Source: Sphaerodactylus townsendi | Lineage: Eukaryota | Assembly: GCF_021028975.2 (NCBI RefSeq) | Contig: NC_059439.1 | Span: 22,258,001 to 22,322,000 of the forward strand | DNA length: 64,000 nt | Direction: 5' to 3' | Part shown: in pieces, positions 1-64,000 of the stretch | How positions within the stretch are numbered: position 1 is the first letter of the stretch | Layout of the letters: the number at the start of each line of letters is the position of its first letter | Notes under the pieces: generated by a model | Told to the model about the DNA's origin: nothing | Seen by the model: only the letters and a program-made list of their open reading frames with translations | Databases searched by the model: none | Translations under genes and position numbers: made by a program

Positions 1-104
1 GTAACAGCAACCCACATTCTTTCTATGGGCTCTGATCATTGCCTGCATGGACCATGTGAATGGGAAAACAGGAGAGTGGGTTACTTTATCCCACCTGCAA
101 CCTG

Positions 105-244
105 GGCTGATTCCGCATGGACCAAAAAGCAGCAGTGTGAAAATGGTGTGAAAACAGTAAAAACCCTTTTACACCGTTTTAAACCCTTTTACACCATTTT
201 CACACCGTTTTCACACTGCTGTTTTTGGCCCATGAGGAATTGCC
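105..244. mobile_element. Palindromic MITE, Harbinger-like termini
   Basis: Long imperfect inverted repeat GGCTGATTCCGCATGGACCAAAAAGCAGCAGTGTGAAAA ... TTTTCACACTGCTGTTTTTGGCCCATGAGGAATTGCC; termini resemble the other GGC..TTCCGCA MITEs in the window. Confidence 0.6.
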
Positions 245-859
245 ACTGCTCTCCTTGTGCTGTGTGGAGGGGGTCTGGGTTCTTAAAAAAAATTCAGACA
301 AGAGTAAAGGTAATTTGAGTACAATTACAAACCAACCTATCTGCAAAATAAAATTAAAGAAGGTCCCTGAAATTCAGCGCATGTTGCCACAATTTTACCT
401 AAACATAAGTTATAAAGCCCATCTTTGAGAGTTTTGTATGTATATGAGAATTGTAAGAACTTTGATGAACAATTTTCTTTGTATTTCTATATTCTTGTAG
501 ACACAGACATGTCTACAATGCAAGCCAGTGAGTATTCTTTTTTTTAAAAAAATTAAAGAATAAATAACCACAAATACCAGCTTGTTTGGCTGCATTGCCA
601 CCTGCTACCTTTCCATACCTGAGGAATGGGTGGGGTGAAGGGAGAGAAACGCAAGTGACAGAAATACAGTGAAGATCCATGGTTCCAATTGAACGTTTGC
701 TATATTCAAGAAAAGACCAAGTGACAACAATCCTTTCTGAACAGCAAAAATTTAAAAAAATCCCACGGTGACTTGTTTTGTCAAGACTGTACAGACAAAA
801 AAAGGATTGCTGGGAAAAGGAGGTCTTTCCTGCACTTCCCTCCCACTAGTTCTCACTCA

Positions 860-1327
860 CGCCCACCATTTTCTCCCACTTGTGATTCTCCATCCTGCCT
901 GATATTTGGTGAAGGTTTCTCATGAAGGTTTCCACTGCTTGCAGCTTGTCTGCATGTGATTTCATTGTAAACAGTACATGAATAAAGTTTGTTTTTCCTG
1001 ACAATATTGCATACACATTGTTTTTCTTTTGTTGTTGTTGTTGTTGCTTTGAGGGAGCTGTCTGCAAAGCTACAATGATACAAAATATGCACATATTTCA
1101 GATTCTCATATCGTGTCGCTGTAGCTTCGCAGACAGCTCCCTCAAAACAAAAGAAAAAGAAAAACAACGTGTGTGTTGGATTGCCAGGAATAACAAACTT
1201 TATATACCTTTTTACAGTAAAATGATCATGCGTGGATAAGCTGCAAGCAGAGGAAACCTCCATGGGAAACCTTCATCAAATGACTGGCAGGATGGAGGAT
1301 TTCTGCAGCAGCACAAAATGGTGGGCG
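860..1327. repeat. Old foldback / long inverted repeat (probable decayed MITE), arms ~220 bp
   Basis: GAGGGAGCTGTCTGCAAAGCTACA pairs with TGTAGCTTCGCAGACAGCTCCCTC; pairing continues outward to CGCCCACCATTTT / AAAATGGTGGGCG. Confidence 0.7.
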
Positions 1328-1529
1328 CAATCAGCAAAAACAGAAGTAAAATTCTTTGAAATTACTTGGTGGAAAAAATAATACATTTCCTGCTTTCCTG
1401 TTCTCCATGCAGCAAGCAGGAAATTACTTGACCCCATCTTGGGAAAAAAGAATGGCAAATTTAGCGATTTCTAAAAACCCCGGGTTGAGCAGAAATAACA
1501 CATCCAGAGGGTGTTTTGGGGAGAAAAGC

Positions 1530-1623
1530 NNNNNNNNNNNNNNNNNNNNNNNNNNNNNNNNNNNNNNNNNNNNNNNNNNNNNNNNNNNNNNNNNNNNNNN
1601 NNNNNNNNNNNNNNNNNNNNNNN
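1530..1623. other. Assembly gap (others at 20206-20293, 40717-40810, 44148-44302, 55913-56004, 61709-61850)
   Basis: N runs. Confidence 1.
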
Positions 1624-1625
1624 AN

Positions 1626-1800
1626 CAACTGTGACATACTTTGAATGGCTGCATCGCACCCCTCAGAGGGTTTCCTCAGAAGCGACACCCATTGCCACCA
1701 ACCAAACTTACTCCCAGGTAAAGGATCATGACCAGCCAGCCTAGATGTGTGGGAGGGGTGCCTTTCCATTCCCCCCCCCCCAAGGAATGCGGGCACACAC
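1626..1800 (+). mobile_element. Fragment of the hAT MITE family seen intact at 17930-18336
   Basis: Shares TTACTCCCAGGTAAAGGATCATG..CCAGCCTAG core with 18178-18214. Confidence 0.6.
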
Positions 1801-2613
1801 ATCAATGACATTGCACAATATCAGGCTGCGTGTTTGCATGAGCACGTACTGCAGGCCTCTGCAATTGATTTGCTGCTACTGTTCCTTTCCCATTTCACCA
1901 CAATAAGCCACAGCAATGCGTGGCCGGGCCATGCTAGTGTGTGTATAAAGTGCTGTCAAGTCACAGTCAACTTAGGGCAACCCCAACAAGGGGCTTTCAA
2001 GGCAAGTGGGAAGCAGAGGTGGTTTGCTATTGCCTTCCTCTGTAGAGGCTTCCTTGGAAGTCTCCCTTCCACAAGTACCAACCCTGTTTCGTTTCCAAGA
2101 TCTAATGAGATTGGGCTACGTTATGTGGCCTCCCTTCTCAATGATCTAATGTAAGGCAGCCAAAATGACAAATCTCTACATCTGTGGAGGATTTCCACTG
2201 GTGGATAGATGGCGCCTCAATGGCCAGAAACTAAAGGTTCCGAGGGGAAGCCTGAAAAGGAGCCCAGTGGTGTTAGTTCCAGCAGCGGGTGTGGCAATTT
2301 CAAAACCATGAATAAGAGATTAGCAATCCATACAATGTATGAAGGAGTGTCTGCACTGAAGGGGGAAATTCAGCACAAGGAAACATCAAATGGCTTCTAG
2401 ATACGAAAGGAAACACAAGGAAACACAAAAACCTCTGGATATGATTCATACAAGAGAGAGAAGCACAATTAAAAAAGGATTTTCGAGTAGCCTCCCTCCT
2501 CAAAGCACCAAGTGGTTATTATTTTATTCCTCAATAGGAAATCAGTAGAACCTACCTGCTTAACATGAAGTTCAAGAGCACATATGGTGTAGGTAGGAGA
2601 ACTAGCGTGGTGT

Positions 2614-2755
2614 GGCCTCATTCCGCACATGCAGAATAATGCACTTTCAAACTGCTTTCAATGCTCTTTGAAGCTGTGCAGAATGGCAAAATCCACTTGC
2701 AAACAGTTGTGAAAGTGGTTTGAAAATGCATTATTTTGCGTGTGCGGAAGGGGCC
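2614..2755. mobile_element. ~141-bp Harbinger-like MITE inserted in the head of an old SINE
   Basis: Near-identical to 22970-23110 and 51572-51712; TIR GGC(C/T)CATTCCGCAC / GTGCGGAAGGGGCC. Confidence 0.8.
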
Positions 2756-4092
2756 GTAGTGACTAGAATGTTGAATCAGAACCAGGGAAACTCATGTTCC
2801 AATCCCACTATGTCATGTAATTCATTGGTTGACCATGAGTCAATCTCTTTCCCTCAGGCTAAATTACCTCACAGAATTGTTGCGAGGATAAAATGGAGGA
2901 TAGGGAGTCGAGAGGGAAACTAGGCCTCCTTAAGAAAGGGTGGAATAAAAATGCACTTTATTCACACATTTTTGAGGTGCTATTGCTCATCATTCCTGAC
3001 TCCTGATAGCTGATTTGTCACTCTTTTAGTGACATGTACATGCTCTGAGAGGCAACTTTTTTTGGTGTTATGTCGGATCCACTGCAAGTTCAGCACTTGC
3101 AAATTGTTTCATGGGCTTGCCTCATTTGCTCAACAAAAATGATGGATCATGCCTTTACTAACATATTCCATGCACTTTATTTTAGGTAAACATTTAAGAG
3201 CATTCAAAAGCCTCAGCTTTCGAGCAAAGTAGTTTCCGCATCTGTTACTTCTCTGAAGATTAATCGGTAGCACACGGCGTCCATGCCCAAAGCCCTCTCT
3301 GAATATTCACCCAGCAGTTTTGTGTCGCGAACTATGAGCTGGGAAGTTAGCTGAGTTCAGAAACAGAGCTTCATTTAAGGTTTTCGACGAGTAAATAGTC
3401 ATACATCCCAGCCACTTAAGACAGGAAATGTCCTCACAATTGCTGTCACCCTTATGTTGAGAGGTTAAAGGGCATGCTTGTCAACAGGTCAAACTACAAC
3501 GCTAATTCACCTCACTAATGAGTCCCAAGCAACCCATGGAGCATTTGTTCACAGCTCTTGGCATGCCCCCAATGAATAAAGAAAATGAAAACCTTCTGGA
3601 AGAGGTTAGCTTAGCCGTTGTCACACATGCATGGGAAATTTCCTTGCAGTTCTCTCTACAATAGCTACGAGCCTTGCTGGTGTGTTGAATGGAAGTAAGA
3701 CATTTGATCCTTGTTAGAAAGCTATAAACATGGAAAAGTTTAGACACAACTTGCAAATGTACATAAAATAAATTAGAGATGAAGGGAGCGTAACTTTCTG
3801 TTGTCCCTTCCCCAAAATTAGGGTTGCCAAACTCCAGGCGGTACCTGGAGATCTCCCAGAATTAGAATTAATTTTCAGGTGATAGAAATCAATTTGCATG
3901 GAGAAAATAGTTGCTTAGGAGAGTGGTCCACTGAGGTCCTGCCCCTCCACAAACCCCTCCCTCCCCCAGTCTCCACCCCAAAAATCTCCAGTTAGTTCCC
4001 AATTTAGAGTTGGCAACTTATCAAAAATGCAGAAGCAAGAACCTGATTGAGTTCCTCCATTTTCCGTCCACTAAGTTACTGGCCAAATTAAA

Positions 4093-4390
4093 GGAGGAGA
4101 AGAAAGTTTGGATTTATACTCCACTTTTCTCAGTTGTAAGGACCCTCAAAGCAGCTTACAAGCTCCTTCCCTTCCACTCCCCACAACAGACATCTTGTGA
4201 GGTGGGTGGGACTGAGAGAGTTCAGAGAGAACTTAGACTAGCCCAAGATCACCCCAGAAGGCTTCATGTGCAGGCGTAGGGAAATAAATCCAGTGTACCA
4301 GATTAGAGTCCACCACACATATGGAGTGGGGGAATCAAACCTGGTTCTCCAGATTAGAGTGCACTGCTACTAACCACTACACCACGCTGC
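4093..4390 (-). mobile_element. tRNA-derived SINE (squamate type)
   Basis: Minus-strand head AGCGTGGTGTAGTGGTTAG, B-box GGTTTGATTCCC, 3' ATAAATCCAAAC plus short TTC tail. Confidence 0.8.
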
Positions 4391-4420
4391 TTGACTGCTA
4401 CTTCCAAGTATAGATTCCAT

Positions 4421-4797
4421 CAGTGGCGTAGGAGGTTAAGAGCTCATGTATCTAATCTGGAGGAAGCAGGTTTGATTCCCAGCTCTGCCGCCTGAGCTGT
4501 GGAGGCTTATCTGGGGAATTCAGATTAGCCTGTACACTCCCACACACACCAGCTGGGTGACCTTGGACTAGTCACAGCTTTTTGGAGTTCTCTCAGCCGC
4601 ACCCACCTCACATGGTGTTTGTTGTGGGTGGGGAAGGGCAAGGAGATTGTAAACCCCTTTGAGTCTCCTGCAGGAGAGAAAGGGGGGATATAAATCCAAA
4701 CTACTCCTCCTCCTCCTCCTCTTCCTCCTCCTCCTCCTCCTCTTCTTCTTCTTCTTCTTCTTCTTCTTCTTCTTCTTCTTCTTCTTCTTCTTCTTCT
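4421..4797 (+). mobile_element. tRNA-derived SINE with (CCT)n(CTT)n tail
   Basis: CAGTGGCGTAGGAGGTTAAGAGC head, GGTTTGATTCCC B-box, GATATAAATCCAAAC then microsatellite; near-identical to 33085-33388. Confidence 0.85.
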
Positions 4798-5951
4798 CTG
4801 CGTTTGCAGAAAAACATCATCGAAACGTGTGGAACTGACTTGAAGTGAATCAGAAAATTGGTCTGCTTTTCCTGACTGGCAGTAACTTACCAGGGTCCCA
4901 GGTGAAAGCCTTTCACACCACCTTCTACCTGATCATGGCAGCAATGGCAGCCCTTCCTCTCACCCCAGGTGGCTGGCAGCCCATATCTACTCTGACTGGC
5001 AAAGTCCTTTCAGATTATTTAAAACTTGATCCTTTTAACTGGAGATACTGGGCACTGAACATTCTGTACACAATGCAGGTATACACCCAGTGAGTCCTTG
5101 AACCAGGATGCTACTAGTTCATACTCTGTGATTGTCTGGTAAAAAAACACTAGTATGGTTTGCCATTTATAAAACCACAGGTTGGGGTCCAGTTCTAAGG
5201 CTAAGAAGATTTCCTTTATCCTGTTTCTCGGCTATTACAAAAACTGATTTCTGGATTTTCTCTGATGGAAAGTTTGTTGTTTTAATCATTCTCCCATCAA
5301 CTGATGGAAAGCAATGGGCAAAGCCCACTGTGGGCAGGGATCTCCCATTCCCAGTGGGCATATAGTAGAAAGAGCAGAAAAGCTGGTTCCAAGAACATGA
5401 TATCTAATGTCTGGGTTTCTAGAAACTTTCCAGGGTTTTCTGGGCACATCAGATATACAGTGATTAATCCCAAAGATGTACAGCATCTGAGTGGTCTGAG
5501 GAAACGTGACGAGGAGGACAGATGCATGCAGGGAAGCAGGGAGGCTTTTCTCTGTTGAACAGTGGACTGGGAAGTCTACCACAACCACAGCAACAGGTAA
5601 ATAGGTGTGGGACTCCAATGAGCTTCTAATGATGCTATCCTGAGCATTATGAGAGTTCAGGAATTTTTGATCCGTCAGATGTTCCAAACTTTTGCGATTT
5701 GTTGGGGGATTGCTCAGTTTGTCCAAGCCACCCATCCTGAATGTACATTAAGAACTTTGAACGTAATATTTTTAAATCAGTTATTCATCACAGTTGCATT
5801 TATGGGAGTTAAAGTATTATTGAACTTTGGGAAGATATTGGGGGATGCAGCCTTCTCAAGAACAAAGGAAGCTTAGGAACTGATGTTTGTGATGCAGGTA
5901 GACTTCAGTCAAGTAGCTCCTTCGAGTTGTGAGTTTTCGAGAGTCAAAACT

Positions 5952-6406
5952 TGTAGTCGAGCCACGTGGTCAGCGCAAGAACGAGACGAGACGCGGAGAT
6001 AACATCTGGTGGAGATCGCCAGCAGCGGGAGCGCGGAGGTCCGCGTTCCTAGTGAATCTCCCGCGTGCTGGTTCCTGGCACCTTTTATTATGATTCTAAT
6101 GGGGGCGTGTAGAGGGGCGGGACGGGAGAGTCCGGGAGAGCGGGAGAGCGGGAGATCATCATGTGATGCATGATCTCACCTGGCTGCTACGTGCGGAGAA
6201 GAGCGTAAGCGTCTGGGCCTAATCCTCACCTGGGGGCAGATCATTGTCCCTTTGTCTGGGACGCCCGGTGACTGAGCCAGATAGTTCATGACCCGTGACT
6301 CATACGGGGTTGAGGAGTGGGGGTGCGGTGCGACCAGAAGGCCGTAGGTCCGTTGGTGTGCCAACGTTCTACCACGGTGCTGCTGGGTCAGCAGTGCATT
6401 ACTACA
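5952..6406 (-). repeat. 3' LTR (455 bp)
   Basis: Direct repeat of 10736-11182; TG..CA ends; AATAAA on minus strand at 6084-6089; GC boxes; CpG-rich. Confidence 0.97.
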
Positions 6407-6420
6407 TCTCCTCCTTTTTT
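6407..6420 (-). promoter_or_regulatory. Polypurine tract
   Basis: AAAAAAGGAGGAGA on minus strand abutting the 3' LTR. Confidence 0.92.
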
Positions 6421-6567
6421 ACATTTTAGAAGGGGGACCGAAATGCTAGGGGGTGATTTAAAGGGACGCTTGTCTCCTCCGCCGTCTGGTCAAGCTGACC
6501 GAGCTGCTTGTGTAACATTAGAACTTGGTTGCGGGGTAAGGGAAATTCGAGGGGCTTCTTACACACG

Positions 6568-7200
6568 TTAGGCAATATTAGATACACATTGAATGAAACA
6601 AGATCCGACGACGAGGCATACAATCAAACCAATGCAGAGCTGTACGATAGCACTCAACCATCCTCCTGGCAGCCAGCTCCAGAGGGCTGACCACCAATGG
6701 GGCAATACATCGTATTTCAGATTGGATACAATTTCTTGCAACTCACGCACTTTCATATGAATCAACTGGGAATTATCAGAGAGATTAAAGCAACACATAT
6801 TATGTACATTCTCACAACCCTGGTGATGCAATAACAACAAACAATCAATGGCGGCACGATAATCTAAAGTCGCTTGACGAAGTTCCTGCTGCTCGGAGGC
6901 CAGGGCATCCAGAGCAATGGAGGTGGAGTTGATGGACTTCGCAAGGGCACAGGCCAGCCGGCCAATAGTCTTGGTGTTACAGGAAACAAGTCCGGGGACT
7001 CCCACAAGGGAAGTTGCGAGGGAAACACACTCCGCCTTGGTTAGAGCCGCCGCGTCGCTCCGGCAAGGGGGGTCGAGGGGAAGGGCGGAGCGGCGGCTGT
7101 GCTTGGGCTTCCGGGGTGAAGCCTGAGGCAGAACGATGGTGAAGCGGTAGCAGAGAGTTCCGGCAGACACAGGCGGAAATGCAGCAACAACAAATAACAT
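6568..7200 (-). CDS. env: Mini-Env (210 aa from first ATG): short signal peptide + ASLV-like TM subunit, SU essentially absent
   Basis: MLFVVAAFPPVSAG leader; basic KHSRR/S site; Cys-flanked internal fusion peptide (LDPPC...IGRLAC); heptad/ISD-like LDYRAAIDCLLL; CX6CC (CENVHNMCC) followed by FNLSD; Trp-rich segment and TM helix. The ORF track starts at a TTG (7332); the first in-frame ATG is at 7200. Confidence 0.88.
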   Translation of the reverse strand: MLFVVAAFPPVSAGTLCYRFTIVLPQASPRKPKHSRRSALPLDPPCRSDAAALTKAECVSLATSLVGVPGLVSCNTKTIGRLACALAKSINSTSIALDALASEQQELRQATLDYRAAIDCLLLLHHQGCENVHNMCCFNLSDNSQLIHMKVRELQEIVSNLKYDVLPHWWSALWSWLPGGWLSAIVQLCIGLIVCLVVGSCFIQCVSNIA

Positions 7201-7869
7201 AACTTCTAAAATTAAGGCATGCAATAACTTCAGCAATAGTTGGTTCACAGTAAGCAATAAAACATGGCTAAACGATACATAGGCTGGATGATGTACGGAA
7301 GGAAGGCAACCCGTGGTTGCATAATTGTCCAATGCATGGCTCTTGCTGTTTGACTACCAAAGCTACAGAGCGATGGCGTTAGAGTCCATGGATTTCTCAA
7401 GAGCGTAGGGAGAGCTACTGATAGTCTTTAGCATTGCAGGTTCAGTGGTTCTCACGAGCAAGGTTGTGAGAGAAGGCGTGTTCCAACAATATTCAAGCGG
7501 CTGAAAACAGCAGAGAGTTCCAAGGGTTAATCTATCAGGAATGTTCCTGGCTGCAATTCCAAGTTTCAGCCAGGGGGCGGCAGAGAGGGAGAGAGAATGG
7601 CGACTGTGGATGAGGGGCAGCGACACACAGTATCAAACTCTGAGCCATAGCTGGCCCAGGCTGCCGTTCCCCCCCGGGGTGGCCCCAGTGAGGGCTGCGA
7701 TCTCCGTGGAAGAATGGGTGTGCTGGCTCCAGAGAGATCCCTCCCATCTCGGCCCAGGCTGGGGGGCAATCGGGCCCTCTCAACAGGGCGGCTGGGTTGG
7801 ATCCTCCAGGGAGGCCCGCTCCATCTCCGGGATGGGGCTGGCCTGGCATGGCGAGCTGGACTCCTGTAT

Positions 7870-7950
7870 GGAAGAGAAAAACAAGCAACGCTTTTCCCCC
7901 AGGGGGTTTGCGCGCTGGCTGGGTTAGTAGATGACAATAGAGGACCTGAG
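7870..7950 (-). pseudogene. Possible eroded integrase C-terminal remnant
   Basis: QVLYCHLLT then, frameshifted, TPWGKSVACFSLP; weakly resembles class II IN CTD V.Y(K/R)D.LT...W...L.WGRGYAC.S; expected position. Confidence 0.35.
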
Positions 7951-8241
7951 CCCTGAGTGGGGGGGGGGGGGCGAGCAATTTTTGAATGATTGATAGAGAA
8001 CGATACTTTGGATATGGTCTGCTGGATGAGACCTTGATTGGGTCGATAGGGGGGGGGGAACTACTCCCCTTTCTTTCGTTTGTTTTGGCCAAGCTTTCCT
8101 TAGGCGCAGTTGGCCCATTCCGACAACGATCGCTTGCAACATTCGAGGCGTTAAGAGACACAAGGCAGGGAATTGCCCGAAGGCTTAGATGGACGAAGGA
8201 AAAGGTTCTCGAGGAGAGGTTTGAAGAAGAGTTTTGAAGGT

Positions 8242-10542
8242 TTAAACTAAGATGGAGGCGGCTTGAAGCAGGTCCCATCGGTATCCTAGGGAGCACGTAC
8301 GAGCTGTGTCCCGTTTAAGGCGGATGCTGTAATGGGCGAAGCCTTTCAAGGCATTGGCACACATAATCAGAAGGAGAAAAACTTTAATTGAAGCACAAGA
8401 GCATAGCTTAGAAGCAATGGAAAAATCCCTCTTATGAGGGGAGAACTTTAGGGGTCTCTTGAAAGGGGGCAAGACATACAGAACATACATAGGCATACAG
8501 AGCACATATAAAGTAACGAGGAGGATTGCAACTCTGATTTGAGATCTTGCTCTCTCTGAGGTACTGACGATTTTGCTGCCGCTGGGAGCTTTGAGCTTAG
8601 GGCTTTGCACAGGCTCAGAGGCTATGAGATCTGGTTTGAACCTTACAGCTGGAGAGGGCCAAGGGGGCTTCTTCTTCACGAAGGACTTTTGGCTTAAGGC
8701 CATTGTGCGAGCATCTTCCCCTTTCCATGCCTCATTGTCCTGTAGATTGGCTATGGGGCATTCTGAGGAGGGTTCAAAACGGTAGTCCTCTTCCGTCAGC
8801 ATTTCTTTCTGTTGCAATTCAGTGACTGTGGACTCTGCAGAGATTTTGAAATGCGTGCCATTCTGGGGCACTGGCGGAGGCATGGTGACTTTGGAAGTAG
8901 AAGGGGTTAGCAGAGCAGGAAGTATAGACGTAGGGGGGGAGCAAGCTGGCAAGACCAGCCCAATGGTCTCCGTGGGGATGGGATCACTATACTGAGCTGG
9001 GGCAGCGAAGATCTCATGGGGGAGCTCCGGGGGAAGGGTTTGAGGTGCGGATCTTGGTTCCGGGCTGGGGAGATGCCCGGGCACGGGCCTCCCCAGCGGG
9101 CATTGGGAGCGCCCGGTCTTAGACTTTCCTGGGGGTCTTCGCCCTCTGGGGAGAGACCCTCCTCCGTCAGGGTTGTAGGCCCCCCCGCCGGGCAGCCTAC
9201 AATTCCTCCGGAAATGTCCTGGCTTGCCGCAATTGAGACACTCGTCTCGGGGCTGTCTCATGGCAGCGGAGAGGGCGGCGGCTAGAAGGCTGGCTTGATG
9301 GGCGAAAGACCCGATATCCTGGCAAGCTTTGAGCATGTCGGCCAGCTCGGGGTTCCTTCCTAGGCCTGTGATCGCTTTGCGGCACTCAGCGGAGGCGTTC
9401 TCCTTGGCAAGGCGCTTAAGGAGTTCGCCCTGGGCCTCCTCGTTGTCAACCTGCCTCTTGAGGGCCTCCTGGAGCCTGTTCACAAACTCAGCATAGGGCT
9501 CTTGAGGCTTCTGCCGGGTGCTAGAAAAACTTTGGGTTGGCTGTCCGGTATTGGGGACTTTCAAAAACGCCTTGTAGGCGCATTCAGAGGCGACCGTAAG
9601 GGTGGCCACCGGCAGGACAATCTGATTGTTGGGGTTACTGAAGGCATCAAAGCCGTAAAGCTGTGCGGCGGTGTAGGCGCCGCCGGAGGCGGCTGCCTTG
9701 CTAAAGCATTGCTGGCGGAACTCGCTCTCCCAGATCACAAATTGTGCAGGGCTCAGGAGCATGCGGAAGGTGGTCTTCCAGTCGTCCGGAACCATTAAGT
9801 GATTCCTCGCGATTGCCTCTAGCATGCCTCTCACGTAGGGGCTAGTGATTCCTACGTCTCGCATCGCTTTGCGGAGCTCAGTGAGGATGTTATAGCTTAA
9901 GGGGCGGTACTCGACAACCCGCCGAACAATGCCACCCTCCCCCTCGGTATCTGTGAAGTGGACGGGGCACAATGCGAGAATATCGGCATCGTCTTCCGTT
10001 AGGGTTTCTTTCTTTTGCAGATCGTGGCTAATACGCTCTGCGAGAGTTTTGAAACCCGCGCCATTACGCGGCGCTGACGGAGGTGCGGTGGCTTCGGAAA
10101 ATGAAGGCGGAGCAAGGGGAGGGGGCGGCTGAGCCGCGGGAGAATTTGAAATGGGCGGAGGAGCAAGGGGGGCAGAAGGAGGACAGGCGTCCAATTTAGT
10201 GGATAGAGAAAATTCCGGGGCTGAAATTGAAGGTGAAAGATCGAAAGGAGGGCGGCCTATAGCAAGGGAGCCACAGGTCTGCAGGCTGATGGCGACATAG
10301 CATTGTCTCCATGTCAGTAGCCGTGACATCGGCGTGCGAGGCTCTGTGCGAAGAGTGCGCCCGATGTTTTCCCAGTCCTTAAGATTCAATGTCCCCCCCT
10401 CGGGGTACCATGGACACTGAGCTTCAATCTCCTCAACCAGTTTGCGCAGCTCCCCTCTCTTTATGGAGACCCTGCCGCATTTCGCTAACGCTTTCAGTTC
10501 GTTAACGTGCTTGTCATAAGCCCTGCTTTTGCAAGCTCCCAT
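8242..10542 (-). CDS. gag: Betaretrovirus-type Gag (MA, PSAP late domains, CA, single-knuckle NC) with ~310-aa C-terminal extension, 766 aa
   Basis: MGACKS myristoylation start; CPWYPEGGTLNLKDWENIG beta-type matrix motif; two PSAP motifs; MHR TRQKPQEPYAEFVNRL; ENASAEC; CLNCGKPGHFRRNC CCHC knuckle; ORF uninterrupted to TAA at 8242. Confidence 0.95.
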   Translation of the reverse strand: MGACKSRAYDKHVNELKALAKCGRVSIKRGELRKLVEEIEAQCPWYPEGGTLNLKDWENIGRTLRTEPRTPMSRLLTWRQCYVAISLQTCGSLAIGRPPFDLSPSISAPEFSLSTKLDACPPSAPLAPPPISNSPAAQPPPPLAPPSFSEATAPPSAPRNGAGFKTLAERISHDLQKKETLTEDDADILALCPVHFTDTEGEGGIVRRVVEYRPLSYNILTELRKAMRDVGITSPYVRGMLEAIARNHLMVPDDWKTTFRMLLSPAQFVIWESEFRQQCFSKAAASGGAYTAAQLYGFDAFSNPNNQIVLPVATLTVASECAYKAFLKVPNTGQPTQSFSSTRQKPQEPYAEFVNRLQEALKRQVDNEEAQGELLKRLAKENASAECRKAITGLGRNPELADMLKACQDIGSFAHQASLLAAALSAAMRQPRDECLNCGKPGHFRRNCRLPGGGAYNPDGGGSLPRGRRPPGKSKTGRSQCPLGRPVPGHLPSPEPRSAPQTLPPELPHEIFAAPAQYSDPIPTETIGLVLPACSPPTSILPALLTPSTSKVTMPPPVPQNGTHFKISAESTVTELQQKEMLTEEDYRFEPSSECPIANLQDNEAWKGEDARTMALSQKSFVKKKPPWPSPAVRFKPDLIASEPVQSPKLKAPSGSKIVSTSERARSQIRVAILLVTLYVLCMPMYVLYVLPPFKRPLKFSPHKRDFSIASKLCSCASIKVFLLLIMCANALKGFAHYSIRLKRDTARTCSLGYRWDLLQAASILV

Positions 10543-10549
10543 ACTCACC
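10543..10549 (-). promoter_or_regulatory. Major splice donor directly before the gag ATG
   Basis: Minus strand CCG|GTGAGT-ATGGGA matches the donor consensus. Confidence 0.75.
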
Positions 10550-10571
10550 GGTGTTCCGTCGGACGAGAGAG

Positions 10572-10670
10572 TGTCCTAGGACGCGAGTCTCTGGATGCGC
10601 CGATCCAGAGGACAGGCGATACCGAAACGGAGGTCCCTGGATGCGCCGATCCAGCGGACTTCGGTATCGC
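10572..10670 (-). promoter_or_regulatory. Twin leader stem-loops (candidate packaging/dimerisation signal)
   Basis: CTGGAT-GCGCCG-ATCCAG hairpin occurs twice; the second is closed by an 11-bp stem GCGATACCGAA/TTCGGTATCGC; 10-bp palindrome GTCCTAGGAC at 10573-10582. Confidence 0.6.
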
Positions 10671-10714
10671 GGCCCTTTCCCAGGCGACGGTGAGCAGGGT
10701 GGAGGTTCGAGGAT

Positions 10715-10732
10715 TCCCGGGTTTCGGCACCA
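10715..10732 (-). promoter_or_regulatory. Primer binding site, tRNA-Phe
   Basis: TGGTGCCGAAACCCGGGA, 3 nt downstream of the 5' LTR; 18/18 complement of the vertebrate tRNA-Phe(GAA) 3' end TCCCGGGTTTCGGCACCA. Confidence 0.93.
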
Positions 10733-10735
10733 GCT

Positions 10736-11182
10736 TGTAGTCGAGCCACGTGGTCAGCGCAAGAACGAGACGAGACGCGGAGATAACATCTGGTGGAGAT
10801 CGCCAGCAGCGGGAGCGCGGAGGTCCGTGTTCCTAGCGAATCTCCCGCGTGCTGGTTCCTGGCACCTTTTATTATGATTCTAATGGGGGCGTGTAGAGGG
10901 GCGGGACGGGAGAGTCCGGGAGAGCGGGAGATCATCATGTGATGCATGATCTCACCTGGCTGCTACGTGCGGAGAAGAGCGTAAGCGTCTGGGCCTAATC
11001 CTCACCTGGGGGCAGATCATTGTCCCTTTGTCTGGGACGCCCGGTGACTGAGCCAGATAGTTCATGACCCGTGACTCATACGGGGTTGAGGAGTGGGGGT
11101 GCGGTGCGACCAGAAGGCCGTAGGTCCGTTGGTGTGCCAACGTTCTACCACGGTGCTGCTGGGTCAGCAGTGCATTACTACA
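10736..11182 (-). repeat. 5' LTR (447 bp)
   Basis: Identical to the 3' LTR except 10828/6044, 10837/6053 and one missing CGGGAGAG unit. Confidence 0.97.
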
Positions 11183-12172
11183 AAAACTTCATCGGATAGG
11201 TTTTTGTGAAATTCATTCGTTCAGTTCCCTATACTTTCTGAAAAAAGGGCAAACCCTCATCTCCAAAATGGTGGTCTCCATGTATGAGAAATATAGCTGC
11301 TGTTTGTATTTCTTCAGCATCTAGATTGTGCTAGGCGCTGAAATGATGTGCGTTGTTCCAATTTAACATTTTTTGCTGTGAATGATGCTTACATTTCAAC
11401 TATACTTTTTATTCATATTTTTCATAAGTAGAAGCACAAGTCGCTGTTTTCTCCCCGGGTCACCGAGAGTTCACCAAATGCTGATAGACTGTGTTCTGTA
11501 TTAATGGTGCTCAGCTAACGGCCTCCCAATTCTGCCAGATCCTTTTATTTAAAGAAATAGCTCTGTATTTCACGGGAAAATATTTTGCAAAGCTTTCCCT
11601 GCTGATAATTTGTCTGGGAGGAAAGACAGGTTTAATTATTTATATTGACTGGGAAAGTTGGGTATTAGATGCGTTCAATAAGATCTGTGCTTTTGTTTAT
11701 ATAGAAATATATGGAGGGAGATGAATACCCAGATCATTGAAAAAGCAGATTTCTTGTTATTGAATCGAATATAAGCAAGTAGCTTTTCTTTAGATAATTA
11801 TAAAATTTGGAGCATGACATAGAAGGTGGATAGCTATAGTTCATGGCTCAAAGGCTATTTAGTTCTTCTAAAAATGATAGCTATGCCTTTACTGTAGCAC
11901 AAGGTACAAAGAACTGGACTTTCATCAGGAATACATGTTGTATTTCAGCCTCACTTCCTGCAGTTTAATATTGTAAAAGCTTGTATATGGCTTGAATGTT
12001 GAACCTGCTATGGTTCTGCACTCCCCTATTTTTGGACAGACACAAAGTGGAACCCATATGCAACCTTTTTTGCCATTTCCAAGACAATCCATCGGTGGAA
12101 AGTGGTGATTCACTGATAAGTCATACATGCAAGGGAGTGAGAATACTTGTAGAAGGGCTGTGGTTCAGAGTG

Positions 12173-12330
12173 GAGCCATAGCTCAGTATTAGTGTATTTG
12201 ATATGCATGCAAAAGGTTCCAGGTTCAATTCCCAGCATCTGCTGCTCAAAAGATCCATTTGTAGATGATGTGAAAGACCTCAACCATGAAACCCTGGAGA
12301 GCCACTGCCATTCTGACAAGATAATACTGT
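12173..12330 (+). mobile_element. Old tRNA-derived SINE (similar copy ~17250-17350)
   Basis: AGCTCAGT A-box-like and GGTTCAATTCCCAGCATCT B-box-like motifs. Confidence 0.6.
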
Positions 12331-12780
12331 CCTTAATAGGAGCAGATAGTACTCCTTTCTAGATACACTATTATAATGGTAAAAATTCTGAGTGCTCAAC
12401 TATACAAAATACAGGGAGTTCCATAAATGGAGTTCCCAGTGTACTCTTTCCCCCCCAATTATCAGGTTTGTGAGGCATGGATCAATGTTCTGAAATGAAC
12501 TTGGTTGGAGCATTTCCACTGTTGAAGAGTGACTGTAACAGAACTGGGTGAAACACCTTGGAGAAATTCTATTACTCTTTTGACTTCTACATTCACCCCA
12601 TTGTATTTTGCTGGTGACAACAACGTAGAGATATGAGAAACTTCTTAGACACTGGTCATCAAACTCTTTTGACTTTTCCTGGATTTCCTAGAAGTGCCTT
12701 TGGAAAACCTCCCAATATTTTTTTTTCTTTAGACAAAATTCTGGTAGGGAAAAACTCTGAACAGATAGGTATGAAAAAGC

Positions 12781-12974
12781 CAGAGGCGGAGTGAGGGGAA
12801 ACTGCGTCAGGGGTGCGTATGCACCCTGCACCCCTGGCATGCCGTTGCCTGCCCTCGCCTCACCTCGGAACGCCCTCGGAATTCCCCCACCCCCTCGATG
12901 GCCCAGCCACGCCTCCGCCGCTGCTTTGCCTGGGGCTTCACGCCCCACCCTGCCCCCTGGGTACTACGCCACTG
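12781..12974. mobile_element. hAT-type non-autonomous transposon
   Basis: 8-bp TSD GAAAAAGC both sides; ends CAGAGGCG / CGCCACTG; GC-rich body. Confidence 0.8.
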
Positions 12975-13759
12975 GAAAAAGCAGTATCCTTCCTTCTCAG
13001 TTTGTTTCAGCCAACTGTCATTTCTGGGATATTCTTGTTTCAAACTTGATGTGGTTCTTTTTTTATTTTTATTTTCAATGGGGAAGGAGAGGAGGACATA
13101 TTATGCTTTGACAAACAAAAGGCAGCAGAGGAAGCAAAGTTGAATCTGGTCTTTACACACCCACTGCCTCCTCAGTGATGGGAGCAATTTATGAAGCTAA
13201 CAAAATACTCCCAATAAAATGGAAAGATTGGGAACATAAAATGTGCAGTAATCTGCAGTTAAACAAAATGACTACTACAGCTACAACTTGCTAGTTTTTA
13301 GTAGGACATTTAACAACAACAACCCTTACGGAACGACGCACAAATTTCTAGAACTAACTGTTCCATTAAGTCTTTTTAACCAGCTGCTTTACAACAAGCA
13401 ACTTAAGTCAATTAAGAACTGGCTTCTGCAGCTGTTATGTTGGCCGTGCATGAAGGAGGGGGGACCCTTTGCAAGCTCCAGAAACAGGATTTTTTTTGCT
13501 TTAGACAAGAGTTGCCAGCTGATAGGTGGAGCCTGGAGATTTCCTGAAATTACACCTGATCTCCATCCTACAAATATTCCTCAGGAAGAAACAGCAGCTT
13601 TAGTGGGTGGCCTCTTTGGTATCACATCTCCACTGAGCTCCTTCCTCTTTGTTCCTCACTGACCGCCCATAAACCTCCAGGAATTTCCCAACCTGGAGTT
13701 GGGAAGCCAACTTATACTACTTGGTTTTGAAAACAGCTAAACAGCCATCACAGCGCTTC

Positions 13760-13816
13760 AGAGTCCCTCCCACAGAGGACTCCCACAGAGTCCCTCCCAC
13801 AGAGTCCCTCCCACAT
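13760..13816. repeat. Minisatellite (AGAGTCCCTCCCAC) about 4 copies
   Basis: Direct inspection. Confidence 0.8.
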
Positions 13817-13979
13817 TTTGAGTTTCAAGGATGCTTGAAGGCCAGGGCTGCAACCCAAAAGCTTTCCAAGAGCTAGTGTTCTGCTTTGGAGTACTAGAAG
13901 GCTAAGTGGTCGCGGAAGCCTCAATTATAAAATAAAAGCATAAAAACCTCAAGGGAGTTTGTTGGGTGTGGACTTAGGG

Positions 13980-14125
13980 CAGTGGTGGCAAACCTTTGGC
14001 ACTCCAGATGTTATGGACCACAATTCCCATCAGCCCCTTCCAGAATGGCCAATTGGCCATGCTGGAAGGGGCTGATGGGAATTGTAGTCCATAACATCTG
14101 GAGTGCCAAAGGTTCGCCACCACGG
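13980..14125. mobile_element. Palindromic hAT MITE
   Basis: 8-bp TSD ACTTAGGG; almost fully self-complementary with CAGTGGTGGCAAACC / GGTTCGCCACCACGG ends. Confidence 0.88.
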
Positions 14126-15569
14126 ACTTAGGGTGTCAAGGCCACTTCTACTTTCAGTTCTCTTAGAATACACTTACTAGGGACCAAGTCCTATTGGACG
14201 CAATAGGATTTATTATTCTGTATGTATGTTTAGGATTGCATTAATTTACAGGGCTCTTCTGAGAAGAAAATAAAACAGCCTCTCCATAGTATTTAATTAG
14301 AGAGTCAACATTCCTTATTTTCCCTCCTCTTAAAATGATAGTGGCGTCTTCCCTTAAGTTGTAAGATGGGAGATATTTTTCAGAGATAGGTGTAATTGTT
14401 TTCTTCACTGGCATGATGTTTCGCTTGGGATTCCTGAAAGTGGTAAAGAAGAGGCAAAAATATGCAAAGGTCTGGTGAAACTGGAGATATAATTTTACTG
14501 CATCATGAATTAAAAAAAATAATTAAGGTGCTGTGAAATATGGCCGAGAAATCTTTAGATTGTCAAGAGATATTCACCTGGTACAAATTAGCAAAGATCT
14601 CTGTACTGAGAAAGGTGACTGTGATGCACAGGCTAGGTTCTGCCTCTCTCTAAGAATGACCAATAAGAGCTGAGGGAATGTTTGGGAGAGACACTTGGAA
14701 AACAGCAGTGAAGAACAGGAGTCGGCAGTTGGCATCTGGGGAGTGGAGGGGAAAAGTAGGATGTCTTACTGAGTGAAACTGTGGCAAACAGCTGCTTATA
14801 GTTGGTTGACAGAAAATGTCCTAAATCAGTTCACTTTGGTTCACTCAGTCCCAGAATTGCAGTGTTTAACGTTCCATTTCTTGTTTTATTTCTCATTTTA
14901 TGACTTCAAGCTTACCTTAATTCATACTTCTCACATTCCATGTTACTATTGTATGCATCAAACAGCTTTGGACTTTACGTATGCATCCATTCATGTCAAC
15001 AACTGAACATCCTTTTGGCTTTAGTCCAATTGTGTCATTAAGAATAGTGTTACTCATACTTGTTTTCAGCTCTTTCTCAATAGCCTTCTGACTTCATGTT
15101 AGATTATCTCATCATAGGGTTTTCAAGGTAAGAGTTGGTCAGATGTGGTTCACCATTGCTTTCTTCTGCTCAGTACTAACCAGAGTTCACTGTGGTGGTG
15201 CTATCATTCTGTTTGAAATATCCTCTGCCAGTGTCACCTTTCGCTACTGCTGCTGTCCAGTAGCTATCCTTCAAGGATTCCTCTGCCCCTACCACCAATG
15301 AAGCTGTCTGTTCTGTTCTGCTGATGTGGCTATTGATCCCTGAAGGGGGTGGATGCAACTTAGTCTGATGTCTCAGCTGGGACCGTTCTACCTTGAATGA
15401 CTCGGTTAGGTGTTTAGCCTGTGGACAGAGATTAGGCCACTTATGGTATTGTTCTTAGCTTTACTGATACACACTGATCTCCTCACCACATTAAGACATG
15501 TGTCCAAGACGGGACCATAAGCATAGATAGCTTTACAAGCAGGTTAGACAGATACCTGGAGGAGAGGTT

Positions 15570-16335
15570 AATCTATTACAGACCCCCAATCCATACTGAA
15601 GAATCAGATGATGTCTTCCTGGAACAGATGACCAAACTTTCAGAAGTAGTAGTATTAGGGAATTTTCACTTATCCTCATAATTGTTGGTAGTCAAACTCT
15701 GCCAAGACTATAAGGTCCAACAGATTCCTCACATGTCTTGCAGACAATTTCATGGTCCAGAAGGTGGAAGAGGCAACAAAGGGATCGGCTATTTTAGATC
15801 TGCTCCTAACCACCAATGGAATATAGTGTCTAGATCGAGAGATGTAATAGTACCTCTCTGTTCTGCACTGGCCAAACCTCACCTGCAATATTGTGTTCAG
15901 TTCTAGGTACCACAATTCAAGAAGTATATTGATCAGCTGGAACTGGTCCAGAGGAGAGTGACCAAAATGGTAAAAGGTCTGAATTCCATGGCCTATGAGA
16001 ATGAGTTTAGGGAGCTAAGTATGCTTAGCCATGTTTAAATATTTGAAGGAATGTTATGTTGAAGAGGGAGCAAGCTTGTTTTCTGCTGCTCCTGAGACTA
16101 GGACGTGGATTCAAGATACAGGAAAAGAGATTCCACATAAACATTAGGCAGAACTTCCTGACAGTGAGGGCTGTTCAACAGTGGAATACACTGCCTCGGA
16201 GTGTGGTGGAGTCTCCTTCTTTGGAGGATTTTAAACAGAGTCTGGATGGTCATCTGTCAGGAATGCTTTGATTGTGTCTTCTTGTACGGCAGTGGGTTGG
16301 ACTTGATGGCCCTTGTAGTCTTTTCCAACTCTATG
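15570..16335 (+). mobile_element. Decayed, internally deleted CR1 LINE fragment
   Basis: Translates to [18 protein letters not shown] and RFHINIRQNFLTVRAVQQWNTLPRSVVESPSLE; (TTCTA)n tail. Confidence 0.85.
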
Positions 16336-16528
16336 ATTTATTCTATTCTATTCAAGGCAACCTATGTCATGGAATGCCAAAAGGCACCCTCAGAGAAAGG
16401 CCTTGGCCTGTTAGCCCTGTTTGTTGGATCTTCAGGGCTACTGGTTAGCCACTTTGTAAAACAGTTTGCTGGACTACATGGACCACTTATCTGATCCAAT
16501 AGCCTCTATTTAGGTCCTTGTGGAGATA

Positions 16529-16773
16529 CCATGTTTCCCTGAAAATAAGACAGTGTCTTATATTAATTTTTGCTCCCAAAGATGCACTATGTCTTATTTT
16601 CAGGGGATGTCTTATTTTTCCGCTCCACAGCTGCATGCTCTGGTCAACAGGCATGCTTCCAAACAAAAACTTTGCAACGTCTTACTTTCGGGGGATGCTT
16701 TAAATTTAGCACTTCAGCAAAACCTCTACTACCTCTTATTTTCAGGGGATGTCTTATTTTCGGGGAAACAGGG
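16529..16773. mobile_element. Tc1/mariner (Tigger/pogo-like) MITE
   Basis: TA TSD; TIR CCATGTTTCCCTGAAAATAAGAC / GTCTTATTTTCGGGGAAACAGGG; internal repeats TCTTATTTTCAGGGGATG. Confidence 0.8.
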
Positions 16774-17929
16774 TACAGTTGGGTGAAGCAGTCTGAATGT
16801 TGGCTTTCAGTTCAAGTTCAAGGTTAACCTCTCCATTCAGCATTGAGTCGCCTTCCTTAAAACTCTGTTTATGAGTTCATTAGTGTAGAAATGAGTTTTT
16901 GCCCATGTGGATCCCTTGAATGAATGAAAGTGAAGTACGAAGCCAGGGAGGCAGTCTCTGTGTAATTTATAGGTTTCATTCATCCAGGATATGGTCTGTG
17001 TGCCCTGGAATCCACATACATTCACTGTCAAGATGTCACGGCCACTGAATGCTCAAAGGCAAGGGTGGGACCACTTAATGTGATCCCAGTTCCCTCTCCT
17101 TGCTCCATGTTTCCATTTCTAAGGTCTTAAGTCATTGTTTCTCATGCTAACTTAACTGGGGGCCAGAATCATGACCTGGAATTTCCCCCCACAACTCTCA
17201 TGATGTTTATAGGAAAGACATTGAGTTGCATGGGTTACATTTTCCAGGAGGGGTTGTGGCTCAGTAGTAGAACACCTGCTTTGCATGTAGAAAGTTTCAA
17301 GTTCAATCCCTGGCATCTCCAGACAGCTAGTGTTGGGAAAGATTTTTCTCTGCTTGAGTTAAGGGATGTATGAATGCCTTGCTTGTTTCTGTTGTGGGTC
17401 TGTTTTGTTTCACTCACTTTTGTCACTGGCATTTCCAGTATGTTTGTCATTCATCCAGCATTTGAGTACACCGCTTAAGTGCAACCGATAGCAAAACAAG
17501 TTTTAATGGTTCTACCCAGTTTCATTAGTAAGGTCAGGAAAAGAGATGAATATAGTTCCATCTTGAGCAGCTAGAACTCACAGAAGAAACTGAATTTTTT
17601 AAACAAATTATTTCACAAAAATTTGCTAGTAGAGATCCTGGGAGACCACTGGCAGTATGACAGGATTAAGCTAGATGAACCCATAGCATGACTCAGTATA
17701 ATTTAGTTTTGTATGCTCAGATGAATTCCCTCATGGTAACAAATCTCATAATAGAAAATAACATGTGCGTAGCCCTTTTCAAGCCCTTACATTTTTGGCA
17801 CTCTTGTTTTGCATAATGAGAGAGTGCAGTATCCACAATCCTTCCAATATGTGCGCTTGCCATTTTATGTGGACAGAGCAACGTGCTATGCACTTGGAAA
17901 TCAGTGCAAGGCTTTTTGATGCCCTAGGC

Positions 17930-18336
17930 CAGTGATGGCGAACCTTTTTGAGACCGAGTGCCCAAATTACAACCCAAAACCCACTTATTTATCGCAAAGT
18001 GCCAACATGGCAATTTAACCTGAATACTGAAGTTTTACTTTAGAAAAAACAGTTGGCTCCGAGGTGCATGTTACTCAGGAGTAAGCTTGGTGAAGTAATT
18101 GTGCTATACTTCGAATGGGTGAATCGCGACCCTGGGAGGGTTTACTCAGAAGCAAGCCCCATTGCCAGCAACTGAGCTTACTCCCAGGTAAAGGATCATG
18201 CCCAGGCCAGCCTAGGTGTGTGTGGGGAGGGGATGATTTTCTGCCCCCCCCACATGATGAACTCTGTGCACGCGTGCCCACAGAAAGGGCTCTGAGTGCC
18301 ACCTCTGGCACCCGTGCCATAGGTTCGCCACCGCTG
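17930..18336. mobile_element. hAT (Charlie-like) non-autonomous transposon
   Basis: 8-bp TSD CCCTAGGC; TIR CAGTGATGGCGAACC / GGTTCGCCACCGCTG. Confidence 0.88.
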
Positions 18337-18699
18337 CCCTAGGCAGACTATGTCTTTGTCACCCTGCCCCTCATTTAACAAAGAGAAAAGAGAGAAGTCT
18401 AAAGTGAGTGTGTTATCTACTGGGTGTTCAAAATGAACAACGGCAGAATAAAATTAGATAAGTCCTTTGAAAGCCCTCCATGTTCCACCATGGCAACTAC
18501 AGAAGACCAGACTCAACAAACATGGAAATTCTAGAAACCAGTTAACGTCAAGCTTTTCTTCAAGCCATTAGAGAAGGTTCCTCTTGCCATTTTTAACACC
18601 CGTTAAAATTGGTGCCCTGGGCAATCGCTTGGGTTTTCCTAATAGTTGACCCAGCCCTGTTGGAAACCCCTGTTTGTTGTGGTTACATATCCTCATACA

Positions 18700-19080
18700 C
18701 CAAAGCTGGACAATATAGATGCTTCTATATTCACACAAAATAGTGGTCACATGTATTGGGGAAACAATGGATAGGGCACTCTTCCATTACATAAGGTCAG
18801 AACATCAAAAATGTGATACCTGGAAAGGACTACAGTATCTGTAACTGCCAACATTATGATGCCTATTGATTCCATACTATGATGAATGCTGTGATCACTG
18901 TGCATCCATCAACACAGCACCAAATGTTGCGATGCCCAAGAATGACAGACAAGCCAAAGATCTGATGTAAAATACAAGTCATGCCCTGCAATAATTTGAG
19001 TGATTCTAACTAAAAGGTGGTGGGACAAGGTGTTTTTTAACATAAATTGTACATACTCATGAGGATTTTTATAAAATAAC
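18700..19080 (-). pseudogene. Possible very old olfactory receptor pseudogene remnant (class I-like)
   Basis: Frameshifted motif fragments in correct order on the minus strand: PHE.MYNF (LHEPMY-like), HSMESIGII, RYHIF, DHYF/CEY; weak. Confidence 0.25.
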
Positions 19081-19902
19081 ATACACACCCAGTCATGGCA
19101 GGATTTTTTTTAAAAAAAGCATGTGGTTCTGTTGAACCACAGAACACTGTTGGATGCGACCGTAACCATGTAATTAGTGCCTCTGCTATCTGGGATTTGC
19201 TTGCCAGATAGGATCTTATTTAATTATATGTCCATGCAAATGCTTTCATTGTCTGCATTCATGCAAGCAGTTTGTATGCAAAATAGTTGTGCAATTGCAC
19301 ACCCAGAGAGCTACAAACTGATCTGATTCATGTCCCTGAGGCCCCTGGATAATTTCAACAAGATTACAATACCAAATCCAGTTTCGGTAAAACTGGTCAT
19401 TTTATCTCTCAGATTTGAGAGCTCCTTCTGTACGGGCGACCTTGTAATCACTGCCTTCAAACAGTGTTGCAGAGATCTAGACAAGCTGATAGGATTCGTG
19501 ATAATTACAACAGAAGCTTGCCATTTTTTCAGGGAAATAATACTTGGGAACGCATTGTCCTTAGTTCCTTTCACAGGTGTTTTGGTGGAAAATTCGGGAG
19601 GCTCAGCGAAGCTAATTGCAAGGATAGTAGGGGGTGTTGTATTGTGGTTATTGAGCAAGTCACCCACCTCCATGAACTTCCAATTAGGTGATGATTATTC
19701 TTTAGAAGCTTATCATTTTGGTCTGTGCTTTGACTGTACACAAAAGCTTTGTTCAAAAATTTGTAATAAACTGTTTTGGTCATGGCAAGAACAAACTGGG
19801 TTTATTCTTTGGTTTGCACATACACTCTCCTAACACACCCAGTCAAAACTAAAGCCTCCCTGATTTAGGAAGTCTTCGATCTACCCCAACTGTGTTCTAT
19901 GC

Positions 19903-20205
19903 CAGCGTGGTGTAGTGGCCAAGAGCAGGTGGAATCTAATCTGGAGAACCAGGTTTGATTCCCCACTCCTCCACCTGAGTGGCAGAGGCTTATCTGGTGA
20001 ATCAGATGTGCTTCCGCACTCCTACTTTCCTGCTGGGTGACCTTGAGCTAGTCACAGTTCTTCGGAACTCTCTCAGCCCCACCCACCTCACAAGTGTTTG
20101 TTGTGGGGAGAGGAAGGGAAAGGAGCTTGTAAGCCACCATGAGTCTCTTTTCTTCTTCTTCTTCTTCTTCTTCTTCTTCTTCTTCTTCTTCTTCTTCTTC
20201 TTCTT
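19903..20205 (+). mobile_element. tRNA-derived SINE with (TTC)n tail running into a gap
   Basis: CAGCGTGGTGTAGTGGCCAAGAGC head, GGTTTGATTCCC B-box. Confidence 0.85.
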
Positions 20206-21614
20206 NNNNNNNNNNNNNNNNNNNNNNNNNNNNNNNNNNNNNNNNNNNNNNNNNNNNNNNNNNNNNNNNNNNNNNNNNNNNNNNNNNNNNNNNCCAAAAA
20301 TCACCACTGAGCTTTTTGAATAAACTACGATGCTCCCTCGTGCATAGGACCCCTAGGGGCAAGAAGAGAATGAAAAAGGAAGAAAGGATAAATTGAGTTC
20401 ACAAGCAAAACATTTGATATTGCTTATGTGGCCTGAAATACACATACACCTTTTTAGCAGATTGAAGAGCCAGATTCAGCAACTGGTAAGTAGCAGAAGA
20501 ATTTGAATCTGAAAGTCTGCATTTATTTGGCCTGGGTCCAGTCCATGACTGAATCCATGTAGCAACCTTACACTTTAAAAAGGAGGGATATAAATGTAAG
20601 TGGTTAGATCCTATCTTTTTTTCTTCTTGTACAAGAAGTGGGGGAAGTGATCTCACCTGGTGGCCCTCTGCTGCAACTTTTTTCCACACGAGGCCCACAA
20701 TTCCTGGCATATCCCTTGTGGGAGTCAAACACGGCCACTTTTCCTTCTAGCACCAACAGATCCAATCCCATAAATAAATAGTGAAGTATTAAACACCCCT
20801 AGTCCCTTAAACTAGTTCTATGCTACAGAGTCTATGGGTCACTCAATAAAGAACCTGCTTTGGTTTTAAAACATATCACTCCTCCATTTTAAAGGCTCTT
20901 TTAAAAATAATAGCTGTGTTAGGTAGGCATTCCATTTTTAAGTGCTCAACCCCCTCTAGTTGTCAGAAGCACCAGGGCAATTTTATTCAAATGAAAATTA
21001 GAGGTTCTTTTTTCCTCTTCAGAGGGAAAAATCTGATGTATTTAAAAGGCATTAAAATCAGCATAGTGATTTTTTTTAAAATTGACGTTTCATTCTTAGT
21101 TGTTGGACAGACGTTTTCTTTACATTTAGGCACAGATGTTTATTGTCCCTGATTCTTGGGATCATGGGAACTTCCTTGGATAAGAGCCATTTGGGACAAT
21201 TTTTAAAAAGTGGGTGAAATTGATACATGTTTCATAGTTCAAATAATTGTTAATGGAGATTTAACTGAACCGTGTGAGATGCAAAGAGGAGCAAAATAAA
21301 GATGTCTGTGATCCCCTCCTCTAGTCTTGAAGTATTGAGTGGAAATATAAGACATTATGGGAGGATTAGGAGTATAAAAATTAAGACAGAGTTATAAATT
21401 AAGAGCCTTTGCAGATGTTTTGGTGTTGGTTTGAGTGAAAAATCTTGTTGGATCCATCATATTATATCTGAAGTGATGAGAAATAATTCCTGAGTGTCAT
21501 GACCCACACATGTATGTAAGTCATCTTTTGCTTAGATTTACATGCATGTGTGAACCACACTGTCTCAGTAAATCACACCCATTGTCCTTCTTCATTTTTC
21601 TAACAGGGAACAAA

Positions 21615-22568
21615 ATGCCCAACCAAACCACAGAAACTGTTTTCATTCTTCTAGGTTTCTCTGATGTTCGGCAGCTGCAGCTTTTACACTTTGTGGCCTT
21701 TCTTCTCCTTTATTTGGCAACCATCATGGGGAATCTTATCATCATCATACTTGTAGCCCTCAACCACCATCTTCACACACCTATGTACTTTTTCCTGATG
21801 AATTTATCTATTGCAGACATTGGCAATATCTCAGTGAACATTCCCAAAGCTATGAGCAATTCTCTCATGAATACAAAAGTCATTTCCTATACAGAATGTG
21901 TTTCCCAAGTCTTTTTTCTCATCTTCTTTGCAATGACTGACTTGGTGCTCCTCACCGTCATGGCTTATGATCGCTATGTCGCCATATGCAATCCACTGCG
22001 ATATGAGACAATGATGAACGCTGGAGCCTGTGTTCAAATAGCAGCCGGTGCATGGATAATTGGAATTTTCTGTGCAGCATTACACAGCGGGGCCACCTTC
22101 TCAACCACCTTTTGCTCCAATGCCGTCCACCAGTTTTTCTGTGAAATACCACAACTGCTGAAACTCACCTGCAATGACAGTGATACAATGGAGTTTGGGG
22201 TCATTATATTTGCTGCCTGTGCGGCCTTTGGCTGCTTTTCCTTCATCATTTTTTCTTACATGCAGATCTTCACCAATGTGCTAAGAATTCCTTCAGTGCA
22301 AGGAAGGAGGAAAGCTCTTTCTACCTGCTTGCCTCACCTCATTGTTTTCTCTTTGTTCACCTTTACGGGCACCCTGGCTTACCTGTGCCCAACAAACAGG
22401 ACCCAAAATGATGTAGCTATGATGATTGCTGTTCTATATTCTGTGCTTCCCCCCATGATGAACCCGCTGATCTATAGCATGAGAAATCAAGAAATTAGAT
22501 CTGCACTGTGGAAGCATTTTGGACGGAGCTTATGTACTAGTCGGCAAATGTCAACTATTCTCTTTTAG
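21615..22568 (+). CDS. Olfactory receptor, class II family 14-like, 317 aa (OR-A)
   Basis: MPNQT N-glycosylation site, GN, LHTPMYFFL, MAYDRYVAICNPL, FFCEIPQLLKL, KALSTCLPHL, PMMNPLIYSMRN; acceptor TTTTCTAACAG just upstream; candidate donor GTAAGT at 21516. Confidence 0.96.
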   Translation: MPNQTTETVFILLGFSDVRQLQLLHFVAFLLLYLATIMGNLIIIILVALNHHLHTPMYFFLMNLSIADIGNISVNIPKAMSNSLMNTKVISYTECVSQVFFLIFFAMTDLVLLTVMAYDRYVAICNPLRYETMMNAGACVQIAAGAWIIGIFCAALHSGATFSTTFCSNAVHQFFCEIPQLLKLTCNDSDTMEFGVIIFAACAAFGCFSFIIFSYMQIFTNVLRIPSVQGRRKALSTCLPHLIVFSLFTFTGTLAYLCPTNRTQNDVAMMIAVLYSVLPPMMNPLIYSMRNQEIRSALWKHFGRSLCTSRQMSTILF

Positions 22569-22969
22569 TCTAGTGAATTCAGCATTGTGTATCTTTTTAA
22601 TGTGTCCTATAAGAAGATAGTAAAATTTGTATGAATCTTCTTTTCTTCCAAGAAATAATGGTATGCATATAATAGTATACTTTTCCCCAGTCCAAGGTAA
22701 TTGGTCAATCAATCAGTCTTTATTATAGTCATAGATCCGCATAGACCAGAATAAGATAGATATGATACAATTAAAGCAATTTAAAAATATTGAAACTGTA
22801 AATTTTTATCTAGAAGGATCTACTGGCAGAAGAAAATTGGAAACAGAAAAATGGAATGGGAACATAAAGGGGATGGGATAAGAGCATAAATGTTAGTTTA
22901 TTCTCTTTTAATCTATTGAATCCCACAGGGTGTATCTTTGTCAAAGGTGTACATTCTGTAAGATACTTA

Positions 22970-23110
22970 GGCTCATTCCACACATGCAGAATAATGCACT
23001 TTCAAACTGCTTTCAGTGCTCTTTGAAGTTGTGCGGAATAGCAAAATCCACTTGCAAACAGTTGTGAAAGCAGTTTGAAAATGCATTATTTTGCGTGTGC
23101 GGAAGGGGCC
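22970..23110. mobile_element. Harbinger-like MITE, left-arm specific
   Basis: 3-bp TSD TTA; empty site in the right arm near 53440. Confidence 0.88.
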
Positions 23111-23574
23111 TTAGATTTATATGGATCATCTTTTCTTCCAAGAACTAATGGCATATATATGATAATTCACTTTTTTTTCCCAGTCCACGGTTACTTGGTT
23201 TTAAATGTAAGCAATACATTTAGGATTTTTAAATGGGATCATTGCATTAAGTCTTAAATATTTCATAGCTGAAGAATCCCGGGTAATGTGTGCTTTGGTC
23301 CTATGCATGTTTACTAGCAAGGATAATACTTTCTTCCTACAAAATGTGCATAGAATTACAGCCTTGTGTATGCTAAGTGCCATCTAGCTGCTTCTGATTT
23401 ATGGTGACCCTATGAATTAATGAGGGGAGCGAAGGCAGCATGTTATAGCCCAGCAAGTTTCAGTGACAGAGTGGAGTTCCAATCTGTTTATTCCAGATCC
23501 TAGTTGAACTCTCTACTACATAAGATTATGTGATGTGGGGAAAAAAACAATTTTGCATTTTCTGTTTGCTGAAC

Positions 23575-24235
23575 AAAGCACTCTTTGGAAATGTACCAGG
23601 AGAGATGGTCCTGTAGGTGTGTGGGCCCGGGTATATTAGTACAAGCACTTTGAATTTGATCCAGTGCTCCACCTGGAGCCAGTGAAGCTGGTGGAGTACT
23701 GGTTGGATGTTTGCCCACCATGGGGTTCCTGTAAGGACCCTCGCTGCTGCATTCTAGACTAGCTGGAGCTTCTAGAGCAAACCCAATTCACTGCATACAG
23801 TGAATTGAAGTAGTCTAACCTGGAGGTGACTGTTGGGTGGATCACTGTTGCCAAACCAGCCCGGGAAAGATAGGGTGCCAGCTGCTTTGCCTGGTATTGA
23901 TGAAAAAAATGCTATATCAGCTATGTGTGCTATCTGAACCTGCATAGTTAAAGAAGTATCCTGGAGCACCTCCAGACTTTTAATAGTTGACAAAGCCCTC
24001 ACCTGGAGACTGTCTAGGGTTGGCAGCCAGCAATCCCCATCAAACCATGTCAATCCAGCCACATGTCCTCAGTCTTCATTGGATTTAACTTCAGTCAGCT
24101 CTCTTTTATCTACCCCTCCACAGTCTCTAAACAACTGACTAGAACTTCTGGGGCAGCTCCTGGATAACCCCCCATCAACCGATAGGTGTGTCAGTAGCTT
24201 ACTGATGACAATCCAGTTAAAACCTCCAGATAAAC
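23575..24235 (-). mobile_element. Decayed L2 LINE fragment (shared by both arms)
   Basis: The right-arm copy translates to IHPTVTSRLDYFNSLYAGLPL; followed by QLVxNAAARVLTG..HIQPVLHQLHWL. Confidence 0.8.
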
Positions 24236-24246
24236 CTGGTGAGATT

Positions 24247-24439
24247 CAGAGGTGGGATCCAACCAGTTCTCACCCACTTCTCTAGAAGTAGTTACTAATT
24301 TTTTCTGAGTGCCGAGAAGGAGTTACTAAAGCAACCTCCCTGCCCAATAGGGACTGGAGGTGTGTATGTGCGGTGGCGCCACTGTTTGAATCCCACCACC
24401 ATCGGAACCTGTTATTAAAATTTTTGGATCCCACTACTG
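24247..24439. mobile_element. hAT MITE predating the duplication
   Basis: 8-bp TSD GTGAGATT; TIR CAGAGGTGGGATCC / GGATCCCACTACTG; also present at 52086-52279. Confidence 0.85.
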
Positions 24440-24849
24440 GTGAGATTATATTAAACATATAGATATTGACACATATAGATATCAAACAGTATTGTGAAAT
24501 AACCGATCCTTGTGGAACTCCGCGCACCAACAAACAGTGAGCTGAAGTCTTCTCACCAATTGCTACTCTCTGTCCTCAACCCTGGAGAAATGAGCACAGC
24601 TCATTGCAAGGTTTTCCCTTTGCTTTCGGTTATACTTTTATCCAGCATTACAGCAAGAATTGGGCAATATTTCCTTTCTACAGTTCTCAATAAACATAAG
24701 GGATCATATTTCTTCATATGTTCTCCCATGCATCAAAGATTAAGAGCATTCAAGCATTATATTCATTTTATCAGTCACACAGATTGTTATATCATCCCTG
24801 TAGCAGATTCTCTGTGTCAGGGATCCCCAGCATAATTAAACATATGAAC

Positions 24850-24985
24850 CAGTGGTGGGATTCAAATAATTTAACAATAGGTTCCAGTGGTGGGATTTAA
24901 ATCATTGAACAATTGATTGTGTACAAGAGGAATTTTAACAACCGGTTCTGCCGAAGTGGTGTGAACCTGCTGAATCCCACCACTG
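24850..24985. mobile_element. hAT MITE, left-arm specific
   Basis: TIR CAGTGGTGGGATTCA / TGAATCCCACCACTG; TSD ATATGAAC/ATCTGAAC; absent near 51535. Confidence 0.8.
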
Positions 24986-27900
24986 ATCTGAACACTGTTG
25001 GAATTTGAGGCAGGGTGGTAGGTGCTGCTATAAAATTGCTGCCACAGACAACAGAGTCAAGCACACATATTCAAGAGGAAGGAGGATGGAGAATTAAAAC
25101 ATACATGTAGAAAAAAAGATGACTAATGTGGGACATGGATGGTAAAACATAAAAAGAGAAGTTCAGAAGGGGAAAGGTGCTGTGGTAGTCTGCTACTCAC
25201 TAACTCCCATCCTATCAAAGCATGAGATTTGACTCACAGCTGATCTGTGTGCTCTGTTTATGGGATCCTTCTCCAGAGAGTACTGGGGAAGATCCGAGTG
25301 ACAAGCCTGGTTATTTGTATGAAGAATCAAGCTGAGGCAGGGAAGGCATTGACACAGGTCTAATGCAAGGATATTAGCCAGAAACCTATACAGCCAAATC
25401 CAATGAAAGGGAACAAATTAGCCAATAGAGCTGGTGCAGGGCCACAAAGGTGCATTTGCTCCCTTCGTCAGTGTAAGGAACAGCCCTGCCAGCATCTGGG
25501 CACCATACAACTCTGCAGTGGCAGAATCCAGAAATGGGCACCACTGTGGAACTATGCTGGCATCTGAGAAGTCACTGGCATGGGGTAGGAGGCAGGCTGT
25601 TCCCAGGGGTGGAGCTGACTGTAGTCAGCTTTCACCCAGGATTTCAAGTCAGGAATGCTATGGCCAGGGCCTCAGATTTACATCACCCCAAAGGTGGTAT
25701 AACTCCATACATCTCTATGGAGGGCTTTCAAGGCAGCCAAGGTTTTTTTTCTGTTTTGCAACCTCCCCACACCACCTGAAAGCCCTCTGGAGGCAGTGTA
25801 GGTGGGTGGTGGTGAAGCCATTCTGGAGAGTGACAATGGCATCATCTCTGGTCACCACTGTCTCTGGATTGGACTGCCTGTATAATCCTCTGAATCTCTG
25901 TTCTGGGGTAAATTAGATCTGCAATGAGAGGGAGAATTTAGATAAAATTGCCACTACTACTTAAGAAAACCTACAGGTCCTTAATCTTTGGCTGAATACA
26001 AGCCCATGTTCCCTGCCTTCTTCAGAGATTTAGGTGGGCTGCAGTAATGCACCATCCCTACAATATCAAGTCAAGACCCAAGAATTTACCTGGGAAGGTG
26101 AATATGTCCCAGTGTGGAGGACTATAGATCATAGAAATAGATAAGACTGAAAACAGGAGAAGGGTCAAGAAGTACAAGTTGGGAAATGTAGCTTTCCCCC
26201 CTAGAAGAGTAATAATATAATTGAATTGTTGGGATCAAGTCTTTAGGATAAGCTGAACCACAGGATGATAACTGTTGAAACAATGTATTTATCACTTGTT
26301 GTTCCATAAAGAAATTTTCAATTTGGCTCTCATCCCTAATTCCATATTGTAAAACAGGTTTAGTTATGAAATGGTAAGCTTAAAGGCCTGTGTTATGCGT
26401 TGTGCTATGTATATTATATAAGGGCAAGAGTAAAATATGGCCACTTAGTTCTGAAGTTTCCATGCTCAATCTGATGGGATAGTATTTGCATCCTGCTGGA
26501 TGGATTAGATCGGGCAGGATGTGAACAAGTAATTTCTTTTTCACTTGAATTTGTGAACATGGATCAATATCCTTATAGACTAGCATTGGATAGAGAAAAA
26601 TCAGGCTGGACTTTGATCCCCTGGCATCTGTCAGACAATAGAGAAAAATCAGAAATCTGGAGACAAAATGCAGATATATTTTTGGTTGAAAAAATAAAGG
26701 AAATAACCTTCTAATTTTTCATTTCTTAAAACCTGGCACCCCAGATGACCACCTATCTATATGGTCAGGCTGGACTTTGATCCCCTGGCATCTGTCATAT
26801 TTGAACTCAAAGGGTCTGATTTGAAAGATCTGATTGAGATTCTTGATATCTAGTTGATACCCAAGTAACCATGCTTGATTTCAAAAATTAATTACACATT
26901 TAATGACCACAAGATACACATATCTGGGTCCCTGGGTGTTACACATCCCAACATTTCCATACAAAATGCAAATATTTTCCTGCAAATGAGAGAGACCAAA
27001 GAGCTTTATTTCTGTTCATGTTATTCATGTCATTTCTTCATCTTTCTTGCAGCCTCACACACCTTCTTTGCACATCCTGGCCTAGCATATTGATTTTGTG
27101 TCACTTAGCAACTGGATTTAGTCTTAATAAAAGAAACCTGATGTAATAGGTGTGGATTTTTCATCTCATGACATTGATCTTATCTCATGTACTCAGACAA
27201 GTTGTATTAATTATCAAGTTATGTGAGTTAGAAAAACCGAAGAAACAATATACCAGAGGGAAAAGGGTTTCAGCCTCAAATTGTACTTAGGTGAGCTGAA
27301 CTCTGGGAATAAGTTACCAAGTACACAATATAAATGGATCTCTTTCTCATCTCTACAGCCATTTTGGTACTGGTTAGATAAAAATCAGATATTTTAGCAA
27401 TTCCCACAACGAGATCAATATAATGACTTGGGTGAAAGGATGTATGTATTTAAGCAAATGGAAAAGAAATTGATTTTGATGTTATCAAAGTTTTTCCATA
27501 TTTTCTTCTTATGTTTTTGTAGTGCGGATGTCTTTTTCTCTGCATCACAGCTTCCTGAACACAAGTCTGTTCTGAATTTTGTGTTTACACTTCACTCTCC
27601 TCAACAATCTTTCAATATGAGCACATGGAATGAAGACACAATATTTGAGAATTCAGTGACTATCTCAGACGAATCTGACACAGGAGATCTCAGGTGGAAA
27701 AGAAGAAAATAGAACAATTTGGAATGCTGCCTCCTCCAAGATATTCAACATTTAAAATACTAGACCATTCATAAGTGAGTGTGTTTGTGTGTATAGAATA
27801 ATTACAGAAAAGTTAATCTTTTTCCATCCACTATTACTAGTTGAAATTGTTGCACTGAGCAAAAATCCAAAGTTGCAACAGAACCTTTAAGTATAGAATA

Positions 27901-28268
27901 AGAAATTGGATTGTTGGTCAGGAAAATATCCACTGCCTCATTTTTCATGGATAGATCATACTATATGCAACACATCCATGCATGCATAAGCTGCGGAAAT
28001 ATCAAGTCAGTTTGTTGATGTCTGATGTAGTTTCTGACTAAATAGTCACAGACTATAAATATGAAAATTGTCCAAGAATATGTCAGTGTATTTTAAACAT
28101 TTTAACATGAGACTTTTCTTGAGGACAGCAGAAAGAGAAACATTGTTTTGTGCATGATGAGGAATGTCTGATTTACTTTATATTCAGTTCAGTACAGAAC
28201 TGCCTGGAAGACAAGAAATGTAAAACAAGCAAGCCTGACTAATAGCTAATCGATATTACTGGAATAAA

Positions 28269-29267
28269 ATGATTTCTGTAATATATCCTACATATAGTCT
28301 GAAGCTGGATGTTGAGGGTACAATACCCAATCTTACCTCCACCTCTCACTTCATGCTCTTGGAATTGTCTGACATCCGAGATCTACAGATGTTACACTTC
28401 TTTGTGTTCTTCGCAGTATACTTGACTGCAGTGACTGGCAATCTTCTCATCATCCTTGCTGTAGCCTTGGACCATCATCTGCACACCCCCATGTACTTCT
28501 TTCTCATGAATTTGGCCATTCTGGACCTTGGCTCAGTTTCTGTCATGGTGCCCAAAGCCATGGTCAACTCCCTCATGAACAGCAGGTCAATTTCTTATTC
28601 AGGATGTGTAGCTCAAGTTTTCTTCTTCATATTATTTGTAGGGACAGATTTAGCCATTCTAACAGTAATGGCGCATGATCGCTATGTGGCTATCTGCAAT
28701 CCACTGCAATATGAAACCATTATGCACAAAGATGCCTGCATTCAGATGGCAGCCAGTGCATGGATTGTTGGTATACTCAATGGTATGTTACACACTGGAG
28801 GAACTTTTGCTATCACTTTTTGCTCCAACATGATTGATCAGCTCTTCTGTGAAATACCACAGATGTTAAAACTCGCCTGTTCAGATATGTATCTAGTGGA
28901 AGTTGGTTTTGTTATGTTTAGTTGTTCCCTTGCACTAGGATGTTTCGTCTTCATCATTGCCACCTACTTGCAGATTTTTGCAGCAGTGCTCAGAATCCCA
29001 TCCGTGCAAGGTCAGAAAAAAGCCATCTCCACTTGCCTTCCTCACCTCACTGTGGTCTCTTTACTTGTATGCAGTGGAATCTTTGCCTATGTGAGACCTC
29101 GCAGTTACTCTTCATCTGTCCTGAATGCTCTTTTTGCAATAATTTATGCAGTAATCCCTCCTTTGCTCAACCCATTCATTTACAGCATGAGAAACACGGA
29201 AATAAAGACTGCTTTATTGAAACTGTCAAATTGTGGGCATTTTCCTAAAATACAAAAATTGGGTTGA
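28269..29267 (+). CDS. Olfactory receptor, family 14-like, 332 aa (OR-B); start codon uncertain
   Basis: LHTPMYFFL, MAHDRYVAICNPL, KAISTCLPHL, PLLNPFIYSMRN; the codon aligned to the paralogue's ATG is ATA (28323). Confidence 0.9.
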   Translation: MISVIYPTYSLKLDVEGTIPNLTSTSHFMLLELSDIRDLQMLHFFVFFAVYLTAVTGNLLIILAVALDHHLHTPMYFFLMNLAILDLGSVSVMVPKAMVNSLMNSRSISYSGCVAQVFFFILFVGTDLAILTVMAHDRYVAICNPLQYETIMHKDACIQMAASAWIVGILNGMLHTGGTFAITFCSNMIDQLFCEIPQMLKLACSDMYLVEVGFVMFSCSLALGCFVFIIATYLQIFAAVLRIPSVQGQKKAISTCLPHLTVVSLLVCSGIFAYVRPRSYSSSVLNALFAIIYAVIPPLLNPFIYSMRNTEIKTALLKLSNCGHFPKIQKLG

Positions 29268-30949
29268 CCCATCTCGTCCTTAGAATTAGGCTTGTTTATT
29301 AGGTAAAGCTGAATTAGTAAAAAATGCAGAAAAAAACTTGATTCTTCATTGATCAGGTTTTATTCAAGCCACAATGAAAACCCCTGAGCCAAATATTTGT
29401 TAAGAAATATTGTTATTTGTTAGAAAACTTAACAAACCAATTGTTTGTTAAGTTTGTTAGAAAACTTAACAAACCAATTGGCTTGTTCATCTAGAGACCC
29501 AAACTAGCATTTATCCCTGAAAAATTAATTATAGACTATGATCTATTCTTGGTAGTACTATTAACATCTGAGCAGAGATTCCCGATATAATTTTTAATAA
29601 ATCTTTATTATGGAGGTGGGTTTGTTTTGATTATTGGAACACAATCCAGCTTTTAAAATGCACAAAAACATCATTTTTACAATGTTTACATTGATATATT
29701 GATATCAGTATCACAGTATAATAAATATAAATAACAAACACTGAAATAATAAATCTGAAAAAATTCCTTGTCCAGTTCCAACCCACTGTTTCCATTCTCT
29801 GACAGTAAGGATGAAGGTCTGAAATAGCAGGACGCAGGCTACTTGGAACAATGTGATTCCCCTTCGGAACACTCTCCTGATTTCCAATCACCGCTTTCCC
29901 ATGCGCTGTTAAATGCAAACTGTTCTGCTCCTCATTTTTCCTAGCACATAGAAGGCAGGAGGAGAAGGGGGATCAAGGGCAGTAAACAGGTGATGGAAAA
30001 ATGATCTGGCAGAATGAGGAAGAAGCAGGAAGGGTCATTCACAGCAGGGAAGAGGAAGAAAGTGGTTTCTACAACAGTGCAAGGGAATGGGAGGGATGAA
30101 GCTAGGTAGGCTGCCAGTGGGTGGAGGGAAGATGTCAGGTCAAATCTCTGGTCACTGTGTTACCTGCCTTCGCTCTGTTGATGAAGAACATTAAAGAGGC
30201 ACTTAAAGTGAAGTTCCTTGGTGTGGGGAAAAAGGAAACTGAAAGTGGGCTTGGGGCAGAACATCTGTACAAGATATCTTGTCTTTTGCATCACAGCAGA
30301 TACCTTGCACACAATTGGTTTTTGTTAGAACACAGTAAAAGGAAATCTACGTATTACACACAAATTAAAATTCCAGGCTCCTTTATCTGAGATTCAGCTC
30401 AGGGTTGGCCGAACCCTGTTGTGCCTGTTGTGGTAGAAGGAAGGGAGATAAGCTTGTATGCCACCTTGATTCTCCTTACTGGAGGGAAATGTCAGGCATG
30501 AACATTTGATTTTAAAGATCTGAATTTGATTTTAAAAATCCAAGTAATCAGACTTAATTTTACAAATTAATCACACATCTTACCACAATATGGCAAGTAT
30601 ATCTGGGTCTCTGAATGTCAGGCATCTCAACATTTCCATACAGAGATATATACATTGAGAGAGATGAAAGAGCTTTAATTCTGTACATGTTATTCATGGT
30701 ATTTCTTCTACTTCTTCCATAACTCACAGACATCTTTTTTTCACATCCTAACATATTGATTCTATGTCAATTAGCAGTTGGGTTTAGTCATAATGGAAGA
30801 AATCTAATGTAGCAATAGGTATGGATTTATTTCATGACCTTGATCTTATTTCATGTACTCAGACAGAGACATGCTATATTAATGATCAGGCTATGTTTGT
30901 TAGGAAAACAGAAGGAACAGTGTAGCAGAATGAAAAGGGTTTCAATCTC

Positions 30950-31895
30950 ATCGGCCACAGCATGGTACAATGGGCTGGCATGCACACGTCTTCCTCCAGT
31001 TGGGGATCAGACCTGCATCTCGGGCAAGGAGTGGATGCGGTGTGGTTTGGTCACTGCAGCAGGCATTGGGAGTCTCTTCTACCCACCATCTGGGATGCCC
31101 TTGGCAGGCTGGAACCCCATCGGGCAATTGTGATCCAGCTGGGAGAGAATGACTTGCCAGCCCTGACAGGCCTAGAGCTGTCCACATGGATCGAAGCCAG
31201 CTTGTATGAGCTGATGGGAATTATCCTGGAGGTGAAACTTTTCTAGTCCCACCTTCTGCCACATCTCTATTGGAGGGGCGCCAGGGACGCCCAGAAAGTG
31301 GATGAGGCATGCTGGAAAGTTTCCAAGGCAGCGGCTAAGGTGGTCTGGTTGCTGTATGGCAGCGTGATCCAGCACTCATGCATATGCCTCCAGGTGCCTG
31401 TGCTATACTCGTCTGACGGCGTACACCTTTCAGAGTGAGGCATGGATCTGTGGCTTGGGGCTATATGGCGAGCCCTGATTGATTGGCTGGATCTCCAGCA
31501 TTGCAAGTAGGGTGGGCTAGGGCTCGAGGACAGTGAGTTCCCGCACCTTTGCATGTTCGTTGAGTTCCATAGCCTTTCTAACAGGATAGCGTATGCCAGG
31601 CTGAGCAACACAGAGGCAAGGGTCTTTGGGCCAAACCGGCTGGATTGCTGCGAAGCTGCAGCTGGAGTTGCTGAGTCAGATCTGTGGTGGTTTGGGGAGA
31701 GGAGCGCATCTTTTTGGGGGGCTGAGCTTGCACACCATACCTCCCCATCTATGGGGGCCTCCATAAGAGGCTTGGGGTGGGGTGGGCTCAGGGCGCATGC
31801 GTCAAAGGCTACTGCAGGCGAGCCCGAGACCCCACCAGTGTGAGGCCCATGAAGAATGGGGCAGATGCCCCGTGGCCCAGTACCTTTGTCCTCCC
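30950..31895 (+). mobile_element. Ngaro/DIRS tyrosine-recombinase retrotransposon 3' fragment (SGNH hydrolase-like ORF remnant)
   Basis: GHSMVQWAG..., IVIQLGENDL, DGVHLS (SGNH blocks I, III, V); continues as small pieces to ~33500. Confidence 0.7.
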
Positions 31896-31903
31896 AATAA
31901 GAA

Positions 31904-33027
31904 TTTATTTATTTATTTATTTATATTTATTTATTAGTTAGATTTTTATAGCACCCCATCCCCAAGGGGCTCTGGGCGGTGTACAACATAAAATCTTGAT
32001 ACAATTATAAATATCATTTCTAAAACCTTTAAAACAGCAATAAAAATAATAGTAGACAGAGGCGTCCACTAAAACCCCATTTTTATAATCCTCCCTAAAA
32101 GGGAGAGACAGCGAGTCCCATGAGATGAAGGAGCCCAGATGTAAGGGCCAAAGCAAGGGGAGGGGGGCACCTTCAGTGGCTAGTCCCTCCAAAGGCCCAG
32201 CGGAACAACTCCATCTTACAGGCCCTGCGGAACTTGCTAAGATCCTGCAGGGCCCGGACAGCTGGAGGAAGAGTGTTCCACCACGCCGGGGCCAGAGCCG
32301 TAAAAGCCCTGGCCTGTGTGGAGGCCAGCCGCATCATGGAGGGGCCAGGGACCACCAGTAGATTGGCCTCAGCCGAATGGCCGTGTAGGGACATATGGGA
32401 TGATGCAGTCTCGGAGATACGAGGGTCCCAGGCCGCGTAAGGCCTTAAAGGTTAGCACCAACACCTTGAAGACGATTCGGAACTCTACTGGAAACCAATG
32501 CAGCTGGCGCAACACAGGCTGGATGTGATCCCAGATGGCACTGCCTGTGAGCAGGCATGCCGCCGCATGTTGGACCAGTTTCAGTCTCCGGATCAGACGC
32601 AAGGTAAGACCCGCGTAGATCGAGTTACAATAGTCTAATCTGGAGGTGACCGTTGCATGGATCACAGTGGCTAGGTCTGCTTGGGAGAGGAAGGGAGTCA
32701 GCCGCCGGGCCTGACGAAGATGGAAGAAAGCACCCCGGATTGTATGGGCCACCTGGGTCTCCATTGAAAGAGACAAATCCAGGTGGACCCCCAGGCTGCG
32801 AATGGAGGGGGTTGGTGCCAATGTGACCCCCTCCCACACCGGCGGCTGGAAAATCCCCCCCCTCCCTCGCGACCAAGCCAAAGGACCTCCGTCTTCGATG
32901 GATTCAGTTTTAACCTGCTCTGCCGCAACCAACCAGCAACCGCCTCCAAACAATGCTGTAGAGCCACAGGGGCGGTGACCGCTCCCCCCTCCATCAACAA
33001 AATGAGCTGTGTGTCATACTGATGACA
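31904..33027 (-). mobile_element. 5'-truncated L2 LINE nested in the Ngaro fragment
   Basis: ORF SLGVHLDLSLSMETQV...TVIHATVTSRLDYCNS...LHWFPVEFRIVFK; (TAAA)n tail; approximate TSD AATAAGAATT/AATCAGAATT. Confidence 0.9.
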
Positions 33028-33084
33028 AATCAGAATTAGGTTCAAGCCGGGATCAGCCAGGGATGCTGACTGGCAGATAAGATG

Positions 33085-33388
33085 AGAAGAAGAAGAAGAG
33101 TTTGGATTTATATCCCCCCTTTCTCTCCTGCAGGAGACTCAAAGGGGCTGACAATCTCCTTGCCCTTCCCCCCTCACAACAAACACCCTGTGAGGTAGGT
33201 GGGCCTGAGAGAGCTCCGAGAAGCTGTGACTAGCCCAAGGTCACCCAGCTGGCATGTGTGGGAGTGTACAGGCTAATCTGAATTCCCCAGATAAGTCTCC
33301 ACAGCTCAGGTGGCAGAGCTGGGAATCGAACCTGGTTCCTCCAGATTAGATACACGAGCTCTTAACCTCCTACGCCACTGCTGCTCCT
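33085..33388 (-). mobile_element. tRNA-derived SINE
   Basis: Reverse complement of the family at 4421-4797. Confidence 0.85.
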
Positions 33389-34711
33389 CTTGCTCGCCCA
33401 GCTTCGGTATATTAATTATAAATAAAGGGCTGCGGCCCATTTCAATCCAAACCATGTCGGTAGTTATTACAAAGACGCCTCTGCACATCTGGCTGCAATG
33501 GCAAAATTCTGATGTAGTAATTGGTGTGGATTTTATCTTGTGAACTTGATCTTATTTCATGTACTGAGACGGAGACATGTTGTATTAATTATCAGGCTAT
33601 GTTTGATAGGAAAACAGAAAAACCAGTATAGCAGAGGGAAAAGGGTTTCAGTCTCAGCTTGCAGTTAGGTGAAATGACCTCTTGGGAATAAATTGTCGAG
33701 CTCACAATATAAATGGATCTCTTTCTCTTTACACAGCCTTTTTGGTATTGGTTAGAATGGCATTAGGCATGCACATGATAGCATGTCTCACAACTAGATT
33801 TGAGGAATGAATTGGTGAAAAGGATGTATGTTTTTAAGCAGTTGGGGAAGATATTGAATTTGATGCTTTCAAAGTTCTTAAAATTTTTATTGCATCATGT
33901 GGGTTTAGTGCTGGTGTCTGTTACTCTGTACAGTTTCCTGAACTCCTATTCTGAATTCTGTGTTTATTGTTCATGCTACTCAACAATTTGATCATACGAG
34001 CATATGGAACGCAGACACAACGTTTGTAAACCCAGAGGGAGTCTTAGCAGAAATGGGCACAAGAATCCCCAAAATAAACAAAAATGAGGCAGAAGTACTT
34101 GGAACGCTGTCTCCTTCCAGGTATTCAATCATTTATAACATTTGATAATCACTAAGTGTGAATGTGTGTGTGTGTATAGAATTATGGCAGAAAAGTTAAA
34201 GTTAATGCTTCACATAAACTATAACCTTTAACTTAACTATCTGAAACTGTTGCATTGAAGAGACATTCAAAGTTTATCACAGAATGTTTAAATACAGAAT
34301 AAGAATTTGGATTGCTGCTAAGGAAAACGTCAACAGCCTCAATTTCAATGTACAGATTATTGTGTAAGAATGATATCAATGCACGTGTAAGCTGTAGTCA
34401 GATCCATTCATTTAGTGAGATCAGATGTGTTTTCTGTTCAAGTTGCCACTATCTATAAACATAGAATTTGTACATGCATACATCAGTTTCATTTAATATA
34501 AGAATATTGTGTTCGAAGACAGCACCTTGTTATCTGCCAATTTTGTCCATGAATGTCTGATTTACTCTCTATTCAATTCAATACAGAACTGCCTTGTAAA
34601 CTGAGATGGTTAAACAACAAAGCCAGATCAATAGTTCACTGAGATGACAAGATTAAAACTTATTCTGTAATACATCATACAGGTTGACTGAAGCTGGATA
34701 TTGAGGGCACA

Positions 34712-35677
34712 ATGCAAAATATTACTTCAACATCTCACTTCCTGCTCTTGGAATTCTCTGACATCCGAGAAGTACAGATCATATACTCCTTTGTGTTCTT
34801 CACAGTATACTTGACTGCAGTGACTGGCAATCTTCTCATCATTCTTGCCGTAGCCTTGGACCATCATCTGCACACCCCCATGTACTTCTTTCTCATGAAT
34901 TTGGCCATTCTGGACCTTGGCTCAGTTTCTGTCACAGTACCCAAAGCCATCGCCAATTCTCTCATGAACAGCAGGTCAATTTCTTATTCAGGATGTGTAG
35001 CTCAAGTTTTCTTTTTCTTTTTATTTGTAGGGATAGATTTAGCCATTCTAACAGTAATGGCGCATGATCGGTATGTGGCTATCTGCAATCCACTACAATA
35101 TGAGACCATTATGCACAAATATGCCTGCATTCAGATGGCAGTCAGTGCATGGATTGTTGGTACACTCAATGGTATATTGCACACTGGAGGAACTTTTGCT
35201 ATCACCTTCTGTTCCAACATGATTGATCAGATCTTCTGTGAAGTACCACAGATTTTAAAACTGGCCTGTTCAGATATGTATCTAATTGAAGTTGGTTTTG
35301 TTATGTTTAGCTGTTCCCTTGCACTAGGATGTTTCATCTTCATCATTGTCACCTACTCACAGATTTTTGCAGCAGTGCTCAGAATCCCTTCCGTCCATGG
35401 TCAGAAAAAGGCCATGTCTACTTGCCTTCCTCACCTCACCGTGGTCTCTCTATTTATATTTATTGGCATCTTTGCCTATTTGAGGCCTCAGAGTTACACT
35501 TCATCTGACCTGAATGTTCTTTCTGCAATAATTTATGCTATAGTCCCCCATTTGCTCAATCCATTCATTTATAGCATGAGGAACAAAGAAATCAAGACTG
35601 CATTATTGAAGTTGTCTGATTGTGAGTATTTTCCAAAAATATTTGCTAGCAAAGCTTTTCAACAAAAATTGGGTTGA
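34712..35677 (+). CDS. Olfactory receptor, family 14-like, 321 aa (OR-C; older tandem paralogue of OR-B)
   Basis: MQNITS, LHTPMYFFL, MAHDRYVAICNPL, KAMSTCLPHL, LLNPFIYSMRN; flanks homologous to OR-B flanks. Confidence 0.95.
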   Translation: MQNITSTSHFLLLEFSDIREVQIIYSFVFFTVYLTAVTGNLLIILAVALDHHLHTPMYFFLMNLAILDLGSVSVTVPKAIANSLMNSRSISYSGCVAQVFFFFLFVGIDLAILTVMAHDRYVAICNPLQYETIMHKYACIQMAVSAWIVGTLNGILHTGGTFAITFCSNMIDQIFCEVPQILKLACSDMYLIEVGFVMFSCSLALGCFIFIIVTYSQIFAAVLRIPSVHGQKKAMSTCLPHLTVVSLFIFIGIFAYLRPQSYTSSDLNVLSAIIYAIVPHLLNPFIYSMRNKEIKTALLKLSDCEYFPKIFASKAFQQKLG

Positions 35678-36690
35678 ACCATCTTGTCCTTAGAATGAGA
35701 CTTCTTTATTTGGTAAAGCTGAATTAGTAAACAAATTTGAAAAAATCCTGATTCAGCATTTATTAGGTTTTATTCGACCCAAATACAAGCCATAACAAAA
35801 AAAAACCCTGTGCCTGCAATTTAGAAAAATTGATGAACCAATTGGCTTGTTCACAACTAGAGAGCCTAACTTGCAGGTATCCCAGAATTAACAGGTATAG
35901 ACTATGCTCTGTTCTTGGGTGGCACTGTTAACATCTGAGCAGAAATTCCCAATATGTTTTTTTAATGAATGTTTTTTCAAACGAGGTGGGGTTGTTTTGA
36001 TTATTTGGTGTGTATTTTAGCACAGTCCAGTTTTAAAATGCACAAAAGCATCATTTTTACAATGTTATATTGATATATCGATATACCAGTATCAGAGTAT
36101 AATAAACATTGAAATAATAAACTTGTTTTTGTGATCTAATTTGTGACTGTATAAAACAAATAAATTAATGAATGAATAAAATGATAAATCTGGAAAGATT
36201 CCTTGTCCAGTGCTAGTCCACTGTTTCCATTCTCTGACAGGAAGCAAGAGAGTCAAGAATAGTGGGACACAGACCACGTGGAACAATGTGATTCACCTCT
36301 GGAACACTCTCCCGATTCCCAATCATCACTTTCCCATGCTCTGTTAAATGCAAACTGTTCTGTGTCTCATTTGTTCTAATACATAGAAGTTAGAGGGAGG
36401 AGGGGTATTAAGGGCAGTAAACAGGTGGTGGAAAAATGATCTGACAGAATGGGGAGGAAGTAGGAAGGAGTCATTCACAACAGGAAGGGGGAAGAAAATG
36501 GCTTCTATGGTAGTGAAATGGAATGGAAGAGGTGAGGCAAAGTAGGCTGCCAGTGGGTGGAGGGAAGATGTCAGGTCAAAGCTCTGCTCACTGGCTACTC
36601 TTTAAGTTGAATGTAATTTAAATGTATTTTAACTATATTACTGGTAGATTGGATTTTAACTATTGTAACTGTTTTAATTGTTTATTTCAT

Positions 36691-38477
36691 TAAGAACATA
36701 AGAACATAAGAACAAGCCAGCAGGATCAGACCAGAGTCCATCTATCCAGCTCTCTGCTACTCGCAGTGGCCAACCAGATGCCTTTGGGAGCTCACATGCA
36801 GGATGTGAAAGCAATGGCCTTCTGTGGCTGTTGCTCCCGATCACCTGGTCTATTAAGGCATTTGCAATCTCAGATCAAAAAGTTCAAGATTGGTAGCCAT
36901 AGATCGACTTCTCCTCCATAAATCTGTCCAAGCCCCTTTTAAAGCTATCCAGGTTAGTGGCCATCACCACCTCCTGTGGCAGCATATTCCAAACACCAAT
37001 CACACGTTGCGTGAAGAAGTGTTTCCTTTTATTAGTCCTAATTCTTCCCCCCAGCATTTTCAATGTATGCCCCCGGGTTCTAGTATTGTGAGAAAGAGAG
37101 AAAAATTTCTCTCTGTCAACATTTTCTACCCCATGCATAATTTTATAGACTTCAATCATATCCCCCTCATCCGTCTCCTCTCCAAACTAAAGAGTCCCAA
37201 ACGCTTCAGCCTCTCCTCATAGGGAAGGTGCTCCAGTCCCTCAATCATCCTCGTTGCCCTTCTCTGCACTTTTTCTATCTCCTCGATATCCTTTTTGAGA
37301 TGCAGCGACCAGAACTGGACACAGTACTCCAAGTGCGGTCGCACCACTGCTTTATATAAGGGCATGACAATTCTTGCAGTTTTATTATCAATTCCTTTCC
37401 TAATGATCCCCAGCATAGAGTTTGCCTTTTTCACAGCTGCCATGCATTGAGTTGACATTCCCACGGAACTATCAACTAAGACGCCCAAATCCCTTTCCTG
37501 CTCTGTGACTGATAGCACTGACCCCTGTAGCGTGTATGTGAAGTTTGGATTTTTTGCCCCTATGTGCATCACTTTGCATTTTGCTACATTGAACTGCATT
37601 TGCCATTTTTTAGCCCACTCACCTAATTCATCAAGGTCCGCTTGGAGCTCTTCGCAATCCTTTGTGGTTCTCACCACCCTACATAATTTGATATCATCTG
37701 CAAACTTGGCCACCACGCTGCCCACCCATACTTCCAGGTCATTTATGAATAGGTTAAAGAGCACTGGTCCCAAAACGGATCCTTTTGGGACACCACTCCC
37801 TACATCTCTCCATTGTTAGAATTTCCCATTTACACCCACTCTTTGTTTCCTGTTTCTCAACCAGTTTTTAATCCATAGGAGGACTTCCCCTCTTATTCCT
37901 TTATTGCTCAGTTTTCTCAACAGTGAGGAACTTTGTCAAAAGCCTTTTGGAAATCCAAGTAGACAATGTTCACTGGTTCCCCCTTATCCACATGCCTATT
38001 TACACCTTCAAAGAACTCTAGTAAGTTTGTAAGACAGGATTTGCCTCTGCAAAAGCCATGCTGACTCTTTCTCAGCAGGTCTTGCTTTTCTACATGTTTT
38101 ATAATTTTATCTTTAATGATAGATTCTACTAATTTACCAGGAACAGATGTCAAACTGACTGGCCTGTAATTTCCTGGGTCCCCCCTAGATCCTTTCTTAA
38201 AGATTGGTGTGACATTGGCCATCTTCCAGTCTTCAGGGATGGAGGCTGATTTCAGGGATAAGTTGCATATTAAAGTGAGAACATCAGCAATTTCATGCTT
38301 GAGCTCTTTAAGAACTCTTGGGTGAATGCAATCTGGGCCAGGGGATTTGGTAGCATTTAGTTTATCAATGGCTGCCAGAACTTCTTCCTTGTCTACCACT
38401 ATCTTCGCTAGTTCCTTGGATTCGCCTCCCAAGAAGCATAGTTCAGGTGCAGGAATTTTCCTTACCTCCTCTTGGGT
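36691..38477 (-). mobile_element. 5'-truncated CR1 LINE (RT and C-terminus), nested in an L2 3' tail
   Basis: KSPGPDCIHPRVLKEL, GNYRPVSLTSVPGK, YLDFQKAFDKVPH, KFADDIKL, VRPHLEYCVQFW; (TTCTTATG)n tail. Confidence 0.95.
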
Positions 38478-38929
38478 ATTTTCCTTACCTCCTTTTGGGT
38501 ATTTACTAATGTAATCCACTCTGAGCCCTTGTGGGAGGGCGGTGTACAAATAAATAAATACATAAATAAATAATCTGTCTTCACTTTGTTGACGAAGAAA
38601 ATTATAATGGCACTTAAAGTGGTATTCCTTGACTTGGGGAGAATGGAAACTGAAAGTGGGTTTGGGGCAGAACATCTGTACAAGAAATCTCATCCTGACA
38701 GATGTTCACCTTTGCAGCACAGCAGACACCTTGCAAACAACTGGCTTTTGTTAGGACACAGTGAAGGGAAATCTACGTATTACACACAAATTAAAATTCA
38801 AGGTTCCTTCATCTGAGATTCTTTCAGGGTTGGCCGAACATTTTTTGCCACTCTAGTTGAATTAGCATGTCCGTTCCCAGGCAAATTAGAAGTCTGAATA
38901 GATGTATATTTTGTGTAAGAAATATTTCA

Positions 38930-39477
38930 TAAGAACATAAGAACATAAGAAATCGTGCTTCAGCTGGATCTGGGACTTCAGGAGTCCATCTAGTCCTAGG
39001 CTCTTTGCTACTTCCTGCAGAGGGCCTTACCTCTAGGTGCCTTTGGGAGCTCACATGCAGGATGTGAATGCAATGGCCTTCTGTGGCTGTTGCTCCCGAT
39101 CACCTGGTCTGCTAAGGCATTTGCAATCTCAGATCAAGGAGGATCAAGATTGGTAGCCATAAATCGACTTCTCCTCCATAAATATGTCCAAGCCCCTTTT
39201 AAAGCTATCCAGGTTAGTGGCCATCACCACCTCCTGTGGCAGCATATTCCAAACACCAATCACACGTTGCGTGAAGAAGTGTTTCCTTTTATTAGTTCTA
39301 ATTCTTCCCCCCAGCATTTTCAATGTATGCCCCCTGGTTCTAGTATTGTGAGAAAGAGAGAAAAATTTCTCTCTGTCAACATTTTCTACCCAATGCATAA
39401 TTTTGTAGATGGAGCCTTCAGGGATGTCTTCAGGGATGGAGCCTGATTTCAGGGATAAGTTGCATATTAAAGTGAGA
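38930..39477 (-). mobile_element. Second CR1 copy with internal deletion
   Basis: 3' ~480 bp matches 36691-37150, then jumps to sequence matching 38231-38280. Confidence 0.9.
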
Positions 39478-39770
39478 AAATTCTATTTAATTTTGCACTT
39501 GTTAATGCCTGGTAGAAAGACAATAATCTCATTCACTTATCTTTATGGTTAGCCTGGACTTTAGTGACCTTAGAATTATGGTCCTCCAGCTATAAGGCTA
39601 TGGTTTTGTTACCATGGCCTTCATCCCCTGCCTTAGGAAATAGTGGATTTTATATTATTTCTCATGCTGTGTGTTATGAAATGCCAGTTTCTATGTTTGT
39701 ATGGGTGGATAGCAGTGTCCAGACTGAGAGCAAGCCTAAGGCAAAACAATCTGTTTGCAGATATTAGATT

Positions 39771-40636
39771 TGTGAGTTACTCAAGTGATACAACTTGGAC
39801 ACCTCACACAGGGACATGAATCTTTGATTATCTCACCCTGCCAGAGTACTCCATTGACATAATGAAATCTGCAAATCTCCTGAACACCACACCACACCTC
39901 GCTAAGCTGCTTTTGGAAGCCACTGTGCTTTTGAGAAAACATTTCTCCAAACAATTGCTTCTTCCTTGCATTCCCCACACCTTTCAGATATGATCTCCTT
40001 AACAACAAGATCCCATCCTAATTCACTCAAGCCTCAGCCAAATCTGAATACTTAAGGCAGAGACTTTAGGAAGTACCTCTGCATAAACCATTCATGGTAT
40101 CACTGATATAGTCTAGGACCAATTGACCCCATTGTCCCGAGAAGCAGAGACAATAGATAGAGCTGTTAATTAGCTCAAGCCCCGCAAGTCCAGCACGGAA
40201 ATCCCAAGCAGTTTCAGAGAAACGAAACCTAAGCATGAAGTTCCCGCCAAACCAGTGATCCACCCTATAAAAGAGCTACACACCTTAAGCTCAGTTCTCA
40301 ATAATAGCTTGAACCTCTCTTGGTCGCATTGGTGTGAGACACGATATCGTCCTTCGCATTGGGTTTCTATGCTGGCATAGAAATCTTTGCCTTCTTCTAG
40401 ATCTTCATCAGCTGATTTAGGTAACGTATAAGTTCCCTGCTTCCCCAACTCCCCTCCTATCATCCAACCTATCTATTTCCTCCCTGTTTATATACCTAGG
40501 AACTGTGTGTATGTGCCTTTACGTCTCTCTGTATGATTGCTTGCAAACAAAATTTATATAAAAATATTTAAACTGCAATTTGGTCTTTTGTGAATTCTCT
40601 GCGGATACGTTTCAAGCTGTTTCTGGCATAGTTGTC
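39771..40636 (+). mobile_element. Probable old LTR with degenerate PBS
   Basis: TG start, TATAAAA at ~40266, ends TTTCA at 40614, followed by TGGCATAGTTG (resembles a CpG-decayed tRNA-Ser PBS TGGCGTAGTCG); boundaries uncertain. Confidence 0.4.
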
Positions 40637-40810
40637 TAAAAAGATCCCCTCCCAGCCTGCCTCTCATATTGCCAAGCCGAGTAATTCCCCATTGCTCTAT
40701 AAAAATATACGTTCATNNNNNNNNNNNNNNNNNNNNNNNNNNNNNNNNNNNNNNNNNNNNNNNNNNNNNNNNNNNNNNNNNNNNNNNNNNNNNNNNNNNN
40801 NNNNNNNNNN

Positions 40811-43345
40811 GCTCACGGTTTTGGTGTGTATTTCCCAGGTCAGTGGGCACAGGGCCTTTGGCCTCCAGCTTGGGTACACAGGGCATCACCAGGGACCCTA
40901 CTCTTCTAGAACTGTTCCCCATCTTGGTGGCGGTGCACATTTGGCACAATCTCCGCCTCAATAAAAGGGTGCTTTTCTGGTGCTGGCAACCAGGCGGTGA
41001 TGCGCAGGGTGAACAGGCAGTCGCAGCAAATCTGCACGGGTCATGCGTTTGGTTCACAGAATCTTGTTCTCACCTGTATCACCTATAACATTTCTTTTAA
41101 AGCTGCTTTCGCTTCAGGGTTTGCAAAATGAGATTGCTGATGCTTTATCTCGCCAGTAGGTGGGATCGATTCTCGGCGCCTTGCCCTCAAGGAGCTGTTC
41201 CCGGGCGACAGTGCCAGCGTCCCTGTGGGAACCTTGGCAGCCAACCGGGCTACTCATCACAGGTGTTTTAAACTCGTTGGTACCGGCAACACGCAGGCAG
41301 TAATGGCCAGAGCCGTATGCTGACTTCTGGAGCTATGCAGCGTCCAAGGTCTGGGCCGTCTGTGGTAGGTGGGACACAGGCCTCCCACTGGAGTATTTAA
41401 GTACAACCTACGGGGCGGGGGATGCACCCATGCTCCAAGGGGGTCCAACTGGGCGGGCATCGCCTTTTACTGCAGGGGTTTCGGGCTTCCTGGGATGTGA
41501 CCCATGCGTTAGTAGTTCGGCCGCTGGTGGCGGGCTGGTGAGCGGGTGGGCCCCAGACTGAGGGACCTCCGGCGCTTCAGTCACCAGGGAGGTGTTGCAG
41601 GCAGTCACCGGGGAGCTATGCAGGTGTGTACCCCACGCTATGAGCAAGCATTTACTTTTCGCAGCCGCCTTTCACCTGGCGCATCATGGGGCTTTCTGTG
41701 GCCCAGGGAACTAGTTGCCCCCACTAGGGGACCGGCCGGGCCCAGCACCAAGGCTGCAAAGGGAGCACCTCATCCTGTCGGGGGACATGGTCTATGCACA
41801 CATTCCCCAAACCACTAGGAAGGCTAATGCAGACTGGGTCACCATGCCGGGTCCTGCCTGGCCACTGCCACCTGCCCCGGCCTCCCCTCATCTCTCTTGG
41901 CTTCGGCACAGGCCTCGGATGGGTGGCGGCGTCTCTTGCACACGAGGACTGCTTCCCCCTCACCAGGTTCCAGATGCTGGCGGTAAGCCTGCATGCTTGG
42001 CATCGGCCGGGCTGCCAGCCACCCGCTTCTTTGCACTCTTTTCGAACTAGCCGCTTACAACCGCAGCGCAGGGAGGGCAGGGGCCCAGGGAGGACATCCG
42101 TACCCTGGGAAGTGGGGTGGGCGGTCGGGGGCTTTTTTTTCGGGCTTACATTCGCCTTCATCTGACTTGTTGATTCTCTCCACAGTGCCTCCAGGGGACG
42201 CCGCAGACCAAGTTTTTTTTTGACAGGTGTGGGTCATGGGGCACAGCCTTGTCAGCCAGAGACGGAAACCACACCTGCTCATCTGAATGGGGCCAGCATC
42301 TCGGACTCGGGGCTCACGAAGGGATTACCTGGCTGGGGCAAGGGGCACATGCTCTGGCATGAAACTTGAGCCCAAGCTCATCGAAAGTACATTTTCCAGT
42401 TGGCCACACCTGATCTCCTAGTTATCCACCTGGGGGAGGAGGATCTCCCGGCCAGGTCGGCTCTGGAACTCACAGGCGGTGGCCACCATCGCCATGGAGC
42501 TCTCGCCAGGCATCAGCCCTGCATGACCTTGGTCTGGTCCGAGCTGCTGCTGGGTCCACTGGAGGGGAGTTGTGGACCCCACTGCCGCGGGACAGGGCTT
42601 GCAAAAAAGTCAACAAGTATGTCAGCTTGGCAGGAAAAGTGGTGCTCTTCCTTGGGGGAGCGGTGGTGGACCATGCTGTATCACCCGGGACAACAAAGAA
42701 CTTTTTTGAGCCGGGATGGTATCCTACCACCTGCTGGGGCATGACCCTGTGGCTTCCATCCGTCCAGTACACCCTCCTCCGCTGGGCTAAACTGGCCAAG
42801 CACAGGCTCAGGCTTGAGGAGGCTAATGGGAGCTGCAAGGGGGGCAGCTCGTGGCGGGTTTGCAATGGGTGTCGCACATCTGGGGAGAAAACGAGCCTTC
42901 CGGCTGGGTCTCCCAGGCTTGTGCCCTGTGGAAGGGCCGGGGGGGTGGGGCAGGCAGGCTGGCAGGCCGGGCAGGCTAGGTCAGCGTCTCGGCCGACCCC
43001 CCAGGGAGTGGGGTCGGGTCGGGCCGATAGGCGGCCGAGGGCTTAGCCAGTGCCCGACACCCCAGCAAGCAAGGAGAGGAGGGCGGGCCGATAGGCGGCC
43101 ATGGGCTTAGCCGGTGCCCGTCTCCTCAGCAGGGGCGGGCGGTGAAGTCGGGAGTGTTATCACTTGGCTTCCCTTCCCGTCAGTTCCCAATGGAGATTGG
43201 GATCTGATGTTCGACCCGTTTGCCGCCCAGCTCTTTTGTACATAGTTCATGTTGATTATGTTATTGAATACACAAACTGGCTTTCAAGTGCCCATTCCTT
43301 TCCAGCCTGTCGTTGTTGTGTGATTATTGAGCGAAGTAAAGTCTC
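40811..43345 (+). mobile_element. Decayed Ngaro/DIRS retrotransposon (RNase H, YR, SGNH remnants)
   Basis: LLELFPILVAVHIW..RVLFWC (RNase H), PLTRFQ..LHSFR (YR), VWVMGHSLV and PDLLVIHLGEEDL (SGNH); GC-rich repeated 3' end. Confidence 0.75.
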
Positions 43346-45273
43346 ACCATCTGCAGCAAATAAATCCACACCTATTGCTACATTAGATTTCTTCCATTAT
43401 GACTAAACCCAACTGCTAATTGACATAGAATCAATATGTTAGGATGTGAAAAAAAGATGTCTATGAGTTATGGAAGAAGTCGAAGAAATACCATGAATAA
43501 CATGAACAGAATTAAAGCTCTTTCATCTTTCTCATTGTTTATATCTCTGTATGGAAATGTTGAGATGCCTGACGTTCAGAGACCCAGATATACTTGCCAT
43601 ATTGTGGTAAGATGTGTGATTAATTTGTAAAATTAAGTCTGATTACTTGGATTTTTAAAATCAAATTCAGATCTTTGAAATCATATGCTCATGCCTGACA
43701 TTTCCCTCCAGTAAGGAGAATCAAGGTGGCCTACAAGCTTATCTCCCTTCCTTCTACCACAACAGGCACTTTGTGAGATAGATATGGCTAAGAGAGTTCT
43801 GAAGAACTGTGACTAGCCCAAGGTCACCCAGCTGGAATGTAGGAGTACAAAAACATATCTGGCTCGTGAGATAAGCCTCTGCCACTCAGGTGGAGGGGTT
43901 CGGAATCAAACCTGATTCTCCCAATCAACCTGCACTTAACCACTTCACCCCATCTCCATAATAAAGCTTGAGTCTGATTACTTGGATTTTAAGAATCTAA
44001 TTCAGACCTTTCAAATCAGACCCTTTAAGCTGGAAGACCATAATTCCAAGGTCACTGAAGACGAGACTGACCATAAAGATAAGTGAATGAGGTGATCGTC
44101 TGTTTACCAGGCTTTAATAATTGCAATATTAATCAGAATGGTTTTAANNNNNNNNNNNNNNNNNNNNNNNNNNNNNNNNNNNNNNNNNNNNNNNNNNNNN
44201 NNNNNNNNNNNNNNNNNNNNNNNNNNNNNNNNNNNNNNNNNNNNNNNNNNNNNNNNNNNNNNNNNNNNNNNNNNNNNNNNNNNNNNNNNNNNNNNNNNNN
44301 NNTTCTATATTGCCTGGGAATGGACATGCTAATTCACCTACAATGGTAAAAAATGTTCAGCCAACCCTGAGGGAATCTCAGGTAAAGGAGCCTGGAATTT
44401 TAATTTGTGTGTAATATGTAGATTACCTTTTACTGTGTTCTAACAAAAACCAATTGTGTGCAAGGTATCTGCTGTGATGCAAGGGACAAGATATCTTGTA
44501 CAAATGTTCTGCCCCAAGCCCACTTCCAGTTTCCTTTTTCCCCACACCAAGGAACTTCATTTTAAGTGCCGCTTTAATGTTCTTCGTCAACAGAGCGAAG
44601 GCAGGTAACCCAGTGGCCAGAGATTTGACATGAAATCTTCCCTCCATCTACTGCCAGCCTACCCAACTTCACCCTTCCCATTCCCTTAGACTGCCATAGA
44701 AACCTCTTTCTTTCCCCTCCCTGTTGTGAATGACCCTTCCTGCTTCTTCCTCATTCTGCCAGACCATTTTTCCACCTCCTGTTTTTTGCCCTTGATCCCC
44801 CTCCTCCTCCTGATTTCTATGTGCTAGGAAAAATGAGGCGCAGAACAGTTTGCATTTAACAGCGCATGGGAAAGTGGTGATTGGAAATCAGGAGAGTGTT
44901 CCAAAGGTGAATCACATTGTTCCAAGTAGCCTGCATACTGCTATTTCAGACCCTCATCCTTCCTGTCAGAGAATGGAAACAGTGGGTTGGAACTGGACAG
45001 GGAATCTTTTCAGATATACTATTTCAGTGTTTGTTATTTATTATACTGTGATATTGATATCAATATATCAATGTAAATATTGTAAAAATGATGATTTTGT
45101 GCATTTTAAAAGCGGGATTGTGTTCCAATAATCAAAACAAACCCACCTCCATAATAAAGATTTATTAAAAATTATATCGGGAATCTCTGCTCAGATGTTA
45201 ATAGTACTACCAAGAATAGATCATACTCTATACCTAATTTTTCATGGATAAATGCTAGTTGGGGTCTCTAGAT

Positions 45274-45912
45274 CAGGGGTCCCCAAACTTTTTAAACCAG
45301 GGGCCAGTTCACTGTCCCTCAGACTGTTGGAGGGCCGGACTAAAAAAAACTATGAACAAATTCCTATGCACGAATGATTGTAAAATGTTTGATTTCACCT
45401 TTCAACCTTTCTGTCATGGTCTATTTTTAGAACAGTGACCAAAGTATGTCAAGTATAGGGTGGGCTCCAAATATTGTTGGGGAGGCTGTAGAATACCTTC
45501 CCCTGTAAAAAAAAAAAAGCAGAACTCCCAATGAAACATTCCATCTAACCCAGGATCAGGTATCTTCCTGGGTTCTTTCCTCCCTAGCAGCCAGCGATCG
45601 ATTCACCAGCCTGGCTGATGCCAATGGGAGTGAGGCGGAACAGAAAGCCTGAGAGCAACACATGGAGTAGCTGAGAGGGAAGGGTGGAGCAGGCGTTGCC
45701 ACATGTAAGGTTTCCAACTCTGGGTCAGAAAATTCATGGAGATTTGGGGGTGCCATCATGTAACTGCAATCAACAGCCGTTGGGACCGGTTCCTCCTCTC
45801 CCTCGAGCCCCCACTGCACATGAATGGAGCCATCGCCGCCATGCCTGGCGAGCCAGATAAATGCCTTCAGGGGGCCACATGTGGCCCCCGGGCAGTAGTT
45901 TGGGGACCCCTG
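45274..45912. mobile_element. hAT-Charlie-type non-autonomous transposon, right-arm specific
   Basis: 8-bp TSD CTCTAGAT; TIR CAGGGGTCCCCAAACT; empty site near 29490. Confidence 0.92.
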
Positions 45913-46081
45913 CTCTAGATGAATGAGCCAATTGGTTTATTAAATTTTCTAAATATTTGGCTCAGGGGTTTTCATTGTGGCTTGAATAAATCCTGATCTG
46001 TGCCGAATCAGGTTTTTTTCTGCATTTTTTGCTAATTCAGCTTTACCTAATAAACAAGCCTAATTCTGAGGTCGAGATGGG

Positions 46082-47101
46082 TCAACCCAATTTTTGTAGA
46101 AAAGCTTTGCTGGGAAATATTTTAGGAAAATGCCCACAATTAGACAGTTTCAATAAAGCAGTCTTGATTTCCGTGTTTCTCATGCTATAAATGAATGGGT
46201 TGAGCAAAGGAGGGACTACTGCATAAATTATTGCAAAAAGAGCATTCAGGATGGATGAAGAGTATCTGTGAGGTCTCACATAGGCAAAGATTCCACTGAA
46301 TACAAATAAAGAGACCACAGTGAGGTGAGGAAGGCAAGTAGACATGGCCTTTTTCTGAGCACGCACGGAAGGGATTCTGAGCACTGCTGCAAAAATCTGC
46401 AAGTAGGTGACAATGATGAAGATGAAACATCCTAGTGCAAGGGAACAACTAAACATAACAAAACCAACTTCAACAAGATACATATCTGAACAGGCGAGTT
46501 TTAGCATCTGTGGTATTTCACAGAAGAGCTGATCAATCATGTTGGAGCAAAAAGTGATGGCAAAAGTTCCCCAAGTGTGTAACATACCATTGAGTATACC
46601 AACAATCCATGCACTGACTGCCATCTGAATGCAGGCATCTTTGTGCATAATGGTCTCATATTGCAGTGGATTGCAGATAGCCACATACCGATCGTATGCC
46701 ATTACTGTTAGAATTGCTAAATCTGCCCCTAGAAATAGAACAAGGCAGAAAACTTGAGCTACACATCCTGAATAAGAAATTGACCTGCTGTTCATGAGGG
46801 AATTGGCCATGGCTTTGGGCACCATGACAGAAACTGAGCCAAGGTCCAGAATGGCCAAATTCATGAGAAAGAAGTACATGGGGGTGTGCAGATGATGGTC
46901 CAAGGATACAGCAAGGATGATTAGAAGATTGCCAGTCACTGCAGTCAAGTATACTGCGAAGAACACAAAGAAGTGTAACATCTGTAGATCTCGGATGTCA
47001 GACAATTCCAAGAGCATGAAGTGAGATGTGGAGGTAAGATTGGGTATTGTACCCTCAATATCCAACTTCAGACTATATGCAGGATGTATTACAGAAATCA
47101 T
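46082..47101 (-). CDS. Olfactory receptor, family 14-like, 339 aa (OR-B'); start codon uncertain
   Basis: Full OR motif set including MAYDRY; inverted duplicate of 28269-29267. Confidence 0.9.
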   Translation of the reverse strand: MISVIHPAYSLKLDIEGTIPNLTSTSHFMLLELSDIRDLQMLHFFVFFAVYLTAVTGNLLIILAVSLDHHLHTPMYFFLMNLAILDLGSVSVMVPKAMANSLMNSRSISYSGCVAQVFCLVLFLGADLAILTVMAYDRYVAICNPLQYETIMHKDACIQMAVSAWIVGILNGMLHTWGTFAITFCSNMIDQLFCEIPQMLKLACSDMYLVEVGFVMFSCSLALGCFIFIIVTYLQIFAAVLRIPSVRAQKKAMSTCLPHLTVVSLFVFSGIFAYVRPHRYSSSILNALFAIIYAVVPPLLNPFIYSMRNTEIKTALLKLSNCGHFPKIFPSKAFLQKLG

Positions 47102-48533
47102 TTTATTCCAGTAATATCGATTAGCTATTAGTCAGGCTTGCTTGTTTTACATTTCTTGTCTTCCAGGCAGTTCTGTACTGAACTGAATATACAGTAAATC
47201 AGACATTCCTCATCATGGACATAGCAATGTTTCTCTTTCTGCTGTCCTCAAGAAAAGTCTCATGTTAAAATGTTAAAATACACTGACATATTCTTGTACA
47301 ATTTTCATATTTATAGTCTGACTATTTAGTCAGAAACTACATCAGACATCACAAACTGACTTGATATTTCCGCAGCTTATGCATGCATGGATGTGTTGCA
47401 TATAGTATGATCTATCCATGGAAAATGAGGCAGTGGATATTGTCCTGATCAACAATCCAATTTCTTCTTCTATACTTAAAGGTTCTGTTGCAACTTTGGA
47501 TTTTTGCTCAGTGCAACAATTTCAACTAGTAATAGTGGATGGAAAAAGATAACTTAAAATTTTCTGCAATTATTCTATACACACAAACAGACTCACTTAT
47601 GAATGGTCTAGTATTTTAAATGTTGAATATCTTGGAGGAGGCAGTATTCCAAGTTGTTCTATTTTCTTCTTTTCCACCTGAGATCTCCTGTGTCAGATTC
47701 GTCTGAGATAGACACTGAGTTTTCAAATATCGTGTCTTCATTCCATGTGCTCATATTGAAAGATTGTTGAGTAGAGTGAAGTGCAAACACAAAATTCAGA
47801 ACAGACTTGGGTTCAGGAAGCTGTGATACAGAGCAAAAGACATCAGCACTACAAAAACATAAGAAGAAAATATGGAAAAACTTTGATAACATCAAAATCA
47901 ATTTCTTTTCCAGTTGCTTAAATACATACATCCTTTCACCGAAGTCATTATATTGATCTCGTTGTGGGAATTGCTAAAATATCTGATTTTTATCTAACCA
48001 GTACCAAAATGGCTGTAGAGATGAGAAAGAGATCCATTTATATGGTGTGCTTGGCAACTTATTCCCAGAGTTCAGCTCACCTAAGTACAATCTGAGGCTG
48101 AAACCCTTTTCCCTCTGGTATATTGTTTCTTCGGTTTTTCTAACACACATAACTTGATAATTAATACAACTTGTCTGAGTACATGAGATAAGATCAATGT
48201 CATGAGATGAAAAATCCACACCTATTACATCAGGTTTCTTTTATTAAGACTAAATCCAGTTGCTAAGTGACACAAAATCAATATGCTAGGCCAGGGTGTG
48301 CAAAGAAGGTGTCTGAGGCTGCAAGAAAGATGAAGAAATGACATGAATAACACGAGTAGAAATAAAGCTCTTTGGCCTCTCTCATTTGCAGGAAAATATT
48401 TGCATTTTGTATGGAAATGTTGGGATGTGTAACACCCAGGGACCCAGATATATGTATCTTGTGGTCGTTAGATGTGTAATTAATTTTTTGAAATCAAGCC
48501 TGGTTACTTGGGTATCAACTAGATATCAAGAAT

Positions 48534-48751
48534 GGGCCTTTCCCCACTTACTGTAAGCCCCGCCCTACTTGAGGAGAGTAGCACGGGGTTCCTCCTCCCT
48601 CCCTTCCCCTTAGCGCGCGGCATCCCAGGCGCTCTTCCGAACGGCGCCTTTTGACGACCCCGCACAGAGCGCGGGGTCGTGGGGACGCCTGGGCGCGCGC
48701 CTGAGAGCAGCGCGCGGCATAGTGGGGATGGAAGGGAGTGGGGAAAGGCCC
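48534..48751. mobile_element. Harbinger-like MITE, right-arm specific
   Basis: Perfect 15-bp TIR GGGCCTTTCCCCACT; 3-bp TSD AAT; empty site near 26840; CpG-rich. Confidence 0.88.
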
Positions 48752-49222
48752 AATCTCAATCAGATCTTTCAAATCAGACCCTTTGAGTTGAAAGATGCCA
48801 GGTGCCAGGGGATCAAAGTCCACCCTGACCATATAGATAGGTGGTCATCTGGGGTGCCAGGTTTTAAGAAATGAGAAATGAGAAGGTTATTTCCTTTATT
48901 TTTTTCAACCAAACATCTATCTCCATTTTGTCTCCAGATTTCTGATTTTTCTCTATTGTCTGACAGATGCCAGGGAATCAAAGTCCAGCCTGATTTTTCT
49001 CTATCCAATGCTAGTCCATGTTCACGAGTTCAAGTGAAAAAGAAATTACTCATTCAAATCCTGCCAGATCTAACCCACCCAGCAGGATGCAAATACTCTC
49101 CCATCAGATTGAGCTTGGAAACTTCAGAACTAAGTGGCCATATTTTACTCTTGCCCGAATATAATATACATAGCACAATGCATAACACAGGCCTTTAAGC
49201 TTACCATTTCATAACTAAACCT

Positions 49223-49618
49223 GGCCCCTTCCGCACGGGCAGAATACGGCGCCCTGGGGATGGCAAAAATGCCGTCCCCAGGGAGCCATTCGCACAGGGG
49301 GCGCAGCTGCTTTGCAGCCGCGCCACCCTCGCTCCGCCCGAGAGGTGCGAAGCCACCGTTTTCCAACCTCACTTGCCAAGCGAGGTTTATGGAAAATGGC
49401 AGCTTGGAGCTGCTGCCATGCGAACGGCAGCGGCTCCAAGGTGCCTTCCCTCCCCCCATGTCCTGGCGACCTACCTGTCCTGCGGCCCTCTGGTGCGTCG
49501 CCAAGGCCTGGGGACATGCCCCCTCTGCCCTGCGACTCTGGAGTGGTCAGTCCCAGAGGGGTCGGGTTGGCGTCATCTACGCCGACCCGACCCCTTCCAC
49601 CGCCGTACGGAAACGGCC
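49223..49618. mobile_element. Harbinger-like MITE (GC-rich family), right-arm specific
   Basis: TIR GGCCCCTTCCGCACGG / CCGTACGGAAACGGCC; TSD CCT; empty site near 26355; related to 62928-63433. Confidence 0.88.
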
Positions 49619-50314
49619 CCTGTTTTACAATACTGAATTAGGGATGAGAGCTGAATTGAAAATTTCTTTATGGAACAACAAGTGATAAATAAATTGTTTT
49701 AATGGTGATCATCCTGTGGTTCAGCTTATCCTAAAGACTTGATTCCAACAATTCAATTGTATGATTACTCTTCTAGGGGGTGGGGGGGAAGCTACATTTC
49801 CCAACTTGTACTTCTTGACCCTTCTCCTGTTTTCAGTCTTATCTATTTCTATGATCTATAGTCCTCTACACTGGGACATATTTACCTTCCCAGGTAAATT
49901 CTTGGGTCTTGACTTGATATTGTAGGGATGGTGCATTACTGCAGCCCACCCAAATCTCTGAAGAAGGCAGGGAACATGGGCTTGTATTCAGCCAAAGATT
50001 AAGGACCTGTAGGTTTTCTTAAGTGGTAGTGGCAATTTTATCTAAATTCTCCCTCTCATTGCAGACCTAATTTACCCCAGAACAGAGATTCAGAGGATTA
50101 CACAGGCAGTCCAATCCAGAGACAGTGGTGACCAGAGATGATGACACTGTGACTTCCCAGAATGGCTTCACCACCACCCACCTACACTGCCTCCAGAGGG
50201 CTTTCAGGTGGTGTGGGGAGGTTGCAAAACAGAAAAAAAAAACCCTTGGCTGCCTTGAAAGCCCTCCATAGGAATGTATGGAGTTATACCACCTTTGGGG
50301 TGACGTAAGTCTGA

Positions 50315-50866
50315 ATAGAATAGAATAGAATCTTTATTGGCCAAGTGTGATTGGACACACAAGGAATTTGTCTCCGGTGCATATGCTCTCAGTGTACATA
50401 AAAGAAAAATACATTTGTCAAGAATCATAAGGTTCAACACTTAATGATTGTCATATAGGTCTAGTAAGCAATCAAAAAACAATCAGTAGTACTAAAAACA
50501 TAAAATGTAAAGTCAAAAAATAAATGAAATGAAATGTCAGCACAATCATAAGTGGGAGGAGATGGGTAATAGGAATGATGAAAAAAGTAGTGCAGTAATT
50601 ATATAATAAATATATAATAAATAGTTTGACATTATCGAGGGAATTATTTGTTTAGCAGAGTGATGGCATTCGGGAAAAAACTGTTCTTATGTCTAGTTGT
50701 CTTGGTGTGCAGTGCTCTGTAGCGACGTTTAGAGGGTAAGAGTTGAAACAGTTTATGTCCAGGATGCGAGGGGTCAGTAACTATTTTCACCGCCCTTTTT
50801 TTGACCCGTGCAGTATACAGGTCCTCAATGGAAGGCAGGTTAGCAGCAATTGTTTTTTCTGCAGTT
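50315..50866 (-). mobile_element. Rex1/Babar-type LINE 3' fragment, right-arm specific
   Basis: LPSIEDLYTARVKKRAVKIVTDPSHPGHKLFQLLPSKRRYR...KNSFFPNAITLLN; (TTCTA)n tail; absent near 25667. Confidence 0.8.
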
Positions 50867-51571
50867 CTGGCCATAGCATTCCTGACTTGATACCTGGGTG
50901 AAAGCTGACTACAGTCAGCTCCACCCCTGGGAACAGCCTGCCCCCCACCCCATGCCAGTGACTTCTCAGATGCCAGCATAGTTCCACAGTGGTTCCCATT
51001 TCTGGATTCTGCCACTGCAGAGTTGTATGGTGCCCAGATGCTGGCAGGGCTGTTCCTTACACTGACGAAAAGAGCAAATGCACCTTTATGGCCCTGCACC
51101 AGCTCTATTGGCTAATTTGTTCTCTTTCATTGGATTTGGCTGTATAGGGTTCTGGCTAATACCCTTGCAATTAGACCTTTGTCAATGCCTTCCCTGCCTC
51201 TGCTTGATTCTTCATACAAATAAACGGGCTTGTCACTCGGATCTTCCCCAGTACTCTCTGGAGAAGGATCCCATATACAGAGCACACAGATCAGCTGTGA
51301 GTCAAATCTCATGCATTGATAGGATGGCAGTTAGTGAGTAGCAGACCATCACACCATCTTTCCCCTTCTGAACTTCTCTTTGTATGTTTTGCCATCCATG
51401 TCCCATACTAGTCATCTTTTTTCTATATGTATGTTTTAATTCTCCATCCTCTTGAGTATGTGTGCTTGACTCTGTTGTCTGTGGCAGCAATTTTATAGCA
51501 GCACCTACCACCCTGCCTCAAATTCCAAAAGTGTTCAGATATGTAATTATGGTGGGGATCCCTGACACAAA

Positions 51572-51712
51572 GGCTCATTTTGCACATGCAGAATAATGCA
51601 TTTTAAAACTGCTTTCAGTGCTCTTTGAAGCTGTGCGGAATAGCAAAAGCCACTTGCAAACAGTTGTGAAAGTGGTTTGAAAACGCATTATTTTGCGTGT
51701 GCGGAAGGGGCC
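51572..51712. mobile_element. 141-bp Harbinger-like MITE, right-arm specific
   Basis: Same family as 22970-23110; TSD AAA/AGA; empty site GACAC-AGA-GAATC near 24810. Confidence 0.85.
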
Positions 51713-52085
51713 AGAGAATCTGCTACAGGGATGATATAACAATCTGTGTGACTGATAAAATGAATATAATGCTTGAATGCTCTTGATCTTTGATGCATGG
51801 GAGAACATATGAAGAAATATGATCCCTTATGTTTATTGAGACCTGTAGAAAGGAAATATTGCCCAATTCTTGCTGTAATGCTGGATAAAAGTATAACCCA
51901 AAGCAAAGGGAAAACCTTGAAATGGCTGGGTTCATTTCTCCAGGGTTGAGGACAGAGAGTAGCAATTGGTGAGAAGACTTCAACTCACTGTTTGTCGGTG
52001 TGCAGAGTTCCACAAGGATCAATTATTTCACAAGACTGTTTGATATCTATATGTGTTAATATCTATATGTTTAATATAATCTCAC

Positions 52086-52279
52086 CAGTGGTGGGATCCA
52101 AAAATTTTAATAACAGGTTCCGATGGTGGTGGGATTCAAACAGTGGCGCCACCACACACACGCACCTCCAGTCCCTATTGGGCAGGGAGGTTGCTTTAGT
52201 AACCCCTTCTCGGCACTCAGAAAAAAATTAGTAACCACTTCTAGAGAAGTGGGTGAGAACTGGTTGGATCCCACCTCTG
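52086..52279. mobile_element. hAT MITE (duplicate of 24247-24439)
   Basis: TSD AATCTCAC on both sides. Confidence 0.85.
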
Positions 52280-52289
52280 AATCTCACCA

Positions 52290-52975
52290 GGTTTATCTGG
52301 AGGTTTAACTGGATTGTCATCAGTAAGCTACTGACACACCTATCTGTTGATGGGGGGTTATCCAGGAGCTGCCCCAGAAGTTCTAGTCAGTTGTTTAGAG
52401 ACTGTGGAGGGGTAGATAAAAGAGAGCTGACTAAAGTTAAATCCAATGAAGACTGAGGACATGTGGCTGGATTGATATGGTTTGATGGGGATTACTGGCT
52501 GCCAACCCTAGACAGTCTCCAGGTGCAGGCTTTGTCAACTATTAAAAGTCTGGAGGTGCTCCAGGATACTTCTTTAACTATGCAGGTTCAGATAGCACAC
52601 ATAGCTCATATAGCATTTTTTCATCAATACCAGGCAAAGCAGCTGGCACCCTATCTTTCCCGGGCTGGGGCAACAGTGATCCACCCAACAGTCACCTCCA
52701 GGTTAGACTACTTCAATTCACTGTATGCAGGGCTACCCTTGGGTTTGCTCTAGAAGCTCCAGCTAGTCTAGAATGCAGCAGCGAGGGTTCTTACAGGAAC
52801 CCCATGGTGGGCATACATCCAACCAGTACTCCACCAGCTTCACTGGCTCCAGGTGGAGCACTGGATCAAATTCAAAGTGCTTGGACTAATATACAAAGCT
52901 TTAAATAATCTGGGGCCCGGGCCCACACACCTACAGGACCATCTCTCCTGGTACATTTCCAAAGAGTGCTTTGTT
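52290..52975 (+). mobile_element. Decayed L2 fragment (duplicate of 23575-24235)
   Basis: ATVIHPTVTSRLDYFNSLYAGLPL. Confidence 0.8.
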
Positions 52976-53837
52976 CAGCAAACAGAAAATGCAAGATTGT
53001 TTTTTTTTCCCCACATCACATAATCTTATGTAACAGAGAGTTCAACTAGGGTCTGGAATAAACAGATTGAAACTCCACTCTGCCACTGAAACTTGCTGGG
53101 CTATAACATGCTGCCTTCGCTCCCTCATTAATTCATAGGATCACCATAAATCAGAAGTGTCTGGATGGCACTTAACATACACAAGGCTGTAATTCTATGC
53201 ACATTTAGTAGGAAGAAAGTATTATCCTTGCTAGTAAACATGCACAGGACCAAAGCACACATTACCCGGGATACTTCAGCTATGAAATATTTATACCTGA
53301 AAGACTTGATGCAATGATCCCATTTAAAAATCCTAAATGTATTGCTTACATTTAAAACCAAGTTACCTTGGACTGGAAAAAAAAGTGTAATATCATATAT
53401 ATGCTATTAGTTCTTGGAAGAAAAGATGATCCATATAAATCTAAGTATCTTATAGAATGTACACCTTTGACAAAGATACACCCCGTGGAATTCACTAGAT
53501 TAAAAGAGAATAAACTAACATTTATGCTCTTATCTCATCCCCTTTATGTTCCCATTCCATTTTTCTGTTTCCAATTTTCTTCCACCAGTAGATCCTTCTA
53601 GATACAAATTTACAGTTTCAATATTTTTAAATTGCTTTAATTGTATCATGTCTATCTTATTCTGGTCTATGCGGATCTATGACCATAATAAAGACTGATT
53701 GATTGACCGATTACCTTGGACTGGGGAAAAGTATACTATCATATGCATTATTTCTTGGAAGAAAAGAAGATTCATACAAATTTTACCACCTTCTTATAGG
53801 ACACATTAAAAAGATACACAATGCTGAATTCACTAGA

Positions 53838-54791
53838 CTAAAAGAGAATAGTTGACATTTGCTGACTAGGACATAAGTTCCGTCCAAAATGCTTCCACAG
53901 TGCAGATCTAATTTCTTGATTTCTCATGCTATAGATCACCGGGTTCATCATGGGGGGAAGCACAGAATATAGAACAGCAATCATCATAGCTACATCATTT
54001 TGGGTCCTGTTTGTTGGGCACAGGTAAGCCAGGGTGCCCGTAAAGATGAACAAAGAGACAACAACGAGGTGAGGCAAGCAGGTAGAAAGAGCTTTCCTCC
54101 TTCCTTGCGCTGAAGGAATTCTTAGCACATTGGTGAAGATCTGCATGTAAGAAAAAATGATGAAGGAAAAGCAGCCAAAGGCCGCACAGGCAGCAAATAT
54201 AATGACCCCAAACTCCATTGTAACACTGTCATTGCAGGTGAGTTTCAGCAGTTGTGGTATTTCGCAGAAAAACTGGTGGACGGCATTGGAGCAAAAGGTG
54301 GTTGAGAAGGTGGCCCCGCTGTGTAATGCAGCGCAGAAAATTCCAATTATCCATGCACCGGCTGCCATTTGAACACAGGCTCCAGCGTTCATCATTGTCT
54401 CATATTGCAGTGGATTGCATATGGCGACATATCGATCATAAGCCATGACGGTGAGGAGCACCAAGTCAGTCATTGCAAAGAAGATGAGAAAAAAGACTTG
54501 GGAAACACATTCTGTATAGGAAATCAGTGTTGTATTCATGAGAGAATTGCTCATAGCTTTGGGAATGTTCACTGAGATATTGCCAATGTCTGCAATAGAT
54601 AAATTCATCAGAAAAAAGTACATAGGTGTGTGAAGATGGTGGTTGAGGGCTACAAGTATGATGATGATAAGATTCCCCATGATGGTGGCCAAATAAAGGA
54701 GAAGAAAGGCCACAAAGTGTAAAAGCTGCAGCTGCCGAACATCAGAGAAACCTAGAAGAAGGAAAACAGTTTCTGTGGTTTGGTTGGGCAT
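53838..54791 (-). CDS. Olfactory receptor, family 14-like, 317 aa (OR-A')
   Basis: MPNQT..., LHTPMYFFL, MAYDRYVAICNPL, KALSTCLPHL, PMMNPVIYSMRN; inverted duplicate of 21615-22568. Confidence 0.96.
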   Translation of the reverse strand: MPNQTTETVFLLLGFSDVRQLQLLHFVAFLLLYLATIMGNLIIIILVALNHHLHTPMYFFLMNLSIADIGNISVNIPKAMSNSLMNTTLISYTECVSQVFFLIFFAMTDLVLLTVMAYDRYVAICNPLQYETMMNAGACVQMAAGAWIIGIFCAALHSGATFSTTFCSNAVHQFFCEIPQLLKLTCNDSVTMEFGVIIFAACAAFGCFSFIIFSYMQIFTNVLRIPSAQGRRKALSTCLPHLVVVSLFIFTGTLAYLCPTNRTQNDVAMMIAVLYSVLPPMMNPVIYSMRNQEIRSALWKHFGRNLCPSQQMSTILF

Positions 54792-56104
54792 TTTGTTCCC
54801 TGTTAGAAAAATGAAGAAGGACAATGGGTGTGATTTATTGAGACATAGTGTGGTTCACACATGCATGTAAGTCTAAGCAAAAGATGACTTACATACATGT
54901 GTGGGTCATGACACTCAGGAATTATTTCTCATCACTTCAGACATAATATGATGGATCCAACAAGATTTTTCACTCAATCTGCTTGATTCCTCTGCTTAAT
55001 TACATCTTCCATCCCAAATGGCTCTTATCCATGAAGTTCCCATGATCCCAAGAATCAGGGACAAGAAACATCTGTGCCTAAATGTAAAGAAAACATCTGT
55101 CCAACAACTAAGAATGAAACCTCAATTTTTTTAAAAATCACTATGCTGATAATCCTTTTAGTACCTTTTCAATACATCAGATTTTTAACCCCTGAAAAGG
55201 AAAAAAGAGCCTCTAATTTTCATTTGAATGAAATTGCCCTAGTGCTTCTGACAACTACAGGGGACTGAGTACTTAAAAATGGAATGCCTACCTAACACAG
55301 CTATTATTTTTAAAAGAGCCTTTAAAACGGAGGAGTGATATGTTTAAAACCAAAGCAGGTTCTTTATTGAGTGACCCGTAGACTCTGTAGCATAGGACTA
55401 GCTTAAGGTACTAGAAGTGTTTAATACTTCACTATTTATTTACGGGATTGGATCTGTTGGTGCTAGAAGGCAAAGTGGCCGTGTTTGACTCCCACAAGGG
55501 ATATGCCAGGAATTGTGGGCCTCGTGTGGAAAAAAGTTGCAGCAGAGGGCCACCACGTGAGATCACTTCCCCCACTTCTTGTGCAAAAAGAAAAAAAGAT
55601 AGGATCTAACCACTTACATTTATATCCATTTAAAGTGTAAGGTTGCTACATGGATTCAGTCATGGACTGGACCCAGGCCAAATAAATGCAGACTTTCAGA
55701 TTCAAATTCTTCTGCTACTTACCAGTTGCTGAATCTGGCTCTTCAATCTGCTAGAAAGGTTTACGTGTATTTCAGGCCACATAAGCAATATCAAATGTTT
55801 TGCTTGTGAACTCAATTTATCCTTTCTTCCTTTTTCACTCTCTTCTGGCCCCTAGGGGTCCTAGGCACGAGGGAGCATCGTAGTTTATTCAAAAAGCTCA
55901 GTGGTGATTTTTNNNNNNNNNNNNNNNNNNNNNNNNNNNNNNNNNNNNNNNNNNNNNNNNNNNNNNNNNNNNNNNNNNNNNNNNNNNNNNNNNNNNNNNN
56001 NNNNGCATGCAAGCTACTGCCTTCCCAAAATAGGATGTGCTCTTATGCCCAAACCGCCACCGAGCTGTTAAACCAACAGCTCCCACCACAGCTTCAGCAG
56101 CCCA

Positions 56105-56290
56105 GAGTCACACAGCTCAGTGCGTGCCGCAAAGCCACTGCAACAGAGCATATCAGACGTCATTTTGCTCAGTGCGTGCCGTGAAGTCACTGCAACAGAG
56201 CAGCTCAGTTTCGCTCAGTGCATGCTGCAAAGCCATTGCAACAGAGCAGCTCAGTGCATGCCGTGAAGCCACTGCAACAGAGCATATCAG
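56105..56290. repeat. Minisatellite (GCTCAGTGCGTGCCGCAAAGCCACTGCAACAGAGCA-like) about 4 copies
   Basis: Direct inspection. Confidence 0.8.
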
Positions 56291-59200
56291 AGCATAACCA
56301 ACATCATTTCACCAGATGTCCTGACGTCAATCTGATAAGTGTACTCTATCGGGCAAAGTCCGCTCCTCGAGCGCATAGGATATATCGCTATGGGGAATAA
56401 CATCCCCTCCCATATCCTGTACAACCTGGGCTGCGGACCGACAAGCCTTAACCTTGGCTTTGTTTTCACTGGTGGGAGCAACTGCATCCCTCCAATTCCT
56501 CCGTTCCAATAAGCACGACTCGACAGCTTGGTCTGTGATGTCTTACGATGCAGCAAGCTCAGGTCAGGCTCCATGAGGATCCCTCTAAGTCCTCTGTTCT
56601 AGTAAGCACGACCAAACAGCTTGGTTTTTGGCATCGTACAACGCAGCAAGCTCAAGTCAGTCTCCATGAGGATCCGCAAGGCCACTCCCGTCAAGCCAGG
56701 AATGCCATTCTCTCCCACTTGTAGCACAACTCCATCAGGGAAGCCGAATTGAAGGACGGAATCCCGCAACCAGGGGAGTAGGGACCACCTCATGGACTTC
56801 GCCGCGTAACGACCAGCCCAGGACCCAACGCTATGGCGACGCGCCACCGGAACTATAAAAAGAACAGAGTTACAACAAAAGGTGAGGCCAGATGCACACA
56901 CGAAAAGCCAAAGACTGCCAGCAGCCTCCAGCCTGAGTGGTCTGTAGCCTGAGTCTAGTCTGCGTGCAAGGAGACCCAGAAATCACAAGCAACACCGCAG
57001 AACAGCTGTGAATTGATATCTGGACACTGGTAATGCAGTCATGTGAGCCATCGGGTTGGCTCTAAATGCTGCCTGCATGGATGAATGCAAATGCAAAACA
57101 GGAAAGCGGGACTGCAACCCGCTACACACTTGTACTGTGGCAAGTGAATAACAGATCTTCTTCCTGCTCTGCCCAACAAATTAAAATTTTATAAAGCAAC
57201 AATTTAAATGTTTCCAAAGGCTTGGAAAAAGGTAATATACTCTTTGTTCTCGCCCAGCATGGCAATGCCTCCCCATCAACCATGCACATGTCGACCCTTT
57301 GAAAGGCTAAAGGGGGCTGATGCTTTGGTGAACGGGGCAACAAGTTCACTGCACTGGAAAAAGCCATAACAGGCCAAAGCAGCGTTCTTAGGGGGCCCCT
57401 TTTTAATGGGCTGCCTATGGTCCTGTGGCCTAGGGGAATACCGCTGCCAACCGACCCTGGCCCTTCGGGATTCATGAGTGGGAATGGTCAGTGATTCCCA
57501 GGGGCTGACAAGTGTACGGCAAAATGAACCCCATACCTGGCCCAGTTTCAGGCTATTGACTGAAAACTAGGGCCTTACCTGCTTAGCCCAGATACCTAGT
57601 GTATCAAGCTAGAGTGCACTTTTGAGCTAGGCTCCACTGCACTAGGGCTGAAAGCACTCCACCATGCCCGCCTATATGATAGGCATAACCATATTTTTTG
57701 GGCAATGGAGCTGCAGATGCAGCTCTCTGAGCTATAAACAACTAGCCTGACAACCAATGCCCTTCTGAGCGGTATGATGATTCCATTAGCTATGGAGGCT
57801 TGGCCAGAGGTGGACCACATTGAGCAGCAGTGACAGCGCATCCCATCGCAAACCATGCTGCCCGAATCAGCTAGCTTGACGATGGAATCCCCGCCGAGGT
57901 TCCACTTGCTCTGGATCGATGAGGCAAACCAACCAGCCTGAGCTGTGTCCACCGATCCACACTCCAGTTGGCTGGCTCGACGAGACTAGGTAAAGAAAAT
58001 AGAGAGAATTGAGGCTAACCATTCATTTTGTCAACTAACGATACCCATGGCTGACCGTACAAATTTGCTTTGGGGTGACTGTCCTCGGCCACTGCCGCAG
58101 CAGCACTTATGCCTGGTCGAACCTGGTCGAAAAAGGCTCTGGTGATAAATCTCCAGCCACTGCTAAGAGTAATGGCACAAACTCAGGACTGACCTAAGTA
58201 TAAGCAAGATCCTGGAGTCTGCTTCAAATAGCCAATGCTGTTGGAGTGAAGACAGGTGCTGAAATAACATTATTTATTTTAAATTGATTACTTTGTGGTT
58301 ATTAAGGTCTAAAAGATTGTTGTTCTAGCACTTCTCATCTGAATAAGACGTGGGATGCAATAAAATAAAGTCTATCATCCAAACAGGGGAGACCCATCCC
58401 CAGTGCAAGAAAGTGCCTGGAATTGCTGGCAATTGAGCTGGGACCACAGCTGCCTCCTTGACTGGGCATGAAGTTCCTGCGGTGTGGGTTTTAACCCAGT
58501 TCACCAGATTGCGTCCAGCAGTGACACAGTGTGTGACTGGCCTAGGGCCACCCATCAAACTTCCTGGAGCCAATGGGATTTTGTGTAGTTAGTCTCAGGT
58601 CCCAACTCATGCATGGTAAGGAACCCGCCAGCCCGATTGCAAGATTGCTCTACCCCCCCAGTATAACTGAACATGGAGGGGAAGACTGAACCCACTGCAA
58701 CTAGTGGTCAAGTACTAAGAAAAAAAGGGGGGGGGGACTTGGAGGATCCCCTTGATGCCAGCTCACATAAATCGCCCACCATACTGGAGGGCGATTTATA
58801 AATACTGGAGGACTCTGTGCATGGTCGAGTGCTGTCCTAGTCCCATGGCTGATCTGGAACTGCCTCCAGCTACCATTGCTTTGTGGGCCAGGGAGCGGGA
58901 ACAGTCCATCTGGCGACGAATTAAACTGTTGGCAATATCCGTGGTGACACCTGGAAAAACCAGCCTTAAAAGAAATACCAACTCCTGGGCTAAGAGCCTA
59001 ACACTTGCTAAAGCGGCTGGATTGTCTGACAACTGCCCTGCCCATGCCACGCTAGGCTCTGACAGTATTATTTTTTTGCAGTGCATTGGTGAACACTGAT
59101 GCTCAAAAGCTGTATGGTCGCCCGTGAATTGTGTAAACTGGGCCTAAAGGCCTTTTTCAGCGCTGCGACCCCGCTTGAATTCAAGGCCCTAAACCACCCT

Positions 59201-60684
59201 TGTGCTCATAAATCAATACCTGTGGAAAATACAGTGAGGACACATTCCCCTTAACAGAAAGAACCGTGGGCACAAAAACTTGGCAACGTGGGGGAACCCT
59301 GTCACCCATCAATGTCAACAATCCCTCCTAAGCGCTAGGAGGGAGCATGAAATCAAGTAGAAACGATTAAGGTCTTACTATCAGCTTAAGACTGGGTCCA
59401 GACGACTTGTGATAAAACCTTGAGTGTCGCTTAGTAGGCATAGAGGGATAATCATCTCCGATGGATTTGTGCATGGTATAAATATCAACATTGAACCAAA
59501 TACAATCCGCTTTATCAGCAAGGAATCTGCCCAACCAGGGACAGTCCCAGTTAACCTCTGAGCTCTGACAAGCCAGGGTAGTCTGGTCAGCCAGCTCCAG
59601 CTGAAAGAATAATATATTTCAATGGCTGGCTATGTGTCTATAAATCTTAGAAAATTATTATCAATTATTATTATCAATTATTATTGATTACTAAGTTATT
59701 CAAAACCTTCCTGTCACCCGTATTGGGCTCAAGGCCTCTGACCAATTTAACAATATATCTTAGTGCCAAAAGAGCCTGATGGAAACATTAAATCCCGGAG
59801 TTTGCATGCCTCTGCCCTTTGGCAGGAAGAAGAAATCTTTTTCCTCCAGCTGGGTACAACCCCCAAGAATCTTGCCCGACTTCAGTTGGACACGGCTCTG
59901 GTGAAGAAATGGACAGTACTATGGTGCCAGGAAAATGGTAGGCAATTCCTTTTCCATCTCAACTACCATTTAGCAGTCCACCAAGGGCCCCTCAGGTGAG
60001 CCTTGGTATCTTAACATAGGTGAACTAATATGCACTGAAAATTAGTTGTCCCTGGCAGGGCTAGGACTCCATTGTTATGTACATTCTCACATGCCTCTTA
60101 TAGAGACCCACAGTCCTGCAGGTGCTGCCAACTGCCTATGATCTGGGCAAACTTAGTGGTTGCCTGTTTTTTCCTAGGCTGGCTGCCTGGATTACTGAGA
60201 TTGCCTAATTCCTAAAACTATCACTCCTAAACATTTCTCTTTGTTAACCTCAGTAATAAAATTAAATGCAGAGGGAAGTATTCCTCACCCCCACCCTGTG
60301 AGAGAATGAACTAGCCTGAAATGGGCGACTGTCTCTTTGTTCCCAGCCCGCCCTTTTCGTCAGGGCTCAAGCCCGCCCCTGGAAGAATTGAAGGCTAAAA
60401 TGCCTGCTCGCAGCCTAAACAGCTAAAACTGCCGGGAGATTACAAGCAGGGGAGAAGGGAGGCAAGCTGCCTGCCCTCCGTCTGACTTGGAAACCACCTC
60501 AGGGGCAAGGCAGGGCGCAGAGAGAGGGAGGCGAATTGGAAGCCGCCTGTGTCCGCGCTACGAGTGCTCTGCAAGCTGCCTCAGCGCTACCCTGACAGGC
60601 GCTCCGACTATACACGGCTGAAAAGGCCGGCCGGGAGGCAATGACAGCTCCACGCCAACAGGCACTCGGTAGGTCTTCTAATGA

Positions 60685-61020
60685 CGAGGAGAAACAGGCT
60701 TGCAGGCACCGGCTCTCCCTCCCTTCCTCCCTGCGCTCCTTCAAAGGCCTAAGCAAGGGGCCTCGAAGGAACAACCTCACTTTTCTGTCCCCTGCCTGAC
60801 CGGGAGAAACAGGCTTGCCGGGAGAAACAGATTTACAGGCACCAGCTCTCCTTGCGTTTCTCCCCGCGCTCCTTCAAAGGCTTAAGCAAGGGGCCTCGAA
60901 GGAACGACCTCACTTTTCTGTCCCCTGCCTGACCGGGAGAAACAGGTTTGCCGGCACCAGCTCTCCTTGCGTTTCCCGTGCTCCTTCAAAGGCCTGAGCA
61001 AGGGGCCTCGAAGGAACGCC
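60685..61020. repeat. ~110-130-bp tandem repeat, about 3 copies
   Basis: GGAGAAACAGG..GCACCAGCTCTCC..GCTCCTTCAAAGGC..GCAAGGGGCCTCGAAGGAAC recurs. Confidence 0.85.
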
Positions 61021-62004
61021 CTCTCTTTTCCATCCCCCGCCTTGCCGTTGTTAAGGCCTTTTGGGGGGGGGAAGGGAGGGGTGGTGGTTGTTGCGGACAA
61101 GCGTCCCTCTCGACCGCAACAACTGCTATGAGGCTCCCCCGCCGCTTTTTTCCTCTAGCAGCCACAGGCCTATCCTCAGCAAAATGGCGCATGCCGCTAA
61201 AAGTCGTGGCGCGCAACGAGGCCCCCCTTCCGCCCACTTCTTCGACGCCACTGTGCCGCCGATGCGTGCACTGTTGGCCCGTCGAAGTGGCGATCCCCAG
61301 CCGCAGGGATGGCTAAAAGCCGTGGCGCACGAGGCTCCCCACCTAGACTGCAGGGGGCGGGGGGTTTGCTCCCACCTGACGCCCCAACGAGCGCCCAATG
61401 CCGGCTGGGATGATCGCCCAGATTTGGGCGAACCGCTTGCCACAGCCCCCAGGGAGCAGGATTAAAGGCGCAAAACTGCGCCAGAGCAGGGGCTCTTAAC
61501 GAGGCCGGCAAGAGAGAGCGCAGCACAAACGCTTCTCCTTTGAAAGCAGCCGGCCTCGAAGAGGCTGGTCCCCGCCGACGCAGCCCTTTATAGGCTGCTC
61601 AAGGCCCCTGTCACGTGCCGGCACCCGGCCACGTGACAGCCTCAGTCGGCCGGCGGGGAAGGAGGCTTCCACTCGTTCCTCCCCCCTTGCAATGGCGCCT
61701 CCAGGCTGNNNNNNNNNNNNNNNNNNNNNNNNNNNNNNNNNNNNNNNNNNNNNNNNNNNNNNNNNNNNNNNNNNNNNNNNNNNNNNNNNNNNNNNNNNNN
61801 NNNNNNNNNNNNNNNNNNNNNNNNNNNNNNNNNNNNNNNNNNNNNNNNNNTGTGTACGAGCGTTTACGTTTGGGACATTCCTTATTAAAATCTTTATATA
61901 TAAAAAGACTTTATATATACATAAAGATTTTCTTAAGGAATTTCTCCAGCTTATACACACACTCTCTCTCACACACGGAGAGTCTTCTATCAAACTACAA
62001 GAAT

Positions 62005-63565
62005 AGAACTCATAGAACCCATAGAAATTTACCAGTGGAAGGTATGAGGTATGTAATTGTTTGGAATGTTTGCTCTAACAATTGAAATAAATACCCATGA
62101 TGTAGAAAAATAATCCAATATGGGATTAAGAGGCATTACTATTGCTAGATGTTTTCCTTCCGAAGAAGATGAAAGAGGGAAACACTCTGTGTTGATCAGA
62201 GGCTTGCTAGTTCTCACCATTTGATAGTTTGAGGTGTAGGGATTCTGTTATGGGATCATTGTGTAGAGAGTTGTAGGGAAGATCTAAAGTGAAAATTCTG
62301 GTTATTTGTAAGAACACTCAAGCAGAGATACCATAGTGTGGTAGGGAAGACTATGTCACAACACTAATGCAAAGATATTGGCCAGAATCCTATAGCATAA
62401 TCCCGATCAAAGTTACATACTTGTAATTTCATCGAAGTTAGTGAGTTCAAAAGAGTATAATTCATCACAAGATTGTACTGTAAGGTTTCTGTTCTTAAAG
62501 GGAGTGGCGCGTGCGCGCGCGCACACACACAGATTATTCTATGAAACCCCAAGAATAGAAATCATAGACATTTACAGGAGGAGGAGATTTAGTATGTCAC
62601 CATTTGAAGTGTTATCTTGAATCACAGAAATATATAGTTGTGATGTAGAAAAATTATCCATGGTACAAACATGAGTCATTATAACTGTTGGATATTTTCC
62701 TTTTGAAGAAGATCAAAAAGGGAAACAAAGGGAAAAGTTTTGGTTTGCTGCTAATTAGCTCCAATTATGGCAAGTTTGAGGTGTAACTCAAAGCTGATTT
62801 GTTATGGAATCATTGTCTAGTGAGTCATGGGGAAGATCTAAAGTGAAAAGTCCCTTTATTTGTAAGAAGAACCAAGCACAAACACCATAGTGAGGTGGGG
62901 AAGACAGTATCACAGCTCTAATTCTATGGCCATTTCCACACGAATGTGGAAGCGGCCGGGTCGGTGTACTTGACGCCGACCCGACAATGCTAGGACCGTC
63001 CGCATGGACGGTTCTAGAAAGAGCCAGGCAGCCGGCGCCACGGAGCGCCGGTGCCTGGCCGACCCGGCATGTCCCCAGGCCTCCGACACATCGCCGAGGC
63101 CTGGGGACACGCCCCCTGGCCCTGCGCACCTGCTCCAGCAGCGCAGGGCAGGGGGGCATGTCCCCAGGCCTCGGCGACGCGCCGGAGGCCCGGGGACAAG
63201 GTAAGTGCCAGGAGGGAGTGGGGGGGAGGCGTTCGCTCGGCAGCGGCTTCAAGGCAGCGTTTCCCCAACAAGAGCGCTTCCGAGCACTCTGGGGAAACGC
63301 CGGCTTCGCAGCGGTTGGGCGGCGCGAGGGCAGCGTGGCTGCGATGCAGCTGCACCCCCTGTGTGAATGGCGGCCTGGGGACGGCGTTTTTGCCATCCAC
63401 AGGCCGCCATATTCCGCCCGTGCGGAAACGGCCAATGATACTGTCCAGAAACCTACAGCATAATCCTAATCAGAGCAACTTCTTTCTAAAGTCATGGAAG
63501 TCAGTGAGTTTAGAAGAGTAGAATTCATCACAGGATTATGCTGTTAAGTTTCAGTTTTTAAAGGG
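62005..63565 (+). repeat. Old ~540-bp tandem duplication; second unit interrupted by a MITE
   Basis: GATGTAGAAAA, GAAGAAGAT, GTTTGAGGTGTA, GGGAAGATCTAAAGTGAAAA, GAGT..AATTCATCACA recur in order at 62005-62500 and 62552-63565. Confidence 0.75.
62928..63433. mobile_element. Harbinger-like GC-rich MITE
   Basis: GGCCATTTCCACACG / CGTGCGGAAACGGCC termini; TSD TAT/AAT; inverted relative of 49223-49618. Confidence 0.85.
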
Positions 63566-64000
63566 AGATGCATCTTCTACTGGTTCTTTCTTCCTGCAGC
63601 CCCATAAGCCATCTGAAACATTGATCTGGGGTTAACCAGAACTCAGAATCCTCTGAAATGAGATCCTCTGAAATGAGAGGATTTAGGTCAAATTGCCACT
63701 CCTACAAGAAAACCTTCAGATCCTTTAGTCTTCAGATACAAAGCTGTGTTAAATGCATAAAATCCTCTTGTAAAAACACTACAACTTACAAAAGTTAAAA
63801 TCCCAACCCTAACCCTCCCCCTCCCCAAAACAGTAGCATCATAGAGGGGGCATCCATGGATTCTTGCCAATTGCTTGGATAAAAGAGGAAAATCTTTGCC
63901 AGGCTCCTTAACCCATAAAGAGTAGGCATCTGGTGAACCTCTGAGGGGAGGTTATTCCAAAGCCTGGGAGGAATCACAGACCCCTTCCGCACACGCAGAA

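Follow-up and report, generated by a model that had tools for sequence, protein, structure and literature searches.

The provirus described here, which lies on the minus strand at 5952-11182 (11182 -> 5952) of the window, the whole 64-kb stretch of DNA that was analysed, is a real integrated retroviral element and is a non-autonomous class II (beta-like) reptile endogenous retrovirus (ERV), unable to copy itself and functioning like the known helper-dependent class II ERVs. It is a recent insertion, and its longest frame is a Gag fusion. The model that in our judgement has somewhat the better chance of being right proposes that this germ-line insertion was copied by a helper, that its interior is a recombinant mosaic, and that its frames remain open partly through selection (features in Table 1).

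Table 1. Features of the provirus and of its insertion site, in the order of proviral transcription (window coordinates).
Feature	Position	Strand	Description
Target-site duplication, 5' side of provirus	11183..11188		6 nt
5' LTR	10736..11182	-	447 nt, TG..CA, one AATAAA
Primer-binding site (PBS)	10715..10732	-	18/18 complementary to tRNA-Phe(GAA) 3' end
Hairpin units	10591..10654	-	two identical 18-nt units in the leader
Splice donor	10543..10551	-	6 nt before gag ATG
Gag-fusion ORF	8242..10542	-	766 codons, uninterrupted
Gag proper	9199..10542	-	myristoylation-type N-terminus, p10-type MA, two PSAP motifs, CA, one zinc knuckle
Decayed start of pro (dUTPase-like)	8863..9189	-	in frame with Gag
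Second, decayed gag MA-CA linker copy	8708..8948	-	68% nt identity to 9923-10136; ungapped core 8786-8904; Gag frame
Unassigned open end of Gag fusion	8245..8707	-	two hydrophobic segments, residues 673-691 and 713-731
Third open frame	7535..8314	-	259 codons, no homologue found
Strongest splice-acceptor-like site	7863..7890	-	top of 113 YAG sites
Second, decayed env TM copy	7278..7474	-	61% nt identity to 6813-7024; stops, frame-breaking indels
Acceptor-like site	7205..7230	-	5 nt before mini-env ATG, rank 6 of 113
Mini-env ORF	6568..7200	-	210 codons; drifted remnant of the SU C-terminus, followed by alpha-like TM
3' untranslated stretch	6421..6567	-	env frame runs on to PPT, three stops in 54 codons
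Polypurine tract (PPT)	6407..6420	-	14-nt purine run abutting 3' LTR
3' LTR	5952..6406	-	455 nt, TG..CA, longer by one 8-nt repeat
Target-site duplication, 3' side of provirus	5946..5951		6 nt

The hallmarks of a provirus are all found, namely paired TG..CA LTRs, a short target-site duplication (TSD), a tRNA PBS and a PPT, and every one of the cis signals that a preliminary description had listed as intact (6-bp TSD, TG..CA LTRs, 18/18 PBS, PPT, splice donor) is present. The PBS, for which a tRNA-Phe(GAA) capture oligonucleotide served as the reference (PMC7810713), starts 3 nt past the 5' LTR, and the pair of hairpins in the leader is a candidate packaging or dimerisation signal. The insertion is recent, as the same description had held: its count of two substitutions and one 8-nt slip between the LTRs is confirmed, and the resulting divergence of 0.45% if anything overstates the age because both substitutions, C/T transitions, sit in CpG sites. 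Within the 64-kb window there is no second copy of the element and no empty-site paralogue, the flanks being unique there, and Rfam returned nothing at gathering threshold in the element and one chance-level hit. Also present in the window are a cluster of olfactory receptors and pieces of LINE RT, and the flanks of the provirus may carry a gecko-type SINE. It is extremely improbable that the provirus is an assembly chimera of several copies. Seven N gaps do occur in the window, and two long homopolymers lie inside the third open frame; however, the gaps are all outside the element, which contains no N, the TSD matches, the LTRs differ from each other, and copies 30-40% apart would not be expected to collapse in assembly.

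No D[TS]G, [YF][MVLI]DD, LPQG or TDNG motif occurs anywhere on the coding strand of the element, which agrees with the earlier report of missing protease DTG/DSG and RT YMDD motifs, and Pfam found no pro or pol domain in the six frames of 7199-9302 with stops read as X. The faint pol-like fragments also reported earlier score within shuffles: against the middle of the element, the score of a turtle RT was reached by 42 of 50 shuffles, that of a turtle RNase H by 9 of 60, and that of a turtle integrase by 13 of 60. Pol remnants in the middle, significant neither against this one protein of each kind nor in Pfam, were rejected. A pro-like stretch at 7927-7731 is marginal (1/60 shuffles, among many uncorrected tests) and is not claimed. 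The one significant pol-side trace is the remnant of pro/dUTPase, the score of which was reached by 0/60 and 0/200 shuffles; it aligns, at 9189-8863, to a lizard record across that record's Pfam dUTPase region, with 30/88 residues identical as against 111/219 in CA. The dUTPase expected at the start of pro in class II is represented by this remnant alone, a direct Pfam match being absent. The retroviral genus is unassignable because no pol is left for an RT phylogeny. Because all cis signals are intact and no enzymes are encoded, we infer with high confidence that copying and integration were the work of a helper. Further, the interior duplicates of gag and env are 32-39% diverged as against 0.45% between the LTRs, so that the loss of pol predates the insertion; a simple post-insertion deletion is thereby rejected, and the mobilisation of a pol-less element in trans, as originally proposed, is supported.

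The beta-type MA (Gag_p10) and CA (Gag_p24) that mark class II are both recognised by Pfam in the long frame, with p10 at residues 12-66, p24 at 212-333 and 336-406, and a zinc knuckle at 434-449. These domains stop at residue 449 of the 766-codon frame and no match exists past residue 535 among the 150 best relatives, and because domains and relatives end early the frame is a Gag fusion and no long Gag. The uninterrupted 766-codon gag of the preliminary description thus stands as an open frame, but only about 470 of its codons are Gag and the remainder is fused sequence. For the final 154 codons, which include both hydrophobic segments, no source was matched, and the ESM Atlas gave no usable match for the tail. 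The second zinc knuckle is broken, leaving a single knuckle where class II would be expected to have two; among nine relatives checked, two knuckles are found in seven, one in one and none in one. The best solved-structure relatives of Gag are HERV-K and a D-type-like Gag, and its identity to reptile and caecilian ERV relatives is 38-59%, the named relatives belonging to turtles, lizards, snakes and a caecilian, apart from a single tick record. A tree of CA-NC built on 15 named rows groups the element with a cobra record (support 98/99). The host is probably a squamate.

The mini-env frame encodes a TM with a Cys-flanked internal fusion peptide, CX6CC, a membrane anchor and a short tail. Cysteines flanking an internal fusion peptide, together with CX6CC after the ISD, are described as the mark of the avian gamma-type TM (PMC3758190), and both the CX6CC and the Cys-flanked fusion peptide of this avian gamma-type (alpha-like) class are found here, with C46, C84, C129, C136 and C137 invariant in 12 rows. 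The earlier label of an SU-less, ASLV-type Env holds in that the ASLV TM is the best solved-structure match (E 1.4e-11), but reptile alpha-like Envs are closer: the best overall matches are reptile Envs at 44-50% identity, TM identity to reptile and caecilian relatives is 37-50%, and a TM tree of 13 rows places the element with reptile and amphibian alpha-like Envs, apart from ALV (100/100). An AlphaFold model has a pLDDT of 65 (under 50 for residues 1-45), and Foldseek on this model ranked the ASLV TM first with a weak E of 0.05. The receptor-binding SU is gone, about 38 residues of its end being left, and these first 38 residues align to the SU C-terminal end and not to the leaders of relatives. 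The frame seems to start in the drifted SU end rather than in a native signal peptide; the N-terminus is short and hydrophobic, and a signal peptide may possibly have been recruited from the SU end. Two glycosylation sequons were noted, and no furin cleavage consensus was found in mini-env. Without SU a TM is unable to bind a receptor, and a role for this one alone as an entry protein is unlikely; a part in mixed trimers or in immune modulation would be speculation.

The confirmed frames of 766 and 210 codons had been reported as the uninterrupted gag and mini-env of the element, but a third open frame was overlooked. Its openness is matched in length by 14 of 5000 local shuffles, and it has no Pfam homologue and no usable match in the ESM Atlas. 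When acceptors were ranked by a crude pyrimidine score over 113 YAG sites, the top-ranked acceptor-like site fell just before ATG 7849, at which the last 104 codons of this frame begin. Entry into the third frame by programmed frameshifting out of the Gag frame was rejected, since the overlap contains no slippery heptamer in the appropriate register, as was a remnant of a Rec-like env leader seen by eye at 7849-7640, the score of which was reached by 47/100 shuffles.

The middle of the element holds second, decayed copies of parts of its own gag and env, which the preliminary description had overlooked; junctions within the element fall near 9100, 8905 and 7210. The gag linker duplicate is identical at 145/213 nt, and the TM duplicate, which lies upstream of mini-env and carries stops and four frame-breaking indels, at 119/196 nt; neither score was reached in 200 shuffles (z 23-25 above shuffles). 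CpG observed/expected is 0.83 in the ends (188 CpG) and 0.51 in the middle (64 CpG; binomial p 0.0005), with an uneven sliding profile (0.79 near 7950), and the flanking host DNA stands at 0.24. Counted at codon 3|1 sites, CpG number 52 in the gag core against 55.8 expected and 10 in the tail against 22.5, and in three aligned duplicate blocks, one of them marginal, 13 outer CpG face TpG/CpA as against 3 inner CpG (p 0.02). Because of the CpG contrast and the direction of CpG change, the inner pieces look like longer-term genomic residents, pointing to an interior that would be a mosaic formed by recombination with older kin. The idea that pol eroded in place fits poorly with a CpG-poorer middle in which gag (68%) and TM (61%) recur as decayed duplicates. 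However, relaxed constraint or the composition of a donor virus may also have lowered the CpG, and no source was matched for some 1.0 kb of the middle. Most of the middle has no strong local RNA fold. Several further traces in it are marginal, come from many uncorrected tests and are not claimed: a leader-like stretch at 8537-8472 (1/100 shuffles locally, 27/100 over the middle), a third TM trace at 8218-8123 (1/100), a duplicate cleavage region at 7614-7563 (6/300) and a duplicate knuckle region at 7844-7746 (69/300).

An unlikely but plausible alternative, in keeping with the long-lived lineage of the preliminary description, is a single satellite lineage within which the duplicates arose and then decayed, gag, the tail and TM being held open by selection for spread or interference. 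Such a shared history predicts otherwise than what is seen, as the synonymous-accessible CpG of gag is undepleted and that of the tail depleted, and the direction of CpG change marks the inner copies as older residents; in addition, the furin consensus is missing and protein searches found no sister protein. What speaks for it is that acceptor-like sites stand directly before two ATGs, that the third frame is open, that TM is conserved next to a drifted SU end, and that the 285-codon tail of the Gag fusion is stop-free, as in 0 of 20000 local shuffles (6/20000 for its last 180 codons). This tail spans three unrelated pieces and is built of decayed parts, and thus it also weighs against a one-off recombinant of the recKoRV kind, in which young ends surround fossil debris and the frames are open by inheritance or chance with no selection. 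Little credence is given to that reading, although it would account for the CpG contrast between ends and middle and has the recKoRV precedent; the drift of the SU end and of the second knuckle needs time, while TM and CA stayed open. It further draws on a neutral simulation at LTR-level divergence, in which the gag core remained open in 0.77 and mini-env in 0.89 of 1000 runs, and because most such runs keep both open, the openness of these two frames alone proves nothing. In contrast, no frame survived simulated decay of 10-15% with indels, the tail being open in 0/1000 runs. Because a wholly fossil interior should not stay stop-free for 285 codons, a reading in which the interior was captured needs later or prior selection.

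The favoured model of a helper-copied mosaic with partial selection is touched by conservation on both sides. TM keeps 0.93 of conserved columns (0.68-0.98 in relatives) and the adjoining SU end 0.50, a contrast for which the SU end supplies only some 10 columns, and differences between the two TM copies peak at third positions (37/65 versus 22/65 and 18/66); this excess shows constraint on at least one TM branch and does not give its date. However, CA keeps 0.84 of conserved columns, lower than 9/10 relatives, and the end branch of TM is 0.87 against a median of 0.55, which suggests relaxed constraint; the corresponding test of MA had 0 usable columns. The earlier proposal that selection keeps gag and TM open finds signs in its favour within this single copy, in the open tail and in a TM that stayed conserved next to the drifted end of SU, but the openness may partly reflect recent acquisition from an active virus.

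In the favoured model, the RNA of the element would be primed on tRNA-Phe and then copied and integrated by enzymes, RT and integrase, that a related helper supplied. Pro, pol and SU were presumably lost, and the gag linker and TM start of an older, methylation-decayed relative may have been retained or gained by template switching, by a route that would leave the older pieces enclosed by fresher LTR-gag and TM-LTR ends. Unspliced RNA would then yield the Gag fusion, probably helping its own RNA into helper-built particles, and spliced RNA the mini-Env. The open frames would be owed in part to ends derived from a virus that was active recently and in part to selection after the mosaic had formed. 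A more elaborate scheme, which we regard as distinctly unlikely, is that of a satellite lineage whose LTR-gag and TM-LTR ends are replenished from the current helper, which keeps its old interior and makes three new products born of debris that aid or interfere with helper particles. Those three products would be a Gag fusion with a C-terminal membrane segment, a protein of 104 residues made from spliced RNA, and a TM without SU whose signal peptide derives from the SU end.

Domesticated restriction genes such as Fv1, Fv4 and enJSRV are expressed by a host in which they have been fixed or selected, and they block a virus. That the present locus is a host-domesticated restriction locus of the Fv1, Fv4 or enJSRV kind is very improbable: its Gag and TM frames are open, but LTRs 0.45% apart are too young for a host-made pattern, and its exact proteins are absent from a protein collection in which the neighbouring olfactory receptors are annotated. 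The comparison with Fv4 drawn in the preliminary description fails because the receptor-binding SU, needed for receptor interference, is absent, and nothing was found to support the defective-interfering or antiviral role suggested there.

In mice, ERVs that depend on helpers are a major source of insertional mutations, and almost nothing on comparable elements in reptiles was found in the open-access literature. In that literature no description of this element was found, nor any of an old interior nested inside newer ends together with two or three open frames. As it stands, the element is one locus of a known strategy. The copy shows recent integration of a beta-like, alpha-env lineage in a probable squamate and implies an active helper, and the presence of both old and new versions of gag and env within it provides an internal control for decay versus selection. 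Should sister copies confirm selection on the SU-less TM or the membrane-tailed Gag, the element would offer a natural test of coding retention in defective retroviruses.

The pairing of beta-like gag with alpha-like env is not new. Alpha-like Envs are described as widespread in reptiles (PMC13568524) and as occurring alongside beta-like pol in caecilians (as cited in bioRxiv 10.1101/2024.07.05.601823), and the element shares with these reptile and caecilian ERVs a beta-like gag and alpha-like env, but the relatives have two knuckles, a full SU and, where predicted, pro-pol. Capture of a segment from an older relative has been described for the beta-like SERV-K/MER11 clade (PMC11379458), where, however, the captured piece lies near the 3' end and has been tested as an RNA-export element, a function of which no sign is seen here. 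In recKoRV1 (PMC6112702), young ends surround sequence of an older, degraded element, integrated with a normal TSD by a helper integrase, and the present element may share this arrangement: the CpG contrast and the decayed copies fit an older interior, the donor of which was not found. However, recKoRVs are described as having disrupted ORFs and a dissimilar donor, whereas the present ORFs are not disrupted in that manner, two or three frames are open, and the inner pieces are related to the outer genes. ERVs that lack pol, depend on a helper and keep an open Gag fusion have precedents in IAP 1Δ1 and EAV-HP (PMC6466679, PMC7411935, PMC12523071, PMC4607243). Chicken EAV-HP/ART-CH, the nearest alpha-env precedent, has likewise lost the whole of pol and part of an alpha-type env, and a helper is thought to be needed (PMC12523071, PMC4607243), but it is avian and has also lost part of gag, whereas here MA, CA and the first knuckle are whole and the interior carries decayed duplicates. 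Mouse IAP 1Δ1 is, like the present element, class II and non-autonomous, with an internal deletion that yields an open Gag fusion and with enzymes supplied in trans (PMC6466679, PMC7411935). As described in those sources it fuses gag to pol and is without env, whereas here gag is joined to a dUTPase remnant and duplicated debris, with no pol but with a TM frame. The absent enzymes, intact cis signals and open Gag fusion of the IAP 1Δ1 kind are all found here, and, as a cis role has been demonstrated for the IAP 1Δ1 fusion (PMC6466679, PMC7411935), the Gag fusion of the reptile element probably acts in cis in packaging its own RNA.

Within the leader of the element, between its primer-binding site and the gag start codon, lie two hairpin units that are identical to each other, and this pair is a candidate packaging or dimerisation signal. 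A stable local fold was also recorded around the old gag-pro junction, where Gag proper runs into the decayed, dUTPase-like start of pro. Elsewhere in the window, the tRNA-like match, on which ARAGORN made no call, is probably the head of a SINE, and LINE-type reverse-transcriptase fragments and two GC-rich tandem arrays are present. The window further carries a large inverted duplication bearing olfactory-receptor genes, the arms of which are 91-98% alike in most blocks, in addition to an older, direct duplication with copies 6.4 kb apart and about 81% alike.

Repeats and RNA structure candidates, in window coordinates
Feature	Position	Strand	Detail
Leader hairpins	10591-10654	minus	two units of 18 nt
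Fold at old gag-pro junction	9101-9250	minus	z -3.1 (vs 25 shuffles)
tRNA-like match	17250-17321		Rfam, 40.5 bits
Reverse-transcriptase fragments	37159-38705	minus	LINE-type
Tandem array	56113-56295		46/36-nt periods
Tandem array	60688-61047		133/112-nt periods
Inverted duplication	20206-30832 vs 43358-56002

Among the protein relatives, P0006, a Gag recorded for the tick Nuttalliella namaqua, was placed among reptile ERV Gags; as a guess, a blood meal may perhaps have been its source. The nearest Env relative seen was P0182, a database record of 121 residues with 76% identity to a short part of the TM core. In two reptile alpha-like Envs, P0008 and P0010, the leader gave a weak match to HERV-K Rec, with E values of 0.0005 and 0.005 that both fall short of the curated cut-off, and their architecture may combine an alpha-type SU/TM with a leader of beta type.
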